From positions 4,087 through 68,086 of the forward strand of contig JAOAGQ010000022.1 in the NCBI GenBank assembly GCA_026415675.1: a stretch of DNA of 64,000 nucleotides, given 5' to 3'. The DNA comes from Syntrophorhabdaceae bacterium (GTDB lineage: Bacteria > Desulfobacterota > Syntrophorhabdia > Syntrophorhabdales > Syntrophorhabdaceae). Below the pieces are notes generated by a model. That model searched no databases. It was given only the letters and a program-made list of their open reading frames with translations, and was not told where the DNA came from. Positions 1-64,000 of the stretch are shown here, in pieces (positions within the stretch are counted from its first letter, which is position 1; the number at the start of each line of letters is the position of its first letter). Both the position numbers and the translations under genes were made by a program.

Positions 1-369
1 TGTGAAATAAAAGACGCTCCTCAACGATACCCCCATCACCACATCCCAGCTTTCGTCCGTCATATCGACTATACGGGATGGCCTGTTCGTCCCTGCGTTG
101 TTGAAGAGTATATCTATCCTGCCAAATAGTTCCATCGTTTCCTTTACCGCCTGTCTTATCTCTTCAAGATTTAACACATCACACTTAATCCCTATGGCCT
201 CAACGGCGAATTCTCTTTTAATCTCTTCCGCGGTCTTTATGGATCTTGCCTCATGGGCGTCTGTAATGACAACGGATGCACCCTCCCGGGCAAATGTCCT
301 TGCCGTTGCCCTGCCTATACCTGCCCCTGCAGCAGCGGTCAATATCGCCACCCTGTTTTTAAGTCTCAT
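1..369 (-). CDS. SDR-family (short-chain dehydrogenase/reductase) oxidoreductase, N-terminal part; gene runs off the left edge
   Basis: Absent from the ORF track because it is truncated. Reverse complement from ATG (367-369) reads MRLKNRVAILTAAAGAGIGRATARTFAREGASVVITD...IDILFNNAGT, showing the TGxxxGIG Rossmann motif and NNAG motif. The frame is open to base 1. The + ORF 98-439 is its shadow. Confidence 0.7.
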   Translation of the reverse strand, partial: MRLKNRVAILTAAAGAGIGRATARTFAREGASVVITDAHEARSIKTAEEIKREFAVEAIGIKCDVLNLEEIRQAVKETMELFGRIDILFNNAGTNRPSRIVDMTDESWDVVMGVSLRSVFYFT

Positions 370-489
370 AACTGTCAATATAATACAGGATGTCCTTTTA
401 TCGCTCAAGGATAAAACATATTCTCTGAAAACATACTGAAAAAACGGAAAATAATAAGTCCTTTGCAATTTTTATCGTTTTACGTTTAT

Positions 490-518
490 TTGAAGTTAAA
501 AACGCAAAGTGTTATATT
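490..518 (+). promoter_or_regulatory. candidate sigma70-type promoter for the permease gene
   Basis: TTGAAG (490-495), 17-nt spacer, TATATT (513-518), about 25 nt upstream of ATG 542. Confidence 0.35.
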
Positions 519-2518
519 ACACTCCGAATGATAGAGACGAAATGAAAGGCTCAGAAGAGGAAGAACCATTCTTTAAAAGAATAAAGCGTATTTTAATAGG
601 TAGACCCAGGGACGTCCACGAACCATCAATCTTTCACAGGTTATCACTTATACCTGTCCTCGCATGGATAGGTTTAGGGGCCGATGGATTATCTTCTTCT
701 GCCTATGGCCCGGAAGAGGCCTTCAAGGTCATAGGTAACCATCCCTATCTGGCGATTTTTCTTGGTTTAGGCACGGCCCTCACCGTGTTTATTATCTCCT
801 ATGCGTATTCCCGCATCATAGAACATTTCCCCCACGGTGGGGGTGGCTATATTGTCGCAACCCATACCATAGGGAGCCATGCAGGGGTAATATCAGGATG
901 TGCCCTTCTCGTCGATTATATGCTCACAATTACCGTATCCCTTGTTTCCTGTGGAGATGCCCTGTTCAGTTTCTTTCCCTTGTCCTTTCAGAGATACAAA
1001 ATATTTTTTGCCGTTTTTCTCATCGTTTTTCTCGTTATTCTTAACCTAAGAGGCACAAAAGAGTCTGTTACTTTGCTTGCCCCTATATTCATAATATTTG
1101 TCGTTACCCATGCCCTCCTAATAGGATATGGGTTTTTCAGTCATATACCGAATGTAAGTAACCTCGTGGATGAGGTCAGAGGCAGCATAAATAATGATAT
1201 CTCATCAATAGGATTATCAGGAATTGTTGCGATTTTTCTCCGGGCATTCTCTCTGGGGGGAGGGACATATACGGGCCTTGAGGCCGTCTCAAACGGGATG
1301 CAGATCATGCGGGAACCAAAGGTTCATTCAGGAAAAAGGACGATGACCTATATGGCGACATCCCTTGCGATCACCGCCTGCGGTCTTTTTTTCTGTTACT
1401 ACCTTTTCAGGATTAAACCGGTTGAAGGCAGAACGTTAAACGCCATCCTCGCCGATGAGGTATTCGCAGGATGGTACTCGGGTTACACCCTCGCTTTGAT
1501 CACAATCCTGTCAGAAGGGGCCCTTCTTATCGTGGCCGCTCAGGCAGGTTTTATTGACGGGCCGAGGGTTATGGCCAATATGGCGATTGACTCATGGTTG
1601 CCCCGAAGATTTGCTGCCTTATCAGAACGTCTCACAATGCATAACGGTGTTCTCGTGATGGGCGTTGCCTCCCTTGTACTTCTTGTCTATACCCACGGCT
1701 CGGTTTCAGCCCTTATAGTAATGTATTCGATCAATGTCTTTCTCACCTTCTCCCTTTCCCAGCTCGGTATGGTCCGTTTTTTCCTAAAAAATAGGGATAA
1801 GGATAGGGGCTGGAAAAAACATATAGTTGTTCATATGGTCGGCCTTACGGTATGTCTCACGATACTCTTTATCACCATATATGAAAAGTTTGGAGAAGGG
1901 GGATGGGTTACACTCATTATAACCTCGTTTGTTATATTCTTGTGCTATCTGATCAAGAACCATTATAAAAAGGTTCAACTTGCGATGAAAAAACTCGGGG
2001 ATATGCTCTCCGATATCCCTGCGAGCACCCCATTTAATGACAAACCCCTTAATAAAAGTGATATGACCGCGATTCTCCTTGTCAGTGGCTTCAGTGGTTT
2101 CGGACTCCACACCCTTCTCTCGATCGTAAACAATTTTCCAAATGTTTATAAGAATTTTATATTCGTATCTGTTGCGGAGGTTGATTCCGGATCCTTTAAA
2201 GGGATTGCGGAGATGGAATCTCTTAAAAAATCAGTTTCAAGAGACCTTGAGAGATATGTAAAGATAACAAGGAAGCATGGCTTCCCTGCCGATTACAGGA
2301 TGGAGGTAGGTACAGATGTAATCGAGACGGTAACAGAACTGGTTAAATCCCTTGTGAGGGAATATCCGAGGTCTACCGTGTTTACTGGAAGGCTTGTTTT
2401 TTATCAGGAACATCTATTCCATAAGATACTCCATAACGAAACGGCCAACGCCATACAGAGACGTCTCCACTGGGACGGCATTACCACCGTGATACTCCCC
2501 ATCCGTATAAAAATTTAG
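509..2518 (+). CDS. APC-superfamily amino acid/cation permease with soluble C-terminal (USP-like) domain
   Basis: 669-aa ORF with about 12 hydrophobic helices and the N-terminal block GLGADGLSSSAYGPEE typical of this permease group. It has a hydrophilic tail of about 190 aa. The real start is probably ATG 542 (MKGSEEEE) rather than GTG 509. Confidence 0.7.
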   Translation: MLYYTPNDRDEMKGSEEEEPFFKRIKRILIGRPRDVHEPSIFHRLSLIPVLAWIGLGADGLSSSAYGPEEAFKVIGNHPYLAIFLGLGTALTVFIISYAYSRIIEHFPHGGGGYIVATHTIGSHAGVISGCALLVDYMLTITVSLVSCGDALFSFFPLSFQRYKIFFAVFLIVFLVILNLRGTKESVTLLAPIFIIFVVTHALLIGYGFFSHIPNVSNLVDEVRGSINNDISSIGLSGIVAIFLRAFSLGGGTYTGLEAVSNGMQIMREPKVHSGKRTMTYMATSLAITACGLFFCYYLFRIKPVEGRTLNAILADEVFAGWYSGYTLALITILSEGALLIVAAQAGFIDGPRVMANMAIDSWLPRRFAALSERLTMHNGVLVMGVASLVLLVYTHGSVSALIVMYSINVFLTFSLSQLGMVRFFLKNRDKDRGWKKHIVVHMVGLTVCLTILFITIYEKFGEGGWVTLIITSFVIFLCYLIKNHYKKVQLAMKKLGDMLSDIPASTPFNDKPLNKSDMTAILLVSGFSGFGLHTLLSIVNNFPNVYKNFIFVSVAEVDSGSFKGIAEMESLKKSVSRDLERYVKITRKHGFPADYRMEVGTDVIETVTELVKSLVREYPRSTVFTGRLVFYQEHLFHKILHNETANAIQRRLHWDGITTVILPIRIKI

Positions 2519-2570
2519 AATTGAAGGCTCTCTATTATATCTTTGTTTCGCCATCCTCCTTTGGCTATTA

Positions 2571-2599
2571 TTGACAAATCCTCATATTTTTTATAACAT
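2571..2599 (+). promoter_or_regulatory. candidate promoter for response-regulator/kinase genes
   Basis: Perfect TTGACA (2571-2576), followed by TATAAC at a 15-nt spacer or TAACAT at a 17-nt spacer. AGGGAG Shine-Dalgarno lies before ATG 2646. Confidence 0.3.
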
Positions 2600-2645
2600 T
2601 AACAGATTTTTAAGCCTTTTAAAAATATGACAGGGAGATGGAGAC

Positions 2646-3047
2646 ATGGAGAAAAAGACAAAGATCCTGCTTGTTGACAACGATGTAGATTTTGTGGATT
2701 TGCATAAGGCTGTTCTTGAAAACAACGGGTTCGATGTGGCTGTAGCCTATGCAGGAAGGGAAGTGATGGACAAGGTAAAATTTGAACAGCCCGATATCAT
2801 AGTCCTTGATCTCATGCTTGAAAAACATGACACAGGTTTTGGTGTTGCCAAGGCGCTGAAGGCGGACCCCGTGTATAAAAAGATACCTATCTTGATGATC
2901 ACCGCTGTGTTGGGGGAGACAGGTATGGATTTTTCACAGGAGCTGGATGGCTACTGGATGAAAACGGATGACTATATGAACAAGCCATTCACGCCGGAAG
3001 AACTGGTTGGAAGGATTAAAAAATTGCTTGAAAAGAAGGGTAGTTGA
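2646..3047 (+). CDS. stand-alone response regulator receiver (CheY-like)
   Basis: 133 aa. It has the acidic pocket LLVDND, the phospho-acceptor context IIVLDLML, and T/K motifs (MITAV, NKPF). There is no output domain. Confidence 0.85.
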   Translation: MEKKTKILLVDNDVDFVDLHKAVLENNGFDVAVAYAGREVMDKVKFEQPDIIVLDLMLEKHDTGFGVAKALKADPVYKKIPILMITAVLGETGMDFSQELDGYWMKTDDYMNKPFTPEELVGRIKKLLEKKGS

Positions 3048-3084
3048 AATTTCCCTACCGTAGAACGGTGTATTTTTTAGTTTA

Positions 3085-4167
3085 ATGGGACACGAGCTCA
3101 CAAAAGATACGATCGATTTTCACGCTGTAGTTAACTCTTTAACGGATGGTATCATTGTGATCGATAGTGCCCGAAGGGTTGTCTTCTGGAACCCTGCCGC
3201 AGAGAAGATGCTTGGATTAAACGAAAAAACTGAAGGATCAAGAGAAATAAGGGATGTGATACAATATAGACCCCTATCCAATATCATCGAGAAAGGTTTT
3301 GGCCCAGAAACCTCTCAGTATTCGATTATTTCCGAGGAGGTAGAGATAGATTACCCCTCGGAGAGGACACTGATGGTGGATGTTCTAAGGGTTAAGGATG
3401 AGAAGGCCCAAGACTACGGTATTGTAAGTATTCTTAGGGATATCACGACATTAAAGAGTATAGGGAAGATAAAGTCACAGTTCGTTGCCATGGTCACCCA
3501 TGAGTTGAGGGCCCCTCTATCTGCTGTAGAGGGCTACCTTTCCGCCTTTATAAACCAATCGGCAGGAAATGACCCGCAGATGTATCTCGAGATGATGAAG
3601 AGGGCAAGACAGAGAACTAAAGCCCTTTTACAGTTGATTGAGGACCTCCTCCATTATTCTCGATTAGAGGCAAAGTCGCCACCGAGAAAGAGGGAGATGT
3701 TAAACATTCCAGAGTTAATATCGAATACTGTGGAGATGCTGAAATGTCAGAGCCGATCGAAGGATATTAAATTTAAAATCGATATAGACCATTCCATGCC
3801 TTTATTCGAGGCGGACCGGCAGGAGATGGAGCAGTTACTAACCAACCTTATCACAAACGCCATCAAATACAATAAAAAAGACGGAAAAGTCTTTATAAAG
3901 GCGTATACAGATAAAAAAAACCTGTGTATCGTTGTTCAGGATACGGGGATAGGCATCAATGAAGAGGATCTCCCTTATATATTTGATGAGTTTTTCAGGG
4001 CGAGCAATGCGGAGACCCGTTATATAACAGGTACAGGGCTGGGGTTAACTATCGTCAAGAAGATAGTGGACGCATATTTTGGAAAGATAACCGTTGAAAG
4101 CAAGGTGGGAAAAGGCACAAAGTTTACGGTGATTTTACCATGTAAGGATAAAAAAGGCACAAATTAA
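3085..4167 (+). CDS. PAS-domain sensor histidine kinase
   Basis: N-terminal PAS (GIIVIDSARRVVFWNPAAEKMLG), H-box VTHELRAPLSAV, N box NLITNAIKYN, G boxes DTGIGI and GTGLGLTIVK. Confidence 0.85.
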   Translation: MGHELTKDTIDFHAVVNSLTDGIIVIDSARRVVFWNPAAEKMLGLNEKTEGSREIRDVIQYRPLSNIIEKGFGPETSQYSIISEEVEIDYPSERTLMVDVLRVKDEKAQDYGIVSILRDITTLKSIGKIKSQFVAMVTHELRAPLSAVEGYLSAFINQSAGNDPQMYLEMMKRARQRTKALLQLIEDLLHYSRLEAKSPPRKREMLNIPELISNTVEMLKCQSRSKDIKFKIDIDHSMPLFEADRQEMEQLLTNLITNAIKYNKKDGKVFIKAYTDKKNLCIVVQDTGIGINEEDLPYIFDEFFRASNAETRYITGTGLGLTIVKKIVDAYFGKITVESKVGKGTKFTVILPCKDKKGTN

Positions 4168-4194
4168 TGTAAAATCAAATAAAAGGAGAAATCT

Positions 4195-6453
4195 ATGGCA
4201 GAACAACCAAAACTAAATGAAATTGTGGAAAAGAGACAGCTGGCCCCTTCGATCACCCTCTTCAAACTCTATACCCCCGACATTGCTAAGAAGGCAAAGC
4301 CGGGGCAGTTTGTAGTATTGAGGGCCGATGATTACGCAGAGAGGATACCCCTTACAATTGCCGATTTCGACAGGGAGAAAGGCCTTTTGACGGTAATCTT
4401 CCAGACCGTTGGCGCATCCACCCAGAAGCTCGAGCAGTTCAATGAGGGACAGACGATACTCGATGTGGTAGGTCCCCTTGGAAAACCAAGCCATATAGAG
4501 AAATTCGGAACCGTTGTGTGTGTGGGCGGTGGAGTGGGGGTCGCCCCTGTTTATCCGATCGCGAAGGCCTTATACGAAAAGGGGAATGAGGTAATCTCCA
4601 TCATAGGTGCGAGAAGCAAAGAGATGCTGATTCTCGAAGAAGAGATGAGGGCGGTAAGCCATACCCTCTATGTTACAACGGATGATGGTTCTTATGGTCA
4701 CCACGGTTTTGTGACGGATGTTCTGAAAAAGGTGATTGAGGAGGGTAAAAGAATAGACGAGGTGATAGGGATCGGGCCTGTGGTGATGATGAAGGCGGTG
4801 GCGGATGTAACGAGACCCTATAATCTGAAAACCATCGTAAGTCTGAACACGATAATGGTCGACGGTACCGGTATGTGCGGTTGCTGTCGGGCAACGATAG
4901 GGGGGCAGACAAAGTTTGTCTGTGTCGATGGCCCGGAGTTTGACGCCCATCAGGTGGACTTCAAAGAACTCCTCCTCCGCTCAAAGATGTACAGCAGGGA
5001 AGAGAGAAGGGCCATGTGGGACCATAAATGCAAGCTTGAGGCAAAGGAAAAGGCCTTGAAAAAGGTTAAGAAACGTGAGCCCATGCCCGAGCAGAACCCC
5101 AAGGTAAGGATTCAGAACTTCAACGAGGTAGCCCTCGGTTATACAAGGGAGAATGCCTTAAGGGAGGCATCGCGGTGTCTGAACTGCAAGAATATGCCCT
5201 GTGTGGAGGGGTGTCCCGTGAATGTCCAGATCCCAAAATTCATCAAAAAGATAAAGGAAGGGGATTTCATGGGAGCGATCCATACGATAAAGGAGACAAA
5301 CTCCCTTCCTGCGGTGTGCGGTCGTGTATGTCCCCAGGAGACCCAGTGTGAGGAAAAATGTGTCCTCGGAAAAAAGGGAGAACCTGTAGCGATAGGGAGA
5401 CTTGAACGTTTTGCCGCTGACTATGAGTTGAGCCTCGGAGAGGTAAGGGTCCCCGATCCGCCGAAACCTACAGGAAAAAAGGTTGCCGTTGTTGGCGCAG
5501 GCCCTGCAGGATTGACTGTGGCAGGGGAGCTGGCGAAAAAGGGGCATGATGTAACAGTATTCGAAGCCCTCCATAAGGCAGGGGGTGTCCTTGTGTACGG
5601 TATCCCCGAATTTCGTCTCCCCAAGGCCATAGTGCAGAGGGAGGTAGACTATGTGAGTAAACTCGGGGCAAAGATAAAGGTCGATACGATCATAGGACAG
5701 ACAACGACGGTGGATGAGCTCTTTGACCAGGGTTTTGACGCTATATTCATAGGCACCGGGGCAGGACTCCCTTATTTTATGGGCATTCCCGGGGAGAACC
5801 TAAACGGTGTATATTCCGCTAATGAGTTTCTCACAAGGGCGAACCTTATGAAGGCATATCTATTCCCCGAATACGACACCCCTGTCAGGGTAGGCAGTAA
5901 AGTCGCTGTAATAGGGGGCGGTAATGTGGCGATGGATGCGGCGAGGGTGTCAAAGAGGATGGGCGCCGATGATGTCTATCTCATATACAGGCGTTCCAGG
6001 ACGGAGATGCCTGCAAGGGCCGAGGAAGTCCATCACGCAGAGGAAGAGGGTATAGATTTCAGGCTCCTTACAAACCCTGTGAGGATTATCGGGGATGAGA
6101 ACGGCTGGGTGAAGGCGATAGAGTGTATAAGGATGGAACTCGGGGAACCCGATGCCTCCGGGAGGAGAAGACCTATCGAGATCAAGGGTTCCGAATATAC
6201 CATAGACGTTGATGTGGTCGTTGTGGCCATAGGGCAGGGGCCAAACCCCATACTCACATCCACAACAGAAGGTCTAAAGCTCCGTAAATCAGGAAACATC
6301 GAAGCGGATCCGGAGACAGGCAAGACGAGCAGAAAAGGGGTATTTGCCGGGGGAGATATAGTTACAGGGGCAGCTACCGTGATTCTCGCCATGGGGGCCG
6401 GAAGAAAGGCTGCCGCAGCCATAGACGAGTATCTAAAGACCGGCATCTGGTAA
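4195..6453 (+). CDS. nfnAB: fused NfnA-NfnB-type NADH-dependent reduced ferredoxin:NADP+ oxidoreductase (sulfide dehydrogenase/glutamate synthase small-subunit family)
   Basis: About the first 280 aa resemble the FNR / PyrK electron-transfer subunit (RIPLTIADF, GGGVGVAP, C-terminal CGCCR...C 2Fe-2S motif). The rest resembles the GltD/NfnB type: two Cys clusters (CLNCKNMPC...C; CGRVCPQETQCEEKC), GAGPAG Rossmann motifs and GGNVAMD. Confidence 0.8.
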   Translation: MAEQPKLNEIVEKRQLAPSITLFKLYTPDIAKKAKPGQFVVLRADDYAERIPLTIADFDREKGLLTVIFQTVGASTQKLEQFNEGQTILDVVGPLGKPSHIEKFGTVVCVGGGVGVAPVYPIAKALYEKGNEVISIIGARSKEMLILEEEMRAVSHTLYVTTDDGSYGHHGFVTDVLKKVIEEGKRIDEVIGIGPVVMMKAVADVTRPYNLKTIVSLNTIMVDGTGMCGCCRATIGGQTKFVCVDGPEFDAHQVDFKELLLRSKMYSREERRAMWDHKCKLEAKEKALKKVKKREPMPEQNPKVRIQNFNEVALGYTRENALREASRCLNCKNMPCVEGCPVNVQIPKFIKKIKEGDFMGAIHTIKETNSLPAVCGRVCPQETQCEEKCVLGKKGEPVAIGRLERFAADYELSLGEVRVPDPPKPTGKKVAVVGAGPAGLTVAGELAKKGHDVTVFEALHKAGGVLVYGIPEFRLPKAIVQREVDYVSKLGAKIKVDTIIGQTTTVDELFDQGFDAIFIGTGAGLPYFMGIPGENLNGVYSANEFLTRANLMKAYLFPEYDTPVRVGSKVAVIGGGNVAMDAARVSKRMGADDVYLIYRRSRTEMPARAEEVHHAEEEGIDFRLLTNPVRIIGDENGWVKAIECIRMELGEPDASGRRRPIEIKGSEYTIDVDVVVVAIGQGPNPILTSTTEGLKLRKSGNIEADPETGKTSRKGVFAGGDIVTGAATVILAMGAGRKAAAAIDEYLKTGIW

Positions 6454-6477
6454 TGACGAAAAGTAAAATCATAAGAG

Positions 6478-6511
6478 ACGGGAAGGGGATAAAACCCTTC
6501 CCGTTTTTTTG
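6478..6511 (+). terminator. rho-independent terminator after nfnAB
   Basis: ACGGGAAGGG (6478-6487) pairs perfectly with CCCTTCCCGT (6495-6504) around a 7-nt loop, followed by a T7 run. Confidence 0.85.
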
Positions 6512-6537
6512 TATCTAAAAGGGGCATGACGGATAGA

Positions 6538-6566
6538 TTGACAATACCGTCCTTCCTCTGATAGAT
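6538..6566 (+). promoter_or_regulatory. candidate promoter for aminotransferase gene
   Basis: TTGACA (6538-6543), 17 nt, ATAGAT (6561-6566). The leader before ATG 6582 would be very short and lacks a Shine-Dalgarno. Confidence 0.3.
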
Positions 6567-6581
6567 AATATCGGGTACACC

Positions 6582-7733
6582 ATGAAACCAACGGAGAGAA
6601 CGGAGAGGATCACCCCGTTTTACGTGATGGAACTCCTTGAAAAGGCAAAGGCGATGGAGGCAAGGGGGGAGGATATCGTCCATATGGAAGTGGGGGAGCC
6701 CGATTTCCCTACCCCGGATAGGATCAAAGAGAAGGCGATCGAGGCGATTAAGGAGAATCACACCTTCTACACCCATAGCCTCGGCATACCTGAACTGAGA
6801 GAGAGGATTGCCGAATACTATAGAACGACAGAAGGTATATCGATCGATAAAGACCGTATAATCATCACAAGCGGTACATCCGGAGCCTTTTTGCTCCTCT
6901 TCAGTGTCCTCCTCGATAGCACAAGGAGCCTCGGTGTCTCAGACCCAGGGTACCCCTGCTATAAAAATGCAGGTATCCTCGTAGATGGGGAGGTTATACC
7001 CATTCCTGTGACAGAGGAGACGAGGTTTGAGATAACCGAAGAACACCTGAAAAAATTGAAGAAAATACCGGATGTGCTTATCGTATCTACCCCATCAAAC
7101 CCTACAGGTATCGTCTATCGGGAAGAGAATTTGAGGAAGCTATGTGAGTTTATGTTGAACGAAGGTAAAATCCTTGTGGTAGACGAACTCTATAACGGTC
7201 TCATTTACGGAAAAAGGGCAAGATCCGCCCTTTCGATTACGGATGAGGTGATTGTCATAAACGGTTTTTCAAAAACCCATGCAATGACAGGGTGGAGGCT
7301 TGGATGGATGGTGGTTCCGGAAAACCTTATAAGGCCGATACATAAGATCTCCCAAAATGTCTATATATCCCCTCCGTCCATAGCCCAGTACGCAGCCCTG
7401 GCGGCATTTGATGTGGGGGACGACCTCGAAGGGATGAAGAGGACATATGCATCACGGAGGGATTTTTTGCTACCCCACCTGCAAGAAATGGGTTTTTATA
7501 TACCTGTTGTGCCCGAGGGTGCATTTTATATCTACGCCGATATAAGCAAATGGAATATGGACAGTATGGTCTTTGTTGAAAGGGCCTTAAATGAGGCAAA
7601 GGTCGCCATCACACCAGGTTATGATTTCGGGAGATTCAGGGCTGAAACCCACATACGTTTCTCCTACGCAAATAAGATGGAAATGCTTAAAAAGGGGTGT
7701 GAAAGGCTTAAAATATGGCTTGGAACGCTCTGA
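6582..7733 (+). CDS. class I/II PLP-dependent aminotransferase (aspartate/aromatic type)
   Basis: 383 aa. Motifs seen are GEPDFPTP, the SNPTG turn and the PLP-lysine motif NGFSKTHAMTGWRLG. Confidence 0.85.
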   Translation: MKPTERTERITPFYVMELLEKAKAMEARGEDIVHMEVGEPDFPTPDRIKEKAIEAIKENHTFYTHSLGIPELRERIAEYYRTTEGISIDKDRIIITSGTSGAFLLLFSVLLDSTRSLGVSDPGYPCYKNAGILVDGEVIPIPVTEETRFEITEEHLKKLKKIPDVLIVSTPSNPTGIVYREENLRKLCEFMLNEGKILVVDELYNGLIYGKRARSALSITDEVIVINGFSKTHAMTGWRLGWMVVPENLIRPIHKISQNVYISPPSIAQYAALAAFDVGDDLEGMKRTYASRRDFLLPHLQEMGFYIPVVPEGAFYIYADISKWNMDSMVFVERALNEAKVAITPGYDFGRFRAETHIRFSYANKMEMLKKGCERLKIWLGTL

Positions 7734-7781
7734 TGTCCCGGCATTCTTCAAACCATTAGTCTTATTGGACCAATAAAAGTT

Positions 7782-8573
7782 ATGCACGAACTAAAAGAGA
7801 TAGATTACGGCAGATATAAGGTTATCTGTTTTAAGGGGGATGATATAGATGTAAGAAGCCTCCTGGAGGGCAAGAAGGATGGCAGACTCATAGAAGGAAG
7901 GGGACGAGCAGGAATAAGGGTTATTGAACTTCCAGGAAAAAGAATCGTCTCAAGACAGTACGTCCATGGTGGTATATTAAGGGGGATCACAAGAGACCTT
8001 TTTTTTTCGGGGAAAAGGGCGATCAACGAGCTTAAAATCATCGCTTATTTAAAGGAGAGAGGGTTTCCCGTTGTGGAACCGTACTGTGTGGTTATAGAGA
8101 ACCTTTTTTTAAGAAAGCGTCTTTTTATGTTTACGTTCTATGAAGAGAACACGGTATCCTTTCCGGAATACCTAAGGTCTGTAAGAGGAAAGGTGCGTTT
8201 GAGAATAATAAAAAGGCTTGCCCACCTTATGTATACCCTTACCATCCTCAACGTATACCATCCCGATCTCCATCTCGATAACATCCTGATTAAGGAAAAG
8301 GGGGAGATGAGGTTTCTCGATTTCGATAGGGCGTATACCAAAATTTTAAAGGGTAAAGATGTGGAAGAGATGTTCTGGAGATTGAATAGATATGCGGAAA
8401 AATTGGAGAAAAAGGGTATCCTCTCCATAGAACTTTCGGAGAAGGCCTTTTTTTTGAAGATATTTGAGAGGTTATCGGGGGATGAATACCGAAAAAAGAT
8501 GGAAAGAAAGAGCCGGGTTAAAGGTATTCTTACAAAAATCGGATGGTATTTTGAAAAAAAAATATATGGTTAA
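7782..8573 (+). CDS. lipopolysaccharide kinase (Kdo/WaaP/InaA) family protein
   Basis: 263 aa. The kinase catalytic loop YHPDLHLDNILI and the FLDFDRA (DFD/DFG-like) motif are typical of the Kdo/LPS-core kinase family. Confidence 0.6.
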   Translation: MHELKEIDYGRYKVICFKGDDIDVRSLLEGKKDGRLIEGRGRAGIRVIELPGKRIVSRQYVHGGILRGITRDLFFSGKRAINELKIIAYLKERGFPVVEPYCVVIENLFLRKRLFMFTFYEENTVSFPEYLRSVRGKVRLRIIKRLAHLMYTLTILNVYHPDLHLDNILIKEKGEMRFLDFDRAYTKILKGKDVEEMFWRLNRYAEKLEKKGILSIELSEKAFFLKIFERLSGDEYRKKMERKSRVKGILTKIGWYFEKKIYG

Positions 8574-8605
8574 ATTGTGGTAAAATATAGTTCAGGGGAC
8601 AGGAT

Positions 8606-9319
8606 ATGAAGGCAATAAAAGCTTTATTGATTTCATGGGTTATCTTTTTTATCTTTGCCGTACCGTCTTTTCCTCAATCCGACCCCTATTTTCTCAAACG
8701 GAAAGAGATGGTGGAAAGGGACATCATGGGGAGGGGGATTAAAGATAAAAAGGTGCTCGATGCTATGATGAAGGTGGAGAGACACCTCTTTGTCGAGGAA
8801 GGACAGAGGAAAAAGGCGTATAATGACCATCCCCTTCCCATAGGAGAAGGGCAGACCATATCCCAGCCTTATATTGTAGCCCTTATGACAGAGGCGGTTT
8901 CCTTAAAGGGAGGGGAAAAGGTGCTCGAGATAGGGACAGGTTCCGGCTACCAGGCGGCCGTTCTCGCAGAGATAGTAAAAGAAGTCTACACAGTTGAGAT
9001 AAATAAAAAACTTTACGAAACGGCTACGGAGAGATTAAAGAGGTTGGGCTATAGGAACGTTTTTACAAAACTCGGTGATGGTTATCAGGGATGGGAGGAG
9101 CATGCCCCCTTTGATGTTATAATGATTACCGCTGCGGCAGATCACATACCAAAGCCTCTCATATCACAGTTAAAGGAAGGGGGAAGGTTGATCATGCCCC
9201 TTGGACTTCCAAGACTTTATCAGAGCCTCTACCTTGTAACCAAAGAAAAGGGAAAAATAATAAAAAAGGATTTGGGGGGCGTTATATTCGTGCCCATGAC
9301 CGGGGAGGCCCAGAAGTGA
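8606..9319 (+). CDS. pcm: protein-L-isoaspartate O-methyltransferase with N-terminal signal/anchor segment
   Basis: TISQPY motif, SAM-binding [13 protein letters not shown], and C-terminal [12 protein letters not shown]. It is preceded by the hydrophobic leader [24 protein letters not shown]. Confidence 0.85.
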
Positions 9320-9329
9320 TCCAACACGG

Positions 9330-9358
9330 TTGACATAGATAGATACAGATGGTAATAT
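9330..9358 (+). promoter_or_regulatory. sigma70-type promoter for nitroreductase gene
   Basis: TTGACA (9330-9335), exactly 17 nt, TAATAT (9353-9358). AGGAGG Shine-Dalgarno lies before ATG 9396. Confidence 0.55.
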
Positions 9359-9395
9359 CGAGAAATTTTATCTAAAGGTTCCAGGAGGTTTATAG

Positions 9396-9911
9396 ATGAT
9401 AGAGCTTTTAAGGAATAGAAGGAGCATCAGAAAATACAAAGAGGAAAAACTCCCCCAGGAGACGGTGGATACTATTGTTGAGGCTTTGCTTAGATCCCCC
9501 TCATCGAGGGGTATAAACCCATGGGAGTTTGTCGTGGTGGAGGATAGGGAGGTTTTGAAAAAATTATCGATGTCCAAAGAGCATGGCTCTTCCTTTCTTT
9601 CCGGGGCAGCCCTGGGCATCGTTGTATGCGGGGACAGCACAAAATCTGACACGTGGATAGAAGACTGTTCCATCGCCTCAATAATAGCCCAGCTCACGGC
9701 GGTATCTTTAGGTCTCGGGACATGCTGGATCCAGATAAGAAACAGAAAACATAAGGACGGGAGATGGGCGGAGGAGTATATAAAGGAGATACTCGGTTTA
9801 GAAAAGCATCTAAGTGTGGAGTCTATAATAGCTATAGGTTATAAAGACGAGGTTAAAAGCCCCGTGCCTAAGGAGAGTTTGGAGTACAAGAAGGTGAGGT
9901 ATATAAAGTAA
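9396..9911 (+). CDS. nitroreductase family protein
   Basis: 171 aa. The N-terminal RRSIRKY motif and INPWEFVVV block are typical of the FMN nitroreductase fold. Confidence 0.75.
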   Translation: MIELLRNRRSIRKYKEEKLPQETVDTIVEALLRSPSSRGINPWEFVVVEDREVLKKLSMSKEHGSSFLSGAALGIVVCGDSTKSDTWIEDCSIASIIAQLTAVSLGLGTCWIQIRNRKHKDGRWAEEYIKEILGLEKHLSVESIIAIGYKDEVKSPVPKESLEYKKVRYIK

Positions 9912-9917
9912 ATTCTG

Positions 9918-12248
9918 TCACCTTCTCGATGTGAACTTCTCCAGTTGTTCGAGGCCCCTTTTTGCGTATGGATTGCCCGGTTCTATTGACTGGGCCGTTA
10001 AAAAGGCCTCTTTTGCCTTTTCGAATCTCCCCTGTGCGGCATAAATGTCCCCCTTTATCACATAGGCCTGGGCAATATGGGGGACCCTTTTTATCACACT
10101 ATCTACCTCTGCCATGGCCTCATCAAGATTCTTCATCATCATCAAGTGGTGTACGAGTCCAAACTTTGCGTGGATCCATTCGAGGGATGGGGGCTCAATA
10201 CCATCAAGTTTCTCAATAATTTTTTTAAAGATGTCCCCTGCTTTTTTCATGTCGTTCATGGCCCTATATATATCCGCCTCGAAAAGAAGATACGTATGAT
10301 GGTTCGGTTTCAATGTTTGTGCGGTCTTTATCATTTGGAGGGCCTCTCCATACCGTCCTTCAAATAACCTGAGGTTGGAGATACTTTCGTAGACCGTTGG
10401 ATTGTTCTTATCCATCGCGATCACACTTTTAATAGACCTTTCCACAAAGGGCGATGCCTGTTTTATAAACCCTTTTCTCAAAGCGAGGACGTCAAAATCG
10501 ATTCGATGGATAAGGACATATACATCAAAGGGGTTATGGTAGTGGGCCCTTTCAAGGAGGGCAGTCCCCTGTTTATAGGCGTTTCCATCACCTGTCACAT
10601 TAAACCTTTTCATATATAGGAGTCCTGCTATATCTTCATAGTAGAAATCGTCAGGCATCGAGGAGAGGCCTTCCTTTATGTTTGCCTCTATGGCATGCCA
10701 TTCCTTAAGAGGGTTCATAGATTGGGATTTCCAGAAGAGTCTATCCGCTTGTATCCTGTTTATGGCATCGGAGATTAGATACATAAGGGCTAAGGCACAG
10801 AGGATCCCTACCCCGAGATAAATCCTTTTCTTCCATCCAGTGATGGGGGGTCTTTCTGTATCGATTAGAGACAAAGAGACGGAAAGACCGAGGATAATCC
10901 AGAAGAACGGAGTAAGCGCAATCTCAAGCCACCCGAAGATATCCTGGACGAGATAGCCCGTGATGGATGCAATACATGCGATTGTAAGGAAGCGTATATC
11001 GATGTCTTGTGACCTTCTGTATGCCCTTATGAGACCTCTTAAAATCAAAAAGAGAAGGAGGATGTATAGAAGAAGGGCAGGTATACCGTTTGTTAAGGCG
11101 GTCTGGAGATAGCCGTTATGTACCATTGTTGGGATTACGTCTTTGAAGTAGATATTATCCTCTACGGGTCTATATCTGGGATAGATTATCCTGAAGTTCT
11201 CAAAGCCTACCCCTGTGATGGGGTGGTCTTTAATCCCTTCTATGGCCACCTTATAGTACATGATACGTGTTGCAAGGGGGGTATCCGTCTTCTTCGAGAG
11301 ATAAAGGCCAATGCTCTCTGTAACCCTTTTGATGTTACCGTAGTTGGATACGAAGATCACCCCGCAGAAGATTGCAAAGACGATAGAGGCAATGGCGAGT
11401 CTTCTTCTGTCTATATTCCTGTTGAAAAAATTTACGACCATGATAATGCCGGTTGAGAAGATCATACCCCACCATGGACCCCTGCTTAATGTACTGAAAC
11501 CTCCGTAAATCAGGATAAGAAAAATGGTAGACCATAGATAAAGGGGGGGATGTCTAAACCCTTTCCTCAAGGCCATAAAAAAGAATGTCAATGCGAAGGG
11601 CATGGCAAGGCCTAACAGTGCGCCAAGTATGACAGGGTTACCTGTCGTTGAAGACGACCTGCCCATAGGCCACGGTATAAAGTCTATACGGTGAAACTGG
11701 AGTATGGCGTATAAGGAAACGGGGACCAATGCGTATACAAAAAGTTTTATTATCCTTTCGATCCTCTCTCTGTCCATAGGCAGTGAGGCGAATACGAAGA
11801 AGAGCAAAAGGTATATCTCGTGGTTCAAAAGGGCATTATATCTACCGTACACACCATGGAGGGCTGTCGGCTTATGGATGGCAAAGAAGGAGGAGAATAT
11901 CCACCAGAGACCGAGAATGATCACTGTATAAGATATGGTCTTCGGTAATCCCTTTATATCCCCTCTCTTTATCCTGTATATCCCCAGTAAGGTTATGAGA
12001 AAAGAGAATACCCTAAGAACGGCAAGTTTAGGTAACGTGAAATGGACCTGAATCTCTGTCGTAAAGGCAAGGGCATGGCAGAAGAAGAAGAGAGAGAAGA
12101 TCACATCTTCGAGAAACATAAGTCTATCTTTTATACCAGAGAATAGGCCTTTATTCTCCCCTTTGACGGTCTTCTTCTCCGGTACTTGAGCGATTTTCTT
12201 ATCCTTTCTCGTCTTTCCTTGCTTCCCCATAAGGACAAAACCCCACAA
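9918..12248 (-). CDS. O-antigen ligase/polymerase-like (Wzy_C) polytopic membrane protein with C-terminal TPR domain
   Basis: 776 aa with about 11-12 TM helices and a large loop (VGFENFRIIYPRY...HNGYLQ) as in O-antigen ligase-like proteins. The C-terminal 250 aa or so are TPR-like repeats (GRYGEALQMIKTAQTLKP, GRFEKAKEAFLTAQSIEPGN). The likely start is MGKQGK (12230). Confidence 0.7.
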   Translation of the reverse strand: MWGFVLMGKQGKTRKDKKIAQVPEKKTVKGENKGLFSGIKDRLMFLEDVIFSLFFFCHALAFTTEIQVHFTLPKLAVLRVFSFLITLLGIYRIKRGDIKGLPKTISYTVIILGLWWIFSSFFAIHKPTALHGVYGRYNALLNHEIYLLLFFVFASLPMDRERIERIIKLFVYALVPVSLYAILQFHRIDFIPWPMGRSSSTTGNPVILGALLGLAMPFALTFFFMALRKGFRHPPLYLWSTIFLILIYGGFSTLSRGPWWGMIFSTGIIMVVNFFNRNIDRRRLAIASIVFAIFCGVIFVSNYGNIKRVTESIGLYLSKKTDTPLATRIMYYKVAIEGIKDHPITGVGFENFRIIYPRYRPVEDNIYFKDVIPTMVHNGYLQTALTNGIPALLLYILLLFLILRGLIRAYRRSQDIDIRFLTIACIASITGYLVQDIFGWLEIALTPFFWIILGLSVSLSLIDTERPPITGWKKRIYLGVGILCALALMYLISDAINRIQADRLFWKSQSMNPLKEWHAIEANIKEGLSSMPDDFYYEDIAGLLYMKRFNVTGDGNAYKQGTALLERAHYHNPFDVYVLIHRIDFDVLALRKGFIKQASPFVERSIKSVIAMDKNNPTVYESISNLRLFEGRYGEALQMIKTAQTLKPNHHTYLLFEADIYRAMNDMKKAGDIFKKIIEKLDGIEPPSLEWIHAKFGLVHHLMMMKNLDEAMAEVDSVIKRVPHIAQAYVIKGDIYAAQGRFEKAKEAFLTAQSIEPGNPYAKRGLEQLEKFTSRR

Positions 12249-12313
12249 ATGATAATTTTTTTTTAAATTTTTCGATTATAACCTAAACAGATTGAAAATG
12301 TATAGTCTTTCCT

Positions 12314-14608
12314 GTGATGATTATCATTTACAATAACGGATGGGTGGTGCATATTATATATTGTATGATTCTTTATCTCTATTTACTTATCTTTCTTTCC
12401 TTTTTTGTTTTCTATCCCTTTGATATTTCTGCCCAATCCGTAAAAGACGGGGAGCAGAATGGGTATGTGGAAGGGGAACTCCTCATAAAATTCAAAGAGG
12501 GCGTCTCCCATAAAGAGAAGGCATCCTTTTTGAAAAAACATAACCTTGATAGATTACGGGAGTTCAAGAGGGCGAGGATACATCATATAAAGCTCCCGAA
12601 GGGGGTAGATTTAAAGGAGTATCTGGAGAAGTTGAAAAAGGATAAAGATGTGGAGTATGTGGAGCCAAACTACAAGAGAAGGCCCATGGGGATTATACCC
12701 GATGACCCTGCCCTATCCGAACAATGGGGTCTAACAAAGATAGGTATGCCTTCGGTGTGGAATAGTGCAAGGGGTTCTAAAGATATAATAGTTGCCGTTA
12801 TCGATACGGGGGTGGATTACAACCATCCGGATCTTGCCCCGAATATGTGGAAGAACAATAAGGATACAGAGGGCAATAAAGTGGATGACGACGGTAACGG
12901 TTTTATAGATGATGTCTACGGCTGGAATTTTTACAGTAAAAATAATAACCCCATGGACTACAAAGGCCACGGTACCCATGTGGCAGGGATCATAGGGGCC
13001 GTAACAAATAACGGTCTCGGTGTCGCAGGGGTGAACTGGCAGGTGAGTATAATGCCTTTGAAGTTCATGGAGGCTGAAGGCGATGTGGCCTCGGAGATAG
13101 ATGCGATAGAATATGCCCTTGATATGGGGGCGAAGATCATAAATGCGAGTTTCGGAGACTCTACCTTTACAAGGGCAGAATACGATGCGATAAAGGCTGC
13201 AGGAGAGAGAGGGGCCCTGTTTATAGCGGCGGCAGGGAACAGTCGTAACGACAATGACGGGGTAGCGAAGAACTACCCTGCCTCATATACGGTAGAGAAC
13301 AAAATAAACGGCGTAACGTATCCCCCCCTTACCAATATAATATCCGTTGCGGCAACAGATGGAAACGATAATATCGCAACATTTTCAAACTATGGGGCAA
13401 TAAGCGTCCATCTTGGAGCGCCGGGGGTCAACATCCTCTCCACGATACCCCAGGGAAGATCCGATATGCCCGGGGCCTCTCTCACCGTAAATGGGGTAAA
13501 ATACAAGGCATACGGCATGGAATATTCAGGGCAGGTGCCGAAGGAGGGCATAACAAGACAGATATTTTACTCCGGGTACGGGGCGAGGATGGATGAGTTC
13601 CCCCCTGAAGTAAGGGGCAATATTGCCCTTATCAAGAGAGGTTCAGAGGATGGTTCGGCGGTTACATTCAAGGACAAGACGATCAATGCCCAGAATGCAG
13701 GGGCAGTGGCGGCGATCATATACAATAATCAGTCTGGGTATCAGATAGTAAACGGTACGTTAAGTGAGCCAGGGGAATGGATCCCTGTAATCTCCATCTC
13801 TATGGAAGATGGGGAAAAGCTAAAATCAATGGGTAATCCCACGGCGACCCTTATCAATTATCCATACAACACGAATAGCGGTACATCTATGGCAACCCCC
13901 TTTGTAAGTGGAGTGGCAGCCCTTCTGTGGTCTTTAAAACCTGATGCAAAGGCATCGGAGATAAAGGAAATAATCATGGAATCCGTCGACCCTGTCGATT
14001 CCCTTACGGGAAAAACGATTACAGGGGGGAGGCTCAATGCGTTAAAGGCAATACAGAAGATGGCGACCCAGATCCCCGTAAAGTTTGTTCTGAATAGGGG
14101 ATGGAATTTTGTATCCTTCCCGGGGGTGCCCGAAGGGGGCATAGCCATTGAACAATTGTTTAAGGATATCTCGGATAATGTTAAGGTCGTATGGGGTTTT
14201 GATAATAGAACGAAGGAATGGGAACTATTCAGGTTTAACGCTCAAAATTCGAGGTTTAAACCCTTACAAACCATAGAGCCTGAGAAAGGTTACTGGGTAT
14301 ATATGGCTGACAGTAGAACCTTAAATCTAAATGGCACCTCTCTCCCGTATCTTAACCTCACCCTTTATGATGGCTGGAACCTTGTCGGTTATGGGGGATA
14401 CAACGGCTCCGATGTAAGGACATCCTTGAGCAGTCTCTCCGGTAACTGGGTTATCGTATGGGGCTGGGAGGATGGTCAGTGGTATGCAAGACATAGCTTG
14501 TCCGATGAGTTACCCATCAATATTCTACCCCTCGAAACCCTGAAGGTAAACAAGGCATACTGGCTTAAAATGAATTCCCCGGGGAAGAGTATAAATTGGG
14601 TCCAATGA
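12314..14608 (+). CDS. secreted subtilisin-like S8 serine protease (I9 propeptide, PA-domain insert) with shared C-terminal domain
   Basis: Catalytic triad contexts VAVIDTGVD, HGTHVAG and GTSMATP. The propeptide is LLIKFKEG...VEYVEPN and the PA insert is IALIKRG...AGAVAAIIYNN. The hydrophobic N-terminus suggests the start may be ATG 12365. The last 179 aa form the shared CTD. Confidence 0.9.
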   Translation: MMIIIYNNGWVVHIIYCMILYLYLLIFLSFFVFYPFDISAQSVKDGEQNGYVEGELLIKFKEGVSHKEKASFLKKHNLDRLREFKRARIHHIKLPKGVDLKEYLEKLKKDKDVEYVEPNYKRRPMGIIPDDPALSEQWGLTKIGMPSVWNSARGSKDIIVAVIDTGVDYNHPDLAPNMWKNNKDTEGNKVDDDGNGFIDDVYGWNFYSKNNNPMDYKGHGTHVAGIIGAVTNNGLGVAGVNWQVSIMPLKFMEAEGDVASEIDAIEYALDMGAKIINASFGDSTFTRAEYDAIKAAGERGALFIAAAGNSRNDNDGVAKNYPASYTVENKINGVTYPPLTNIISVAATDGNDNIATFSNYGAISVHLGAPGVNILSTIPQGRSDMPGASLTVNGVKYKAYGMEYSGQVPKEGITRQIFYSGYGARMDEFPPEVRGNIALIKRGSEDGSAVTFKDKTINAQNAGAVAAIIYNNQSGYQIVNGTLSEPGEWIPVISISMEDGEKLKSMGNPTATLINYPYNTNSGTSMATPFVSGVAALLWSLKPDAKASEIKEIIMESVDPVDSLTGKTITGGRLNALKAIQKMATQIPVKFVLNRGWNFVSFPGVPEGGIAIEQLFKDISDNVKVVWGFDNRTKEWELFRFNAQNSRFKPLQTIEPEKGYWVYMADSRTLNLNGTSLPYLNLTLYDGWNLVGYGGYNGSDVRTSLSSLSGNWVIVWGWEDGQWYARHSLSDELPINILPLETLKVNKAYWLKMNSPGKSINWVQ
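14069..14605 (+). repeat. shared C-terminal domain, copy 1 (protein-level repeat)
   Basis: aa 586-764 of the S8 protease. It carries the blocks GWNFVSFP, VVWGFDNRTKEW, EKGYWVYM, GWNLVGY, IVWGWEDGQWYAR and NKAYWLKM, which align with copies 2 and 3. Confidence 0.85.
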
Positions 14609-14657
14609 GCATATCTTTAAGGTATAAAGATGTTCGAACGTTAACGGGAGGTCTCGG

Positions 14658-17345
14658 ATGTTAAAAAAACTTTTTATTTTTATGTGCCTTATAGCTTTTA
14701 TATCCGTATTCACCGGGATTCCATTAATTGCCGGGGATATACGGGAGAATGTTGCCGTAAACTTCCTTAAATTCATAAAGAGTGAAAAAGAGATTCTATC
14801 TATAGAGCCCATCGAATCTAACGCCCTGAACCCCGAAGGAGAGAAGATATATACAGGCACCATAGTGCATCTCAAAGGGGGTGGCTATATCCTCATATCC
14901 CCATCGATGAGCTTAACCCCCATCAAGGCATATTCCCTTGAGAGACCTTTCTCTGACCTCCCCGAACCATATAGGATATTTCTTCTCCGGGAACTCGAGT
15001 ATAAAGCAAGGGCTTTGAAGGCGATTAAGACCCCGGAGGCCGAGTGGGCAACGGAGAATGAAAAGAGATGGTATTTTCTCCTTAACCTCGAAAATATCCG
15101 TTATCCCTATTCATATCAGCCAGGGACACCTCTTTTGAGCACGAGGTGGGATCAAGGTTCGCCCTATAACAGGTATCTCCCCTTAATGCAGGGAACGCGG
15201 GTGGTCGCTGGTTGTGTGAATGTGGCTATGGCCCAGATATTTAGGTATTATAAATCCCCGGCAAAAGGTGCAGGTGTTGTCACTTATACATGGAATCAAG
15301 AACAGTTAAAGGCAATTCTCTACCGGGATTTCAACTGGGATAATATGCCCGATGTCCTCGATGCCACAACCCCGGATTACAAGGTAGATGAGGTGGCAAA
15401 GTTGATTAGAGACCTCGTTATTGTCAACCACACCGAACTCGGCGTTGAGTCCTCGGGGGCAACGATCAATCTTTCAGGCCTTATAGAACACTTCGGTCTC
15501 TCAAATACCGTAAAGGACATGGAAAATAATAATTTTCAAGCGTTTTTAAGCAAAATAAAAGAGGAGATAAACGGGGAGAGACCTCTTCTTATAGAATTCC
15601 CGGGACACCTCGCCATAGCCGATGGATTTGGGGCGGATCCTACAGGCAACAAAATCCATGTAAATATGGGCTGGGGAGGGTTCGGAAACGACTTTTACTA
15701 CCTCGACCAGCCTATCGTTTACGATCCACAGAACAATAATAGTTTTTCTCAGGTATTGAGGATCTACTACAATGTAAAACCGTGTAGTGGTTCTGACTGT
15801 GCCCCTAATCTCGAGCAGGGGGATACGATAAACGGATATACTATCACAGGAAAATTCAATTTCCCCTATGATGGAGACAGCTATAAGGTGTATCTTAAGG
15901 GACAGACAACGATAGGCGGCTCAAGGACTGGTATCTCCGGTCAGTCCTTCTATATTACCTTATACGATGCTGAAATGAGGGTATTAAAGGAAGAGGGGGC
16001 CCCATTCACCATAGAGTTGACGCCTGGTTTATATACGGTCAGAAGCTCTTTGTGTAATATAAAGGGTACTTGCTGGGCCTATACCGGTAATTCAGGGGAC
16101 AACTACACGGTGAACATTACCACGCAACCGTTGACAGATGAAGAGAGATCGACAATAGACAGCGCCCTCGATAAAGGACCTGTGATACTCAATGACTTTA
16201 AGGATATGGTATTGAACTCAAACAGGACTGACCCTTTAAAAATCCTTATAGACGCAAGGGATGAAAACGGCGATAACATGACCCTTACAACCACAAATAC
16301 GAATGACAATGCGATCTCCCTCTCCCTCACCAAAAATATCCTAAATATTACACCTGTTCCTGGAGCAGACAAGGTCGCAAGCAGGGTAATAGTCTCTGCC
16401 TATGCCAACGGGAAAAAGGTGGAGAAATCGTTCATAGTGATGGTGCTAAATGAGGATATATCCTACGGGAGAGCATACTCTTTGGCCGGTGTATTTGCCA
16501 GTCAGTCCGATTACGACACATATAAGGTGATACTCGATGGGGCATGTTCTATTTCAGGTAGTATAAGCGGTTATTCAGGCCAGCCGTTTTTTACATCTGT
16601 AAAGGATAAGGACGGTACTGTGGTTGTTGCCCCAAAAAATCAAAACATAGGTTGGACATTTACAAGGGGACTATACCTATTAGGGGCATCCCTTCAAGAA
16701 AATCCCGGAGGGGCGGGACGTTATTATAACTACAGCGCCCTTTTAAACCACAACTATACCCTTACCGTTTCTTGTCCGAATGCAACGGAGGATGTCACGA
16801 CCATTGCGACCATGCTCGGTGTAGATTTAAGCGGTACGGTCCCTAAGGCACCGGCACTCGTTCTTTCGCCGGGATGGAATTTTGTCTCTTTTTCCCGACT
16901 CCCTGCAGGCACACAAAACATTTCAACGGTCCTAAAAGATGTTTCAAAAAACGTAAAGGTTGTGTGGGGGTTTGATAATCAGACGAAAGAGTGGCTATTA
17001 TTCAAGTTCAACCTCCAAAGTTCAAAATTCAAGGTTTTAGAAAACGTAGAATCCGGTAAGGGTTACTGGATTTATATGGATGCCTTGGGCAATATTAATA
17101 TGGAGGGCTGGATAGAAGGACCTCAGACAATAACCCTATACGAAGGTTGGAACCTTGCCGGTTATAACGGTACAGACGGCGCAATGAACCTCCCTTCAGG
17201 ATATATTATCATCTGGGGCTGGGACAACGGACAGTGGAAGGCAAAGCATAAAGAAACCACCCCGAACGTCCCTCCCCTGACAGGCCTTTATAAGGGAAAG
17301 GCTTACTGGCTGAGGATGGAAAGACAGGCAGGGTGGCAGCAGTGA
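14658..17345 (+). CDS. secreted C10-family (streptopain-like) cysteine protease with two PPC-like domains and shared C-terminal domain
   Basis: It has a signal-like N-terminus and a propeptide resembling the C10 inhibitor domain (VAVNFLKFIK). The catalytic Cys context is AGCVNVAMAQIFRYY and the His context is GHLAIADGFG. Two related beta modules share D(G/Y)D(S/T)YKV..G...G.SGQ(S/P)F. The last 165 aa form the shared CTD. Confidence 0.8.
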   Translation: MLKKLFIFMCLIAFISVFTGIPLIAGDIRENVAVNFLKFIKSEKEILSIEPIESNALNPEGEKIYTGTIVHLKGGGYILISPSMSLTPIKAYSLERPFSDLPEPYRIFLLRELEYKARALKAIKTPEAEWATENEKRWYFLLNLENIRYPYSYQPGTPLLSTRWDQGSPYNRYLPLMQGTRVVAGCVNVAMAQIFRYYKSPAKGAGVVTYTWNQEQLKAILYRDFNWDNMPDVLDATTPDYKVDEVAKLIRDLVIVNHTELGVESSGATINLSGLIEHFGLSNTVKDMENNNFQAFLSKIKEEINGERPLLIEFPGHLAIADGFGADPTGNKIHVNMGWGGFGNDFYYLDQPIVYDPQNNNSFSQVLRIYYNVKPCSGSDCAPNLEQGDTINGYTITGKFNFPYDGDSYKVYLKGQTTIGGSRTGISGQSFYITLYDAEMRVLKEEGAPFTIELTPGLYTVRSSLCNIKGTCWAYTGNSGDNYTVNITTQPLTDEERSTIDSALDKGPVILNDFKDMVLNSNRTDPLKILIDARDENGDNMTLTTTNTNDNAISLSLTKNILNITPVPGADKVASRVIVSAYANGKKVEKSFIVMVLNEDISYGRAYSLAGVFASQSDYDTYKVILDGACSISGSISGYSGQPFFTSVKDKDGTVVVAPKNQNIGWTFTRGLYLLGASLQENPGGAGRYYNYSALLNHNYTLTVSCPNATEDVTTIATMLGVDLSGTVPKAPALVLSPGWNFVSFSRLPAGTQNISTVLKDVSKNVKVVWGFDNQTKEWLLFKFNLQSSKFKVLENVESGKGYWIYMDALGNINMEGWIEGPQTITLYEGWNLAGYNGTDGAMNLPSGYIIIWGWDNGQWKAKHKETTPNVPPLTGLYKGKAYWLRMERQAGWQQ
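16848..17342 (+). repeat. shared C-terminal domain, copy 2
   Basis: aa 731-895 of the C10 protease, with GWNFVSFS, VVWGFDNQTKEW, GKGYWIYM, GWNLAGY, IIWGWDNGQWKAK and GKAYWLRM. Confidence 0.85.
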
Positions 17346-17373
17346 TATTAGATTTTGAAGGGGAGGTGGAAAA

Positions 17374-20300
17374 GTGGAAAAGGAAGAAGAAAGTGAACGG
17401 ATCGCGGGATATGGTGAAAAGACACTGAACATTACAGCCTCTTGTTTTTTATTCATATGCCTTACGTTGGTCTTCCCGATTCTTTTATATGCCGAATCGA
17501 TATTGACATGGCACTATAGAAACCCCATACCCCAGGGAAACCCCTTAAGGGGGGTTTCTTATGGTGGAGGGGTCTATCTTGCTGTTGGTGATGGTGGAAC
17601 GGTCGTATCGTCTCCGGACGGAATAAACTGGAATCTCCTAAATTCAGGTGTTAATGAAGATATCATAGGTATAGCTTACGGAAAAGGGATTTTTGTCGCC
17701 GTGACTAGGGGTGATTATTACACGGGGAGTAAAATTCTCGTCTCCTCCGATTGCGGAAATACATGGACCTCTATTGATAAGGGAGGTTACAATTTACAGG
17801 ATGTTACCTTTATATCAGGGGGTACCTTTGGGGACGGTATTTTTATTGTATCGGGGAGAGATAACGGAAATGGGAAGGCAGCGATTATCACCGCCACAAA
17901 CCCTTCTCTGATCGATGGTTGGGTTGCCCAGAACAGTGTGCAAAGCGTAACGGATACAAGTTTACTCCATAAGGTTGTAGGAGGAGTTACCCAATCGGGA
18001 GAGATCGTAATCGTTGGAGTAGGGGCAGGGGGCACGATTGTAACATCCTCAAACGGAATAGACTGGGTAAAAGTTTCTTCTGTTTCGGGGGAAGATCTCC
18101 TCGACGTGGCGTATGGAGGTGGGATATTCGTAGCGGTGGGTGTAAATGGGAAAGTACTCTCCTCTCCAGATGGAAACAACTGGAATCCAAACGATATCGG
18201 TACATTGGGTACGGTAAGAGGGGTAGCCTATGGGGGAGGGAGGTTTATATCGGTTCTGGAAAAAGGAAAAGTAGCTACATCTACGGATGGAAAAAGCTGG
18301 ACATCAAAGGGTTCAGGTGTTTTTAATGACCTTTTTTCGGTCTGCTATGGCACACAATTTGTGGCAGTTGGCGAAAACGGTGCAATCCTCACATCCCCGG
18401 ATGGCATCACTTGGACTGTGAGAAGCGGGGATGTTCTGGGGAATATGTACTACAGAACCTTAAGGGGGATCGTTTATGCAGATGGCTTATTCGTTGTCGT
18501 AGGGGATGTTGGCACCATCCTCACATCCCCGGATGGTGTTAAGTGGACAAAAAGATACACATTGACGGATAAAAATCTGTACGGGATCTCTTACGGAGAG
18601 GGCCGATTTGTTGCGGTCGGAGATAAAGGGACGATTCTCACATCAACAGACGGTATCGAATGGGTGGAAAGGTATTCCGGTGTTGAAAATAATTTAAGGG
18701 GAGTAACCTTTGGTAAGGGCATTTTTGTGGCTGTAGGTGAAAAAGGAAGCGATGATCTAAGATATGCGGCGATACTCACCTCTGTTGACGGGACAACTTG
18801 GTCTGCACAGAATTCCGGCGTTTCAATGGATCTACAGGACATAGCATACGGAAGCGGTATATTCGCTGCGATAGGGACAGGGGGGCAGACACTCGTCCTC
18901 ACATCGAACGATGGGGTAGGCTGGACCAAAAAGGATACTTCCGGATATGTTGGTTTTAACAGCATCGTTTACGGGGACGGTAGATTTATAGGGGTAGGTT
19001 TTTACGGCAAATGGATGGGTTCAACAAACGGTATAGACTGGCCTATATCCAATCTAAACGTAGACCTGAGGTCTATCTTATACATAAATCAAACATTCCT
19101 TGCCGTAGGCGGCACTGGAAACGACGAGAACGTTTTTTACCCTGAAGGGCAGACATGGAAGACGATAAAGACCGGTATCCCTGCGGTGTTATACGGTGTT
19201 GCCTTTGGTAACGATACCTTTGTGGCAGTTGGGACAAATGGTACCATCATACAATCGGATAGATTTCCCTATGCACCCCTACATCCTGCCGCATTTGAGG
19301 TGAATGTACCGCCCCATACCATAAGTGAAAATAGTGCCACCATAACGTGGAAGACACAGACACCCACGGTAGGTCAGATTGAGTACAGGAGGGAAGGGAC
19401 CGATGTATGGAAAACGGCAATGGAGTTGTCCCAGAGGACAGAGCATAGCGTAACAATAGATATGCTCACCCCTGACACTGTCTACTATTTCAGGATTATA
19501 GGGCTTGATAAAAATGGAGAAACCACCAAGTCTGCCGAATACAGCTTTATGACCGTCCCTGTCCACTATGTACTTACCATTACAAAGAAGGGTTCCGGTA
19601 CTGCCGAGATATTTGCGGAAGGTCTTTCCTGTAATGACTTAGGGTGTAAAGGTTCGTATAGTAGGGGAAGGAGGGTAGAGATAAAACTCTCCCCCCGTAT
19701 CGATTCAACCATACTCTTTTGGACAGAGGAATGCAGAGGCGCTAAAGACACATGCACCGTATCTATGGATTCAGATATAAATCTTACGGTTCTTTTGGGT
19801 AAGGTACGTATCCCCAATGGTGAACCCTTAAATACTTGGGTATTTAGGAACCCTGTGCCTCAGGGAAACACAATCAATGCACTATCCTTTGGCGGTGATA
19901 TTTTTGTCGCTGTCGGTGATTACGGAACAATATTAACATCCCCTGATGGAAATGGCTGGACAAAAAGGTATGCCGATACTACGGAAAACCTCGTTGGTGT
20001 TGGATATGGAAATGGCCTTTTTGTTGCGGTGGATAGAAAAGGGGCCATCATTATATCTCCTGACGGCATAAAATGGACAAAGATTCTCGAAGGAAAGGAG
20101 AGTATATATCTGTCTTATGCCCCTGTTGCTTATGGGAATGGCCTATTTGTTGTTCAAACATACAAGGCGTATCTCGTTTCGACGAATGGGATAGACTGGA
20201 TAACCACTTCGGGTTCGACACAATTCATCGATATGATCTTCTGTAACGGCCTTTTTTTGGGAGGGACGGGGAGCGAATACGGTGGAAACGCTGTGATACA

Positions 20301-22050
20301 GGTTTCCCCAGATGGCATAAACTGGTTTCCAAGGTCTCCAAAGACAGGATATACCATAACCGCCCTCGCATGCGGGGGAGATAACATCTTTGCCGTTTCA
20401 AGGGTCGGTAATATCTCCATTTCTTCTGATGGTGTTGAATGGACGGTTAAAAATTCCGGCACATCCCTGTATTCTCTCTCCGATGTTGTATACGGTAATG
20501 GTTTATACGTAGCGGTTGGAGGCAACGGTCTTATCCTCACATCAACAGATGCATCGAATTGGGTTAAAGTAGAAACGGGAAGTAGTTCGTATTTTAAGAA
20601 TGTGGCATTCGGAAATAACAGGTTTGTTGTAACAGGGAATAATGGGGCAACGCTATACTCTACGAACGGTGTTTCCTGGAATGCGTTGAATAAGGGGGAT
20701 AACGGTTGGATCACAGGTATAGCTTACGGGAATGGAGTCTATGTCGCAGTAGGCGATGGGATCATCTCCTCTCATGACCGGAAGAACTGGACAAAAAGGG
20801 CATCGGGGACCTTCTATGGTATCTCTTTTGTTAACAACAGGTTTGTAGCGGTCGGACATTACGATCTCCTCCTTACCTCTAATGACGGTATTGATTGGAA
20901 GACGCAAAATATACCAAAAAATAGCGCTAACCTCTATGGGGTGGCTTTCGGCAAGTATCGTTATGTGGCCGTTGGAGGGACAAATACGGGGATTATCATT
21001 ACTTCCTCGGATGCCTCTGCCTGGTCAAATGTCGATATGGGACAACAGAATGTTTTGAGTCTCTTCGGATTTAGTGGCGTTGCATACGGAGAAGATGGGG
21101 CAGGGAATGGAAGGTTTGTTGCGGTAGGTAATGGCTGGGATGGAGAGAAGTGGAGCGGCATTATTTTCACCTCTAATGATGGACTCAAATGGACATTAAA
21201 AGAATACGGCCATTATAATGCCTTTCACGATGTGATTTACGTAGATAACGCCTTCTATGTGATAGGGGGCGTGATATTAAGAACTACAGATTTAGGTGAG
21301 TCGTGGCAGAAGATAAGTGACTATGGTGGTTATGGATTGGGTTACGGGAATAACACCCTTATCGCCACAGGGGATAGTGGCACAATATATACTTCTACCG
21401 ACAGGGGCTTAACCTGGAATACATACAGATTGCCTACGGGCTTATCACTGACAAAGGCGGTCTTTGGGGATGGGAGATGGCTTGTTGTGGGAGAGAATGG
21501 AACGATTATGGAATCTTTATCCACCACTTCCATTTCAGGGATGGTTCTCTCAAAGGGTTGGAATTTCTTATCATTTCCTCTTCTGCCTGCAGAAAGTATA
21601 AAAGTTGAGGAGATGCTGTCGGGGTATATGCCCGCCGTGAGACTTGTATGGGGCTATGATAATAGGTCAAAGGAATGGCAGTTATGGAAGCTCAACAATC
21701 AAAGTCAGATGTTCAAGATATTAAATACCCTTGAATCTGGAAAGGGATACTGGGTATATATGGATAGCCCTTCCGTACTCGATATATCAAACTGGAATGA
21801 AGGTCCAAGGAGAATCAGCCTTTCTCCAGGATGGAATTTGGTAGGCTGGAACGGAGAGAACGGAAAGTCGGTGAAAGATGCCCTCTCTTCCCTCAACGAC
21901 TGGATAATCCTCTGGGGCTGGGATAACGGTGTATGGAAGGCAAAACAGAGTAACCAAAACGTAACCATAAACGTTACCCCTTTAGAAATATTGCAAAACG
22001 GTAAGGCATACTGGATATGGATGGGGAAAGGGGGAGATTGGGAAGAGTAA
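17374..22050 (+). CDS. giant secreted Asp-box (BNR-like) beta-propeller repeat protein: 14 blades, FN3, InlB-B-repeat-like domain, 14 blades, shared C-terminal domain
   Basis: 1558 aa with GTG start and a hydrophobic N-terminal segment. There are 28 repeats of about 40 aa of the form L.GV.YG.G.FVAVG..G.ILTS.DG..W, with Asp-box-like S-x-D-x-G-x-x-W. The FN3-like segment is SATITWKT...YYFRI. The Cys-containing B-repeat-like segment is YVLTITKKGSGTAEI...C..LGC...W.EEC...C. Confidence 0.8.
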   Translation: MEKEEESERIAGYGEKTLNITASCFLFICLTLVFPILLYAESILTWHYRNPIPQGNPLRGVSYGGGVYLAVGDGGTVVSSPDGINWNLLNSGVNEDIIGIAYGKGIFVAVTRGDYYTGSKILVSSDCGNTWTSIDKGGYNLQDVTFISGGTFGDGIFIVSGRDNGNGKAAIITATNPSLIDGWVAQNSVQSVTDTSLLHKVVGGVTQSGEIVIVGVGAGGTIVTSSNGIDWVKVSSVSGEDLLDVAYGGGIFVAVGVNGKVLSSPDGNNWNPNDIGTLGTVRGVAYGGGRFISVLEKGKVATSTDGKSWTSKGSGVFNDLFSVCYGTQFVAVGENGAILTSPDGITWTVRSGDVLGNMYYRTLRGIVYADGLFVVVGDVGTILTSPDGVKWTKRYTLTDKNLYGISYGEGRFVAVGDKGTILTSTDGIEWVERYSGVENNLRGVTFGKGIFVAVGEKGSDDLRYAAILTSVDGTTWSAQNSGVSMDLQDIAYGSGIFAAIGTGGQTLVLTSNDGVGWTKKDTSGYVGFNSIVYGDGRFIGVGFYGKWMGSTNGIDWPISNLNVDLRSILYINQTFLAVGGTGNDENVFYPEGQTWKTIKTGIPAVLYGVAFGNDTFVAVGTNGTIIQSDRFPYAPLHPAAFEVNVPPHTISENSATITWKTQTPTVGQIEYRREGTDVWKTAMELSQRTEHSVTIDMLTPDTVYYFRIIGLDKNGETTKSAEYSFMTVPVHYVLTITKKGSGTAEIFAEGLSCNDLGCKGSYSRGRRVEIKLSPRIDSTILFWTEECRGAKDTCTVSMDSDINLTVLLGKVRIPNGEPLNTWVFRNPVPQGNTINALSFGGDIFVAVGDYGTILTSPDGNGWTKRYADTTENLVGVGYGNGLFVAVDRKGAIIISPDGIKWTKILEGKESIYLSYAPVAYGNGLFVVQTYKAYLVSTNGIDWITTSGSTQFIDMIFCNGLFLGGTGSEYGGNAVIQVSPDGINWFPRSPKTGYTITALACGGDNIFAVSRVGNISISSDGVEWTVKNSGTSLYSLSDVVYGNGLYVAVGGNGLILTSTDASNWVKVETGSSSYFKNVAFGNNRFVVTGNNGATLYSTNGVSWNALNKGDNGWITGIAYGNGVYVAVGDGIISSHDRKNWTKRASGTFYGISFVNNRFVAVGHYDLLLTSNDGIDWKTQNIPKNSANLYGVAFGKYRYVAVGGTNTGIIITSSDASAWSNVDMGQQNVLSLFGFSGVAYGEDGAGNGRFVAVGNGWDGEKWSGIIFTSNDGLKWTLKEYGHYNAFHDVIYVDNAFYVIGGVILRTTDLGESWQKISDYGGYGLGYGNNTLIATGDSGTIYTSTDRGLTWNTYRLPTGLSLTKAVFGDGRWLVVGENGTIMESLSTTSISGMVLSKGWNFLSFPLLPAESIKVEEMLSGYMPAVRLVWGYDNRSKEWQLWKLNNQSQMFKILNTLESGKGYWVYMDSPSVLDISNWNEGPRRISLSPGWNLVGWNGENGKSVKDALSSLNDWIILWGWDNGVWKAKQSNQNVTINVTPLEILQNGKAYWIWMGKGGDWEE
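17509..19260 (+). repeat. propeller super-module 1 (14 blades)
   Basis: It starts with WHYRNPIPQGN. I counted 14 successive blades, each ending in a DG..W-type motif. Confidence 0.7.
19837..21519 (+). repeat. propeller super-module 2 (14 blades)
   Basis: It starts with WVFRNPVPQGN, the same entry motif as module 1, and again has 14 blades. Confidence 0.7.
21529..22047 (+). repeat. shared C-terminal domain, copy 3
   Basis: aa 1386-1558 of the giant protein, with GWNFLSFP, LVWGYDNRSKEW, GKGYWVYM, GWNLVGW, ILWGWDNGVWKAK and GKAYWIWM. Confidence 0.85.
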
Positions 22051-22109
22051 ATACAATAAAGGGGTATGAACGAAGGCTTATTAAATAAAAATCAAGAGGG
22101 GAAGAAGGC

Positions 22110-22742
22110 ATGCTTATCTATGTGGTAAGGCACGGTGAGACCGAATACAATAGAGAGGAGATTTTTCGGGGCAGGAAGGACATCCCTTTAAATGATGCCG
22201 GCATAGAACAGGCAAGGAAAACAGGTCTTTTTTTTAAAGATAAGGGGATAAGGAGGATATTTACAAGCCCCCTTTTAAGGGCAAAGAAGACTGCGGAGGT
22301 TATAGGTACCACTATCCATACCCCTATTGAGGTTTTAGAGGATCTAACGGATATGGATTTCGGGATATGGGAGGGGGTTACCCTTAAAGAGATCATGAGA
22401 TTATATCCCGACGATTTTTCCCGCTGGAGAGATAGTCCCCATAGGTTCAGAGTAAAAGGTGGGGAAAGTCTAAATAGGGTGAGAAAAAGGATAAAGGGTG
22501 CAATGGAGCACATCTGTTCTTTCGGGGATTACAGTTATATCATAGTAACCCACAGGGTTTTATGTAAGATCATGATACTTTACGCCTTAAACGTCTCTAA
22601 CAGCCACTTCTGGGGTATTAAATTTGATCCTGCCTCAATTAGTCTGATTGAGCAAAGGGATAACGGTATGTTTGTCCATTTCGTAAACGACACATGCCAT
22701 CTTAAAGACGGCATAACAGATAGTGCTTATAGGGATTTTTAA
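22110..22742 (+). CDS. histidine phosphatase family protein (phosphoglycerate mutase / alpha-ribazole phosphatase-like)
   Basis: N-terminal catalytic motif VVRHGETEYN (RHG) and a later VTHRV His motif. 210 aa. Confidence 0.8.
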   Translation: MLIYVVRHGETEYNREEIFRGRKDIPLNDAGIEQARKTGLFFKDKGIRRIFTSPLLRAKKTAEVIGTTIHTPIEVLEDLTDMDFGIWEGVTLKEIMRLYPDDFSRWRDSPHRFRVKGGESLNRVRKRIKGAMEHICSFGDYSYIIVTHRVLCKIMILYALNVSNSHFWGIKFDPASISLIEQRDNGMFVHFVNDTCHLKDGITDSAYRDF

Positions 22743-22838
22743 ATTGTGAAAAACGCTTCACTAAAATTGATTTTTTTTGTATACTTCCATAGGGCTTCAA
22801 TGGATTTACAAAAAAATCGTAGTTAATGGAGGAAGAGG

Positions 22839-23651
22839 ATGAAGGTATCGAGAAGAGAACTTTTAAAGGGTGTAGGGGCATTGACCGTCGGGGCAGGTCT
22901 CGGTGGGTTTTCTCTTGCGGTGGCAAATGGTGTTATGGCTCAGGACGAAAAAAAGGTTCAAACATTGCCTGATCTACCGTGGCCTTATAAGAAACTGGAT
23001 CCTGTACTTGCTGCAGAGGATGGATACGCAGGTTACTATAAGGGCGCATGCTCCTATGGTGTATTTGAAAGTATAGTGGGTCAGTTGAGAAAAGAGGTCG
23101 GTTTTCCCTATACAATGGTGCCTACCACCCTTCTTGTTGTGGGTCAGGGAGGTATGGCCGATACGGCTTCCCTCTGCGGTGCCCTCACCGGTGCTGCCAG
23201 TGCGATCTTCCTTGTGGCAGGGGGGCTTGATCCGAAGAAGAGAGAGGTGGCGTATAAGATCATTCAGGAGGTGTTTCTGTGGTACGAGCAGACGGCCCTG
23301 CCCGACTACAAGCCTAATAAGCCGAGGTTTGAAAGTATAGCAAAGTCCGTATCGAACTCAACCCTCTGCCATGTATCGATATCGAGATGGTGTAAGGTTT
23401 CTAAATTCAAGGCATTCTCAAAGGAGAGGTCTGACCGTTGCGGATGGATAACCGCTGCGGTGGCAAAATATACGGTGGAGATGTTGAACAAACATGCGGA
23501 CACCACCTTTAAAACCATCCACACCCTTTCCCCTGAATCGCAGAAGTGCAGGAGCTGCCATGACAGGGGAAGCGTACTGGAAAACACAAGGGGAATAATG
23601 GATTGTGGCGGATGCCATTTCTCGCCAAAGAAGGAACACCCCAAGATTTAG
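22839..23651 (+). CDS. Tat-signal C_GCAxxG_C_C-family protein with two C-terminal CxxCH haem-c motifs (split-Soret cytochrome c-like)
   Basis: Twin-arginine leader SRRELLKG...VMA-QD. CGALTGAAS matches the C-GCAxxG core, with further Cys in CHVSISRWC. The C-terminus carries CRSCH and CGGCH. The family name is from memory of Desulfovibrio split-Soret cytochrome and is not verified. Confidence 0.6.
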   Translation: MKVSRRELLKGVGALTVGAGLGGFSLAVANGVMAQDEKKVQTLPDLPWPYKKLDPVLAAEDGYAGYYKGACSYGVFESIVGQLRKEVGFPYTMVPTTLLVVGQGGMADTASLCGALTGAASAIFLVAGGLDPKKREVAYKIIQEVFLWYEQTALPDYKPNKPRFESIAKSVSNSTLCHVSISRWCKVSKFKAFSKERSDRCGWITAAVAKYTVEMLNKHADTTFKTIHTLSPESQKCRSCHDRGSVLENTRGIMDCGGCHFSPKKEHPKI

Positions 23652-23663
23652 TTGTGATGATAT

Positions 23664-23707
23664 GGGGGGGCCTGGATTACCCTTTTTTATCCGGCTCCCC
23701 CTTTTTA
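23664..23707 (+). terminator. probable rho-independent terminator
   Basis: GGGGGGGCCTGG (23664-23675) pairs with CCGGCTCCCCC (23691-23701), giving 11 bp with one bulge and one G-U. The loop is 15 nt and a T5 run follows. Confidence 0.5.
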
Positions 23708-23729
23708 ATCAGACCTTTTTAAGATTCCT

Positions 23730-25019
23730 TTAGCCGTTTATGGCCTCAAGTCTAATCTTTTTGATCCTTCTCCCCTCCATATTGACCACGGTGAGCTTGT
23801 AACGGTCTGTGTACACTATCTCTCCCCCTTTTGGTATAACCTGTAGTTTTGAGAGAACAAGGCCGCTTAACGTCTCATAGTCAGGGGACTCCTCAAGGGC
23901 TAAATGTAACATGTTGTTTAAATCCCTGATAGAGTAAGAGGCGTCGATTATTAATGAGCCGTCTTTTAACCTTTCAATCCTGTCATCCACGTCGGTCTCG
24001 TCCATTATTTCACCGAATATCTCTTCCATTATGTCCTCAAGGGTGATGATGCCCACGGTTGTTCCGTACTCATCGACCACGATGGCCATGTGTTGTCGTC
24101 TCTTCTGCATCTCCTTTAAAAGTAGACTGACCCCCATGGTCTCGGGGACAAAATAGGGTTTTTTTAGGATACTCGGTAGATCAAAGCGCTTCTGGAGTAA
24201 AGTCTGTTTTGTTATATCCTTATGGTAGACAATACCGATGATATTGTCGAGGTTGTCTTTATACACGGGGTAACGGGAGAACTCATTTTCCACCACATAT
24301 CTTAAAATCTCATCCCTCCCCATTTCTATATCTATGCTGTAAATGTTTGGTTTTGGGACCATCACTTCCTTTACGGATCTATCTGAGAATTGGAATACAC
24401 TGTGGATCAACTCCTCTTCCGTTTTATCAAAGACACCCTTTCTCCGTCCTTCCTCAAGGAGTATCTTTATCTCACTCTCCCCCACCTGTTCCTCCGACTT
24501 CTTCAGTTTCAACGAGTTTACGACGAACATCGTTGAACGGGTGAGAAAAGCCACAAAAATAAATAAGACCCTTGTTGTAAACTCGAAAATGGGAAGAACG
24601 AAGAGGGCCACCCTTTCTTTATAATTGATACCGATATATTTTGGTACGAGCTCCCCGAAGATCAGAAACACGTAGGTTAAAAGTACCACGACGATAATAA
24701 GGGCCAGCGTATCGTCCATGGCTTTCACAAAGGGTATTCCGTGGAAAAGAGGTTTTATGTATTTAACAGAGATGGTGCCCCCTATCGCTGAGGCGAGGGT
24801 ACCGAATAAGGTTATCCCTATCTGGACCGCCGATAAAAATCTCTCCGGATTCTCCTGTATAGATAGGAGACGGGCTGCCTGCTTATCCTTCTTCTCTTTT
24901 AAGAGTTCTTTTGCTTTACTCTTTCTCAGGGAGATGAGGGCTATTTCCCCTGCTGAGAAGATACCGTTTAGGATTACAAGCAGTACGATAATGATGGTTA
25001 ATAGAATGAGGTTATCCAA
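23730..25019 (-). CDS. hemolysin-family / CNNM (DUF21-CBS-CorC_HlyC) transporter-associated protein
   Basis: 429 aa. It has an N-terminal 4-TM DUF21 region, a tandem CBS pair (VMVPKPNIYSI..., IVVDEYGTTVGIITLEDI) and a C-terminal CorC/HlyC domain. Confidence 0.85.
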   Translation of the reverse strand: MDNLILLTIIIVLLVILNGIFSAGEIALISLRKSKAKELLKEKKDKQAARLLSIQENPERFLSAVQIGITLFGTLASAIGGTISVKYIKPLFHGIPFVKAMDDTLALIIVVVLLTYVFLIFGELVPKYIGINYKERVALFVLPIFEFTTRVLFIFVAFLTRSTMFVVNSLKLKKSEEQVGESEIKILLEEGRRKGVFDKTEEELIHSVFQFSDRSVKEVMVPKPNIYSIDIEMGRDEILRYVVENEFSRYPVYKDNLDNIIGIVYHKDITKQTLLQKRFDLPSILKKPYFVPETMGVSLLLKEMQKRRQHMAIVVDEYGTTVGIITLEDIMEEIFGEIMDETDVDDRIERLKDGSLIIDASYSIRDLNNMLHLALEESPDYETLSGLVLSKLQVIPKGGEIVYTDRYKLTVVNMEGRRIKKIRLEAING

Positions 25020-25070
25020 ATCCCATGTCCTTAAATCACGAAACCCCGCTTCTTCTTATTTAGTAACCAT

Positions 25071-26648
25071 CTATCTCAGTTTGAACCTCTGTATCTTCCC
25101 TGTTGAGCTTTTAGGTAACTCGGTGACAAATTCGACCCATCTCGGGTATTTGTATTTTGCCATACGGTCGAGTACCCACTGCTTAAGCTCTTTTTCCAGT
25201 TCCTCCGATGGGCTATACCCCTCCCTTAATACTACATATGCCTTAGGTTTTACGAGGTCCTTTTCATCTTTTTTACCCACAACAGCCACTTCCCGAACGG
25301 CAGGGTGTTCCATCATGCAGTTCTCCACTTCAACGGGGGAGACCCATATCCCCCCTACCTTCAGCATATCATCCCCGCGACCTGCACAGAAATAATACCC
25401 GTCTTTATCCACATAATATTTGTCGCCGGTATTTATCCATTCTCCCTGCATGGTAAGCCTCGTCTTCTCCCTCTTCCTCCAGTACTGCTGGGCGGCACTT
25501 CCACCTTTTACAAGGAGGGTCCCTATCTCACCCTGAGGTACCTCTCTTCCTTCATCGTCAACAAGTTTTAGTTCATAACCTGGCACAGGTTTCCCCGTGG
25601 AACCTGGTTTTATATCGCCGGGCCTATTGGACAGAAAGATATGGAGCATCTCTGTGGAGCCTATACCGTCGAGTATGTCTATCCCGAACCTCTTCTTCCA
25701 TCTGTAGTAAATATCTGTAGGTAAAGCCTCACCGGCGGATACGCAGATCCTCACCGATGAAAATTCATGGTTTGCGTTAGGGTCCGGGGTTATGCCTTTC
25801 TCTTTATCCCTCTTCTCCACAAATTCGAGAATCTGTCCGTATAGTGTTGGTATGCCAAAGAAAACCGTTGGTCTGAAACGCTCCAGGTGCTTTAACACAT
25901 TATCAGGCTTTGGCGGCTGAGGATTGAGGACAACGGAGGCACCAACGGAGAAGGGGAGGTATCCCGAATTCCCGAGACCATAAGCAAAAAAGAGCCTTGC
26001 CGCAGAAAAGAGGATATCATCCTCTCTCAAGCCCAGGACACCCTGTCCGTATGATTCTGAAACGACGAGCATATCGTTCTGTGAATGGATCGCCCCTTTC
26101 GGAGAGCCCGTTGAACCCGAACTGTATAGCCAAAAAGCCACATCGTCCTTTGTCGTGTACTCCGTCTTTATCGTCTCCGGGGCGTGTCTGTATTTCTGCT
26201 TAAAAGGTATATGGGCCCCTTCCTTCTCTGATATCACTATCATGTCCCTGAGATAACGGAGGTCCCCCTTTATGTTTCTTATCACAGGGAGGAGTTCTTC
26301 AGAGATCACGAGGCATCTCGCCCTGCTGTCGTTTAAATAGTATTCATAATCGTCAGGGGTAAGCATGGTATTTAAGGGGATAGGAACAGCCCCTATCTTT
26401 ATAGCGCCATAGAATATCGCATAGAACTGGGGTACATCGAGCATGATGATGATCACCCTGTCATCAACCCGTATTCCCAGCTCCCTCAACGCATTGGCCG
26501 TTTTGTTAACCATCTTCTGGATGTCGTTGTAAGTATAATTTCTGTACTCTGTATAGACCGCTATTTTGTGACCCCTTCCCTGTCTTATGTTTCTGTCTAT
26601 AAAATAGTCCGCTACATTAAAGAAATCACCATATTCACCGTGGATCAT
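25071..26648 (-). CDS. benzoate-CoA ligase family AMP-forming acyl-CoA synthetase
   Basis: The N-terminus FNVADYFIDRNIRQGRGHKIA is typical of (hydroxy)benzoate-CoA ligases. AMP-binding motifs are LYSSGSTGSPKG, TGDKY and PKSSTGKIQR. Confidence 0.8.
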   Translation of the reverse strand: MIHGEYGDFFNVADYFIDRNIRQGRGHKIAVYTEYRNYTYNDIQKMVNKTANALRELGIRVDDRVIIIMLDVPQFYAIFYGAIKIGAVPIPLNTMLTPDDYEYYLNDSRARCLVISEELLPVIRNIKGDLRYLRDMIVISEKEGAHIPFKQKYRHAPETIKTEYTTKDDVAFWLYSSGSTGSPKGAIHSQNDMLVVSESYGQGVLGLREDDILFSAARLFFAYGLGNSGYLPFSVGASVVLNPQPPKPDNVLKHLERFRPTVFFGIPTLYGQILEFVEKRDKEKGITPDPNANHEFSSVRICVSAGEALPTDIYYRWKKRFGIDILDGIGSTEMLHIFLSNRPGDIKPGSTGKPVPGYELKLVDDEGREVPQGEIGTLLVKGGSAAQQYWRKREKTRLTMQGEWINTGDKYYVDKDGYYFCAGRGDDMLKVGGIWVSPVEVENCMMEHPAVREVAVVGKKDEKDLVKPKAYVVLREGYSPSEELEKELKQWVLDRMAKYKYPRWVEFVTELPKSSTGKIQRFKLR

Positions 26649-26762
26649 CTTCTCTCCTTTCTTCGATTCATTCTTTACAAAGGCGTATATTATAGCATAA
26701 CCCCATGGTTTTTGAAATAACCATTATCTTACCGTTCTCGGTTAAACATAGTAAATCCATGC

Positions 26763-26790
26763 TTGACACCTCCCCTCTGCGGGGTATATA
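26763..26790 (+). promoter_or_regulatory. sigma70-type promoter for the NYN-like gene / helicase pair
   Basis: TTGACA (26763-26768), 16 nt, TATATA (26785-26790). GAGAGAGGA Shine-Dalgarno lies before ATG 26810. Confidence 0.5.
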
Positions 26791-26809
26791 TAAGAGAGAG
26801 GACAAAACG

Positions 26810-27397
26810 ATGAAGCTCATACTTATGATAGATTACGAAAATATTCAGGGAATAAGCTTAAATGGCATTGATCCGGAAAGGGTAGAGGTCTGGTTTTTTG
26901 TGGGTAAATCACAGAATAAGATACCCTTTGAACTTGTAGAGTCCACCCAGCCATTCGGAAAATCATTGAAATGGATAAAGATAGAGGGAAACGGGAAAAA
27001 CAACCTGGACTTTCATATGATTTTTGAACTGGGAAGGCTCACCTCTGAAAGAGAAGTTCCAAAAGATATATACATACTCTCAAAAGACAAAGGGTTTGAT
27101 CCTGTTATCCAATATGCAAACAAATTTGGCCTCAAGGCAAAGAGGATAGTCAGCCTCTCCCAGTTGCCCTCCTCTGATTTGGGAATGCCAAAGTCGGACC
27201 ATACGGCAGCGGTCATTATAAACCTCTCAAAGATACCACCCCCGAGAAGACCGAGGACAAGGGCGTCCCTTGCCATGCATCTTAAAAACACCTTTTCCGG
27301 GAGAATGGAAGAAAGGGAGATAGAGACCATTGTGGAACAGCTTTTCATAGAGGGTAAAATTTCCGAAAGCGGAAACCGTTTGAAATATGAGTTGTAA
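26810..27397 (+). CDS. NYN/LabA-like (PIN-like) putative nuclease domain protein with small C-terminal domain
   Basis: 195 aa from ATG 26810; the track ORF from 26705 overruns the promoter. The NYN-like layout is LILMIDYENIQ, then GKNNLDFHM, then ILSKDKGFDP. A helical tail of about 50 aa follows. The assignment is by motif pattern only. Confidence 0.5.
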   Translation: MKLILMIDYENIQGISLNGIDPERVEVWFFVGKSQNKIPFELVESTQPFGKSLKWIKIEGNGKNNLDFHMIFELGRLTSEREVPKDIYILSKDKGFDPVIQYANKFGLKAKRIVSLSQLPSSDLGMPKSDHTAAVIINLSKIPPPRRPRTRASLAMHLKNTFSGRMEEREIETIVEQLFIEGKISESGNRLKYEL

Positions 27398-27435
27398 ACA
27401 TAAGAGACTATCCTGATATATACGACATAACTGCC

Positions 27436-29121
27436 ATGAATGGAAAAGGGGGTATATCCGGGGGATTAGATACAAATCAGAGGGAAGCCGTTGAAGCTAT
27501 AGACGGCCCTCTTCTCGTCGTCTCAGGCCCAGGGGCAGGAAAGACAACAACCGTTGTAAATAGAATAGCCCATCTTATTGATCAAGGCATAAAGCCCGAG
27601 AACATATGTGCCCTCACCTTCACAAATAGGGCAGGGAGGGAGATCCGTGAGAGGGCATACAGTATAATCGGGGATAGGGTTAATAGGGTATTTATCGGAA
27701 CCATCCATCTTTTGGGCCTCAGGATACTTAAGGATTCAGGTTATAGAGATTTTCTACTGATAGATAGAGAGAAGCAACTCTCCATCATAGGTTCCCTCGT
27801 AAAAAAAGATGGAAACAGAGAGGCAGAAAAGATACTGGAGGCGATATCAAGGATAAAAAACCATACCGATGTTTTAAACGAGGGGATAAGGGGTATATAC
27901 GACACCTACGAATCGTACCTCTTTAGGGAGAAATTTCTTGACTTCGATGACCTTATAAAAAAACCTTTAGAGATTGTCGAGTCGGACCGTTCTTCCAACC
28001 CCTATAGAGGGAAGTTTAGCCATATCATAGTCGATGAATACCAGGACATAAATTACGGGCAGTATAGACTCATACGTCTTCTTTTAAATAATGGGGGTAG
28101 TATATGTGCCGTTGGCGATTCCGACCAGGCCATATACACCTTCAGGGGGGCGGATATCGAGAATTTTCTAAACTTCGAGAAGGATTTCAAAGGCGCAAGA
28201 AAGGTGACACTCTCCTTTAACTATAGGTCTACAGGGAGGATAGTCTATGCCTCAAGCAAGGTAATAGAAAATAATAGAAGGAGGATAGAAAAAAGACTCG
28301 AGGGAAAAAGGGAAGAGGGGGAAAGGATCAAGGTGGTCTCTGTACCTGATGAAAGATACGAAGGTCTGTTTATCGTGGGAGAGATAGAACATCTAATCGG
28401 TGGCACAAGCCACTACAACCTCTACAGGAAAGGGGCGACGATTTCCGAAAACGAAAAAAATTATACTTTTTCAGATTTTGCCGTACTCTATAGGACAAAT
28501 GCACAGGTTTCAGCCATTGAGGGGGCATTTACGACATCGGGCATACCCTATCGGGTGATAGGAAGAGAAAATTCACAGAAAAAGAAGATCATAAAAGAGA
28601 TCTTGTCCTCTCCGGGTGGCAAATATAGCTTTGATGAAGGTTGCCTTAATACCATTTTGGATAGGATGATCCCTGTCTTTACGTATAGACCCCATTATAC
28701 CTTTCAATCAAGGGAGGAGATAATCGATTTCATAAATGAATTTTGTCTTTTATCCCCTGCGGATGATTATGACAGAGAGGTGGATGCGGTATCCCTTATG
28801 ACGATACACATGGCAAAGGGGCTTGAGTTCAAGGTTGTATTCCTCGTTGGTGTTGAGGATGGTATTATCCCTTTCAGCCTAAAGGGAGAATCTGTGGATA
28901 TGGAGGAGGAGAGAAGACTTTTCTATGTTGGTATGACGAGGGCAGCGGATAGACTCTACCTCATCCATTCTGATAGAAGGGTAATATACGGGAAATTAAG
29001 GGACATGTCCCGATCGAGGTTCATATCAGAAATCCCCGATGAATTCGTAGAAAGGGTTTTTCCCTTTGAAAAAGGCCGAAAAAGGCAAAAAAATCGTCAG
29101 ATGTCCCTATTCGGGGATTGA
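27436..29121 (+). CDS. compact UvrD/PcrA/Rep-family SF1 DNA helicase
   Basis: 561 aa. Motifs are I GPGAGKTT, Ia TFTNRAG, II VDEYQD, III GDSDQAIYTFRGA, IV NYRS and VI YVGMTRA. It is shorter than typical 700+ aa UvrD, apparently through a reduced 2B region. Confidence 0.85.
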   Translation: MNGKGGISGGLDTNQREAVEAIDGPLLVVSGPGAGKTTTVVNRIAHLIDQGIKPENICALTFTNRAGREIRERAYSIIGDRVNRVFIGTIHLLGLRILKDSGYRDFLLIDREKQLSIIGSLVKKDGNREAEKILEAISRIKNHTDVLNEGIRGIYDTYESYLFREKFLDFDDLIKKPLEIVESDRSSNPYRGKFSHIIVDEYQDINYGQYRLIRLLLNNGGSICAVGDSDQAIYTFRGADIENFLNFEKDFKGARKVTLSFNYRSTGRIVYASSKVIENNRRRIEKRLEGKREEGERIKVVSVPDERYEGLFIVGEIEHLIGGTSHYNLYRKGATISENEKNYTFSDFAVLYRTNAQVSAIEGAFTTSGIPYRVIGRENSQKKKIIKEILSSPGGKYSFDEGCLNTILDRMIPVFTYRPHYTFQSREEIIDFINEFCLLSPADDYDREVDAVSLMTIHMAKGLEFKVVFLVGVEDGIIPFSLKGESVDMEEERRLFYVGMTRAADRLYLIHSDRRVIYGKLRDMSRSRFISEIPDEFVERVFPFEKGRKRQKNRQMSLFGD

Positions 29122-29126
29122 AGGGT

Positions 29127-29807
29127 TCAATCCCCGTATTCTTCAAGGTAATTCTCTATGTACTCATTCACCTTGTCGGAGGGTTGAAAGATACCGAAGT
29201 GACCCTCGCACAGGATGTCTGCCTTTAACTGGAGGAGTTTTTCCATGGAAGCCCTCCACTTTTTTATATCGGAGCCGAACTGGGGGAGAAAAGGTCCGTG
29301 GATATCCTGACCGAAGAGTACCCTTTTTTCGTCCCTGTCGAGGTATACGGATAATGAACCGGGGGTATGGCCGGGGGTATGGAGGCATCTGATCTCCTGT
29401 TCCCCTATGAAAAGGGACTCCTCTTCCTTTTCGAGTTTTAGATCAACAGATGTTGGAATAAGGGGAACCCCGTACAGATAAGCCCCTGTCATCGTTCTGT
29501 CTCCATGTTCGACAGGTTTTGCATCGAGGGAGTGCATTATAATCTTTGAACCAAATCTTTTTTTTAGTTCATAGGCCCCGCCTATATGGTCTATGTGGCA
29601 GTGGGTGAGTATAATGGTCGTGATATTCTCAGGCTTTAAACCGAGTCTCCTGATATTAAAGATCAGCCTTTCTACGCTTGTCCCTGCCCCTGTATCTATC
29701 AACACCATATCGCCGAGATTTATAAGGTATACCGAACAATCCATGGGATCTGTCAGTTCGCAATCTCCTATGAGGAACACATCTCTTATTATCTCTCTTG
29801 GGCCCAT
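29127..29807 (-). CDS. MBL-fold metallo-hydrolase
   Basis: HxHxDH motif THCHIDHIGG and a later HTPGHTPG. The start is placed at ATG 29805-29807 (MGPREII), which is preceded by AGGAGG. The track ORF extends to 29900. Confidence 0.8.
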   Translation of the reverse strand: MGPREIIRDVFLIGDCELTDPMDCSVYLINLGDMVLIDTGAGTSVERLIFNIRRLGLKPENITTIILTHCHIDHIGGAYELKKRFGSKIIMHSLDAKPVEHGDRTMTGAYLYGVPLIPTSVDLKLEKEEESLFIGEQEIRCLHTPGHTPGSLSVYLDRDEKRVLFGQDIHGPFLPQFGSDIKKWRASMEKLLQLKADILCEGHFGIFQPSDKVNEYIENYLEEYGD

Positions 29808-30037
29808 TCCAACCTCCTGTTTTACCCGTTCAGGGAGAATATGTTGGAAATTCTCCCTATCGAATTTTGCAGTATCCCCATGCGAAAAGAATAATACCAC
29901 AAAGAGAAAAAGTTTGCCTGCTTTTTCACAGGTCGTTTAGAATTCATCCCATAACCCGTTGACCAATTGGGGAGATTGTTGTAAAAATATTAGGTCTAAT
30001 AAAATGCCTCTTTTTAAATGATGAATTGGAGTGAAAC

Positions 30038-30412
30038 ATGGCAACAAAGATCAGAATTACGATTGATGGCACTTCGATTTATGCTGAGTTGTTTGATACA
30101 CCCTGTGCCAAATCAATTTTAGAAGCCCTTCCACTGGAGGCGAGACCAAACGAGTGGGGGGATGAGTTTTATTTTGAAATACCTGTTGAATACCCCCTTG
30201 ATGAAACGGCAACAACAAAGGTAAAGGCAGGGGACATAGGGTACTGGCCTCCAGGAGATGCCCTTGCCATATTCTTTGGCCCCACCCCTCTAAGCAGAGG
30301 TCAAGACCCTGTCCCTGCGAGCGAGGTTAACCTCGTTGGAAGGATACTGGATGATCCAAAAATTTTGAAAAGGGCAAAGGGGGCAAGAAAAATAAGGCTC
30401 GAAACAACATAA
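30038..30412 (+). CDS. cyclophilin-like fold family protein (TM1367-like)
   Basis: 124 aa. IRITIDG..IYAELFDTPCAKSILEALP...GDIGYWPPGDALAIFFG matches the pattern I recall for this small family. Confidence 0.55.
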   Translation: MATKIRITIDGTSIYAELFDTPCAKSILEALPLEARPNEWGDEFYFEIPVEYPLDETATTKVKAGDIGYWPPGDALAIFFGPTPLSRGQDPVPASEVNLVGRILDDPKILKRAKGARKIRLETT

Positions 30413-30527
30413 GACCGATTGACATTAAGGGTAAGCCTAAAAACATACCTCCATCCATATTTTTTATCCAAAAATTTAAGCAAATAGGAAAAAATGCGAT
30501 GATATATAAAAAATACGGAGGTGTTTT

Positions 30528-30935
30528 ATGCCCTTTATAGAATGGACGGAGCAGAATAAGACAAATGTTAAAAAATGTGATGACCAGCATAAAAAGCTAT
30601 TCGACATTGTGAACAACCTGTATGATGGAATGAAGTCAGGGCAGGGGAGGACTGTGATGGGGAACGTGCTAAATGAACTCATCGATTACACGGTATATCA
30701 TTTTAAGACGGAAGAAGACCTTATGAAAAAATATAGTTACCCCGGACTTCTCCTCCACATTAAGGAGCATGAAAATCTGATGAAAAAGGCAGGGGAGTTA
30801 AAGCAGAGGTTTGACAGGGGTGAATCCGTTATAAGCGTTGAGGTTATGGAATTCCTGAAGGAATGGCTTACAAAACATACATCCGGTTCTGACAAAAAAT
30901 ACGGACAGTTTTTAAACGGAAAAGGTGTCTTTTAG
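30528..30935 (+). CDS. bacteriohemerythrin
   Basis: 135 aa. The opening is IEW....V...D.QHK.LF and the His/Asp iron ligand spacing (HFKTEE, HIKEH, WLTKHT..SD) matches. Confidence 0.8.
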   Translation: MPFIEWTEQNKTNVKKCDDQHKKLFDIVNNLYDGMKSGQGRTVMGNVLNELIDYTVYHFKTEEDLMKKYSYPGLLLHIKEHENLMKKAGELKQRFDRGESVISVEVMEFLKEWLTKHTSGSDKKYGQFLNGKGVF

Positions 30936-30944
30936 AAAAGGATA

Positions 30945-30974
30945 TTGACTTTCTCAGAAAAAAGTGTGTATATC
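30945..30974 (+). promoter_or_regulatory. candidate promoter of the selenium-operon leader
   Basis: TTGACT (30945-30950), 18 nt, TATATC (30969-30974), immediately after the hemerythrin stop. Confidence 0.4.
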
Positions 30975-30998
30975 CATACAAGAAAGGAGGTGAAAAAG

Positions 30999-31034
30999 AT
31001 GGGAAAACCCTTTGTTCCTCTATCCTTAACGTGA
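30999..31034 (+). CDS. 11-codon leader ORF (MGKPFVPLSLT) terminating at UGA; 43 codons if UGA is decoded
   Basis: AAAGGAGGTGA Shine-Dalgarno (GGAGG 30986-30990) lies 8 nt before ATG 30999. The in-frame TGA is at 31032-31034. The frame then stays open to the TGA at 31128-31130. It is too short for the ORF track. Confidence 0.35.
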   Translation: MGKPFVPLSLT

Positions 31035-31039
31035 GTGAT

Positions 31040-31064
31040 AATTAGGCCTAGTTTAGGCCTGATT
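31040..31064 (+). promoter_or_regulatory. SECIS-like stem-loop just downstream of the leader UGA
   Basis: Perfect AGGCCTA (31044-31050), GTT loop, TAGGCCT (31054-31060). AATT/GATT extends the stem to 11 bp. The 17-nt core starts 9 nt after the UGA and has G/U in the loop. Confidence 0.5.
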
Positions 31065-31068
31065 TATG

Positions 31069-31105
31069 AAATGGAGGAAGGGGAAGGGGTGTTTCCATTT
31101 TTTTT
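31069..31105 (+). terminator. weak terminator/attenuator-like hairpin with U8 tract
   Basis: AAATGGA (31069-31075) pairs with TCCATTT (31094-31100) around an 18-nt purine-rich loop. T8 lies at 31098-31105. The stem is AT-rich and short, so function is uncertain. Confidence 0.25.
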
Positions 31106-31137
31106 GCCTCTGAGTTCTATACCTTCCTGATGTATAG

Positions 31138-31152
31138 CCCCATCCTTCCTTC
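31138..31152 (+). promoter_or_regulatory. pyrimidine tract complementary both to the leader purine tract and to the yedE Shine-Dalgarno (candidate anti-SD)
   Basis: TCCTTCCTTC (31143-31152, within CCCCATCCTTCCTTC) can form 8 bp with GAAGGAGG (31185-31192). It can alternatively form about 10 bp with GGAGGAAGGG (31073-31082). Confidence 0.35.
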
Positions 31153-31197
31153 ATAGAAAAAACATAGAAATATAGCTAAACCATGAAGGAGGAGAAT

Positions 31198-32295
31198 ATG
31201 CCAATTAAACTGTTCAGTTTTTTTGCAACAAGAGGGGGTATCATAATAGTGGGGGCGATAATAGGTATTATTGCCACAATCCTACAAAAACTGGGAAATC
31301 CCCCAAATATGGGGGTCTGCGTTGCCTGCTTTGAGAGGGATATTGCAGGGGCCTTAGGATTTCACAGGGCCTCAATCGCCCAGTATATGCGTCCTGAGAT
31401 CATAGGTTTTGTCCTGGGCTCTTTCATAGCCGCAAACCTTTTCAGGGAATTCAGAGCCCGGACCGGTTCTGCCCCTATCGTTAGATTTATACTCGGGGTA
31501 TTTGCGATGATCGGGGGCCTTGTTTTCTTGGGCTGTCCTTGGAGGGCGGCCTTACGTCTTGCCGGGGGCGATGGCAATGCCATATTAGGAATCGCAGGTC
31601 TTGCCGTAGGGATTTGGATAGGCACCCTGTTTCTTAAAAGTGGGTACAACCTCGGCAGGTCTCAGTCAACCCACACCACCGTAGGGTGGCTTATGCCGTT
31701 GACCATGCTGGGTTTTCTGATACTGATTCTTGTATTTCCCCAGATCCCGGGTCAGGATAAAAGCGGTATCCTCTTCTACAGCATAAAAGGGCCCGGGGCA
31801 TTACATGCCCCTTTGGTTATATCCCTTTTTGCCGGTCTTTTCATCGGTTTTCTCGCTCAGAGAAGTAGATTCTGTACAATGGGGGCCATCCGGGATTTTA
31901 TTCTCTTCAGGCAAACCCATCTCCTTTCAGGTCTTTTCTCTCTAATCGTTTTTGCCTTTTTTACGAACATAATACTCGGACAGTTCAACCCTGGTTTTGA
32001 GAAACAACCCATAGCCCACACGATGGCGCTATGGAATTTTATGGGGATGGTTCTCGCAGGGCTTTCATTTTCACTGGCAGGAGGCTGCCCGGGAAGACAG
32101 CTATTTCTCGCAGGAGAAGGGGACGGGGATGCGGCGGTTTTCGTCATGGGTATGATAGTGGGGGCAGGGATCTCCCATAATTTCGGTCTGGCAAGCTCTC
32201 CTGATGGTATAGGGCCTTATGGTGTCTATGGGGTTATCATAGGGCTTTTATTCTGTCTATTTATAGGCTTTACCATGAGAAAACAGATTGCATGA
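31198..32295 (+). CDS. yedE: YedE/YeeE-family putative selenium/sulfur-compound transporter
   Basis: Polytopic membrane protein with conserved Cys-containing re-entrant motifs (GVCVACF, RFCTMGA, GGCPGRQ). ATG 31198 (MPIKLF) is preferred because AAGGAGGA sits 5 nt upstream. The track start is 31183. Confidence 0.8.
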   Translation: MPIKLFSFFATRGGIIIVGAIIGIIATILQKLGNPPNMGVCVACFERDIAGALGFHRASIAQYMRPEIIGFVLGSFIAANLFREFRARTGSAPIVRFILGVFAMIGGLVFLGCPWRAALRLAGGDGNAILGIAGLAVGIWIGTLFLKSGYNLGRSQSTHTTVGWLMPLTMLGFLILILVFPQIPGQDKSGILFYSIKGPGALHAPLVISLFAGLFIGFLAQRSRFCTMGAIRDFILFRQTHLLSGLFSLIVFAFFTNIILGQFNPGFEKQPIAHTMALWNFMGMVLAGLSFSLAGGCPGRQLFLAGEGDGDAAVFVMGMIVGAGISHNFGLASSPDGIGPYGVYGVIIGLLFCLFIGFTMRKQIA

Positions 32296-32311
32296 GAAAG
32301 GAGGGATGACC

Positions 32312-32530
32312 ATGGATAAAGTGATAGATGCGAGGGGGCTTTCGTGTCCTCAACCTGTCATATTAACGATGAATGAGATAAAAAAGGTTAAGAAGGGGGA
32401 GATCGTGATACTTGTAGATACCGAAACCTCAAAAGAGAATGTGGTTCGGGCCGCAATTACAAACGGGTGGACCGTAAAAGGTATTGAGAACGAAGAAGAA
32501 GGTTACAGGATTTCCATCGTAAAGGGATGA
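32312..32530 (+). CDS. yedF: TusA/YedF-like sulfurtransferase-fold protein
   Basis: MDKVIDARGLSCPQPV carries the CPxP active-site motif of the TusA/SirA family. AAAGGAGGG lies 7 nt upstream of ATG 32312. The track ORF starts at 32288 and overlaps the yedE stop. Confidence 0.8.
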   Translation: MDKVIDARGLSCPQPVILTMNEIKKVKKGEIVILVDTETSKENVVRAAITNGWTVKGIENEEEGYRISIVKG

Positions 32531-32579
32531 CCCTCAGCCGTTCTATTTGATTAGAACCGTTTATTATGTTACAAATTAA

Positions 32580-34001
32580 ATGAGGTGGTCATTGATAGTG
32601 GAACTTCTAAGAGGGATACCGAAGACAGATGAGATTTTAAAACATACGGAATGGAAAAGGATATCGGGTCTCTATCCCGAGACGGTTATGAAAGATGCGC
32701 TAAGAGAAGTGTTGAATGGGTTGAGGGAAGGTATAAAGCAGGGGTATGTGCAGGGGATCCCCCCCTTAGAAGAAATCATAGACCGCACGGAAGAGAAAGC
32801 AAAGAGGTTTATAAAACCGGGTCTTACAAGGGTGATAAATGGAACAGGGGTTATCATCCATACAAATATGGGGAGGTCCCTCTTACCTAAATATGCCATT
32901 GAAGCGGTAATCCAGAGGGCCTCCCACTTTTGTAACCTCGAATATGACCTCGATAAGGGTTCAAGGGGGGATAGGTATGTACACTCCGTGTCCGTCCTCC
33001 AAAGACTTACAGGCTGTGAGTCTGCCCTTATAGTGAACAACAATGCCGCTGCAGTATACCTTATCTTAAACACCCTCGCAGAGGGGAGAGAGGTCGTGAT
33101 CTCGAGGGGGGAACTCGTAGAGATTGGCGGCTCTTTCCGCATCCCCGATGTGATGAAAAAAAGTGGGGCAATCCTTAAAGAGGTGGGGACAACAAACAGG
33201 ACTTACAGGGAAGATTACGAAGCCGCGATAACGGAATCAACAGGACTACTCATGAAGGTGCACACGAGTAACTACAGGATAAAAGGGTTTGTCTATGAGA
33301 CCTCAAGCGAGGATATCATAGCCCTGGCTAAAAAGTATAACCTCCCTTCATATTTTGATGCGGGAAGTGGTTTACTCTTTCCATTGCAAGGTCTGGATTC
33401 GATAAATGAGCCTTCTATTATAGAGGAGACGAAGAAAGGTTGGAGCCTGATCTCCTTCAGCGGGGATAAACTCTTAGGAGGACCTCAAGCAGGTATCATA
33501 ATTGGCGAAAAACCATATATTGATGCGATGAAGAAAAACCCCATGACAAGGGCGATGAGACCGGATAAGTTCACCCTTGCCGCTCTCGAGGCGATACTCC
33601 TTACCTATCTTGAAGGGGACAGGGCGAAAGAAAAGATTTTAACCTTAAAGATGATATACGAAGGGAAAGAAAGGATCAAAGCGCGATCGAAAAGGGTGAT
33701 AAAGTATCTTGAAGACCTGGGGGGTCACGGGAAAGCCTTCTCCATCACCTTGGTTGAGCTTGAATCCCAGGTGGGGGGCGGGAGTCTCCCGGATGTCTAT
33801 CTCCCATCGTACGGTATAGCGATAAAGCCAAAGACTATAACAATAGAGAGACTCGAGGGGATTCTCAGAGCCCTTGAGGTTCCCATAATAGGCAGGATAG
33901 AGAAGGATACCCTTCTTATAGACTTAAGGACTATACTACCTGAAGACGAACCCTATCTAATAAAAGGTTTAAAAGAGGCGATTGCAAAGGCCCTTGAGTG
34001 A
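32580..34001 (+). CDS. selA: L-seryl-tRNA(Sec) selenium transferase
   Basis: 473 aa. It has the N-terminal LLRGIPKTDEIL motif, the NNNAAAV block and the PLP-lysine motif FSGDKLLGGPQAG. Confidence 0.9.
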   Translation: MRWSLIVELLRGIPKTDEILKHTEWKRISGLYPETVMKDALREVLNGLREGIKQGYVQGIPPLEEIIDRTEEKAKRFIKPGLTRVINGTGVIIHTNMGRSLLPKYAIEAVIQRASHFCNLEYDLDKGSRGDRYVHSVSVLQRLTGCESALIVNNNAAAVYLILNTLAEGREVVISRGELVEIGGSFRIPDVMKKSGAILKEVGTTNRTYREDYEAAITESTGLLMKVHTSNYRIKGFVYETSSEDIIALAKKYNLPSYFDAGSGLLFPLQGLDSINEPSIIEETKKGWSLISFSGDKLLGGPQAGIIIGEKPYIDAMKKNPMTRAMRPDKFTLAALEAILLTYLEGDRAKEKILTLKMIYEGKERIKARSKRVIKYLEDLGGHGKAFSITLVELESQVGGGSLPDVYLPSYGIAIKPKTITIERLEGILRALEVPIIGRIEKDTLLIDLRTILPEDEPYLIKGLKEAIAKALE

Positions 34002-34920
34002 GAGAGGTGAACCCTTTAGCCTAATCTGTGATGCAGAAGGAATAAGACTCGATATATTCCTCTCGGAGAGGCTTTCCCTTACAAGAACAAAAGCAAAGGG
34101 GATGATCGAAGGCGGTTTTGTCCATATTCAGGGAAAGATACCCAAGCCTTCTATGAAGACCAAAAAGGGTATGGAAATAGAGGGGGAGATACCGGAGGAG
34201 GAGCCCCTTTCTCTTATACCTCAGGCCATACCCCTTGATATCATCTATGAAGATGAGTACCTGATTGCGATAAATAAACCGAAAAATATGGTCGTCCACC
34301 CGTCTCTTGGGCATAAAGAGTCTACCCTTTTGAATGCGGTACTCGGGTACCTCGGCATCCCCGACCAAACCCCTCTCGAGGGATCAGTATCCCCCAGGCC
34401 TTATTTGATACACAGGCTCGACAAGGATACAACAGGGGTGATACTCGTTTCAAAGAATATGGCCGTAAGGGAACTTTTCTCGACTCTTTTCAAAAACAGA
34501 GAGGTTAAGAAGACCTACAGGGCAATTGTTGAGGGTCTTTTTAAAGAAAAAGAAGGGACGATAGAGGGGAATATAGGGAGACATCCTGGGGATAGAAAAA
34601 GAATGGCCGTTCTGAAAGAGGGGGGAAGGGAAGCACTCACATCGTACAGGGTGTTAGAGGAGACGACTAAATTCAGTTATCTTGAGATATACCCTAAGAC
34701 AGGGAGAACCCACCAGATAAGGGTACATATGGCCCATATAGGCCATCCTGTTGTTGGAGATGAGATGTACGGGAAGACAGGAAAACATGAGGCGGAAAGA
34801 ACCATGCTACACGCCTTTAGAATAGAATTCATCCATCCTGTAAAAAATATCCCTGTCAGCATTGAGGCCCCTATACCTGAGGATATGGTATCGTTTATCA
34901 TGGAATCGAAAAAAGGGTAG
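33982..34920 (+). CDS. rluD: RluA/RluD-family 23S rRNA pseudouridine synthase
   Basis: N-terminal S4-like domain (RLDIFLSERL..TRTKAKGMIEGG), catalytic HRLDKDTTGV and the THQIRVH motif. It overlaps the selA end by 20 nt. Confidence 0.85.
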   Translation: MQRPLSERGEPFSLICDAEGIRLDIFLSERLSLTRTKAKGMIEGGFVHIQGKIPKPSMKTKKGMEIEGEIPEEEPLSLIPQAIPLDIIYEDEYLIAINKPKNMVVHPSLGHKESTLLNAVLGYLGIPDQTPLEGSVSPRPYLIHRLDKDTTGVILVSKNMAVRELFSTLFKNREVKKTYRAIVEGLFKEKEGTIEGNIGRHPGDRKRMAVLKEGGREALTSYRVLEETTKFSYLEIYPKTGRTHQIRVHMAHIGHPVVGDEMYGKTGKHEAERTMLHAFRIEFIHPVKNIPVSIEAPIPEDMVSFIMESKKG

Positions 34921-34922
34921 GC

Positions 34923-37900
34923 TTATACGTTCGGTATCTTTTTGTCAAACCAATTTTTTATAGTATATTCCTCTATCGTTTTTAAAAGGGTAGCCTTTTT
35001 TATTGGTTTGGAAAGGTGGGTATCACAACCTGCCTCACGGCTTTTTTCTATATCTTCCTTCAGGGCATATGCGGTCAATGCAATGATAGGGGTAGGTCTT
35101 CTGTTGTTCTCCCTCTCCCACTCCCTTATCTTTCTCGTTGCGGTATAACCATCCATAAAAGGCATCTGGATGTCCATGAGGACTAAATCGTAAACGTTTT
35201 CTTTAAATTTATCAAAAGCGATTTCCCCGTTTTCCGCTGTTTCTATTATGTACGGTGTGTGTTTTAAGTAAGCCTTCACAAGGATACGGTTGTCTTCAGA
35301 ATCTTCAACGAGAAGTATTCTCACAGGTTTCTCTCTCTTTTTCGGGACAAAGGCTGTTTCAACCTCTTCCTTTTTCCCGCTGTCTTTTCCTAAGGCAGAA
35401 ATGATGGCCTCCTTGAGTTCTCTCTGTTTGATGGGTTTCATCATATACCCTGAGACCCCAAGTCTTTTTGCCTTGGCAAGATCCCCCAAACGGCTCTCCG
35501 ATGTTAGCATCATAATCGTCATGCCGAGAAGCTCGGGGTCTTTCCTTATCTCTTCAGCGACGGTAAAACCATCCTTGTTGGGCATCCTGCTGTCGAGAAG
35601 GACAAGGTTGAAGGGTCTACCGATCTCCTCCGCTTCTCTTAAAAGGGAAAGACCCACCTCGCCGCTTTCCGCCTCGACAACATCCGCACCCCATCTCATA
35701 AGCATCTCCCTTAAGATAAGCCTGTTTGTTCCATTGTCGTCTATAACCAGTACCCTTAGGCCATTAATATCTACGTCTGATATCTGGGCCGTCTCATAGA
35801 CGGCCTCTGTTTTTTCAAATTCTGCGGTAAAGAAGAATGTACTGCCTTTACCTACCTCGCTTTCGAGCCAGATTTTTCCTCCCATTAACTCTACAAGCTG
35901 TTTGGAGATGGCAAGCCCCAATCCTGTACCTTCGTATTTCCTCGTTATGGATGAATCTGCCTGGTAAAAACGCTCAAAGATGATCTCCCTGTTTTCTGGG
36001 GGTATCCCGATCCCCGTATCTGTAACGGCAAAGAGGAGTTGAACCTTGCCATCCTGTCCACTCGTCTTCTCGTCTGTAGTGCAATTAAAACCAACCTTTA
36101 AGCTGATCTCCCCTTTTTCTGTGAATTTTACAGCGTTACCGAGCAGGTTTATGAGAATTTGCCTTAACCTTGCCGGATCTCCTTTAAGATAGCGGGGGAC
36201 CTGGGAATCGATATGGAATACAAGTTCCAGGCCTTTTGTATGGGCTTTGATGGCTATTACCTCGCAGGTCTTTTCGATAAGGTCTATAAGGTCAAAATCG
36301 ACGACCTCAAGGCTTAAAAGGCCTGATTCTACCTTGGACAGGTCAAGGATGTCATTTATAAGGGCGAGGAGATTCTCCCCCGCAGTTTTGAATATCCTCA
36401 CATACTGTCTCTGTTCCGGTTTTAGGGGTGTCTCCCAGAGCAAGTCTGCCATACCGATGATCGCATTCATCGGTGTCCTGATCTCGTGACTCATGGACGC
36501 TAAAAACTCGCTCTTTGCAATGTTCGCCTTTTCCGCCTCCATAGCGAGCTTTTTTGTTTCCGCTATAGCCCTTTCGAGTTGTCTGTTCAAATCCTCTGCG
36601 GTCTCTTTTGCCTTTTTCAGCATATCCTCCATATGCTTTCTCTCCGTTATATCCATTAAGATACCAACGATACCTGAAGGGTTTCCGAGTTGGTCTCCGT
36701 ATAAGGCTTTATAAACAATAAAATGGTGGAGGGAACCATCCCTGTGGGGTATCTGCAATTCGTAAACCTTTACATCATTCTCCTGTAGAAGGGCTGCATC
36801 CATCTTCCTCTCCTCGAGGGCGATCTCGAGGGGCATGATTTCAAACACCGTATTTCCCACGATCTCTTCTGCGGGTCTTGAGGTTAATCTCTCAAAGGCC
36901 TTATTACAACCCTGATAAACCCCGTCTATATCTTTAAAGAAAAGGGGGCTAGGTATCGTCTCCATCACAGTCTTTATGAACTGGAGTTGTGTTTTCAAGG
37001 CCGACTCGGCTACAAGAACCCGCCCTGTCCATTCCTTCTGGTACTGTACTGCAAGGAAAGATACGCAAAGTATGGCGATTATAACGGCGGTTACCATAAT
37101 AGGAACAAGACGATACACGTTGACCTGCCTCTTCCACTCTTTTGCATCTATATCCATCCCCAGGACCCCTATGACTTGACCCCCCCTTGAAGAGTCCCTT
37201 ATGGGCACATAAGTCGAGACAAAAAGGCCGAACTGGTCCTCGTGGGGACCTGTTATCTGCCCCCATCCCTTTGAGAAAAGCTCTACAATAACCTCTGATG
37301 GTTTTGAAAAGATACTCCCCGGATCCTCAGGGGGCTTCAATACCTTTTCCATCGAGAGATAACCGGTATCTATGTAATAGAACAGGTTTTTTTCTTTAAG
37401 ACCGAGTATATAGATACGCCTTATATCGTTCTGGGCCACCCCTATCTTGAAAAAAAGTTCCTGTATTTCTTTATATGCCTCATCATCTTTATCTGTTTTG
37501 TCACCTTTTAGGATTTTGAGTTTTTCGATGGGTGTAACCGTTGTTATAATCCCAACCCTTGAAAAATAGTTCGACTGGAGTATCCTTCTCGCATGCCAAT
37601 CCATTTTCAGTGTCGATATCCAGCCCGCAATAATAACAAAAACAAGGGAGCAAACGAGGGCACGGGTATAGAATCGCTCAGACCTGCCCATCCTTTTTTC
37701 CATTTCCTTTATATGGATGGCATGGTGGTAGTTCCAGATGACCCCTGTGATAAAGACGGACAGAAGCGTCCTCAAAATCTTGATAGGTATCCCTGTAACC
37801 CTGAAAAAGGATGATTCGTTGACTATGTTTGCTGGAAAGAAAACCGTTTCGGGGACTACGAAACCGCTTAACACACCGTAAAGCACCATGCCTACAGAAG

Positions 37901-38381
37901 CGGCGAGCAGTCCTTTATTGCCCTTTCCCTCAGTCACATAAGCCTTGTAAAACACATAAGAAGTCCAGAGGCCTCCTGGTATGGCGAAGGCATACCTGCT
38001 TGTGGCATGCAAACCGGCTTCACCTGAAGTAACACCGGTTACCCCGAGTATGAGCAGGGGGAGATATATCCATTGTCCCCACCTCCTCCCGTGGAGGGAA
38101 ATTTGACCTAACCTGCCGAACTCAATAAGAAATATAAAAGAAGAGACCATGAATAAAAAGCTCATGGTCAGTATGTAAGGGCTATCAATAAGGCTATTCG
38201 ATAGAAGACCAAGCCATTCACATATCCCATGGGTGATACCGAATAGACCAAGCCACATCCAGGGCAAGCCTGTTGAATCCTTCTTCCTCATGGAAAGGCA
38301 TAGGGCAGCGAGTATAATAAGTGCAACCCCGTATATGAACTGAAAGTAGTCTATCTGGCCCTTAAGAAATTGTGATATCAT
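34923..38381 (-). CDS. hybrid sensor histidine kinase with multi-TM N-terminal domain, periplasmic/sensor region, PAS, HisKA-HATPase and two receiver domains
   Basis: 1152 aa. H-box SHEIRTPMNAI, N box NLLGNAVKFT, G boxes DTGIGI and GTGLGLAI. The receivers are VLVIDDN...LLDSRMP and ILLVEDS...LMDIQMP. Confidence 0.85.
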   Translation of the reverse strand: MISQFLKGQIDYFQFIYGVALIILAALCLSMRKKDSTGLPWMWLGLFGITHGICEWLGLLSNSLIDSPYILTMSFLFMVSSFIFLIEFGRLGQISLHGRRWGQWIYLPLLILGVTGVTSGEAGLHATSRYAFAIPGGLWTSYVFYKAYVTEGKGNKGLLAASVGMVLYGVLSGFVVPETVFFPANIVNESSFFRVTGIPIKILRTLLSVFITGVIWNYHHAIHIKEMEKRMGRSERFYTRALVCSLVFVIIAGWISTLKMDWHARRILQSNYFSRVGIITTVTPIEKLKILKGDKTDKDDEAYKEIQELFFKIGVAQNDIRRIYILGLKEKNLFYYIDTGYLSMEKVLKPPEDPGSIFSKPSEVIVELFSKGWGQITGPHEDQFGLFVSTYVPIRDSSRGGQVIGVLGMDIDAKEWKRQVNVYRLVPIMVTAVIIAILCVSFLAVQYQKEWTGRVLVAESALKTQLQFIKTVMETIPSPLFFKDIDGVYQGCNKAFERLTSRPAEEIVGNTVFEIMPLEIALEERKMDAALLQENDVKVYELQIPHRDGSLHHFIVYKALYGDQLGNPSGIVGILMDITERKHMEDMLKKAKETAEDLNRQLERAIAETKKLAMEAEKANIAKSEFLASMSHEIRTPMNAIIGMADLLWETPLKPEQRQYVRIFKTAGENLLALINDILDLSKVESGLLSLEVVDFDLIDLIEKTCEVIAIKAHTKGLELVFHIDSQVPRYLKGDPARLRQILINLLGNAVKFTEKGEISLKVGFNCTTDEKTSGQDGKVQLLFAVTDTGIGIPPENREIIFERFYQADSSITRKYEGTGLGLAISKQLVELMGGKIWLESEVGKGSTFFFTAEFEKTEAVYETAQISDVDINGLRVLVIDDNGTNRLILREMLMRWGADVVEAESGEVGLSLLREAEEIGRPFNLVLLDSRMPNKDGFTVAEEIRKDPELLGMTIMMLTSESRLGDLAKAKRLGVSGYMMKPIKQRELKEAIISALGKDSGKKEEVETAFVPKKREKPVRILLVEDSEDNRILVKAYLKHTPYIIETAENGEIAFDKFKENVYDLVLMDIQMPFMDGYTATRKIREWERENNRRPTPIIALTAYALKEDIEKSREAGCDTHLSKPIKKATLLKTIEEYTIKNWFDKKIPNV

Positions 38382-38435
38382 GACCGAATAAACAGGGATA
38401 GGGAAAATTGGGTTGTAATTTCGGGATCATGTACT

Positions 38436-38942
38436 CTATCTCTGTTTTTGCTGGGGGGGAGCAGGGGTCTTCTTCTTGGTTACGGCCTGCCTCTGGGCCT
38501 CTGCCTTTTCTCTTTTTGCCTTCAATGCATCTATGTCATTGTGGATCTGGGCTATCTCGTTCCTCAATTTTTCGTTTTCCTTTGCCATATGTTCGACCTT
38601 TGTCTCAAGTACAACAAGCTGAGACTTGAGGCCTGCGGTGTCTATGGAGTTTATCTTCGAATTTAACGTCTTTATTGATGTCTGTAGCGTCCCAATATCC
38701 TTCCACATGAACACAGCGGCTACGGATAAAACAATTATTACAACAAACATAATAGGGGTAAGAATAGATAAAACGTTTTTCAGTTTTGAGGTGAAGCCGT
38801 TATCTTCCCTTGACCCTTTTGTTTCCCAGTGGTCGGGGGGTGTTTTGAAAAACTCATCGGTTATCCTTATCTCTTTTTCCTTTTCGTTCAATCTATCCAT
38901 TGCAGCCCTTATTTCCCTTTCGCTGTCGTTTATATTGTCCAT
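38436..38942 (-). CDS. hypothetical single-pass membrane protein with coiled-coil ectodomain and Lys/Pro/Gln-rich tail
   Basis: 168 aa with one TM (ILTPIMFVVIIVLSVAAVFMW) followed by heptad-like LQTSIKTLNSKI...NEKLRNEIAQIHNDIDALK. I recognised no family. Confidence 0.45.
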   Translation of the reverse strand: MDNINDSEREIRAAMDRLNEKEKEIRITDEFFKTPPDHWETKGSREDNGFTSKLKNVLSILTPIMFVVIIVLSVAAVFMWKDIGTLQTSIKTLNSKINSIDTAGLKSQLVVLETKVEHMAKENEKLRNEIAQIHNDIDALKAKREKAEAQRQAVTKKKTPAPPQQKQR

Positions 38943-39023
38943 CTGGTACGCTCCTCCAATGATTTTTGATTACAGACCCTCTAACTATACTATCAAAAAT
39001 AGTGTCAAAGGGGAAGTGTTATG

Positions 39024-39052
39024 TTGACAGTAGAGAGAAGGGGTTGTATATT
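39024..39052 (+). promoter_or_regulatory. sigma70-type promoter positioned for a leaderless cysE transcript
   Basis: TTGACA (39024-39029), 17 nt, TATATT (39047-39052). ATG 39058 lies 6 nt after the -10 and has no Shine-Dalgarno. Confidence 0.5.
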
Positions 39053-39057
39053 TCCTT

Positions 39058-39690
39058 ATGCTTGACAAAATTCGTGAGGATATAAGGGCGGTCTTTGAGA
39101 GGGACCCCGCTGCGAGAAGCACCCTCGAGGTTATATTCTGTTATCCCGGTTTCCATGCAATTTTATTCCACCGAATAGGCCACTGGTTATGGCAAAAGAA
39201 GCTATTTTTTCTCGGCAGGCTCACCTCCCACATAGCGAGGTTTCTAACAGGGATAGAGATACACCCAGGGGCGAAGATCGGGAGGAGGTTTTTTATTGAC
39301 CACGGTATGGGTGTTGTTATAGGGGAGACATCGGAGATAGGGGATGATGTTACGATTTACCACGGCGTAACCCTCGGGGGTACAACGTGGAAAAAGATAA
39401 AGAGGCACCCGACGATAGGTAATAATGTTGTCATAGGGGTTGGGGCAAAGGTCTTAGGCCCTATAAGAATAGGGGATAATTCAAAAATCGGGGCAAACTC
39501 TGTGGTGGTAAATGATATACCCCCGAACTCTATCGTGGTAGGCATACCAGGTAAGGTGGTCTTCAGGGTTGAGGGAGAGAAAAAGATACAGATGGACAGT
39601 GCCTTTATGCCCGATCCCCAGTCAAGGGCGATCGCCTCTCTCATGGAAAGGGTTAAAAAAATAGAAGAAAAGATAGGGATTGATGAGTAG
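39058..39690 (+). CDS. cysE: serine O-acetyltransferase
   Basis: [19 protein letters not shown]-terminal motif and left-handed beta-helix hexapeptide repeats ([38 protein letters not shown]). Confidence 0.85.
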
Positions 39691-39710
39691 GGTCTGAAAA
39701 AGGAACGTAA

Positions 39711-40433
39711 ATGTACGAGGAGAGATTCTACAGAAGGATATCGAAGCCGAAAGATCTCCTCTCTTATGAAGTGAGGGTCAAGGAGACAGACCTCCTCTGC
39801 TGTACGGAGGGAGATTTAAAGCCACTAATTGAGGAAAGGGTGCTCTTTTACCGCAACCAGATCGAGGAGTATATAAAACTGAGACCTGATTTCAAAGAGA
39901 GTCTCGTCCCTGTCTGTTATGATAGCCTTGCCCCGGCGATCGTGAGAGATATGATGGGGGCCTCATCCATTATAGGGGTAGGGCCTATGGCGACGGTAGC
40001 AGGGGCGATAGCAGAATACATAGGAAAGGATCTGGAAGGCCATACAGGAGAGTGTATCATCGAAAATGGGGGCGACATCTATCTGAAGACAGAGAAAGAG
40101 AGGACCGTCCTTGTATATGCGAACGATTCGCCCTATAGCGAACGGATAGGGATCAAGATAAAGGGGAGGAAAAAGCCTTACGGGATATGTACCTCCTCCG
40201 CCACGGTGGGTCCTTCCCTTAGCTTCGGCAAGGCAGATGCGGTATGTGTAATAGGGGATTCCGCCCTATTCGTTGATGGCCTTGCGAGTTTGGTGGGAAA
40301 TATTGTAAAAGATAAAGACGATATACCTGATGCGATTGAGGCAGGGAGAAGGTACGAAGGGGTCATAGCGATTCTGGTGATAAAAGGGGGTCATCTCGGC
40401 GCCTGGGGTGACTTGGAGATCGTTAAGGTATAA
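39711..40433 (+). CDS. UPF0280 / COG2122 (ApbE-like) family protein
   Basis: Blocks VKETDLL, GVGPMATVAGAIAEYIG, IIENGGDIYL, CTSSATVGPSLSFGKADAV and GAWGDLE match the UPF0280 pattern, the family of Methanosarcina MA1715 as I recall it. Confidence 0.65.
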   Translation: MYEERFYRRISKPKDLLSYEVRVKETDLLCCTEGDLKPLIEERVLFYRNQIEEYIKLRPDFKESLVPVCYDSLAPAIVRDMMGASSIIGVGPMATVAGAIAEYIGKDLEGHTGECIIENGGDIYLKTEKERTVLVYANDSPYSERIGIKIKGRKKPYGICTSSATVGPSLSFGKADAVCVIGDSALFVDGLASLVGNIVKDKDDIPDAIEAGRRYEGVIAILVIKGGHLGAWGDLEIVKV

Positions 40434-40463
40434 CCTTTGAATAAGATTTTGACAGGAGATCAC

Positions 40464-40871
40464 ATGAAGAGAAGATTTATTTTGAAGTTTAAGAGAAACA
40501 CGATAGATAAACCCATAGTATACAAGCTTGCAAAGGATTACCATCTTGTGTTCAACATCTTAAGGGCAAATATTTCCCCTAAGGCGGATTCTATGATGGT
40601 GCTCGAAATAGAGGGGGATGAGGGAGATTTTAGAAAGGGACTGGAATATCTGAAAGGGATGAATCTCGATGTTGAACCTATTGAGCAGGATGTTAAAAGG
40701 GATGAGGAGAAGTGTGTCCATTGTGGGGTCTGTGCGAGCGTCTGCCCCCCTAATGCCCTTTATGTAAATAAGGAGACCTACAGAGTCGATTTTGACTATG
40801 AGAGGTGTGTGGCATGTGAACACTGCGTAAAGGTGTGCCCTGTAAAGGCGATCCATGTATATTTTGATTAG
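40464..40871 (+). CDS. NIL-domain / 2x[4Fe-4S] ferredoxin fusion protein
   Basis: The N-terminal half (KPIVYKLAKDYHLVFNILRANI...MVLEIEG) resembles the NIL domain. The C-terminal half carries CVHCGVCASVCP and CVACEHCVKVCP. ATG 40464 follows AGGAGA. The track ORF starts at 40437. Confidence 0.7.
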   Translation: MKRRFILKFKRNTIDKPIVYKLAKDYHLVFNILRANISPKADSMMVLEIEGDEGDFRKGLEYLKGMNLDVEPIEQDVKRDEEKCVHCGVCASVCPPNALYVNKETYRVDFDYERCVACEHCVKVCPVKAIHVYFD

Positions 40872-40879
40872 GGGTAATC

Positions 40880-42043
40880 ATGAGGAAGGTCTATTTTGAC
40901 AACAACGCAACAACCCCCATCCATCCCGAGGTAAAACAGGCGGTGGAACCCTTTCTGGGTGAACTTTTTGGAAACCCTTCAAGTATCCACTGGGCAGGAA
41001 GGGATGTAAAAGGGTACTATGAAATCGCAAAAGAACAGGCTGCCCGTATCATAGGGGCTGAAGGACATGAGATTGTGTTTACAAGCTCCGGCACCGAGAG
41101 CGATAACCACGCTATAAAGGGTGTGGCGTATATGAAAAGGGATAGGGGGAACCACATCATAACCACAACGGTTGAACATCCCGGGGTATTAAATACCTGC
41201 CGTTACCTTGAAAAAAGGGGTTTTGATGTCACTTATCTCCCTGTGGACAGGTTTGGGATCGTAGACCCAGAGGACGTAAAAAGGGCAATCAAAAAGGAGA
41301 CGATACTCATCTCGGTGATGTATGCCAATAATGAGACAGGGACCCTCATGCCTATCGGGGAGATAGGGGAGATAGCGAGGGAATACGGTGTTCTTCTCCA
41401 CTCCGATATGGTTCAGGCCCTGGGAAAGATCCCGATAGATATAAAGACCTTAAATGTGGATCTCGCGAGTTTTTCAGGCCACAAAATATATGGCCCTAAG
41501 GGGGTTGGGGTTTTATACATAAAGGAGGGGATCGATATCGACAACCTCATCCACGGTGGTCACCAAGAACAGGGGAGAAGGGCAGGCACGGAAAATATGG
41601 TAGGGATCGTGGCGTTTGGCAAGGCCTGCGAACTCCTCGAATGCGAAATGGACAACGAAAACGAAAGGATAGAGAAGCTGAGGGAAAAGATGCTAAGGGG
41701 TATTTTAGAGAAGATCGAAGGGGTAAGGTTAAACGGCCATCCCGAACTCCGTCTCCCCAATACGCTGAACCTCAGCTTTGAGCACGTTGAGGCAGAATCC
41801 CTTTTGATATCCCTTGACCTACAGGGTATTGCCGTCTCCGCAGGCTCTGCGTGCTCCTCGGGCTCAACAGAACCATCCCATGTCTTGATGGCGATGGGCA
41901 TACCGCCCAAACTATGTCAGAGTTCGATAAGGATAAGCCTTGGGAGGCAGAATAACGAAGAGGACGTGGAATATTTCCTGACAATTCTCCCCGGTATCGT
42001 AAAGAGGTTGAGAGAGATGTCGCCTTTCTATAAGAAGGGTTGA
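40880..42043 (+). CDS. nifS: class I cysteine desulfurase (NifS/IscS-like)
   Basis: YFDNNATTP start, PLP-lysine motif SFSGHKIYGPKG and the active-site loop SAGSACSSG. Confidence 0.85.
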   Translation: MRKVYFDNNATTPIHPEVKQAVEPFLGELFGNPSSIHWAGRDVKGYYEIAKEQAARIIGAEGHEIVFTSSGTESDNHAIKGVAYMKRDRGNHIITTTVEHPGVLNTCRYLEKRGFDVTYLPVDRFGIVDPEDVKRAIKKETILISVMYANNETGTLMPIGEIGEIAREYGVLLHSDMVQALGKIPIDIKTLNVDLASFSGHKIYGPKGVGVLYIKEGIDIDNLIHGGHQEQGRRAGTENMVGIVAFGKACELLECEMDNENERIEKLREKMLRGILEKIEGVRLNGHPELRLPNTLNLSFEHVEAESLLISLDLQGIAVSAGSACSSGSTEPSHVLMAMGIPPKLCQSSIRISLGRQNNEEDVEYFLTILPGIVKRLREMSPFYKKG

Positions 42044-42069
42044 GATATACGGTATATTTTGTGGTAACC

Positions 42070-43173
42070 TTACTCTTTCCAGTCGAAGAACTGTCTTACC
42101 TTCTCTTTGAAACCCCTCCCTATGGTAAACTCCTTCTCCTGTTCAAACTCCTTCGCAAGCTCCTCTATCAGGTACCTCTGCCTCTCCGTCAGCGAGGAAG
42201 GAACCACCATATTTAGGTAAATAACGAGATCCCCCTTACCATAACCCGTTGATTTGGTAACACCAAAACCCTTCATCCTGAAGGTCTTTCCTGGCTGTGT
42301 TCCTGGAGGGATGTTGAGTTTTTTCTCTCCTTCAAGGGTTGGAACAGTTATTTCACCTCCCAGGGCAAGGATGGGGAAATGGACATCAACCCTTACGATG
42401 ATATCGTCCCCCTCCCTTTCAAACAGAGGGTGTTCCTTTACATTAATCACAATATACAGGTCTCCTGGGTGGGTATCCCCATAACCCTGGGCCCCCTCTC
42501 CCCTTACCTTGAGGCGCATTCCTGTATCTACCCCAGGGGGAATTTTTACCTTTATGTTCTTCTTTGTTTTGATGTAACCCTTTCCCCTGCAATTTTTGCA
42601 AGGATCCCTGATTATGTATCCCTCTCCGTTACAGTATTCACAGGTCCTGTTTATGGTGAAAAATCCGTGGGTCTGCCTTATCTGTCCCCTTCCACCGCAG
42701 TGTCTACACGTAACAGGCTGATACCCAGGCTCTATCCTTGTGCCGTTGCAGGAAGGACACCGCTCTTCCTTTGGTATCTCTATCTCCTTCTCTGTGCCAA
42801 AGACCGCTTCTTCGAACTCGATCTCAAGGTTGTACCTTAGGTCATCCCCTTTACGAGTCCTCTGTCGTTGCCTTGTCCCCCCAAAGAAATCGCCGAACAG
42901 GTCGTTGAATACACTCTCAAAATTACCACCGAATCCGAAGTCAAAGATGTTTGAATCATCTTCGCTACCGAATCTGTCATATCTCATCCTCTTCTGGGGA
43001 TCACTTAAGACGCTATACGCTTCGTTCACTTCCTTGAATTTCTCCTCGGCTACTTTATCTCCCTGATTTCTGTCAGGATGGTACTTTAAGGCGAGTTTTC
43101 TGTAAGCCTTTTTAATGTCCTCCTCGCTTGCGTCCCGGGAGACGCCGAGTATCTCATAATAATCTTTTTTCAT
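42070..43173 (-). CDS. dnaJ: molecular chaperone DnaJ
   Basis: J domain with KYHPDRN, a G/F-rich linker, and four CxxCxGxG motifs ([32 protein letters not shown]). Confidence 0.95.
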
Positions 43174-43181
43174 GGATAACC

Positions 43182-43763
43182 TTAACTATCCTGTTCAGAC
43201 TTTTTTGAGATGGTGACCATCGAGGGCCTTAAAAGACGCCCGTTGAGTATGTAGCCCCTTTGAAACTCCGAAAGTATGGTCCCCGGCTCCATATCGTTAT
43301 TCTCTTCTTGGAGAAAGGCCTCATGGAGATTGGGATCGAACTTTTTCCCCACCGCCTCTATCCTCTCCACACCTGCTTTTTCCAGTACTTTAAGGAATTC
43401 ATTCAACACGATCTTTACGCCATCATAGATGCTTTTGAAATCAGATGTCTTTGAGGAGTGGTCGATGGCACGCTCCAGATTGTCCACAACAGGAAGGAGA
43501 TTCTTGATGAGAACCTCATTTCCGAATCTTAAGGTCTCTTCCTTTTCCCTGTTTTTCAGTTTTTTGAAATTCTCAAAATCCGCCTGGAGATATAGAATCT
43601 TTTCCTGAAGACCTTTTATCGTCTCCTCTTTTTCCTGTATTGTTTTTTGAAGTTCCTCTATGATCTCATCCTTCTTTTTGCGTTTCTTCTGGTCTTCGTG
43701 AGGGGTCGCCTCCTCTTTGCTCGGGCTCTCTTTTTCATCTTTTTTCTCGTTGTGATGTTCCAT
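43182..43763 (-). CDS. grpE: nucleotide exchange factor GrpE
   Basis: 193 aa with an acidic/Lys-rich N-terminus and the [11 protein letters not shown] coiled coil. The C-terminal block FDPNLHEA...[10 protein letters not shown] is typical of GrpE. Confidence 0.9.
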
Positions 43764-43777
43764 TGCCTTATCCTCTC

Positions 43778-44815
43778 TTACATAAGTTTTAGAATATCTG
43801 TGACAGTCTTCGCGGTATAATCGACAAGGGGTATGATTTTGGAATAGTCCATTCTGATAGGACCTATCACGCCAAGCACCCCATAGTTTTTTTCCCCGAC
43901 TTTATACGTGGATGTGATGATGCTCATGCACCTCATCTCTTTCATGTCCGTCTCGTCCCCCATGATTACCCTGATACCTTCGTTTTCTATGCATTTATCA
44001 AGGATTTTGAGGAGCTTCTCCTTTTTCTCTAAGGCATCGAGTATCTCTTTGAGCCTCTGGACATCGAGAAATTCAGGGATATCTATTATTTTTGAAACTC
44101 CTTCGATGTATACCTCTCTCTTTTCCTTTTCGTTTATGATGGTCTGGAGGGACTCGTTTATGAGCTTCAAGATCTCTCTGTACTCGAACCGGTCCTTATC
44201 CATATCCTCCTTTATACCCTCCTTTAGTGTATAGAAGGGCTTCCCGCTGAATTTATTATTCAGATAGTTTTTCATGTAGTTTAAGGTCCGTTCGTCGAGT
44301 TCCTCTTCTGTTTCAACGATCCTCGTATGGACCGTCCCCGAAGAGGTGACAAAAACGGTGAGAACCGTATTTCGGGAGAGCTTTACAAACTCTATCTCCT
44401 TAAAGAGCATCATGTCTATATGGGGTTCGACGACTATGCCTGTATATCTGGATATGGTGGCCAAGGCCTTTGAAACATTATTCATCAGACTCGAAATGCC
44501 CTTATGCTGCTGTTTCAGCATACTGTTTATGTTGTTGAGTATCTTCTTTCCTGGATACTCCGGGAGTTGTAAATTTTCAAGGTAGTATCTAAAGGCCTTA
44601 TATGTGGGGATCCTCCCCGCTACAGAGTGGGGCTTGGACAAAAAGCCCCTCTCTTCGAGACCTGCCATTATATTCCTTATTGTGGCTGAACTCCATTTGT
44701 AATTTAATATTTTCGAGAGCTTCTCGGAGCCTATCGGTTCCGCCGCAGCAATATAACCCTCGATGATCATGATAAGTATCTCTTTTTCTCTCGGATTCAA
44801 AATAAATCTCACCAT
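43778..44815 (-). CDS. hrcA: heat-inducible transcription repressor HrcA
   Basis: 345 aa. The N-terminal winged helix is EPIGSEKLSK....SSATIRNIMAGLEERGFL, and the C-terminal block is GVLGVIGPIRMDY. Confidence 0.9.
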   Translation of the reverse strand: MVRFILNPREKEILIMIIEGYIAAAEPIGSEKLSKILNYKWSSATIRNIMAGLEERGFLSKPHSVAGRIPTYKAFRYYLENLQLPEYPGKKILNNINSMLKQQHKGISSLMNNVSKALATISRYTGIVVEPHIDMMLFKEIEFVKLSRNTVLTVFVTSSGTVHTRIVETEEELDERTLNYMKNYLNNKFSGKPFYTLKEGIKEDMDKDRFEYREILKLINESLQTIINEKEKREVYIEGVSKIIDIPEFLDVQRLKEILDALEKKEKLLKILDKCIENEGIRVIMGDETDMKEMRCMSIITSTYKVGEKNYGVLGVIGPIRMDYSKIIPLVDYTAKTVTDILKLM

Positions 44816-44836
44816 TTTCCCTACTACCTTAAGAAT

Positions 44837-44865
44837 AAATTAATGAAAACTCCCCTTTTTGTCAA
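44837..44865 (-). promoter_or_regulatory. candidate promoter of hrcA-grpE-dnaJ
   Basis: On the minus strand: TTGACA (44865-44860, overlapping the upstream gene's stop), 17 nt, TAATTT (44842-44837). Confidence 0.4.
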
Positions 44866-47615
44866 GGAAGGGGCTTGATCGCCCTGAATACCCTTTCCGG
44901 GGTTAAAGGTAATCGATTGATTCTAACCCCTAAGGCATCGTAGACTCCATTTACTATAGCAGGGGCTGTAGGGATGGTTGCCGGCTCCCCGACCCCTCTT
45001 ATGTCTTCCGGGATTTTCGGATTTTCCTTCTCCACGATCAGGGGGATGATCTCCGGTACATCGGGGACGGTAGGTATCCTGTAATCGAGAAAGGAGTCAT
45101 TTACAAGCCTCCCTCCGTCAAATATCGACTCCTCTGTCAATGCGTAACCGATACCCATAGCCACACCGCCCTGTATCTGACCTTCTATACCCTCTTTAAA
45201 TACGGCCTTACCCACATTATGGGAGGCTATAACCTTTAATACATCCACCTTACCTGTCAACTTATCCACCTGAACGATCGCTGCCTGGACGCAGAAGGAG
45301 AAGAAGGGTCTTGCAGGTCTCACCATACCCTCTACGTACTCCTGATTAAAAGGGGTACTCGGGGCGGTATTTGTCCCTGTTGCCACAGGAGGTCCCCCTT
45401 TTACAGTGGTCATCATATGGACGGCCTTTGCGATTGAGATAGAAATATCGGGTCTTTCCTTTGCCTTAATCTTACCTTCCTTTAACTCAAGGGCATCCTT
45501 CGGTATGCCAAGATGGCCTTCTGCAAAATTGAGAAGCTGTTCTTTGACACCGTTTATCGCCCTGTGAACAGCGGTTCCCATAGCCTGGGTCGTGCGACTC
45601 CCTATGGCACCGAAGTCAAAAGGGCATGTATCCGTGTCCCCGCTTATGACCCTCACCATATCGAGGGGAATCCCGAGTCCCTGAGAGACGAGTATAGCCA
45701 TAGCCGTCTCGGAGCCGGCCCCTGTCTCCGCTGCCCCCATGACGAGCACCGCTGAACCGTCTTCATTTAGCTTTACCATAGCACTGGAACCTGCACCCCC
45801 CATACCCCAGAAACCCCCGGCAATACCCATCCCATACGCCTTTGTCTCATCCTGGGCAGGGTAGGTTTGAGGGTTCTCCGTAAGATATCTTTTTAGGGCA
45901 AGTAAGGCCTCGATATAGCCCCCATCTTTTAAAACCTGTCCTGTGGCGGTTGTATCGTTTGCTTTTAAGGCATTTTTTAATCTTATCTCTATGGGGTCAA
46001 TCCCTAATGACCGGGCAATCCTGTCGAGCTGTACCTCTCCGGCAAAGATCACCTGAGGGGCCCCGGGTCCTCTACATGGCCCGCAGGAGAGTTTATTCGT
46101 GTATGCACATATACCCTCGACATATATATTGGGTATACTGTAAGGCCCTGAGGCAAGGTTCATGGCCGTTGATGTGGCAAGGGGGCCGAAATAGGCATAA
46201 GCCCCTGTATCCACCTCAAGGCGCACCTTCCGGGCTATGATCTTACCATCCCTTTTTACCCCTGTCTTTATATGTATATCCATCATATGTCTTGGATTAC
46301 CGGCGAGAAACTCCTCCTCTCTGGTCATCTCGACCTTAACAGGTTTACCTGTCTTCAGGGCAAGCATGGCTACGATGGGTTCAAAGGTGATCTCCCCCTT
46401 GCTACCAAAATGGCCCCCCATCCTCGTTGCGGTTACCTGTATCCTCGACATGGGTATACCCAGCACCTCTGCAATGCCTGACTGAACGGCAAAAGGACGG
46501 GCCGTTCCGGAAAAGATGTGGATTCTACCGTTATGGTCTATCTCTGCAACGACGGTTTTTGGCTCAAGGGCTGCCTGGTGGACGACAGGAACGGTGAAAC
46601 TGTCTTCAAAGATCTCGTCACTTTCTTCAAACCCTTTTTCCACATCCCCCTTTTTTATCCTCCCTTTAAGACAGATATTCCTGTCTCTTATCAAAGGCAC
46701 CTCAGTGGTATATTTATCAAAATCTTCATGGATTAAAGGGGCATCTTCTCTTACGCTCTCCTTATACGTGAAGACCCCGGGGAGCTCCTCTATATCGACC
46801 TCTATCAGTTCAAGGGCTTCTTGCGCGGTCTTTTCATCGACCGCTGCCACAGCGGCCATTATCTCCCCTATATATCGTACCTTATCCTTTGCCATGATAT
46901 ACTCATCGTGGATAATAAAACCTATCCTTCTATCAGGAAAATCGTATGCGGTGATCACCGCCTCAACTCCGGGATGGGATAAGGCTCTATCTGTTCTTAT
47001 CTCTTTTATTCTCCCGTGGGGTATACTGCTTCTTAAGAATTTACCTACAAGCATACCCTCTTTTTTGATATCCCCTGCATAGACCGCCTTCCCCCTTACC
47101 TTTTCCTCTCCCTCAAGCCTTTTTACCGAGTCGTGGGAAATTTCCTCTCTCTCCCCATTAAGGGCAGCCCATTGAACGGCTTCAACGATCTTTGTATATC
47201 CGGTACAACGGCAGAGATTCCCTTGAAGGTAGTGTCTTATCTCATTTACTGTGGGTTTTGGGTTCTCCTTGAGAAGGGCATAGGCTGTGATCACCATGCC
47301 TGGGGTACAGAAACCGCACTGGATCGCATTAAACTCAACAAAGGCCTGCTGTATTCTATGGAGCTTTTCATCATCGTTTATGCCCTCTATGGTTGTGATC
47401 CCTTTTCCCTGGGCGTCAATCGCGAGAACAAGGCAGGAATTTACAGGCTTGCCCTCTAAAAGGACCGTACAAGAACCACAATCCCCCTGATTGCACCCCA
47501 TTTTGGTCCCGGTAAGCCCGATCTTATCCCTTAAGACCTCTAAAAGGGTCTCCTCCCCTTCGATGTCGACACTATACTTCTTTTTGTTGATCTTAAACTC
47601 CACCCTTTGGCCCAT
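44862..47615 (-). CDS. Mop-type aldehyde oxidoreductase (xanthine dehydrogenase family; fused 2x[2Fe-2S] and molybdopterin domains)
   Basis: 917 aa. N-terminal plant-type and second 2Fe-2S motifs are GCNQGDCGSCTV and CGFCTPGM...CRCTGY. A large Mo-cofactor domain follows (GGHFGSK, AETGAGSET). There is no FAD domain, as in the roughly 907-aa Desulfovibrio gigas MOP. Confidence 0.85.
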   Translation of the reverse strand: MGQRVEFKINKKKYSVDIEGEETLLEVLRDKIGLTGTKMGCNQGDCGSCTVLLEGKPVNSCLVLAIDAQGKGITTIEGINDDEKLHRIQQAFVEFNAIQCGFCTPGMVITAYALLKENPKPTVNEIRHYLQGNLCRCTGYTKIVEAVQWAALNGEREEISHDSVKRLEGEEKVRGKAVYAGDIKKEGMLVGKFLRSSIPHGRIKEIRTDRALSHPGVEAVITAYDFPDRRIGFIIHDEYIMAKDKVRYIGEIMAAVAAVDEKTAQEALELIEVDIEELPGVFTYKESVREDAPLIHEDFDKYTTEVPLIRDRNICLKGRIKKGDVEKGFEESDEIFEDSFTVPVVHQAALEPKTVVAEIDHNGRIHIFSGTARPFAVQSGIAEVLGIPMSRIQVTATRMGGHFGSKGEITFEPIVAMLALKTGKPVKVEMTREEEFLAGNPRHMMDIHIKTGVKRDGKIIARKVRLEVDTGAYAYFGPLATSTAMNLASGPYSIPNIYVEGICAYTNKLSCGPCRGPGAPQVIFAGEVQLDRIARSLGIDPIEIRLKNALKANDTTATGQVLKDGGYIEALLALKRYLTENPQTYPAQDETKAYGMGIAGGFWGMGGAGSSAMVKLNEDGSAVLVMGAAETGAGSETAMAILVSQGLGIPLDMVRVISGDTDTCPFDFGAIGSRTTQAMGTAVHRAINGVKEQLLNFAEGHLGIPKDALELKEGKIKAKERPDISISIAKAVHMMTTVKGGPPVATGTNTAPSTPFNQEYVEGMVRPARPFFSFCVQAAIVQVDKLTGKVDVLKVIASHNVGKAVFKEGIEGQIQGGVAMGIGYALTEESIFDGGRLVNDSFLDYRIPTVPDVPEIIPLIVEKENPKIPEDIRGVGEPATIPTAPAIVNGVYDALGVRINRLPLTPERVFRAIKPLP

Positions 47616-47755
47616 TCTTAGTACCTCACACGCTTAATATACGCCGATACAACAATGAGATAGCACTGCTTCAGGATAGGTGTCAATATATATTTGGCGA
47701 TCCCATTCCCTTTTTGCTTTTGTTTATAGCATAATCCGGCCTTCGCCGATTCGTA

Positions 47756-47784
47756 TTGACATAAAGTGATATAGATTGTATTGT
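47756..47784 (+). promoter_or_regulatory. candidate promoter upstream of SRP RNA/dnaX
   Basis: TTGACA (47756-47761), 17 nt, TATTGT (47779-47784), about 95 nt upstream of the recognisable SRP RNA core. Confidence 0.35.
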
Positions 47785-47880
47785 TATATGCATCGATTTA
47801 GAGGTTTTTATACGGAAAGTGTTAAGCCATAGGGCATAAGGAGAGGCGGACAGGTTCATAATATCTCACCGGTTAAATAA

Positions 47881-47979
47881 AAAACCAGGCCCTGCGCAAC
47901 GTGAAGGTTACAAACCCCGTCAGGTTCGGAAGAAAGCAGCGGTAGTAACCGCTCCGGGTGCCGCAGGTAGCCTGGTTTT
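47881..47979 (+). ncRNA. ffs: signal recognition particle RNA (4.5S-type core)
   Basis: GUCAGGUUCGGAAGAAAGCAGC matches the universal domain IV motif with its GGAA tetraloop. Flanking arms pair in nested order: CCAGGC/GCCUGG, CCUGCG/CGCAGG and GGUUAC/GUAACC. The position just upstream of dnaX-ybaB-recR is the classic synteny. The ends are approximate. Confidence 0.85.
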
Positions 47980-48006
47980 ATAAGATTTATAGAAAGATTT
48001 TCCGGA

Positions 48007-49563
48007 ATGACTTACAGGGTAATTGCAAGAAGGTGGAGACCAAAGAGGCTTGGCGATGTGATAGGCCAGCCCCACATCGTTCAAACAATCAAGAATTCTA
48101 TAAGCTCGGGACGGATACCCCACGCATATCTTTTTACAGGGCCAAGGGGTGTGGGAAAGACATCGATGGCCCGTATCATAGCGAAAGCCTTGAACTGTAT
48201 CTATGGCCCGAAGGAAGAGCCATGCTGTGTATGTGAGAACTGTATAGCCATAGAAAACGGGAATTTTGTGGATGTAATAGAGATAGATGCGGCCTCCACA
48301 AGGGGTATAGATGACATCAGGGAGTTGACGGAGACGGTGAGATATATGCCCATGAAGGGCAGGTACAAACTTTACATCCTCGATGAAGCCCACATGCTTA
48401 CACCCCAGGCGAGGGATGCCTTTTTAAAAACCCTGGAGGAGCCTCCGGGCAACAATATCTTTATCCTTGCAACAACAGAACCACAGAAGATCCCCTATAC
48501 CATCATGTCCCGCTGTCAGCGTTTTGACTTTAGGCGTATATCGGAGAAGGATATCGTGGAACAGATGAAGAGGATCTGTTCCGAAGAAGGGATAGAGTAT
48601 GAGGAAGGGGCATTCCGGTATATCGCTATTGAGGCCGACGGGAGTATGAGGGATGCGGAATCCTTACTGGATCAGGTCATCGCCTACGGGGGGAACAGGG
48701 TCACAGAAAGGGATGTGATAAACATCATAGGGGTTGTGGAAAAGCATATCCTCTATGAGTTATTCGAATCCATAATAAAGGAGGACATAAAAAGAGGCCT
48801 CGAGATCATAGAACAGGTGATCATGGAGGGCTATGACCCCAATCAGTTATACGAGGGCCTTCTTTTCTTTTTAAGAAACCTTCTGCTGATAAAGGTATGT
48901 GGGGGGCTTCCGAATTTTATATATATGGAGAGAGAAGAGTTTGACAGGATCGATGCCCTTGTGAAGGAGGTTGAATACTTTGAGATCCAGAACATGTTGA
49001 ATTATGTGCTGAAGGCAGAGGGTATGATGAGGGGGGCCTTCCCCAAAACCTCTCTGGAGATGATATATATAAACCTTTACAACATCTCAAAGCTTAAAGA
49101 TGTGGAAAAGGTGGTCGATGAGATAAAAAGGTACGAGTTTAACCGGTATAGCCCAACCCCCGAAGAGCCGAGAGAAAGACATATAGAGAGGCCCCAACCT
49201 TCATTAAAAGAGGATAGGGAAAAAGAGAAAAAAGAGATAGAGGTCACGACCACGACTATCCCATCCCCCTCTAAAGGGGATGATGTCGAAGGCTTTATAG
49301 AGTATCTTAAGGCAAAAAAACCTTTCATCGGGAATATATTTCAGAATCTCGATGTGTCGATAGAAGGGGATATAATCAAGGTGAAACTCGATAAAAAATA
49401 CAAATTTATAAAGGATGACCCATCTACAAAGGAAAAGGCAAAGGAGATTTCCAGGGAATTTTTTAAAAGGGAGATGACCATTATATACATCGATCCAAAG
49501 GAGAAGAGGGAAGATACGATAGAAGATTACGTAAAAGAGGTGAGGACATTATTTGACATTTAA
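48007..49563 (+). CDS. dnaX: DNA polymerase III subunit gamma/tau
   Basis: Walker A GPRGVGKTS, zinc module CCVCENC, Walker B ILDEAHML and sensor TTEPQKIP..SRC. Confidence 0.9.
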   Translation: MTYRVIARRWRPKRLGDVIGQPHIVQTIKNSISSGRIPHAYLFTGPRGVGKTSMARIIAKALNCIYGPKEEPCCVCENCIAIENGNFVDVIEIDAASTRGIDDIRELTETVRYMPMKGRYKLYILDEAHMLTPQARDAFLKTLEEPPGNNIFILATTEPQKIPYTIMSRCQRFDFRRISEKDIVEQMKRICSEEGIEYEEGAFRYIAIEADGSMRDAESLLDQVIAYGGNRVTERDVINIIGVVEKHILYELFESIIKEDIKRGLEIIEQVIMEGYDPNQLYEGLLFFLRNLLLIKVCGGLPNFIYMEREEFDRIDALVKEVEYFEIQNMLNYVLKAEGMMRGAFPKTSLEMIYINLYNISKLKDVEKVVDEIKRYEFNRYSPTPEEPRERHIERPQPSLKEDREKEKKEIEVTTTTIPSPSKGDDVEGFIEYLKAKKPFIGNIFQNLDVSIEGDIIKVKLDKKYKFIKDDPSTKEKAKEISREFFKREMTIIYIDPKEKREDTIEDYVKEVRTLFDI

Positions 49564-49577
49564 AAGGGAGGAGAAAG

Positions 49578-49898
49578 ATGAACAAAAATTTTGGGCAGCT
49601 ATTAAGTCAGGCGAAGAAGATACAGGAGAAACTTCAGAAGTTGCAGGAAGAGATGGGGAGTAAGACGGTCGAGGCCCAGGCAGGGGGAGGTATGGTGAGC
49701 TGCATTGTAAACGGGAAGCAGGAGTTGCTCTCGATCAAGATTGCGGAAGAGGTCTGGGAGGAGAAGGATAAGGAGCTCCTCGAGGACCTCATAGTCGCTG
49801 CGATAAACGAAGGTCTTAACAAGTCGAGAGAGATGATGCAGGAGGAGATGGCGAAGATAACGGGCTTTGCAGGTCTCCAGATGCCCTTTGGTATGTGA
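49578..49898 (+). CDS. ybaB: YbaB/EbfC-family nucleoid-associated protein
   Basis: 106 aa. QAKKIQEKLQKLQEE...GGGMV...NGK.EL is typical of the family, and it sits between dnaX and recR. Confidence 0.9.
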   Translation: MNKNFGQLLSQAKKIQEKLQKLQEEMGSKTVEAQAGGGMVSCIVNGKQELLSIKIAEEVWEEKDKELLEDLIVAAINEGLNKSREMMQEEMAKITGFAGLQMPFGM

Positions 49899-50497
49899 TT
49901 ATGGTCTATCCGGAACCTATAGAAAGACTTATCGAAAGCCTCTCAAAGTTGCCGGGGATAGGGAGGAAGACGGCAACGAGGCTGACCTTTTTTTTGCTCA
50001 ACGCAAAAGAAGGGTATGTATCGGAGTTGTCCAGAAACCTCCTCGATATAAAGGAAAAGATCAGGCTCTGTAGCATATGTTTTAACATCACAGACCTCGA
50101 TCCCTGTATGATATGCAGGGATCCAAAAAGGGAAGGGCATATCCTATGCGTTGTAGAGGAGCCCTCCCATATGATGGTGATAGAATCGTCCAATCCCGGC
50201 CGTTACAGGTACCATATCCTCCACGGTGTTATAAACCCTATTGAGGGTATAGGACCTGAAGAGATCAAGATCGAAAAACTGAAGGAGAGGGTGATACAAG
50301 AGGGGATAAAGGAACTGATCATAGCGACAAATCCGAACATGGAAGGAAACACAACGGCCCATTATATCGGGGAGATACTAAAACCCTGTAATGTGAAAAT
50401 CACAAGGATAGCCTCCGGTATCCCCGTTGGAGGGGATCTCGTCTATTTAGATCCCCTTACCATAAAAAGTTCGATAGATAACAGAAGGGATATGTGA
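49895..50497 (+). CDS. recR: recombination protein RecR
   Basis: LPGIGRKTA helix-hairpin-helix, Cys4 zinc finger CSICFNITDLDPCMIC and a Toprim domain (ILCVVEEP...ATNPNMEG). Confidence 0.95.
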   Translation: MIMVYPEPIERLIESLSKLPGIGRKTATRLTFFLLNAKEGYVSELSRNLLDIKEKIRLCSICFNITDLDPCMICRDPKREGHILCVVEEPSHMMVIESSNPGRYRYHILHGVINPIEGIGPEEIKIEKLKERVIQEGIKELIIATNPNMEGNTTAHYIGEILKPCNVKITRIASGIPVGGDLVYLDPLTIKSSIDNRRDM

Positions 50498-50526
50498 TTC
50501 TATTAAAGAACGGCGTTTATTTGGCC

Positions 50527-51180
50527 TTACCCCTTATTCTTCAATGTCTCCCAGTCCTTCAAAAACCTTTCAATACCAATATCCGTTAGGGGATGGCCGA
50601 TTAATTGTCTTAGAACGGCAAAGGGGATGGTCGCTATGTCGGCGCCTATTCTTGCCGCCTCGAGGACATGGACAGGGTTTCTTATGCTTGCAACGATGAT
50701 CTCCGTTTCGAATCCATAATTTCCGAAGATCATAACGATATCCTCTATGATCCCCATACCCCTTTCGGATATATCGTCCAGTCTGCCTATAAAGGGGCTT
50801 ACGTAACTCGCCCCTGCCTTTGCCGCTATTAATGCCTGGAGGGGCTGAAATATAAGGGTCACATTCGTTTTTATGCCTTCTCGGGACAGGGTTTGGACCG
50901 CCTTTATGCCTTCTTCCGTCATCGGTATCTTTACAACCACATTTCCTCCTAAGGCGGAGAGACTCCTTGCCTCCTCACACATGCCTTTATAATCCTTTGA
51001 GATCACCTCAAGGCTTACAGGTCCATTTACAATCGAGACGATCTCTCTTATCACCTCCTGGGGGTCCTTTTTCTCCTTTGCCAGTAATGTCGGGTTTGTT
51101 GTAACCCCATCTACAAGCCCCATATCTATCCCTTTTTTAATCTCTTCTATGTTTGCCGTATCTATGAAAAATTTCATCAA
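50527..51180 (-). CDS. tal: fructose-6-phosphate aldolase / short transaldolase (type 3B)
   Basis: [13 protein letters not shown]...GVTTNPTL and the Schiff-base lysine context VVVKIP. About 215 aa. Confidence 0.85.
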
Positions 51181-51356
51181 AACACCTCCGTTGAAATAGA
51201 AATTACAGAGCCGACCCTGAAATTATATACGCATTAGACGCAAAAATGAATAGCTAACTTTTGACGGCGCTATTTTTCAATAGATTTTTTTTATCTGTTG
51301 GACTTAGAATAAATCAAATAGGCCATGAATTAAGAAGAAAAAGGTGTTTTTTCTAA

Positions 51357-54669
<3,313 letters not shown>

Positions 54670-54704
54670 TCATTTTATCAAAGAAGGGTATAAAGGGGAA
54701 GACC

Positions 54705-56084
54705 TCATTTGCGGCTCAAAGAAGTGAGTACTTCCATGTGGGGTGTGTGGGGGAAGAAATCGAAGGGTACTACCTTTACGATTTTATAATTCCTCTCCGT
54801 GAGCACCTTCAGGTCCCGGGCGAGGGTTGCGGGGTTACAGGATACATATATGAGACGCTCTGGATTAATGGATAATATAAGTTCGATACCCTTTTTGCTT
54901 ATCCCACCCCTCGGAGGGTCTACTATCAAAAGGTCTATGTTGCCTCCTTTTATCTTTCCTCTAAAATCCTCCACCCTTCCGTGGTGGAAGGAGACATTTT
55001 GAACCCTGTTTGCCATCGCATTTTCCTTTGCCGTTTTTATGTTTTCATAAGCCCCATCAACCCCTAATACCTCATGGCACATACGTGCTATCGATATCTC
55101 TATCGTCCCTGTTCCGCAGTAAAGACCTGCGACACGGTCATCTCTTTTAATCCCCCCGAGTATTGGAATCTCCCTGTATAACGCCTCCGCTGCCTTTGTA
55201 TTTGACTGGAAGAATGTACCGGGGTATATCCTGAAGTGTAAACCCGATAGCACCTCTTCGATAAAAGGTTTACCGAAGATGAGGTGTCTTTCGTCTATAT
55301 GGAGGTAATCTCCTGCCCTCTTGTTGATAACCCAGTAGAGGGATGTTACTTGAGGGGCTACAGATGGAATATGGTCTTTTAAGCATCTAAAATCGACGGA
55401 GAGGCCCTCTTTCGTCTCGAGGATAAGCATGAGCTCCCCCTTATGTTTTGACTCCCTTACCGTGAGATGCCTTAAAAAACCTCTTCCGCTTCTCGGGTCG
55501 TAAGGTTCAAAACGGTTTTTCCGTAAGAAATCCTTCCATAAAGGGATTAACCTCTCCAAGAGTTCGCTGAAAATCATACACCTCTCTATAGGGGTGACCT
55601 TACCTGTAAACCTGTTTATCGGGGTCACCCTTTCCTTCATCCCACACCAAAGATGTTCTCCCAAACTTTCATCGCCCCCGAAGGAGAGTTCCAGATTGTT
55701 TCTGTAAAAATATATATCCGGAGAGGGGACAACCCCTTCTATCTCTACATCCTCCCGGAACCCCCCTATTCTTTTTAATGTCTGGAGGAGATGATTCTTT
55801 TTTATCTCCAGCTGTTTTTCGTACGATAGGCTCTGAAAGGTACAGCCCCCACAGCTTTCCGCATGGGGGCATAGGGGTTCCACCCTGAAGGGTGATCTAA
55901 AGGTGATACCCTCCATCATGCCTACCAAAAAATTCTTTTCTTCCCTTACCACCCTTACGGAGAGGATATCCCCTGGAATCCCTCCAGGTATAAAGACCAC
56001 AGCACCGTTTATCTTTCCCACCCCGAACCCATCGGGGAGGGCGATGTCTATGATCTCTACTTCAAGGTGTTTCTGTGCAGGCAT
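54705..56084 (-). CDS. rlmD: 23S rRNA (uracil-5-)-methyltransferase RlmD/RumA family
   Basis: N-terminal TRAM domain, an Fe-S Cys cluster (C...CGGC), SAM fold (GLYCGTGT), DPPRGG and the catalytic VSCNPATLARD. Confidence 0.85.
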   Translation of the reverse strand: MPAQKHLEVEIIDIALPDGFGVGKINGAVVFIPGGIPGDILSVRVVREEKNFLVGMMEGITFRSPFRVEPLCPHAESCGGCTFQSLSYEKQLEIKKNHLLQTLKRIGGFREDVEIEGVVPSPDIYFYRNNLELSFGGDESLGEHLWCGMKERVTPINRFTGKVTPIERCMIFSELLERLIPLWKDFLRKNRFEPYDPRSGRGFLRHLTVRESKHKGELMLILETKEGLSVDFRCLKDHIPSVAPQVTSLYWVINKRAGDYLHIDERHLIFGKPFIEEVLSGLHFRIYPGTFFQSNTKAAEALYREIPILGGIKRDDRVAGLYCGTGTIEISIARMCHEVLGVDGAYENIKTAKENAMANRVQNVSFHHGRVEDFRGKIKGGNIDLLIVDPPRGGISKKGIELILSINPERLIYVSCNPATLARDLKVLTERNYKIVKVVPFDFFPHTPHMEVLTSLSRK

Positions 56085-58323
56085 TGCCTATCTGATCCAA
56101 GTTTTCCCTGAGGTTCATAGGGAGAGAGACGGAAAAGGTCGTCCATCCCGAATTAAAACAGTCTTCCCTTGTCTTGCAGTACGGGCACTTCGATATATCC
56201 CCGGGGCATATATCGGTGTCTTTCGGAATAAACTCACATCTTTTACTCACCATCTTAATCTCAAGACCCGTTCTTTTTGCGTACATCCTTATCCTTAGGA
56301 GTTCTAAACCTTTGCCCCCGGCCCCGAAATCGAAAGGCTTCTTCGATGCGTACATCTCCGTTTCCTTTGTGTGGAACATGCCGTCAAAGATATACTTCTG
56401 GTTCTCTTCGGTGATCCCTATACCAAAATCGGTAAAGTGGATCCATGCCCTGTCTTCCTTCTGCTCAACAACCACCTCTATCTTCCCCCCATCGGGGGTA
56501 TTCTCCACACTGTTCTTTAATATGCTTACCGCTATATCCTTAAGCAGATGGGGGTCTATGGAGACAAAGATGAACTCCTCCCCTTTCACCTTGAACTCTA
56601 TGTTCCTGTGTTTTGCCATCTCCTTTATCTTTTCCACGATGGACCTTATAAAAGGATAGAGATCAATCGATTGATAGGACTCCTCATAACCTATGTTAAA
56701 CTGGTCAAGCCATCCCTTGAGGGCGTTCCAGTGTTCTTTTACAGGTTGTGGCATCTCCGATATGGCGCCGATACGTCTTAAAAGTCGGTCTAAATCGTCA
56801 CAGACAACGGATGATTCGATCTCCATCGATACCCGGAAGATCTCATCGGTCTCCTTGGATATGGCGAAGAGTCTCTCGAGGTTCCGCTCAAGACTATCTA
56901 TGGTACTTTTAAACGTACCCTCAAGGGATAGGTCTTTAAGTTTCCGCTTTAATATCCTTATATGACCCTGGATTACGGCAAGGGGTGTCTTCAACTCGTG
57001 GGAAATGTGGTTCACCGCCTTTGTCTTTGCCCTGTTCAAGTTCTCAAGTTCCTTGTGGGATTTTATTAAGGCCTCATGGGCCGCTATCCTCTCTGTTATA
57101 TCCTCAAAACTGACAAGAAACTCCCCTGTGTAGAGTCTGACCGGTATAAAATTTATGGTTTTTTTCGTACCGTCCTTACACACAACATCGAAGGTCCTCG
57201 GTACCCGCTCCCCCTGTCTCCTGTTCTTTATATCTTCTACCCATGAACTGATCACCTTTTTTCTATATGCGGGGTCGGGGAAAAGCTTCTTAAACCATAC
57301 CCTTCCGTTGGGTATGTCATTTATATCGTAGCCAAAGATCTCCTTAAACTTCGGATTAACATACCTGTATTTCCCTGTCTTATCTATCATCGCTATACCG
57401 AAGGGGGCAAAATCCGTCAACGTCCTGAGTCTATTCCTCTCCGTCCTCAACGCCTCTTCCGCCATCTTCCTCTCGGTTATGTCCCTGAGATATATGAGAT
57501 ATACCGGTGCTTCCCGATATTGTGTGCTGGTTCCGGAAACCTCGACATAGATCACCCGTCCCTTTTTTGTGATGCCCTTAAATTCATAACGGGATGGAAC
57601 CTCCTCCCCCCTCTGCCTTCTCCTGTTTATGTTTATTACAAGTTCGTGGTCATCGGGATGGACAACAAAGGTGATCGGTCTGCCAATGATCTCTTCGGGG
57701 CTTTCATATTCGAACATCTCCACAAAGCGCCTGTTCACGTATTGATGTTTATTGCCCTGTACTATCGTTATCCCATCGTTAGAATGTTCGATGGCGGTCC
57801 TGTAACGCTCTTCACTCTCAATGAGTGCCTTCTCCGCCATCTTTCTCTTCGTGATGTCCTGCATCGTCCCTTCGGTGTACAGGATCTTACCGTTTTTATC
57901 CTTTACGGCCTTTATGTTTATGGAGATCCAGTGGAGACTTCTATCCTTCCGGTACATCTCCACCTCGAAATCCTGGGCAAAACCATCCCTCTCCAGCTTG
58001 GCGAGGAGTTCAAGTCGTCTTTTAGGGTCTACATACAGTTGCCTGCCGATATCCGTTATAGATGTTATTAACTCCTCAGGGGAATCATAACCATGGATTT
58101 TTGCAAGGGAAGGATTGGCGCTTAAAAAACGGCCCTCAGGGGTAATCTGGAAGATCCCTTCCGTTGCATTCTCATAGATGTGCCTGTACTTCTCCTCAGC
58201 TTCTCTGAGTTCTGCCTCTACCTTTTTTAGCTCTTCCTCTGACCTCTCGAGTTCCTCCACCCGTTTTTTCAGGCGCTCCACCTCTTTTGAAAGCTCGAGG
58301 TATCCTTCTTCTCTGATAGCCAT
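56062..58323 (-). CDS. multi-PAS sensor histidine kinase with Cys-rich insert in the ATPase domain
   Basis: 753 aa. It has an N-terminal coiled coil and three PAS-like modules (TERKMAEEAL linkers). The H-box is ISHELKTPLAVI, with a HATPase region (NSVENTPDGG, DFGIGI, GGKGLEL). The insert is CEFIPKDTDICPGDISKCPYCKTREDC. Confidence 0.85.
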   Translation of the reverse strand: MAIREEGYLELSKEVERLKKRVEELERSEEELKKVEAELREAEEKYRHIYENATEGIFQITPEGRFLSANPSLAKIHGYDSPEELITSITDIGRQLYVDPKRRLELLAKLERDGFAQDFEVEMYRKDRSLHWISINIKAVKDKNGKILYTEGTMQDITKRKMAEKALIESEERYRTAIEHSNDGITIVQGNKHQYVNRRFVEMFEYESPEEIIGRPITFVVHPDDHELVININRRRQRGEEVPSRYEFKGITKKGRVIYVEVSGTSTQYREAPVYLIYLRDITERKMAEEALRTERNRLRTLTDFAPFGIAMIDKTGKYRYVNPKFKEIFGYDINDIPNGRVWFKKLFPDPAYRKKVISSWVEDIKNRRQGERVPRTFDVVCKDGTKKTINFIPVRLYTGEFLVSFEDITERIAAHEALIKSHKELENLNRAKTKAVNHISHELKTPLAVIQGHIRILKRKLKDLSLEGTFKSTIDSLERNLERLFAISKETDEIFRVSMEIESSVVCDDLDRLLRRIGAISEMPQPVKEHWNALKGWLDQFNIGYEESYQSIDLYPFIRSIVEKIKEMAKHRNIEFKVKGEEFIFVSIDPHLLKDIAVSILKNSVENTPDGGKIEVVVEQKEDRAWIHFTDFGIGITEENQKYIFDGMFHTKETEMYASKKPFDFGAGGKGLELLRIRMYAKRTGLEIKMVSKRCEFIPKDTDICPGDISKCPYCKTREDCFNSGWTTFSVSLPMNLRENLDQIGNACTETP

Positions 58324-58460
58324 GGGTCTGTCCTATACCATTATAAATACATTTTAACCGATTTGGTAATCAATATTTTTGTTTTCTCTTTTTTTTCTGC
58401 CCGGGACGCAAAATGATCTGTCCTTATGGGAAGATAGAAAAAAGGAAGGTTTAGAAAGTT

Positions 58461-58490
58461 ATAAAAAAAGGGGATTTAAGAACCCCTTTT
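58461..58490 (-). terminator. rho-independent terminator of clpB (overlaps its stop codon)
   Basis: The minus strand reads AAAAGGGG, a 9-nt loop, CCCCTTTT and further T residues. Stem halves are 58483-58490 and 58466-58473. Confidence 0.6.
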
Positions 58491-61064
58491 AAAGGTTAAA
58501 TCCCCTTTCTTATCCACATCTACAACGATTCTCTCCCCTTCTTTGATCTCACCTTTTAGTATGCTCATCGCAAGGGTATCCTGGATCCTCTTCTGGATAA
58601 ACCTCTTTAAGGGCCTCGCCCCGTACACAGGATCGTACCCTTCTTTTGCAACAAGGTTTATCACATCCTCCGTAAAGTCGAGTTCTATGCCCCGGTCCGC
58701 CACCCTCTTCGAGAGATAGGAGAGCTGTAGTCTTGCTATCTTTTTGATCTCATCGAAACCGAGGGATTTAAATATGATGATCTCGTCTATCCTGTTTAAG
58801 AACTCGGGTTTGAAGTGGAGTTTTACCGCCTCCGATACCCTTCTTTTCATCTCTTCGTGGTCTTTCCCTGCAAGCTCTGTTATCCACTGACTCCCTATGT
58901 TCGAGGTCATGATAATCGCTGTATTTTTAAAGTCTACGGTATGACCCTGTCCGTCGGTTAGCCTCCCATCATCGAGAACCTGTAACAGGACATTGAAGAC
59001 CTCGGGGTGTGCCTTCTCCACCTCATCGAGGAGTATGATAGAGTAGGGTTTTCTCCTTACCGCCTCCGTTAAGTATCCCCCCTCCTCATAGCCGACATAT
59101 CCTGGAGGGGCCCCTATGAGTCTCGAGACAGAGTGCTTTTCCATAAATTCACTCATATCTATCCTCACTATGGCCTGCTCATCATCGAAGAGGAATTCTG
59201 CAAGGGCCTTGGCAAGCTCTGTCTTACCGACCCCTGTTGGCCCGAGGAACAAAAAGGAGCCGAGGGGTCTATTTGGATCCTGTAGGCCTGCCCTGGCACG
59301 CCTTATGGTATTCGAAACAGCGTTTACCGCCTCGTCCTGTCCTATGACCCTCATGTGGAGCCTCTCTTCCATCCTGACGAGTTTTTCCATCTCCCCTTCC
59401 AGCATCTTCGATACGGGGATACCTGTCCATTTGGAGACTACCTTTGCCACATCCTCCTCATCCACATCCTCTTTCAGCATTTTCCTTTCCTTCTGGAGTT
59501 CTGCGAGTTCCCTATTTTTCTCCTGCTGTTCCCTTTCGAGGGCAGAGATGAGCCCATACCTGATCTCCGCCACCTTCTCAAAGTCTCCCCTTCTCTCCGC
59601 CTCTTCCGCCTCGATCCTCGCCCTGTCTATCCTCTCTTTTATATCCCCTATCGCCATGATAAGGGCCTTCTCCTTTTCCCAGTGTTTTCTCTTTTCTCCA
59701 ACCTCAGCCTTGAGTTCCCCTAACTCCTCCTCGAGCCTCTTTCTCCTCTCGAGGGATGCCTCGTCCTTCTCCTTCTTCAATGCCTCTATCTCTATCTGGG
59801 TCTGGATAATCCTCCGCTCAATCTCATCTATCTCCGTAGGCACGCTATCGATCTCCATCCTAAGCTTTGAGGCAGCCTCATCGATAAGATCTATCGCCTT
59901 GTCGGGGAGAAACCTGTCCGTGATATACCTGTGGGATAGGGTTGCCGCAGCGATAAGGGCCGAATCCTTTATCCTTACCCCATGGTGGAGTTCGTATCTC
60001 TCCTTGAGCCCCCTTAAAATCGCTATGGTCTCTTCCACCGAGGGTTCTCCCACAAGAACAGGCTGGAATCTCCTCTCGAGGGCCGCATCCTTTTCTATGT
60101 ATTTTCTGTATTCATCAAGGGTGGTGGCGCCGATACAACGGAGTTCCCCCCTTGCAAGGGCAGGTTTTAACATGTTGGAGGCATCGATGGCACCCTGGGC
60201 ACCGCCTGCCCCGACGATCGTGTGGAGCTCATCTATAAAGAGTATGATGGAGCCCGATGCCTCATCTATCTCCTTTAGAACCGCCTTTAGCCTATCCTCA
60301 AATTCCCCCCTGTATTTGGCCCCGGCGAGCATGGAACCGAGGTCAAGGGCGAGGACCTTTTTGTTCTTCAGTGTCTCCGGGACATCGCCGCTTACGATCC
60401 TCTGGGCAAGGCCTTCCACAATCGCCGTCTTCCCCACCCCGGGTTCGCCTATGATCACAGGGTTATTTTTTGTCCTCCTCGAGAGGACCTGCATCACCCT
60501 TCTTACCTCCTCGTCCCTGCCTATCACCGGATCCAGTTTGCCTTTACGGGCCTCTTCCGTTAAATCCCTGCAATACCTCTGGAGGGCCTGATATTTATCC
60601 TCAGGGGCCTGGTCTACCACCCTCTGGGAACCCCTTATCTCTTTGAGAACCGCATATATCTTGTCTTTTGTTACGCCGTAGCTTTTCAGTATCGAATGGG
60701 CAGCTCCATCGGGGGTATCCGCTATCCCGATCAGGAGATGTTCGGTACTCACATATTCGTCCTTTAACCTTTCCGCCTCGTTAAAGGCAGTATCTATAGC
60801 CTGTTTTAGTCTCGGTGATATGTATACCTGAACGGCCCCCTCGACTCGTGGAAGCTTTTTCAACTCTCTCTCTACATCGTTTATGATATAGCTTGAATTT
60901 GCCCCGAGTTTATCGAGAAGGGGTTTTACTATTCCGTCTTTTTGGGAAACGAGACTGTACAATAGATGCTCATTTTCCAGCATCTGGCTCTTCATCGCCT
61001 CTGCCTTCCTCTGGGCATCCGCAAAGGCCTCCTGCGCTTTTATCGTTAACTTTTCCCAGTTCAT
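58476..61064 (-). CDS. clpB: AAA+ disaggregase ClpB
   Basis: 862 aa with Clp_N repeats, NBD1 GEPGVGKT, a long coiled-coil M domain, NBD2 GPTGVGKT and the GARPLKR sensor. Confidence 0.95.
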
Positions 61065-61095
61065 GTTGTCACCTCTTATTTTTTTATAAATCTGT

Positions 61096-61139
61096 CGGCT
61101 TGTTTACCTTACCCTTATAATCCGGGTGGAAACAAGCCG
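61096..61139 (-). promoter_or_regulatory. perfect 10-bp inverted repeat in the clpB leader
   Basis: CGGCTTGTTT (61096-61105) and AAACAAGCCG (61130-61139) are separated by 24 nt. The element lies between the candidate promoter and the clpB Shine-Dalgarno (AAGAGGTG). Confidence 0.4.
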
Positions 61140-61148
61140 TTCTTCTCT

Positions 61149-61176
61149 AATATAATCACTGTTTTTTGAAAATCAA
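61149..61176 (-). promoter_or_regulatory. candidate clpB promoter
   Basis: Minus strand: TTGATT (61176-61171), 16 nt, TATATT (61154-61149). Confidence 0.35.
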
Positions 61177-61219
61177 TCGGTAGGATCGGGGGATAAAAGA
61201 CTCAAAAAAAAGACCTTGG

Positions 61220-61250
61220 AGGGTTGCCCTTTTCCCTTAAGGGCAACCCT
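61220..61250. terminator. strong GC-rich hairpin terminator between the PhlG-like operon and clpB
   Basis: AGGGTTGCCCTT (61220-61231) pairs perfectly with AAGGGCAACCCT (61239-61250) around a 7-nt loop. On the + strand it is flanked by A8 upstream and a T7 run downstream. In the minus orientation, the only one with an upstream gene, the U8 tract lies 8 nt after the stem. Confidence 0.7.
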
Positions 61251-61257
61251 TATTTTT

Positions 61258-62154
61258 TTAATCCTCAAAGATCTTTCCGCCGAGTTCCCTGTATATGTCC
61301 GGTAGCATGACCTTATAATTGGCAAATTCGTGGGCATTGTGGAGGGCGAGTCCCCTTATCGCCTCTTCGGGTACCTTCTCCCCTGGGGGTAAGACCTTGT
61401 CCGCTCTCCCCTTTTCGAGCCTGTAGCCCATCCAGAAGCGGGTACGCCACTCAATACCCCCCTCCACATCCCTTAAGATATGGCACATAACGGCACATCC
61501 CCTGGGTGCATGGGGGTCGTTTAACATCATCTCATCGCCGTAGCCGGCTACAAGCCCTGAGACATACGGCTTTTTGAACCTTTTCATATCAAAACCACAC
61601 TCTTCAGGGGATTTAAAGTGTATATGGATGAATTCGGGCCCCACACCAATATCCTCAACGGCATAGTGGGTCCTGCCCCAGAGGGTATCTTCGGGGATAC
61701 GACTCTTCGGGTCGAGGATCGCCTTACGGGTCTCAGGGCTTATGTAGTGGCCTATGTGGGACGGTTTGTACCATATCTTGTAACGGAGGTCGTTTAAGGT
61801 CATCCAGGTAAACCACCAGTAAACCATCTCCACCGTTACCCCAGGCATCTTATTAAGATTGGCAATAAAACCTGTTCCATCCGGCATCTGACACCAGCCT
61901 ATCTCGCAGTCAAGATATCCAGGTTCGAGTAGATCATTTATCTGTTCGGGGGTAATGGCCCTCGATGGGTCTATGGGCTTCTCCATAGCCTTTAATACGT
62001 CAGGGTCAGGGGGGTTTAAATCCCTGTAAAAGTATTTCGCATAGGGCTTCTTCTTTTCCTCTTCGGTTAAATCCCCTGTCCTCCATATTTCAACCTTTTC
62101 CCTCGGGGATGGGATAAATTCTGCACCTGTCTTTACCCATACTTCTTGAGACAT
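61258..62154 (-). CDS. DAPG/phloretin hydrolase (PhlG)-like C-C bond hydrolase family protein
   Basis: 298 aa. LLEPGYLDCEIGW..MPDG....ANLNKMPGVTVEMVYWWF.W.....RYKIWY.PSH and the C-terminal HNAHEF resemble the PhlG family blocks and Zn-ligand spacing as I remember them. Not verified by search. Confidence 0.5.
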   Translation of the reverse strand: MSQEVWVKTGAEFIPSPREKVEIWRTGDLTEEEKKKPYAKYFYRDLNPPDPDVLKAMEKPIDPSRAITPEQINDLLEPGYLDCEIGWCQMPDGTGFIANLNKMPGVTVEMVYWWFTWMTLNDLRYKIWYKPSHIGHYISPETRKAILDPKSRIPEDTLWGRTHYAVEDIGVGPEFIHIHFKSPEECGFDMKRFKKPYVSGLVAGYGDEMMLNDPHAPRGCAVMCHILRDVEGGIEWRTRFWMGYRLEKGRADKVLPPGEKVPEEAIRGLALHNAHEFANYKVMLPDIYRELGGKIFED

Positions 62155-62172
62155 GGTAACCTCCTTTTTTTC

Positions 62173-62949
62173 TCATCTTTCTTTATAGTGGATGGGCACT
62201 TCCTTTACAAAGAGATAGAAGGACATGCTCCAGTCACACCATCTTTTCTCATAATTCATTAAGGCCTCGTTATATTCCCGAAAGGCGGACAGGTGGTATG
62301 GGGTATCAAACCAGTAACTCGCAACACCATCGTAGTCGGGTACATTCACCGTTCCGAAATGGGCCTTTACATTATCGCTCTGTGCGAGCCTGTGACTCTG
62401 TACATATCTCCTCAACTCCTTCCTGCAGTAAGGCGCATTCTCCATCGCATATTCGTGGGCTTCGTTCCAGTACTGATAGAAGTCATCGAGGAATACACCT
62501 TCCGCACGTCTCAAGAATTGCATCACCTTTCCCGCCCCAACGCCTGAGGCAAGACCATAACCGGGGTTGAACGTATCGAGAGGGTTTGGTACCGGTTTTT
62601 CGTACTCTTCTGTTATCATGACGATAGTGTTTGGTTCATCGGCAAAAAATTTACCGTCCGAGGCGACCCATTTGACCACATCGGGGTGCATAAAACAGGC
62701 GTATAAATCGGGAAAACTCGCAAAGGATAGCTCAACGGCAGCATCACGGTTTGCGATCCCTCCGTATGTTGAGTCCTTTGTAGTCCCGAACGCACTGTCT
62801 ATCACATGATTCTGGGTATACCAGCCCATCTCAGGTCTACTGAATTTGTGGGAGATTGTTCCGTGGATAAACTGAAGGTACCTGAAATAATCTGCCTTTG
62901 TGAGTCCTGGTCTTCTCCTTGAACACGCAATGACCTTTGGCATAAACAC
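62173..62949 (-). CDS. tandem EthD-like (dimeric alpha/beta-barrel) domain protein
   Basis: 258 aa. Both halves begin like EthD domains: KVIACSRRRPGLTKADYFRYLQFIHG and GKVMQFLRRAEGVFLDDFYQYWNEAH. Confidence 0.55.
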   Translation of the reverse strand: MFMPKVIACSRRRPGLTKADYFRYLQFIHGTISHKFSRPEMGWYTQNHVIDSAFGTTKDSTYGGIANRDAAVELSFASFPDLYACFMHPDVVKWVASDGKFFADEPNTIVMITEEYEKPVPNPLDTFNPGYGLASGVGAGKVMQFLRRAEGVFLDDFYQYWNEAHEYAMENAPYCRKELRRYVQSHRLAQSDNVKAHFGTVNVPDYDGVASYWFDTPYHLSAFREYNEALMNYEKRWCDWSMSFYLFVKEVPIHYKER

Positions 62950-63020
62950 CTCCTTGTTCTCTACTGACCCTATTTTTTCTGTCAGTTATGTTTTTTCAAG
63001 CGTATTTTTGTGTAAAATCC

Positions 63021-63953
63021 TCATGCTCTTTTCTTATTTTTTTTACCGCCTTTACTCTCCGGTTTTACATAAGGCGTAAACTCTCTGTATTTCTTAAGTC
63101 TATCCTGTACAACATCCTTTGCTGCCTCGAACTTTCCATGGGTCTCCCTGATATCTTTGAAATGGGACCCCATACCCAGCGGTTCCCATCGGATATGCTT
63201 TAAATCTTCTTCACTCCAAGCGATATTGAACTCCCCGTTCGTAATGCTTACCATACCTTTTATCCCGCATATGGGGCATTCAACCGTTGCCTTTTTCATC
63301 ATCACAACAAGGTCAGAATGGCAGTAGGGGCAAGCCCCTGGTTCGTCCCCCATATACTCCACTTCCTCAACAGGCTTCTTCATGGCCGAAGCAACATTTA
63401 GACCGAGTTTTCTTGCCCTCGCCATGTGGTCATCCCTTAAGAGTACATGCCCCGGTCTTGCGACCCATGTGGCCACATACTTATCGACAACCTTTATGTT
63501 AAGCATAAAGAGGGCTACCATCATCTGGGGTAGAGCGAGTTGTACCCAGTCACTCCCCCCTGTGGCGATAGCGGCACCGACCCTTTTTTTCTTTTCGAAG
63601 ACACCCATTAAAAATCTCGGACCGAAGCCGAGAAAACGGTCGTTCATGGAACAGTAATTCCCTGAGGGTCTAAGTTCAAATACCGGTGAAGACAGGATAA
63701 GTCCATCACACTCCCAGAGCCTATCCTTAAGCCAGAGCATATCATCGTTCCACCGCACGCACTCCCCGGTTCCGCCCTTTGATAGACTCTGGGTACATCC
63801 CTCACATCCGGTACAGGGATTGATCTCAAGGTCAAAGAATCTCACCATCTCCACATCTATGTCCCCTATCTCTTTCGCTGCCATGAGAGCCTCTTTCAAA
63901 AGGATCTCTCCATTTCCCATCTTTCTGCCTGCACTCAAACCGAGTAACTTCAT
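63021..63953 (-). CDS. iron-sulfur flavoprotein-like NADPH-dependent FMN reductase fold protein with C-terminal zinc-ribbon
   Basis: Flavodoxin-like start MKLLGLSAGRKMGNGE, compact Cys motif CTGCEGC...C, SSPVF motif, and a CPYC...CPIC ribbon near the C-terminus. AGGAGGGG Shine-Dalgarno lies upstream. Confidence 0.65.
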   Translation of the reverse strand: MKLLGLSAGRKMGNGEILLKEALMAAKEIGDIDVEMVRFFDLEINPCTGCEGCTQSLSKGGTGECVRWNDDMLWLKDRLWECDGLILSSPVFELRPSGNYCSMNDRFLGFGPRFLMGVFEKKKRVGAAIATGGSDWVQLALPQMMVALFMLNIKVVDKYVATWVARPGHVLLRDDHMARARKLGLNVASAMKKPVEEVEYMGDEPGACPYCHSDLVVMMKKATVECPICGIKGMVSITNGEFNIAWSEEDLKHIRWEPLGMGSHFKDIRETHGKFEAAKDVVQDRLKKYREFTPYVKPESKGGKKNKKRA

Positions 63954-64000
63954 TTAGCCCCTCCTAAAAAATTAAACGTGTATAAAATAGCCTGTATAAT

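Follow-up and report, generated by a model that had tools for sequence, protein, structure and literature searches.

Introduction

Type I dockerins (PF00404) are helical, Ca-binding modules of ~70 aa that consist of two ~22-residue EF-hand-like repeats. The module described here resembles them in being non-catalytic and internally duplicated in tandem, in its mostly C-terminal placement on many unrelated secreted enzymes, in having many paralogues per genome with genes that are often clustered, and in containing no transmembrane segment or cleavage motif. It differs from a dockerin in being ~170 aa long, β-rich, and Trp-rich, in having ~80-aa repeats, and in showing neither a Ca-binding motif nor a match to PF00404. 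A survey of the genes around the module in 43 loci turned up no cohesin-like partner. The T9SS CTD consists of one Ig-like domain of ~70-100 aa; it stands strictly at the C-terminus, is limited to Bacteroidota and their relatives, and is cleaved by PorU, and T9SS belongs to lineages with the PorK/L/M/N/U/V machinery (Bacteroidota, FCB relatives). Like the T9SS CTD, the module is a β-rich tail shared by S8 and C10 proteases, adhesins, and propellers in one genome and usually lies at the extreme C-terminus, but it is double the length, contains two repeats, is flexible in position, occurs in Desulfobacterota, Chloroflexota, and archaea, and is matched by no T9SS CTD model.

The CBM, PPC, and PKD accessory domains share with the module an autonomous character, attachment to either end of hydrolases, and a richness in aromatic residues, but none that has been solved matches it in sequence or fold. 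SLH (PF00395) and GW (PF13457) modules are likewise repeated, occur at either the N- or the C-terminus of secreted enzymes and surface proteins, and act non-covalently, whereas their models do not match the module. The ligands of SLH and GW modules are pyruvylated secondary cell-wall polymers and lipoteichoic acid, which to our knowledge are missing from most organisms that carry the module (Methanomicrobiales, Bathyarchaeia, Dehalococcoidia, and diderm Desulfobacterota).

Results and Discussion

Three adjacent genes and their products

The locus lies in a stretch of 64,000 nucleotides from a Syntrophorhabdaceae bacterium, which is called the window here (Table 1). Three co-oriented genes, with intergenic gaps of 49 and 28 nt in the ORF list of the window, encode, in this order, two proteases of families S8 and C10 and a propeller protein. 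No terminator was found between them in a scan of the cluster, and the promoter and terminator counts over the trio are close to shuffled expectation. The ORF list bears out the gene arrangement given in the original prediction, and Pfam agrees with its assignment of unrelated N-terminal parts to the three proteins, namely, a serine protease, a cysteine protease, and Asp-box propellers. A hydrophobic, export-like N-terminal segment, which had also been claimed for the trio, is seen in all three.

Table 1. Positions of the genes and module copies in the window
Feature	Position	Strand	Basis or details
Wzy_C (O-antigen-ligase-like) membrane protein, C-terminal TPR repeats	9918..12248	-	Pfam; divergent from S8 gene
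Secreted subtilase gene (S8)	12314..14608	+	ORF list, Pfam
Module copy 1, S8 tail, 179 aa	14069..14605	+	Repeat a 14075-14329, repeat b 14351-14593
Secreted C10 (streptopain-family) cysteine peptidase gene	14658..17345	+	ORF, Pfam; NCBI MCX8021696.1
Module copy 2, C10 tail, 165 aa	16848..17342	+	Repeat a 16848-17102, repeat b 17121-17342
Asp-box/BNR propeller protein gene, 1558 aa	17374..22050	+	ORF, Pfam, NCBIfam
Module copy 3, propeller tail, 173 aa	21529..22047	+	Repeat a 21535-21786, repeat b 21805-22047

The S8 gene product runs from a signal peptide through a fervidolysin-like N-prodomain (PF22148) and an S8 domain (PF00082, E 2.4e-56) into which a PA domain (PF02225) is inserted, and ends in the module. 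Its triad motifs DTG, HGTH, and GTSMA are all intact, and it belongs to family S8. The NCBI version of this protein (P0121) is 753 aa long and starts 11 codons downstream of the ORF start; in agreement with it, the true start of the gene is probably at 12347. In the C10 protein, a signal peptide is followed by the C10 domain (aa 164-347, matched over the full length of PF01640 at E 2.8e-37, as befits a member of the family), ~380 aa with no family match, and the C-terminal module. The motifs GCV (aa 185-187) and GHLA (aa 316-319) are present and contain what we take, from similarity to SpeB, to be the catalytic Cys and His. The propeller protein contains 21 Asp-box-like motifs in two big blade blocks, which are split by an fn3/purple-acid-phosphatase-N-like domain at aa ~643-727, and it too ends in the module. 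Its Pfam matches are to the DUF6242, HVO_0234-like, and Sortilin-Vps10 β-propellers and to fn3.

Anatomy of the shared tail

The end-to-end alignment of the three tails that had been reported over the lengths in Table 1 is reproduced, with 44-48% identity between the tails, 45-50% identity to the first sequence of the alignment, and 59 invariant columns, and all of the motif blocks listed for it are present. When the full-length proteins are compared pairwise by BLAST, the matches are confined to the tails (E 2e-41 to 8e-44), and alignments of this strength are very far from what chance would give. In all six reading frames of the window, the HMM detects three module copies and no more.

Every tail arose by internal tandem duplication and contains two copies of an ~80-aa repeat with the pattern GWN[FL/LV] … [VI]WGxDN..W … GK[GA]YW[VIL]xM. 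First and second halves match one another by BLAST at E 1e-5 to 9e-11, and the two half-repeats of the S8 tail, which contains 11 Trp and 0 Cys, are matched by the half-repeat HMM at i-E 2.6e-23 and 7e-19. The repeats are almost always paired: exactly two are present in 285 of 305 proteins, and multi-copy proteins hold 4, 6, or 10. The three tails end in …GKSINWVQ, …ERQAGWQQ, and …GKGGDWEE, and a hydrophobic helix is absent from all three.

AlphaFold run on nothing but the three window tails yielded a poor model (pLDDT 58), which was replaced by one built on a 123-sequence alignment. The resulting AlphaFold2 model of the C10 tail (pLDDT 96.2, pTM 0.89) shows 6 strands per repeat, with short helices in the first repeat, and the repeat pair is predicted to pack as one compact, rigid, pseudo-symmetric unit. 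Hydrophobic and aromatic residues strongly dominate the strands on both faces. The strand GYWIYM, hydrophobic on either side, is suggestive of a buried position, whether between the sheets or at the contact of the two repeats, and the conserved aromatic residues may be structural.

Comparison with known families and folds

The original prediction held that the common tail fits no known family, and our searches of Pfam, NCBIfam, and the PDB yielded no significant match to it. With the Pfam and NCBIfam models, nothing matches the tails in the whole proteins at E≤0.1, nothing matches the module in 123 family members at E≤0.01, and nothing matches isolated modules even at E≤10. The T9SS CTD models TIGR04183, TIGR04131, and PF18962 match neither the tails nor the 123 members nor the isolated modules; FlgD_ig, a T9SS CTD look-alike, has matches at E = 0.002 in only two of the 123, counting a match anywhere in the protein. 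None of the dockerin (PF00404), SLH, GW, LysM, PPC, and PKD models overlaps the module, and the PKD and fn3 matches of module proteins fall in passenger regions. Among 48 members with sequence beyond the module, none has a TM-like C-terminus. A sortase, exosortase, or archaeosortase tag (LPXTG, PEP-CTERM, PGF-CTERM) was considered and rejected, as there is neither a TM helix with a basic tail nor an NCBIfam match. With no TM helix and no model match, the tail could, as in the original prediction, be matched to none of the LPXTG, PEP-CTERM, T9SS CTD, SLH, dockerin, and PPC elements, and neither Pfam, NCBIfam, nor the PDB links it to another known anchoring or carbohydrate-binding domain.

The structure comparison that had been suggested for the isolated domain yielded, from a confident model, no significant neighbor in the PDB or BFVD. 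With the pLDDT-96 model of the whole module, the best Foldseek returns were at E 0.2 and TM ≤0.22 in the PDB and at E 0.066 in BFVD, and these insignificant returns are two-domain β-proteins. A sequence-profile search of the PDB gave best values of E 0.1-0.34, which we attribute to chance (an Ap4A hydrolase and the GYWIE motif of flavivirus NS1). Remote kinship to a known β-sandwich class is possible, the fold search having covered the PDB and BFVD. No description of the module was found in the literature with its motif strings or under Syntrophorhabdaceae secreted peptidases. We conclude that it constitutes an undescribed domain family, albeit one of a familiar functional kind.

Family size, position, and passengers

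Beyond the window, the family search recovers thousands of other module proteins: 8,330 representatives pass a cutoff of E≤1e-3, and 1,909 pass one of E≤1e-10. The bacterial carriers include Syntrophorhabdaceae, Omnitrophota, Nitrospiraceae, and Dehalococcoidia, and the archaeal carriers include Methanomicrobiales, Bathyarchaeia, and Woesearchaeota. The family is expanded in Syntrophorhabdaceae, to which the window belongs, with at least 9-10 module copies per MAG. One carrier, the methanogen Methanospirillum stamsii Pt1 (L033, positions 9611-10708), is cultured.

Among the top 150 representatives, the module is C-terminal (within 15 residues of the end) in 110 (73%), N-terminal in 9, internal in 26, and multi-copy in 5, so that 40 of 150 (27%) depart from a single C-terminal placement. 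Even one kind of passenger can carry it at either end: on propellers, it is C-terminal in L006 and in the window protein, and in L001 it comes right behind the signal peptide. It lies between a CarboxypepD_reg and a β-lactamase-fold domain in L003, and in Woesearchaeota proteins it occupies the far C-terminal tip, opposite an N-terminal membrane anchor. Some proteins hold 2-5 modules in a scaffold-like arrangement (P0125 and P0255), and in P0125, which ends in a dockerin, five copies are scattered between PKD and LamG domains. Others consist of a signal peptide and the module alone, with no cargo (P0008, P0051, and P0107). An N-terminal hydrophobic segment is present in 98 of 134 representatives vs 10 of 387 background windows, which marks the family, on sequence grounds, as extracytoplasmic.

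The passengers comprise enzymes (S8, C10, M12, polysaccharide lyase, β-lactamase fold) as well as NHL, PD40, and DUF5122 propellers, PKD, fn3, LamG, BACON, TSP3, RHS, and cohesin domains, a set that is typical of secreted enzymes and adhesins; domains that co-occur with the module include LamG, BACON, CHB_HEX_C, and PKD. The junction between passenger and module is direct, without a marked Pro/Thr-rich linker. The architectures of the window proteases are kept in other genomes (L010, L046, and P0126): L010 has an S8 orthologue that is 40% identical over the full length, and P0126 (892 aa) is a C10 orthologue with matching architecture.

Gene neighborhoods

The pairing of the Wzy_C/TPR gene with an S8+module gene recurs in the syntenic locus L046, which has no C10 and no propeller gene. 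The trio is therefore not a fixed system, as L046 keeps the S8 gene alone of the three, and the proposal that the two proteases and the propeller form one extracellular system is not supported by that locus. In L014, a 54%-identical Wzy_C/TPR orthologue adjoins two module genes; the remaining 205 nt between the Wzy_C gene and the end of L014 contain no recognizable S8 gene start. The Wzy_C/TPR gene is a conserved neighbor of S8+module genes within Syntrophorhabdaceae and not a family-wide partner, and it did not recur beside module genes in the other loci surveyed. Across 43 loci, no conserved partner or processing gene was found near the module genes, where only the ubiquitous response regulators and histidine kinases recur, and the window contains no por genes. 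Module genes with unrelated passengers do stand side by side more than once, as three do in the window and three in L009.

Possible roles of the module

With moderate confidence, we favor the reading that the three tails represent one widespread, undescribed extracytoplasmic binding or targeting module of 165-175 aa that is autonomous and non-catalytic. Passenger and module would be exported together by Sec, the module would be retained on the mature protein rather than cleaved, and it would hold the passenger (here the S8 protease, the C10 protease, and the propeller) on a common target outside the cell, which may be a polymer or another protein. It would work as dockerins, SLH domains, or carbohydrate-binding modules do and not as a cleaved sorting signal does. 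Ligand binding is what we infer from this pattern. A single ligand in the carrier's own envelope is unlikely because the carrier taxa have unrelated envelopes. The 73% preference for the C-terminus is an observation on the other side, in that it would fit a sorting role as well.

Should the ligand be a protein, the module could bind itself or a dedicated partner, so that the products of neighboring genes co-assemble into an extracellular complex as dockerin-bearing enzymes do. This special case of the binding module strikes us as unlikely. The duplicated pseudo-symmetric repeat, the number of paralogues per genome, the neighboring genes in the window and in L009 whose passengers are unrelated, and the scaffold-like P0125 and P0255 all speak for it; stand-alone modules could serve as adaptors, and a protein ligand would account for the occurrence of the module in organisms with unrelated envelopes. 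However, no partner family recurs in the 43 loci, the trio is reduced to its S8 gene in L046, and P0125 bears a genuine dockerin too, which suggests that the module has a different job there. We give low credence to a C-terminal sorting or secretion signal, a sorting tag being among the options of the original prediction; a dedicated export or attachment machinery would then read the tail in the manner of the T9SS CTD and perhaps later remove it. The prevalent placement near the C-terminus, the many cargo paralogues per genome, a cargo range like that of T9SS (S8 and C10 proteases, adhesins, and propellers), and the ligase-like Wzy_C/TPR gene conserved beside the S8 gene in Syntrophorhabdaceae would suit such a signal. 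It is weakened by the 40 representatives placed otherwise, by propellers that bear the module at either end, by the copies without cargo, by tails with no transmembrane or basic segment and no match to T9SS CTD, PEP-CTERM, or related models, and by the missing family-wide neighbor in the 43 loci. Archaea, Dehalococcoidia, and diderm bacteria all carry the module, and we know of no such sorting machinery that they have in common.

A role without any external ligand, as a stabilizing cap, spacer, or intramolecular chaperone comparable to the P-domains and β-sandwich extensions of subtilases, is improbable in our estimation. Strands that are hydrophobic and aromatic on both faces and a direct attachment to the passenger are what one would expect of it, but the module occurs with dozens of unrelated passengers, non-enzymes among them, and as a stand-alone secreted protein, a promiscuity that a chaperone of one fold would not show. 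Equally slight is the chance that we are dealing with an adhesion domain of new fold, which has been passed between bacteria and archaea of shared anoxic habitats and attaches cell to cell or cell to matrix in their partnerships, through homotypic, Velcro-like contacts or a common surface glycan. Candidate partners would be Syntrophorhabdaceae with Methanomicrobiales methanogens, episymbiotic DPANN archaea, and Omnitrophota; in DPANN, giant proteins anchored in the membrane carry the module at their distal tip, and the window trio would be a surface-held toolkit of proteases and a propeller. Practically no weight is left for a recent duplication or domain shuffling limited to this locus and devoid of wider meaning, which the presence of three copies inside 10 kb might have suggested. 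The window tails are 44-48% identical to one another and each is 48-53% identical to relatives in other genomes, which argues that they are old paralogues. Together with the 8,330 representatives elsewhere and the S8+module and C10+module architectures kept in other genomes, this comparison refutes a recent local origin, and the concern that the domain occurs nowhere else is likewise dispelled.

Implications and occurrence on mobile elements

For the binding or targeting module that we favor, the interest lies in a domain family, thousands strong, that has had no Pfam or NCBIfam model and no solved structural relative. Uncultured anaerobes, including syntrophs, methanogens, Bathyarchaeia, DPANN, and Omnitrophota, bear it on the proteases, hydrolases, and adhesins that they secrete. 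With the family defined, many surface proteins now listed as hypothetical or annotated only in part would be better annotated. Its ligand, once found, would indicate how the carriers hold extracellular enzymes and adhesins in place, which matters for the breakdown of proteins in sediments and digesters and perhaps also for the association of cells with one another. As modeled, the module offers a confident, apparently new small β-fold for structure determination, and the member from M. stamsii makes experiments feasible in a cultured organism. Viral contigs, searched with two narrow pattern sets, and INPHARED phages and PLSDB plasmids, searched by tblastn, contained no module. One of the stand-alone proteins, P0051, has a phage-like context, which is an isolated case.

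A Duplicated C-Terminal Module in Three Otherwise Unrelated Proteins

The S8 protease, C10 protease, and propeller genes are separated by gaps of 49 and 28 nt. For the passengers, the parts of each protein outside the tail, Pfam reports a fervidolysin-like N-prodomain with Peptidase_S8 and PA (gene 1), Peptidase_C10 (gene 2), and the beta-propeller families DUF6242, HVO_0234-like, and Sortilin-Vps10 with an fn3-like domain (gene 3); NCBIfam contributes nothing beyond related protease and propeller models. The catalytic motifs of each protease were found, 21 Asp-box-like motifs occur in the propeller protein, and all three proteins begin with a hydrophobic export-type segment. The final 179, 165, and 173 residues (genes 1, 2, and 3) align over their whole length, 59 columns being invariant, and BLAST of the full-length proteins confines the similarity to these tails (E-values 2e-41 to 8e-44). 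The original prediction of three co-oriented genes with unrelated, export-like N-termini and homologous tails is thus borne out. A six-frame HMM scan of the 64-kb window revealed no copy beyond these three. A promoter/terminator scan, uninformative overall, found no terminator-like sites between the genes, which together with the short gaps is compatible with co-transcription. The window itself is part of a Syntrophorhabdaceae MAG (NCBI MCX8021690-98, 85-kb contig).

Coordinates of the trio and of the Wzy_C/TPR genes (L-numbers, loci elsewhere with module genes)
Feature	Position	Length	Description
Gene 1, S8 protease	window 12314-14608	764 aa	ORF, co-oriented with genes 2 and 3
Gene 2, C10 protease	window 14658-17345	895 aa	ORF, co-oriented with genes 1 and 3
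Gene 3, propeller protein	window 17374-22050	1558 aa	ORF, co-oriented with genes 1 and 2
Wzy_C/TPR gene	window 9918-12248 (-)	776 aa	Wzy_C membrane protein, C-terminal TPR repeats
Wzy_C/TPR orthologue	L046 3612-5927 (-)		divergent from S8+module gene, as in window
Wzy_C/TPR orthologue	L014 6919-9282 (-)		54% identical; adjoins two module genes

Each tail is an ∼80-aa unit duplicated in tandem, with the pattern GWN[FL] …(short helix)… [VI]WGxDN..W … GK[GA]YW[VIL]xM, and its first and second halves match each other by BLAST (E-values 1e-5 to 9e-11). According to a half-repeat HMM, 285 of 305 family proteins contain exactly two repeats, multi-copy proteins mostly contain 4, 6, or 10 (one has 5), and lone repeats occur chiefly in short, probably fragmentary sequences, so the repeat pair is the unit. 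AlphaFold2 gave a poor model from the three sequences (pLDDT 58) and a high-confidence model from A2, a 123-sequence family alignment (pLDDT 96.2, pTM 0.89). In the latter, the two repeats are predicted to pack as one body, with six strands per repeat and short helices also in the first. The module is nearly Cys-free and contains 6.2% Trp; both faces of its strand GYWIYM are hydrophobic, suggesting burial of at least part of the conserved aromatics.

In the C10 protein, the ∼380 residues from the C10 domain to the module (aa ∼348-730, window 15702-16847) are matched by neither Pfam nor NCBIfam. On visual inspection, this stretch holds two mutually similar segments with D.D.YKV-type motifs that are reminiscent of pre-peptidase C-terminal (PPC) domains.

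An Undescribed, Widespread Family

The tails had also been said to carry no assigned domain, and this stands. Pfam and NCBIfam left them unmatched in the whole trio proteins and likewise left ten modules from bacteria and archaea, searched in isolation, unmatched at E≤10; in the 123 family members at E≤0.01 they found passenger domains only, two weak FlgD_ig matches apart. Profile searches of the PDB returned chance matches only, and Foldseek of the high-confidence model found no neighbor in the PDB (best E 0.2, TM ≤0.22) or BFVD. Stand-alone module proteins are labeled "hypothetical protein" in source records, and full-text literature searches with the motif strings found no paper. We regard the module as a widespread domain family, so far undescribed, with an apparently new predicted fold; a remote link to a beta-sandwich class is possible, the fold comparison having covered the PDB and BFVD with the whole module.

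Beyond the window, an exhaustive hmmsearch with the module profile over 1.84 billion representative proteins returned 8,330 proteins at E≤1e-3, of which 1,909 pass E≤1e-10 and 162 pass E≤1e-30. A word-index protein search with the 179-aa profile returned only matches ≤313 aa, and the exhaustive search found many long module proteins scoring equally well or better; passenger statistics from the word-index matches or the 123-member Pfam scan alone are therefore fragment-biased. When genomes were scanned by pattern, two other Syntrophorhabdaceae MAGs each proved to carry at least 9-10 module genes. Carriers include Omnitrophota, Nitrospiraceae, Desulfobacteraceae, Poribacteria, Dehalococcoidia, and other Chloroflexota among bacteria and Woesearchaeota, Methanomicrobiales (Methanolinea, Methanoregulaceae, and cultured Methanospirillum stamsii Pt1), Bathyarchaeia, Nanohaloarchaea, and Thermoplasmata among archaea; because the patterns came from the window, this list is biased and the counts are lower bounds.

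A merely recent local duplication of the tails was rejected, as each window copy is 44-48% identical to its neighbors and has closer relatives, at 48-53%, in other genomes, and the fusions are conserved: S8+module in L010 (40% identity, full length), L005, L046, and the archaeal Methanolinea loci L031 and L032, C10+module in family member P0126, and propeller+module in L006. The Methanolinea proteases (L031 8222-10489, L032 8246-10501) have the prodomain-S8-module layout of gene 1, at 36% identity in the protease part and 23-27% in the module, which may point to syntrophs and methanogens having exchanged entire fusion genes, or to fusions that arose in parallel.

Position and Putative Function

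Hydrophobic N-terminal segments occur in 98 of 134 module representatives versus 10 of 387 internal control windows, marking the family as extracytoplasmic, and the passengers are of types seen in secreted enzymes and adhesins. Among the top 150 representatives, the module lies ≤15 residues from the C-terminus in 110, is N-terminal in 9, internal in 26, and multi-copy in 5. On one and the same Asp-box propeller passenger, it directly follows the signal peptide in L001 and is C-terminal in L006 and the window. It stands between CarboxypepD_reg and a beta-lactamase-fold domain in L003, occurs five times among eight PKD domains and one LamG domain in P0125, which ends in a dockerin, and in Woesearchaeota occupies the distal end of a >1000 aa ectodomain behind an N-terminal membrane anchor. 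P0008, P0051, and P0107 consist of a signal peptide or anchor and the module, nothing else.

The original prediction read the tails as a candidate surface-attachment, sorting, or assembly tag. In logic, the module resembles type IX secretion C-terminal domains (T9SS CTDs), being a beta tail common to S8 and C10 proteases and adhesins. Of the top 150 representatives, 40 are non-C-terminal or multi-copy, the module sits at either end of the propeller passenger, and no TM-type sorting tag was found in the window tails or behind internal modules of family members. Flexible position, stand-alone copies, and the lack of such a tag or of a recurrent neighbor argue against a cleaved C-terminal signal with dedicated machinery, and we consider sorting improbable. 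The same findings favor an autonomous binding or targeting module working wherever it is placed, a putative role to which we give somewhat better than an even chance. The carriers' envelopes are unrelated (diderm Desulfobacterota, S-layered or sheathed archaea, Dehalococcoidia), making it unlikely that the module has one self-envelope ligand throughout, peptidoglycan for example; more plausibly, the ligand would be a protein (the module itself or a partner) or an environmental/matrix polymer. A protein-assembly version, in which the module binds itself or a partner protein, would follow the logic of dockerins, which the module resembles in its duplicated repeat, mostly C-terminal position, and many cargo paralogues; we rate it as unlikely, if less so than sorting. 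A purely structural role seems as doubtful as sorting.

The putative binding/targeting module also resembles CBM or SLH-type retention modules in logic, and it fails all membership tests run for the dockerin, T9SS CTD, and CBM/SLH-type families. Its functional kind is best described as familiar, although the family itself is undescribed. Nothing points to a new kind of machinery, and the role is putative only; the module lends itself well to a new family definition and a structure, and a cultured carrier exists.

Genomic Context

Module genes with unrelated passengers adjoin repeatedly, three in the window and three in L009 (Lcl_C/fn3 adhesin, DUF5122 propeller, NHL/YncE propeller). Across 43 loci, no gene family recurs beside them except generic two-component regulators, and annotation shows varied surroundings for further members. 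The trio had been proposed to form one extracellular system, an idea that L046 does not support. This locus is syntenic with window 9396-14608 (nitroreductase, Wzy_C+TPR on the minus strand, fervidolysin-Npro/S8+module on the plus strand) and lacks the C10 and propeller genes. The conserved core is thus the divergent Wzy_C/TPR and S8+module pair; the C10 and propeller genes are lineage-specific additions, and the trio is no fixed system. The Wzy_C/TPR protein is of the O-antigen-ligase/O-oligosaccharyltransferase-like type, and its orthologue is absent from the other loci; the neighborhood could reflect glycosylation/glycan attachment of these secreted proteins or plain synteny. At L046 6102-8401, S8+module is called as two ORFs with a 13-nt overlap (568 aa S8 and 201 aa module, P0012), which could be a frameshift, pseudogene, or assembly error.

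The stand-alone P0051 (L043 8001-8594, 66-kb Logan contig) lies among genes for an Mrr_cat nuclease, HTH regulator, SNF2-type helicase, HNH endonuclease, N6/N4 methyltransferase, and LPD29, a region whose gene content resembles that of a mobile element or phage. Scans of viral contigs with two narrow pattern sets, and tblastn against INPHARED phages and PLSDB plasmids, turned up no copy of the module.

Elsewhere in the window, a PIN7-domain protein (230 aa) is directly followed by a UvrD/REP-type helicase (561 aa; 26705-29121, plus strand), possibly a nuclease-helicase pair unrelated to the module. The exact sequence of the window's selenocysteine synthase SelA (32580-34001, plus strand; PF03841, E 3.6e-144) is absent from the protein collection, where four other window proteins are present; given this gene, the organism probably makes selenoproteins.

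Follow-up and report, generated by a model that had tools for sequence, protein, structure and literature searches.

A recurrent short leader with an in-frame UGA and a SECIS-like hairpin ahead of yedE: a candidate sensor of selenocysteine decoding

How bacteria regulate their selenium homeostasis is for the most part unknown, as a comparative study from 2015 states explicitly (PMC5322559). A dedicated selenium transporter has not been identified in any organism (PMC11097638), which leaves the link between YedE/YedF and selenium supply still open. Two control systems of E. coli are among those closest to the locus described here. In one, the complex of SelB, GTP and selenocysteine (Sec)-tRNA represses the selAB operon through a SECIS-like element (Thanbichler & Böck 2002, as cited in PMC13449736). 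In the other, the leader peptide PepNL, the nascent peptide blocks RF2; an aminoacyl-tRNA that decodes the UGA relieves the arrest, and translation runs to a downstream stop (PMC11890864). Our locus combines elements reminiscent of both: a short ORF that ends in UGA, and a SECIS-like hairpin just beyond it.

The locus lies in the window, by which we mean the whole 64,000-nucleotide stretch of Syntrophorhabdaceae DNA that was analyzed. The original prediction held that a Shine-Dalgarno (SD) sequence, an ATG, 11 codons, a UGA and a hairpin follow one another upstream of yedE-yedF-selA. This arrangement is real: all of its parts are present (Table 1), and 25 distinct related sequences share it, drawn from Syntrophorhabdaceae, Syntrophaceae and related Desulfobacterota. 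The predicted hairpin, a 17-nt AGGCCTA-GTT-TAGGCCT located 9 nt past the UGA and extendable to 11 bp (31040-31064), can be read directly, and the frame that would continue if the UGA were decoded has the predicted length. The gene context stood in part. The leader precedes yedE-yedF (TIGR04112) in relatives as well (13 of 81 yedE loci), whereas selA follows yedF in the window only and in 0 of 80 related yedE loci. An exact-protein look-up of the window's YedE, made with two choices of start, returned no record.

Table 1. Features of the leader and of the genes downstream of it, in window coordinates.
Feature	Position	Strand	Details
Sigma-70-like promoter	30945..30973	+	-35 TTGACT 30945-50; spacer 17 nt; TG-n-GTATAT; -10 at 30968-73
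Leader SD AAAGGAGGTGA	30983..30993	+	read directly
Leader ORF	30999..31034	+	ATG 30999; 11 sense codons MGKPFVPLSLT; UGA 31032-34 is codon 12
Codons 7-10 / pyrimidine tract a	31017-31028	+	CCT CTA TCC TTA, the P-L-S-L motif
SECIS-like hairpin (hairpin 2)	31044..31060	+	7-bp stem AGGCCUA/UAGGCCU; triloop GUU
Read-through frame	31035..31130	+	31 open codons past the UGA, ending at TGA 31128-31130
Purine tract b GGAGGAAGGGGAAGGGG	31073..31089	+	potential partner of tract a in the leader ORF or of tract d
Anti-RBS strand UGUUUCCAUUUUUUUUGCCUCU	31090..31111	+	complements the leader's own SD and AUG; the U8 run of the original prediction
Small pyrimidine tract c CCUUCC	31122-27	+	
Pyrimidine tract d CCCCAUCCUUCCUUC	31138..31152	+	anti-SD for yedE; alternative partner of tract b
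yedE SD GAAGGAGGAG	31185-94	+	likely yedE start ATG 31198
yedE	31198-32295	+	TIGR04112, E 6e-146 (Pfam + NCBIfam)
yedF	32288-32530	+	YedF/TusA (Pfam + NCBIfam)
selA	32580-34001	+	SelA (Pfam + NCBIfam)

The leader region begins directly after the stop codon of a hemerythrin gene. A promoter-like site precedes the leader SD by 10-25 nt in the window and in relatives, where reading of the homologous sequences revealed equivalent TTGAC/T-17-TAtaaT boxes at the same place. A promoter/terminator consensus scanner called no promoter or terminator at the leader; the promoter at 30945..30973 went unlisted because its GTATAT breaks the scanner's A2/T6 rule. Transcription is predicted to start at about 30980, which would put the leader ORF at the very 5' end of the transcript. 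The GGAGG core of the leader SD ends 8 nt before the ATG, and the 11-mer AAAGGAGGTGA ends 5 nt before it; in this region, AGGAGGTGA is common to the MGKP subfamily of leaders.

Is this short ORF translated? Of the first 13 members, 12 have an ORF of 11 codons, whereas that of the remaining one has 10. The stop codon is UGA in every member (100%), including all 14 members that were recovered without fixing the stop codon in the search. Although the length of the ORF is constant, its N-terminus is not conserved. Codons 7-10, by contrast, encode P-[L/F]-S-[L/I], and they vary mainly at third positions: the entropies over these codons are 0.63, 0.10 and 1.24 for codon positions 1, 2 and 3, respectively. 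This coding signature, together with the strong SD, the constant length and the conserved promoter-like site just upstream, indicates that the short ORF is translated. We infer that its conserved end, P-[L/F]-S-[L/I]-x, may act in the nascent chain as an arrest peptide.

Past the UGA, every member keeps the frame open over 21-50 codons. Within the first 21 or 25 codons, there are no in-frame stop triplets, as compared to 33 distinct ones in the other two frames. The peptide that read-through would yield shows no conservation, and this holds even when the window is compared with L089, its closest relative; the sole shared stretch, GPRLGL, is shared because the hairpin dictates it. Searches of the read-through peptides against Pfam and NCBIfam gave no family match. 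It appears from these comparisons that the recoding event itself, rather than a protein product, is the function.

Bacterial SECIS elements are recognized by a G-containing apical loop (G-U in E. coli) at a set distance past the UGA; the bSECISearch model of Zhang and Gladyshev, from 2005, reportedly places this loop about 16-37 nt downstream. Hairpin 2, the most strongly conserved RNA element of the leader, shares this build. The original prediction had named conservation upstream of yedE, with compensatory changes in the stem, as a check, and relatives indeed keep the arrangement: in the first alignment, of 13 sequences, 97% of stem cells pair and 6 of 8 pairs display compensatory changes, and in the 25-sequence alignment the figures are 98% and 5 of 8. 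The covariation score of the hairpin was reached by none of 500 shuffles. Its G·U pairs mark it as an RNA element on the + strand. A DNA operator palindrome was rejected as an explanation of hairpin 2, given the many G·U pairs and far weaker minus-strand scores, as was a CsrA-type GGA loop, which the GGU and GUU loops do not fit.

A comparison with bacterial SECIS elements had also been proposed, and it came out in favor of the prediction. In class A, to which the window belongs, the loop begins exactly 16 nt past the UGA, and in class B exactly 28 nt past it; this holds for all 26 sequences. The two classes are 12 nt apart, so the reading frame is kept. The triloop always begins with G: it is GGU in most members, GUU in the window and L012, GGC in L034 and GGA in L082. 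The GGA and GGC loops do not have the U of the E. coli G-U pair. Native SECIS hairpins for comparison were taken from the selD genes of related loci (L013, L019, L071 and L095). These have stems of 6-10 bp and triloops of GGA, GGG or GGC located 20 nt past the UGA; the build of hairpin 2 is the same as that of these native hairpins in the same contigs. A search for native selenoprotein genes in the window found none, the best candidate being an ordinary histidine kinase. In class B, the base of the hairpin is about 20 nt from the UGA, and an extra hairpin directly past the UGA (hairpin 1) would need to be melted; the SECIS hairpin of E. coli fdhF is closer, at 11 nt. Hairpin 1 was itself considered as the true SECIS of class B and rejected, as its loops are not conserved. 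Judged by sequence, hairpin 2 has what a bacterial SECIS has: an in-frame UGA, the loop distance, the loop G and a frame that continues.

We found no earlier account of such an element, and the original prediction was not aware of one either. Rfam searches of the window and 16 member loci, at permissive and gathering thresholds, yielded no match beyond chance (the best chance match, snoR135 with an E of 0.18, merely follows the two helices), and neither Pfam nor NCBIfam provided one. A full-text literature search found no description of a Sec-sensing leader of this kind, and a 2026 review of prokaryotic selenoproteomes does not mention one.

The predicted fold of the 241-nt leader is unusually stable, with a minimum free energy of -80.1 kcal/mol (z = -5.0 vs. 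shuffles), and contains a long helix spanning 30981-31118. The "U8-tailed hairpin" of the original prediction did not hold up as a separate element: the U-run belongs to the 3' strand of this long helix, which pairs with the leader SD and start codon. The duplex of this anti-RBS strand with the leader SD/AUG has a predicted energy of -27.5 kcal/mol (z = -5.1), a pairing that is significant in the MGKP subfamily only. The U-run was also rejected as an intrinsic terminator; it complements the A-rich spacer between SD and AUG, and the runs of relatives track that spacer. No consistent intrinsic terminator was found in the leader loci.

The SD of yedE is predicted to be paired in the window, with a probability of being unpaired near 0. 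The median of this probability is 0.015 in 12 members vs. 0.27 in 64 yedE loci that have no leader (p = 3.5e-4). The predicted partner that sequesters the yedE SD is the pyrimidine tract d. Past hairpin 2, every member has a purine run (15-17 of 17 nt), and in every member the duplexes a:b, b:d and d:SD2 (the yedE SD) are feasible; the minimum-energy fold contains a:b or b:d, depending on the homologue. In a covariation run on the a:b helix, the low-complexity pyrimidine and purine tracts paired in many registers, which leaves covariation unable to confirm either a:b or b:d. When a ribosome was placed on the UGA in equilibrium folding, SD exposure rose in about 5 of 13 homologues, and read-through positions closed the SD again. 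Across footprints at the UGA, in mid-frame and at the second stop, such folding showed no consistent switch, and the yedE SD of the window and several homologues stayed closed.

The leader is not confined to yedE. One organism (L087/L095) has a second, diverged copy ahead of a cluster that encodes a long YedF and a Sec-containing SelD. Since some 490 nt separate this copy from the next gene, its output there cannot be SD sequestration. A T-arm-like string had raised the suspicion of a tRNA-Sec beside it, which was rejected: neither ARAGORN nor Rfam detected a tRNA. By gene neighborhood, two operon types that are unrelated to each other connect the leader with selenium genes.

What might such a leader do? 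The suggestion that it measures Sec-decoding capacity gains support from the coding signature, the invariant UGA, the count of 0 vs. 33 stop triplets and the second copy before yedF-selD. We lean towards the reading that recoding is the sensor: the leader UGA would be decoded as Sec by means of its own SECIS, thereby reporting on Sec-tRNA(Sec)/SelB, and the leader would control yedEF, selA and selD as a family that extends over Syntrophorhabdia, Syntrophia and related Desulfobacterota, at least one genome having two paralogous copies. That the leader gauges the decoding capacity of Sec-tRNA(Sec)/SelB and thereby sets the expression of the selenium-uptake operon (yedE) is, in our estimation, an even call. 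The direction of control is probably that yedE is on when Sec decoding fails.

We propose a mechanism with four segments of the erm/trp type: the end of the leader ORF (segment 1, tract a), the purine tract b (segment 2), the pyrimidine tract d (segment 3) and the yedE SD (segment 4). With no ribosome present, 1:2 and 3:4 would form and yedE would be off. Were Sec-tRNA(Sec)·SelB scarce, the ribosome would linger at the UGA, where RF2 may be slowed by the nascent P-[L/F]-S-[L/I]-x in the manner of E. coli PepNL. Paused there, the ribosome would mask segment 1, allowing 2:3 to form; the yedE SD would then be free and the operon on. Were the complex present, the hairpin would recruit it and Sec would be inserted; having passed the UGA, the ribosome would cross segment 2 and stop just before segment 3, whereupon 3:4 would form and the operon would be off. 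Because the frame is open across segment 2, read-through would be meant to undo 2:3, the only sense that we can give to the open frame. In net terms, Sec-decoding capacity would feed back negatively on YedE/YedF and, in the window, also on SelA. Three published observations were counted for this sign: yedE mRNA of M. maripaludis rises by 5.3 log2 under selenium starvation (PMC11097638), SelB·GTP·Sec-tRNA represses E. coli selAB in the account noted above, and the arrest of PepNL at its UGA is relieved by decoding of that UGA.

The sign could also be the opposite. Slow decoding of the UGA by SelB might itself be the pause that frees the yedE SD, in which case the operon would be on only when Sec-tRNA(Sec) is made, a feed-forward arrangement in which fast termination by RF2 keeps it off during starvation. 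Sec insertion is slow in E. coli, and the greater SD exposure obtained with a ribosome on the UGA does not depend on why that ribosome pauses. However, an open frame across tract b would undo this on-state, the conserved peptide would be left without explanation, and yedE of M. maripaludis is induced by selenium starvation (PMC11097638). We regard this reversal as unlikely.

A rather less likely alternative dispenses with decoding: hairpin 2 would bind SelB, with or without Sec-tRNA, and thereby shift the fold, while the ORF always ends at the UGA. The primacy of the hairpin in conservation would suit such an operator, as would the precedent of the E. coli selAB 5' UTR, in the form in which PMC13449736 reports it. 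Yet the invariance of the UGA, the in-frame 16/28-nt spacing and the absence of in-frame stop triplets (0 vs. 33) would all go unexplained, and about 125 nt separate the hairpin from the yedE SD, in place of the 3 nt of selAB.

The conserved C-terminal peptide, with its coding signature, raises the prospect that arrest occurs independently of Sec: the peptide would stall at the UGA, as in TnaC or PepNL (PMC11890864), the leader would sense RF2 or something else, and the hairpin would be only a part of the switch. We hold this to be very unlikely, in that the leader is tied to selenium genes in two unrelated operon types and carries a G-first triloop at SECIS spacing, like that of the native selD hairpins.

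Slightly less probable again is a real small selenoprotein of about 33-62 aa (M-x5-P-[LF]-S-[LI]-x-U-...), for example a selenium carrier co-expressed with yedEF. A UGA, a SECIS-like hairpin and an open frame do have the look of a selenoprotein gene. The peptide after Sec, however, is not conserved, even between the window and L089 (the shared GPRLGL being dictated by the hairpin), its length ranges over 21-50 codons, no protein family matches it, and the ORF lies within a set of competing RNA pairings predicted to sequester the next gene's SD. That there is no functional unit at all, only a chance ORF beside the upstream gene's terminator or a palindromic repeat, might be suggested by a long hairpin with a U-run directly after the hemerythrin stop codon, but it is effectively refuted by the comparative data: the leader travels with yedE or selD while no related locus has a hemerythrin homologue, the window contains the leader only once, the hairpin has G·U pairs and compensatory changes, and a promoter-like site lies between the upstream gene and the hairpin.

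If recoding is the sensor, as we favor, no leader-peptide attenuator tuned to the 21st amino acid would have been found before this one, and a recoding signal would here serve sensing instead of protein making. It would supply independent regulatory evidence for placing YedE/YedF in selenium supply, offer, in about 200 nt, a compact part with which selenium or Sec-decoding status could be reported in vivo, and open the contest of RF2 with SelB for a UGA to direct tests.

The known systems each match a part of this leader. Like the E. coli selAB 5' UTR, it has a SECIS-type hairpin in the leader of a Sec-pathway operon, where in selAB the feedback runs through SelB·GTP·Sec-tRNA (Thanbichler & Böck 2002, via PMC13449736). 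In selAB as portrayed there, the hairpin lies 3 nt from the selA SD with no ORF or UGA, and SelB is a translational repressor; in the window, the hairpin lies past a UGA that ends a putatively translated ORF, about 125 nt from the SD presumed to be regulated, and the frame downstream is open, which is not the makeup of a selAB-type operator. The bona fide SECIS elements of selD (L013, L019, L071 and L095) and the leader have in common an in-frame UGA, a stem of 6-10 bp, a G-first triloop 16-28 nt downstream (20 in selD) and an open frame; unlike those genes, the leader would give a product with no conserved sequence after Sec. In Treponema primitia, where selenium controls fdhF-Sec transcription by way of translational coupling, success or failure in decoding a UGA(Sec) likewise decides downstream expression, but that UGA sits within the enzyme's own gene and the polarity acts on the same gene (PMC3892789), whereas here a dedicated leader precedes other genes. 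PepNL is likewise a short leader ORF that ends in UGA (14 aa vs. 11 aa here; PMC11890864). Its sequence bears no evident similarity to our leader peptide, for which arrest is only presumed, and its read-through uses near-cognate Trp-tRNA with no mRNA signal, whereas here the SECIS-like hairpin would direct Sec-tRNA. With the ribosome-mediated attenuators of the trp/his and ermC/cat types, finally, the leader shares a short 5' ORF that has an SD and a critical codon near its end, a codon that in the proposed mechanism would fall within the first of four competing segments; with ermC, it also shares the predicted output, sequestration of the next gene's SD. It would differ from all of them in that its hungry codon would be a stop, one that needs recoding by a dedicated elongation factor tethered to a hairpin in the mRNA, and the quantity sensed would be Sec-tRNA(Sec)/SelB instead of a standard aminoacyl-tRNA or an antibiotic.

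The original prediction held that the spacer upstream of yedE houses a leader that gauges selenocysteine (Sec)-decoding capacity: a short ORF, an in-frame UGA, and a SECIS-like hairpin (hairpin 2), placed in front of yedE-yedF-selA. Direct reading of this 263-nt spacer, which follows a hemerythrin-like gene (stop at 30933-35), showed that its features had been described accurately. Beyond the leader lie YedE (TIGR04112, “putative selenium transporter”, E 6e-146), a short YedF/TusA, SelA, and an RluD-like pseudouridine synthase.

Features of the leader region and related loci (window positions unless a locus is named)
Feature	Position	Detail
-35 box	30945-50	TTGACT, followed by a 17-nt spacer
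-10 box	30968-73	TG-n-GTATAT
Leader Shine-Dalgarno (SD1)	30983-93	AAAGGAGGTGA
Leader ORF	30999-31031	ATG, MGKPFVPLSLT
UGA of leader	31032-34	
UGA-to-hairpin 2 spacer	31035-43	9 nt
Hairpin 2	31044-60	AGGCCUA-GUU-UAGGCCU
Purine tract b	31073-89	
U-rich anti-RBS strand	31090-111	
Second in-frame stop	31128-30	
Pyrimidine tract d	31138-52	
yedE Shine-Dalgarno (SD2)	31185-94	
yedE start	31198	ATG
Element of leaderless loci	locus positions ~3900-3960	~40-90 nt upstream of yedE
Extra insert	L019 ~3800-3985; L022 ~3800-3985; L004 ~3830-3985	
Leader copies in one organism	L087 (reverse strand) 5153-5277 and 2366-2491; L095 2275-2400	

Is this arrangement conserved? The comparison set comprised 80 yedE loci, one genome per species; the closest YedE matches were in Syntrophorhabdaceae and Syntrophaceae MAGs (identity up to 82%). 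The regions upstream of yedE were searched independently for the peptide pattern, with any stop codon allowed, and for the hairpin shape alone; together with the window, these searches yielded 13 members. When a covariance model was trained on these sequences, it detected no additional copy in the 80 loci or the rest of the window. A metagenome scan, its pattern constrained at SD1, at the TGA, and in parts of the ORF, provided 15 additional loci, all 15 with the hairpin where expected; these matches are usable only for hairpin, spacing, frame, and gene context. The model then picked out a second, diverged leader copy in L087. In total, the order SD-ATG-UGA-hairpin, with compensatory changes in the stem, recurs in 25 distinct leader sequences. 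By this comparison, the leader is a conserved unit and no chance arrangement. Invariably, yedE-yedF is downstream of the leader; selA lies directly behind yedF only in the window (32580-34001), and no SelA homologue was found within ~4 kb downstream in any of the 80 related yedE loci. The upstream neighbor varies, and hemerythrin homologues are absent from every related locus.

The leader ORF bears the marks of translation. Every member has a strong SD and a start codon (ATG throughout, except for one GTG), and the ORF length is 11 codons in all but one of the first 13 members, the exception having 10. Codons 2-6 are unconserved (the ORFs begin MKNTAT, MRIRLK, MERLQI, MVELQK, MGRYEA, or MGKPFV, among others). 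Codons 7-10 encode P-[L/F]-S-[L/I], with entropies of 0.63, 0.10, and 1.24 at codon positions 1, 2, and 3 and with five different codons for Leu; this pattern is a protein-coding signature beyond that of RNA pairing alone. The L089 leader peptide is identical to that of the window despite two synonymous changes. In the inspected members, a sigma-70-like promoter (TTGAC/T, 17 nt, TAtaaT) ends 10-25 nt 5' of SD1, a position that would make the leader ORF the first element of the transcript.

The stop codon was TGA in all 14 members recovered without fixing it. Across the 25 sequences, 98% of cells in hairpin 2 are paired, compensatory changes occur at five of eight pairs (stem variants such as AGGCCUA, GAGACCCA, AGACCUA, GAGGCUUA, and GGACCCG), and G·U pairs are numerous. 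None of 500 shuffles matched the covariation score, although such statistics overstate independence, as the sequences share kinship. These features mark hairpin 2 as a + strand RNA structure. Its triloop is mostly GGU (GUU in the window and L012, GGC in L034, GGA in L082) and starts exactly 16 nt past the UGA in class A, to which the window belongs, and exactly 28 nt past it in class B, where an extra, loop-variable hairpin 1 is inserted directly behind the UGA. In bacterial SECIS elements, the apical loop lies 16-37 nt past the UGA, with a G early in the loop; hairpin 2 agrees in both spacing and loop. Many related contigs also hold a selD with an in-frame UGA (among the leader-bearing loci, L013, L019, L071, L084, and L095). 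The native selD SECIS (stem of 6-10 bp, triloop GGA/GGG/GGC, 20 nt past the UGA) has the same architecture as hairpin 2. The predicted SECIS likeness is thus borne out by the G-first triloop, the spacing, and the selD-like build, and the UGA and hairpin 2 look like a working SECIS.

Beyond the UGA, the frame is open for 21-50 codons in every member (31 in the window; 34 in 9 of 16 class-B sequences), whereas the other two frames reach their first stop at a median of ~5-8 codons. In the first 21 (class A) or 25 (class B) codons past the UGA, we counted 33 distinct stop triplets in frames +1/+2 and none in frame 0. The chance of this outcome is ~1.5e-6 if each triplet is equally likely in any frame and ~3e-4 if only about 20 stop triplets are counted as independent. 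Even the two TAGs of the hairpin consensus (CC-UAG-GU-UAG-G) are always phased out of frame, and the spacing classes differ by 12 nt, which keeps the reading phase. The read-through peptide itself is unconserved, even between the window and L089, whose sole common stretch, GPRLGL, is imposed by the hairpin; these peptides matched no protein family in Pfam or NCBIfam. A protected frame with an unconserved peptide argues that selection acts on the ribosome's ability to continue, not on the product.

How might the leader affect yedE? Behind hairpin 2, every member has purine tract b (15-17 purines of 17), then pyrimidine tract d (12-15 pyrimidines of 15), then the yedE SD. Along with a, a pyrimidine stretch at codons 7-10 of the ORF, these tracts can form duplexes in every member (median kcal/mol: a:b -17.6, b:d -30.3, d:SD2 -14.0); minimum-energy folds contain a:b plus d:SD2 in some homologues and b:d in others. 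The median predicted probability that the yedE SD is unpaired is 0.015 with the leader vs. 0.27 in leaderless yedE loci (Mann-Whitney p = 3.5e-4). The 241-nt leader of the window is unusually stable (-80.1 kcal/mol, z = -5.0): its predicted fold is a single long helix (30981-31118) tipped by hairpin 2. In this helix, the 3' strand, which contains the U8 run, is paired with the SD and start codon of the leader itself, and a second predicted helix joins d to the yedE SD. Such sequestration of the leader's SD and AUG by the strand past b is predicted for the MGKP subfamily (z = -5.1 in the window, -4.1 in L083), but not for the PFSL subfamily. The sequestration hints that most translation of the leader takes place during ongoing transcription.

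Other elements were noted in these regions. The leader and yedE ribosome-binding regions form a 26-nt direct repeat with 73% identity (30969-30994/31171-31196, TATATCCATACAAGAAAGGAGGTGAA/TATAGCTAAACCATGAAGGAGGAGAA), a similarity that two strong SDs may be enough to explain. In three class-B members, d and the yedE SD are separated by an additional conserved insert of ~150-170 nt (consensus ...CGTCAAA.GATCACG.TAA.GATGCCCGTATCGTTAA.GGGTTAC...TTTGACGCTAAGCGAAACTGGCCTCGT..CCGTAACC...). It had no Rfam match at the gathering threshold in L019, L022, or L004, nor at a permissive threshold in L019, and could represent another regulatory RNA arranged in tandem. Eight leaderless loci (L002, L007, L010, L011, L015, L021, L041, L052) have a different conserved element, ATTTGACATATAG-N8-10-CTATG, in which a -35-like box overlaps an inverted repeat. 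The arrangement resembles a promoter equipped with a protein operator, so a transcription factor may control the same transporter there. In the 64-kb window, the sole curated RNA family is the bacterial small SRP RNA (RF00169, 73.4 bits, 47883-47980), and ARAGORN found no tRNA genes.

L087 and L095 have one leader copy (MERLQTPLSQI-UGA) in front of yedE-yedF and, downstream of these genes, another, diverged copy (MGKPQAPFSIQ-UGA) ~490 nt before a cluster encoding a double-cubane-protein fragment, long YedF (TIGR03527), a redox-disulfide domain protein, and Sec-containing SelD. The same leader is present in two operon types with only selenium function in common. The first gene of the second cluster encodes just a 90-aa N-terminal fragment of the double-cubane-cluster reductase (L095 2819-3091) and overlaps yedF. 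A T-arm-like string just 5' of the second copy (GCGCAGGTTCGAAACGGGCGCC; L095 2230-2275 and the L087 equivalent) was considered as a tRNA or tRNA-Sec and rejected, with no ARAGORN or Rfam call. In many Desulfobacterota loci, Sec-containing selD (TGA ~17-38 codons from the start; e.g., L011 6784, L013 6854, L019 7225, L044 6789, L048 6787, L071 4887) lies 1.5-3 kb downstream of yedE-yedF, making yedEF and selD a recurrent neighborhood and perhaps an operon.

Sequence comparison shows that the leader is translated, that its UGA never varies and is followed by a SECIS-type hairpin, that the frame beyond is protected, that the yedE SD is sequestered, and that the unit is linked to selenium genes. 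We infer an erm/trp-like attenuator with UGA as the hungry codon, in which Sec decoding switches yedE off. A ribosome dwelling on the UGA would cover a, leaving b to pair with d and the yedE SD free; one that inserts Sec would pass over b to the second stop, d would pair with the SD, and yedE would be closed. Were the sign reversed, keeping the frame open across b would be a disadvantage. Precedents also favor this sign: yedE mRNA of Methanococcus maripaludis rises by 5.3 log2 under selenium starvation (PMC11097638), E. coli selAB is repressed by SelB·GTP·Sec-tRNA (PMC13449736), and the short nascent peptide PepNL keeps RF2 from acting at a UGA until that codon is decoded by a tRNA (PMC11890864). 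With a PepNL-like block, the conserved P-[L/F]-S-[L/I]-x would have a function. Against the model, placing a ribosome on the UGA in equilibrium folds exposes the SD in only ~5 of 13 homologues and leaves it closed in the window; the tracts are so repetitive that covariation tests are uninformative; and the second copy in L095 would have to act at a distance (~490 nt).

No Rfam model matches the leader in the window or the member loci, and no description of such a leader was found in the full-text literature, including a 2026 review, a coverage that omits most subscription journals. On evidence that is comparative and thermodynamic throughout, we rate it as a variant of ribosome-mediated attenuation, undescribed in the literature covered. 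It differs from the E. coli selAB operator in position, translated UGA, and protected frame; unlike a selenoprotein gene, it encodes no conserved product. Hairpin 2 displays every sequence-level SECIS feature testable here. In layout, the leader matches leader-peptide attenuators, although with SelB-mediated recoding of a stop codon as the putative signal.

Follow-up and report, generated by a model that had tools for sequence, protein, structure and literature searches.

The ermC, cat and cmlA genes are regulated by leader-peptide translational attenuation, in which the Shine-Dalgarno (SD) sequence is sequestered and the ribosome is stalled by a drug. The trp, his and leu operons carry transcription attenuators, in which the ribosome reads the supply of charged tRNA at tandem sense codons, and in tnaC of E. 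coli the ribosome is held at a UGA codon, free tryptophan is sensed via the nascent peptide and Rho is blocked. Concerning selenium, the 5' UTR of E. coli selAB was described as containing a SECIS-like element, a hairpin located 3 nt from the selA SD and acting as a direct block (as summarised in PMC13449736), and selenium-dependent coupling of translation and transcription at the selenocysteine (Sec) codon was described for fdhF of Treponema primitia (PMC3892789). The regulation of selenium uptake and of Sec synthesis in bacteria is largely open.

In the window (the whole stretch of 64,000 nt of Syntrophorhabdaceae DNA that was analyzed), the purine and pyrimidine tracts upstream of yedE are genuine and co-evolve, as elements of a four-segment RNA switch that lies in the leader of an operon for selenium uptake. 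This switch probably couples the decoding of a UGA/Sec codon in a tiny upstream gene to the translation of yedE. The 5' leader of the yedE-yedF-selA mRNA is interpreted here as a ribosome-operated translational attenuator with four segments, a reading to which a probability of roughly 55% was assigned. No account of such a regulator came up when the literature was searched for UGA/SECIS leaders upstream of yedE. When positions 29500-33000 were scanned against Rfam (E values up to 10), no family reached its gathering score and only chance matches were obtained, the best of which, snoR135 (E = 0.11; 23.7 bits where the cut-off is 45), was clearly spurious.

The leader ORF, its UGA codon and the SECIS-like hairpin

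The operon yedE-yedF-selA (31198..34001, + strand) was assigned based on profile scores. The protein encoded downstream of the leader matched TIGR04112 (YedE) with 486 bits and SelA scored 566 bits, while a YedF-like TusA domain was found with 55 bits, below its curated cut-off of 110 bits. Orthologous leaders precede yedE in three species belonging to a sister genus and in a genus more distantly related, and the same architecture was found at 45 of the 151 evaluable yedE loci from relatives. These 45 leaders fall into four sequence types, between which the primary sequence is unrelated. A covariance-model match in G007 (L020) was discarded because it is not adjacent to yedE, and five detector matches (L077, L173, L071, L066 and L174) proved to be false positives on inspection.

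A promoter-like sequence, TTGACT followed after a spacer of 17-18 nt by GTATAT/TATATC, was read at 30947..30975 on the + strand as a candidate promoter, and the transcript would probably start near 30982. This candidate was not among the features listed by a simple scan of the region; in L009, L010 and L011, TTGAYT-17-TATWAT stands equally far upstream of the orthologous leader. The SD of the leader ORF, AAGGAGGTG (30984..30992, + strand), lies 6 nt before the ATG at 30999, and its GAGGTG is kept in all window-type relatives. The leader ORF itself (30999..31034, + strand) encodes MGKPFVPLSLT in 11 sense codons and ends with a UGA at 31032-31034. As in an attenuator, it is short, conserved as coding and equipped with an SD and a start codon of its own. 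Twenty-six distinct leaders share the peptide tail P-(L/F)-S-L-x-UGA, and the codon variability was 1.21 bits at the third position versus 0.70 at the first and 0.65 at the second.

Beyond the UGA, the frame extends for 31 codons (31035..31130, + strand) to a TGA stop at 31128-31130 and spans both the SECIS-like hairpin and the purine tract. The placement of the purine tract inside a read-through frame, as claimed by an earlier reading made from the sequence alone (the sequence-only reading), was borne out by the relatives, in which the post-UGA frame is open across the tract. In 26 of 29 leaders (types A1, A2 and C), frame 0 after the UGA stayed open longer than the other two, with a median first stop at 81-111 nt versus 4-34 nt in the other frames, and the read-through stop was found at +102 in 14 of 23 among the type-A2 leaders listed. 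No protein-level conservation was found after the UGA in the leaders compared.

A SECIS-like stem-loop was located at 31035..31067 on the + strand, with the core AGGCCU (31044-31049), the loop AGUUU (31050-31054) and AGGCCU (31055-31060). Its stem starts 9 nt and its loop 16 nt after the UGA, which is the placement of a SECIS. In the covariation test, where this hairpin is helix 4, 98.8% of the cells were paired and 4 pairs had changed on both sides. The hairpin loops of the relatives are AGGUU (nearly all), GGGUC, AGGCU or GGGUU; in the AGUUU of the window, the GU is present and one G is replaced. In work on E. coli fdhF and on Moorella, SelB reportedly contacts the G/U bases of a GGU-type apical loop. 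The FdhA SECIS of the same genome has the loop GGUCU, 19 nt after its UGA. According to its gene content the genome decodes Sec, as selA, selB, selD and tRNA-Sec are present (tRNA-Sec with 72 bits and SelB with 387 bits; the SelD and FdhA genes both contain a TGA in frame).

The hairpin could also be an operator for SelB in the style of E. coli selAB, i.e. a SECIS-like protein-binding site for which translation of the leader and recoding of the UGA are unneeded. This reading is considered unlikely. The hairpin does cap helix 1:2 (see below), the GGU-type loop resembles the FdhA SECIS loop of the genome, and E. coli offers a precedent (as PMC13449736 summarises it); however, the four sequence types, unrelated as they are, all retain a strong SD, a start codon and a UGA at a constant spacing from the hairpin, the leader has a codon-position pattern, and the post-UGA frame is kept open with a conserved stop position. 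Moreover, the hairpin is located ~125 nt from the yedE SD, versus the 3 nt given for E. coli in that summary.

Alternative pairings of the four segments

When the leader was folded, a minimum free energy (MFE) of -83.9 kcal/mol was obtained (z = -5.3; 0 of 200 shuffles as good). The MFE structure contains a 58-bp hairpin (30981-31118) capped by the SECIS-like stem-loop. According to the strand comparison, the + strand folds to -80.1 kcal/mol versus -63.5 kcal/mol for the - strand, with 12 G-U among the 58 pairs. The possibility that this long inverted repeat is a repeat or mobile element was rejected, the element being single-copy in the 2.56-Mb genome. Positions 30986-31011 pair with 31086-31111 (25 bp); the SD of the leader ORF is paired into the base of the hairpin, and the 3' base, UUUCCAUUUUUUUUGCCUCU... 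(31092..31118, + strand), has the leader start codon and the leader SD as its partners.

Segment 2 (31070..31091, + strand; AAUGGAGGAAGGGGAAGGGGUG) comprises the purine tract with its 5' AUG flank and includes the 17-nt purine run GGAGGAAGGGGAAGGGG (31073-31089), and its 5' part mimics the yedE SD region. Its alternative partners would be segment 1 (OFF) and segment 3b (ON). The sequence-only reading assumed that ribosomes stopping at the UGA leave the purine tract free. This assumption was not supported: in the MFE, the tract is paired with the upstream leader codons at 31006-31032 (segment 1, the pyrimidine-rich codons 3-11 on the + strand, defined from the MFE and covariation), and it was released only under ribosome occupancy of the 5' arm. 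The leader ORF is the strongest and best-covarying partner of the tract. Given that the dominant partner lies upstream in the leader ORF, the layout is that of a four-segment attenuator (1:2, 2:3, 3:4). For 1:2 together with the hairpin, 90.3% of the cells were paired (slid controls, 46-62%), 18 of 34 pairs had changed on both sides, and 0 of 500 shuffles were as good. Helix 1:2 also exceeded 100 dinucleotide shuffles in the window alone (z = -3.1, p < 0.01), and the RNAalifold consensus of 12 type-A2 leaders contained 1:2, both hairpins and CCUCC:GGAGG.

A two-tetrad RNA G-quadruplex in the purine run, which might impede ribosomes or mask the tract, had been suggested as well, and the window tract does contain four runs of at least two G. 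With the quadruplex energy model on, however, neither the full leader nor the tract by itself was predicted to form one, the four runs are not kept in the relatives (three G-runs only, or AG repeats), and the tract lies in a covarying helix; a G-quadruplex is therefore regarded as extremely improbable.

All the tracts named by the sequence-only reading were found at their positions when the sequence was read. Tract 3a, CCUUCCU (CCTTCCT in the DNA; 31122..31128, + strand), overlaps the read-through stop codon and may serve the purine tract as a secondary partner or decoy; the two form a duplex of -14.0 kcal/mol. It becomes the purine-tract partner in the fold with the whole 5' arm blocked; in the relatives of genus g2, by contrast, the corresponding CCUUCCC(C) is paired with AUGGG(G)AA of the leader. 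Segment 3b, the anti-SD (31136..31155, + strand; AGCCCCAUCCUUCCUUCAUA), which is AUCCUUCCUUCAU in the four-segment model, has segment 2 and the yedE SD as alternative partners and contains the pyrimidine tract CCCCATCCTTCCTTC (31138-31152) with its sub-tract TCCTTCCTTC (31143-31152). Within 3b, UCCUUCCU is an invariant island among the relatives in a surrounding spacer that is unconserved. Segment 4 is the yedE ribosome-binding site (31183..31200, + strand; AUGAAGGAGGAGAAUAUG), with GAAGGAGG at 31185-31192, GGAGG at 31188-31192 and the start codon at 31198-31200.

Tract 2 (31070-31091) and 3b (31136-31155) form a duplex of -27.4 kcal/mol, consisting of 12 contiguous bp (AUGGAGGAAGGG/UCCUUCCUUCAU) and a further 5 bp (GGGGU/GCCCC). 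In the MFE, 3b is paired with the yedE SD over 11 bp (31143-31154 with 31183-31193; -15 to -16.5 kcal/mol). Both pairings had been proposed and both stand, and they are longer than the about 10 bp and 8 bp given for them. For the window alone, 100 dinucleotide shuffles gave z = -1.9 and p = 0.03 for 2:3 and z = -1.7 and p = 0.09 for 3:4, i.e. from a single sequence these helices are only modestly above chance. They are convincing because of the comparative swap tests, in which native partners were compared with partners swapped between species. With hand-cut windows of the window type (7 species), native 2:3 had -24.6 versus -20.3 kcal/mol for swapped partners (p = 0.0008), and native 3:4 had -16.3 versus -13.8 kcal/mol (p = 0.001). 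When 3b was reversed as a control, the native advantage was gone (p = 0.26 and 0.60). When automatically cut segments were used, p was 0.05 for 2:3 and 0.004 for 3:4 in the window type, and < 5e-5 for 1:2, < 5e-5 for 2:3 and 0.008 for 3:4 in all types; 3:4 was weak in type A2 (p = 0.085). Judged from these sequence comparisons, 3:4 is the helix of the three with the weakest evidence of selection.

Flanks that differ between species match across all three strands. In the order 3' flank of 3b, 5' flank of tract 2 and 5' flank of the SD, they are CAU/AUG/AUG in the window, CUG/CAG/UAG in G015, CAAUC/GAUUG/UUG in L105, CUGGUAU/GUGCCAG/AUACCA in L025 and CUGA/UCAG/CAG in L149. The tracts are of low complexity and several pairing registers are about equally good in type A2, so that 2:3 has no clean column-by-column covariation score; MAFFT column covariation was unusable for it (misaligned registers in A1, multiple registers in A2), and 2:3 was assessed by swap and permutation tests. 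As in an attenuator, 1:2, 2:3 and 3:4 are mutually exclusive and each is under selection, and the output element, the yedE SD (31183-31193), lies inside the last helix. The anti-anti-SD, anti-SD and SD originally proposed do form mutually exclusive helices, both of which co-evolve in the relatives.

It is conceivable that only the leader ORF, the SECIS-like hairpin and 1:2 are functional, as the extended SECIS of a tiny selenopeptide or with another output, and that the downstream complementarity is a by-product of low-complexity, SD-like sequence. The modest single-sequence shuffles of 2:3 and 3:4 agree with this, as do an ordinary SD opening cost (see below) and the many registers in which polypurine and polypyrimidine tracts pair. 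Such a by-product, however, is at odds with the invariant island of 3b in its unconserved spacer, with the advantage of native over swapped partners and its loss in the reversed control, with type B, where the 2:3 complementarity occurs in non-repetitive sequence, and with the lack of protein conservation after the UGA; it is judged quite unlikely.

Ribosome position and the proposed mechanism

For the window type (A1), the modelled cost of opening the yedE SD was 11.9 kcal/mol in the naked RNA, 4.2 kcal/mol with the whole 5' arm held and 10.2 kcal/mol with a ribosome at the read-through stop. The corresponding values for the window itself were 12.3, 3.2 and 13.5 kcal/mol. A single ribosome modelled at the UGA in the window caused no change (12.3 versus 12.3 kcal/mol) and hardly moved the equilibrium accessibility of the SD; with a ribosome there, the basal part of 1:2 can persist and 2:3b is then a pseudoknot, beyond the scoring of the program. 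In type A2, the cost was unresponsive to ribosome position (8.4, 7.6, 7.8 and 7.7 kcal/mol). In this thermodynamic model, the opening cost follows ribosome position in the proposed sense in A1 only with the whole 5' arm held, and it does not do so for a single ribosome at the UGA in the window or in type A2. The mean opening cost at leader-bearing yedE loci was no higher than at leaderless ones (8.0 versus 8.8 kcal/mol), and the SD-masking energy alone is thus not distinctive.

In the proposed mechanism, the ribosome-free RNA would form 1:2 and 3:4, and the yedE SD would be masked (OFF). Ribosomes on the leader ORF, waiting or terminating at the UGA, would make segment 1 unavailable; segment 2 would then capture 3b (-27 versus -15 kcal/mol for 3b:SD), and the SD would be free (ON). 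When SelB and Sec-tRNA(Sec) decode the UGA, ribosomes would cross the hairpin and segment 2 to the stop at 31128, and with segment 2 covered by these read-through ribosomes, 3b would return to the SD and yedE would be OFF. As a net effect, Sec-decoding capacity would feed back negatively on selenium uptake (YedE, YedF) and on Sec-tRNA synthesis (SelA). SelB binding of the hairpin, recoding of the UGA and the kinetics are parts of the model that we infer, and the sign of the regulation, with low Sec as ON, is plausible but reached in the same way. If RF2 simply terminated translation at the UGA and the ribosome were released, 1:2 could form again; the ON state would therefore require that ribosomes linger on the leader or follow one another densely.

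The output might also be transcription. The C-rich, G-poor stretch from the purine tract to the SD (in the window type, 72-118 nt long with a C/G ratio of 1.8-3.7) could be a Rho loading site, whose exposure would be set by stopping at the UGA versus read-through, so that transcript elongation would be controlled instead of, or besides, SD masking. Such Rho-dependent (polarity) attenuation, for which the selenium-dependent translation-transcription coupling at the Sec UGA of T. primitia fdhF offers support (PMC3892789), appears improbable: most of the C-rich stretch lies beyond the end of the read-through ORF, the co-evolution of 3b with the SD flank is left unexplained, and no intrinsic terminator was found on the + strand between 30400 and 31400.

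Beyond the window, the four-segment attenuator may represent a widespread class of Sec-sensing leader-peptide attenuators, a tentative generalization with somewhat less than an even chance of being right. In this class, the ribosome, SelB, the SECIS hairpin and a single UGA would jointly sense the supply of Sec-tRNA(Sec), and stopping versus read-through would reposition the ribosome on the four-segment switch governing selenium uptake and Sec synthesis; the nascent tail P-(L/F)-S-L may tune the competition between RF2 and SelB. If true, the 21st amino acid would thereby have its first attenuator of the amino-acid type, reading Sec-decoding capacity at a UGA; such a leader would explain the regulation of ~30% of the sampled yedE operons and would serve as a compact natural reporter of how efficiently Sec is recoded. 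Clear predictions follow from the design and can be tested by reporter fusions and compensatory mutations.

Comparison with known regulators

Like ermC, cat and cmlA, the yedE leader has a short translated upstream ORF and exclusive helices, one of which holds the downstream SD, and the position of the ribosome would decide between them. Unlike these systems, it would sense whether SelB and Sec-tRNA(Sec) recode a UGA at a SECIS-like hairpin, and its ribosomes have two possible places to stop, the UGA and the end of the read-through frame, where they would cover different segments. The four-segment logic (1:2, 2:3, 3:4), with segment 1 within the leader ORF and the supply of charged tRNA read by the ribosome, is that of the trp, his and leu operons, whereas the yedE leader is without a terminator hairpin and U-run, its 3:4 masks an SD, and its regulatory codon is a stop/Sec codon. 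As in tnaC, the time spent by the ribosome at the UGA of a leader peptide would control the downstream genes, although tnaC is without a SECIS and without an SD-masking helix.

With E. coli selAB, as far as it is summarised in PMC13449736, the yedE leader shares a SECIS-type hairpin in the leader of a selA-containing operon and, under the proposed mechanism, a negative feedback of the Sec-decoding complex on Sec synthesis. In that summary, no translated ORF ending in UGA precedes the E. coli hairpin; the yedE-leader hairpin follows an in-frame UGA far upstream (~125 nt) and would act through alternative helices, and thus the arrangement of a selAB-type operator, a hairpin abutting the SD with no UGA ORF, is not that of the yedE leader. 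The decoding of a Sec UGA also determines downstream expression in T. primitia fdhF, but there, according to PMC3892789, the UGA is located inside a selenoprotein gene, whereas here it belongs to a dedicated leader with switch helices.

Pairing tracts and predicted fold of the yedE leader

The leader ORF (MGKPFVPLSLT) runs on the + strand from an ATG at 30999 to a TGA at 31032-31034, and its in-frame read-through stop is a TGA at 31128-31130. On reading the sequence, the purine run GGAGGAAGGGGAAGGGG (segment 2) was located at 31073-31089, the pyrimidine tracts CCTTCCT and CCCCATCCTTCCTTC at 31122-31128 and 31138-31152, the yedE ribosome-binding site GAAGGAGG (segment 4) at 31185-31192 and the yedE start at 31198, all on the + strand; the tract positions in the sequence-only reading were all correct. 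Duplex calculations reproduced the two pairings that it proposed, over longer stretches than claimed. Together with its AUG flank, the purine tract (31070-31091) paired with 31136-31155 over 12 uninterrupted bp and 5 further bp (−27.4 kcal/mol; about 10 bp claimed), and 31143-31154, in the anti-Shine-Dalgarno (anti-SD) tract (segment 3b), paired with the yedE SD (31183-31193) over 11 bp (−15.4 to −16.5 kcal/mol; 8 bp claimed). Compared with dinucleotide-shuffled versions of the window sequence by itself, helices 2:3 (z = −1.9, p = 0.03) and 3:4 (z = −1.7, p = 0.09) stood out only modestly.

The predicted fold of 30960-31215 had an energy of −83.9 kcal/mol (z = −5.3), and 0 of 200 shuffles were as good. 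Within it the purine tract, previously taken for a free segment, was paired (31071-31085) with pyrimidine-rich leader codons (31015-31032; segment 1). Because of this additional helix, 1:2, the leader has four segments (1, 2, 3b and 4) rather than the three of the anti-anti-SD, anti-SD and SD layout, whose parts do pair. The helix extended downwards, with the leader SD and start codon (30986-31011) paired with 31086-31111, and together with an apical stem-loop (AGGCCU, loop AGUUU, AGGCCU; 31044-31060) it formed one predicted hairpin of 58 bp. Since 12 of these pairs are G-U and the fold energy was −80.1 kcal/mol on the + strand versus −63.5 kcal/mol on the − strand, the structure is specific to the + strand. 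The yedE SD was held against 31143-31154 in a second predicted hairpin. A two-tetrad G-quadruplex, suggested as an alternative for the purine run, was rejected: none was predicted, and the four G-runs were not kept in relatives.

The downstream genes encode YedE (TIGR04112, 486 bits), a YedF-like protein with a TusA domain (55 bits, short of the curated 110-bit cut-off) and SelA (566 bits). The genome also has tRNA-Sec (72 bits) and SelB (387 bits), and its SelD and FdhA genes each have one in-frame TGA. SelD (G000:C13:9657-10571 in the window's own genome; locus L193) contains selenocysteine (Sec) in the context GAG-U-ASK, and FdhA (G000:C20:337-2340; L197) in the context CARL-U-HSS. The SECIS of FdhA is a textbook one, with an 8-bp stem and a GGUCU loop that begins 19 nt downstream of the UGA; the loop of the leader hairpin begins 16 nt downstream of the leader UGA. 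A bacteriohemerythrin gene (30528-30935, 157 bits) lies upstream; its end is 12 nt from the promoter-like TTGACT ahead of the yedE leader, and no terminator was detected in the interval. The leader element is single-copy in the genome, and no Rfam family matched it. No intrinsic terminator was found after it; the stretch between tract 2 and the SD is C-rich and G-poor (C/G 1.8-3.7), which leaves room for a Rho component in the regulation.

Leaders in relatives and co-evolution of the helices

By BLAST and a covariance model, orthologous leaders were found before yedE in three species of a sister genus and a diverged one in one further genus. Among 160 yedE loci sampled by YedE similarity, blind to the leader, 151 had sufficient upstream DNA, and 45 of these shared the architecture: an SD and a mini-ORF of 8-12 codons with a terminal UGA; one or two hairpins, the conserved one with an AGGUU, GGGUU or AGGCU loop; and a 3' arm complementary to the codons of the ORF, then a segment-1-like tract further downstream and the yedE SD. 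Four types were distinguished, namely A1 (window-like, 7 distinct sequences), A2 (...P(F/L)SL(R/I/K/V)-UGA with two hairpins, 19 distinct sequences), B (MY(Q/R)FFGFT-UGA, 7 sequences) and C (...YLS-UGA, 3 sequences); types A, B and C are unrelated in primary sequence and common in design. The window loop is AGUUU (31050-31054), versus AGGUU in nearly all relatives and AGGAU in locus L149; if the second loop G is a SelB contact, the window element may recode less efficiently. A distance of 300-340 nt separates the leader from yedE at loci L028, L043, L046 and L095, where an additional conserved insert of ~100-150 nt sits between pyrimidine tract and SD. Many yedE loci without a UGA leader (L026, L030, L034, L035, L041, L042, L044, L076 and others) have in common a conserved promoter region ~40-90 nt ahead of the gene, in which repeats surround the -35 box, e.g., ATATCGATTTGACATATAGATAATATCTATG; these look like a transcription-factor operator, which may be an alternative mode of yedE regulation.

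Within 3b, UCCUUCCU is invariant and stands out from a spacer that is not conserved elsewhere. Helices 2:3 and 3:4 of the seven A1 species reach into flanks that are specific to each species and correspond on all three strands (3b 3' flank/tract-2 5' flank/SD 5' flank): CAU/AUG/AUG in the window, CUG/CAG/UAG in the relative genome G015, CAAUC/GAUUG/UUG in L105, CUGGUAU/GUGCCAG/AUACCA in L025, UUAC/UAA/GUA in L029 and CUGA/UCAG/CAG in L149. Tract 2 and the SD region thus mimic each other, and both track 3b. When partners were exhaustively permuted among the seven species, native pairs were better than swapped ones for 2:3 (−24.6 versus −20.3 kcal/mol, p = 0.0008) and 3:4 (−16.3 versus −13.8 kcal/mol, p = 0.001), also when the most divergent species was left out (p = 0.006 and 0.007), and reversal of 3b, which keeps composition, abolished the advantage (p = 0.26 and 0.60). 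With automatically cut segments, the p values for 2:3 and 3:4 were 0.05 and 0.004 in A1, 0.002 and 0.085 in A2, and <5e-5 and 0.008 over all types. The tracts consist of low-complexity sequence, and A2 leaders offer several pairing registers of about equal quality; the 2:3 complementarity of type B lies in non-repetitive sequence, e.g., AGGCACAGGGUCAGGCCGAAA with CUUUAGCCUGAUUCACCUGCCUU. The RNAalifold consensus of 12 A2 leaders had 1:2, both hairpins and CCUCC:GGAGG.

Covariation of 1:2 and the hairpin was scored in 10 leaders on a model-fitted alignment, which favours its model: 90.3% of cells were standard pairs (81.9% in shuffles, 46-62% in slid controls), and both sides had changed in 18 of 34 pairs (shuffle mean 8.6; 0 of 500 shuffles equal). 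The helix between leader codons and purine tract had compensatory change in 8 of its 14 pairs. The swap test of 1:2 over all types agreed (native −22.2 versus swapped −14.6 kcal/mol, p < 5e-5).

Putative read-through frame and modelled ribosome occupancy

Downstream of the UGA, frame 0 has a median open length of 81 nt (A1), 102 nt (A2) and 111 nt (C), whereas stops appear after 4-34 nt in the other two frames; of 29 leaders of these types, 26 have frame 0 as their longest. Two of the three frames of the conserved hairpin sequence CCTAGGTTAGG contain TAG, and the spacing is always such that frame 0 is the remaining one. In 14 of the 23 A2 leaders listed, the read-through stop lies at +102, within a conserved CCUGAG just before segment 3, and at +93 in the window, within CCUUCCUGA; in every type, a read-through ribosome would finish on or just past segment 2, before the anti-SD. 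Over the last five leader codons, variability was higher at third positions (1.21 bits, versus 0.70 and 0.65 at first and second), with synonymous Leu, Ser and Pro changes. Among 26 type-A leader ORFs, the tail P-(L/F)-S-L-x just before the UGA (31014-31031 in the window) is kept via synonymous changes, and 25 of them have G or A immediately following the UGA. The tail and this base could be a context tuning termination versus Sec insertion.

With different stretches blocked, ViennaRNA ensemble energies gave the cost of making the yedE SD and start codon single-stranded (the opening cost). A1 means and window values were 11.9 and 12.3 kcal/mol for naked RNA, 8.8 and 12.3 with one ribosome at the UGA, 4.2 and 3.2 with the whole 5' arm held (leader SD to UGA+13), and 10.2 and 13.5 with a ribosome at the read-through stop. 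The modelled costs match a switch only with the whole 5' arm occupied, that is, by a ribosome at the UGA and a second initiating behind it, both of which the 11-codon ORF just fits. For the proposal that ribosomes stopping at the UGA lead to yedE translation, the modelled cost in the window fell with the whole arm held (12.3 to 3.2) and did not change with a single ribosome (12.3 to 12.3). In the single-ribosome model the base of the long hairpin can persist, and the freed tract's 2:3b contact would then be a pseudoknot, beyond ViennaRNA scoring. Type A2 showed no modelled response to ribosome position (8.4, 7.6, 7.8 and 7.7 kcal/mol). A further conserved block, UAUGAUCCAAAACCAAUUUUUUGGAAAGGAGGG, lies ~20-45 nt upstream of the yedE SD in this type (L122, L135, L141 and others), and its potential CCAAAA/UUUUGG hairpin adjoining the SD may be the reason. 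Masking energy by itself proves nothing, because the opening cost was no higher in leader-bearing loci (mean 8.0) than in leaderless ones (8.8).

Proposed switch and known regulators

In the proposed mechanism, the ground state would be OFF, with helices 1:2 and 3:4 formed. Ribosomes filling the leader up to the UGA would free segment 2, which would outcompete the SD for 3b, and yedE would be translated. This ON state would need dwell time at the UGA or dense leader traffic, because plain RF2 termination and release would let 1:2 re-form. If the UGA were decoded as Sec, ribosomes would move over segment 2 to the read-through stop, returning 3b to the SD and leaving yedE untranslated. Selenium uptake and SelA would thereby come under negative feedback from Sec-decoding capacity, a sign of regulation that we infer from the geometry and physiological logic.

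Leader-peptide attenuators of the trp type use four segments, and those of the ermC/cat type mask an SD; the yedE leader has a similar four-segment logic to the former and likewise masks a downstream SD as in the latter. No description of such a UGA/SECIS leader before yedE was found in literature searches or in Lin et al. 2015 on YedE. PMC13449736 places a SECIS-like element in the E. coli selAB 5' UTR, which the yedE leader, with a SECIS-type hairpin ahead of an operon that includes selA, resembles. In contrast to the selAB element, it has a translated ORF ending in UGA, a hairpin ~125 nt from the regulated SD, and switch helices.
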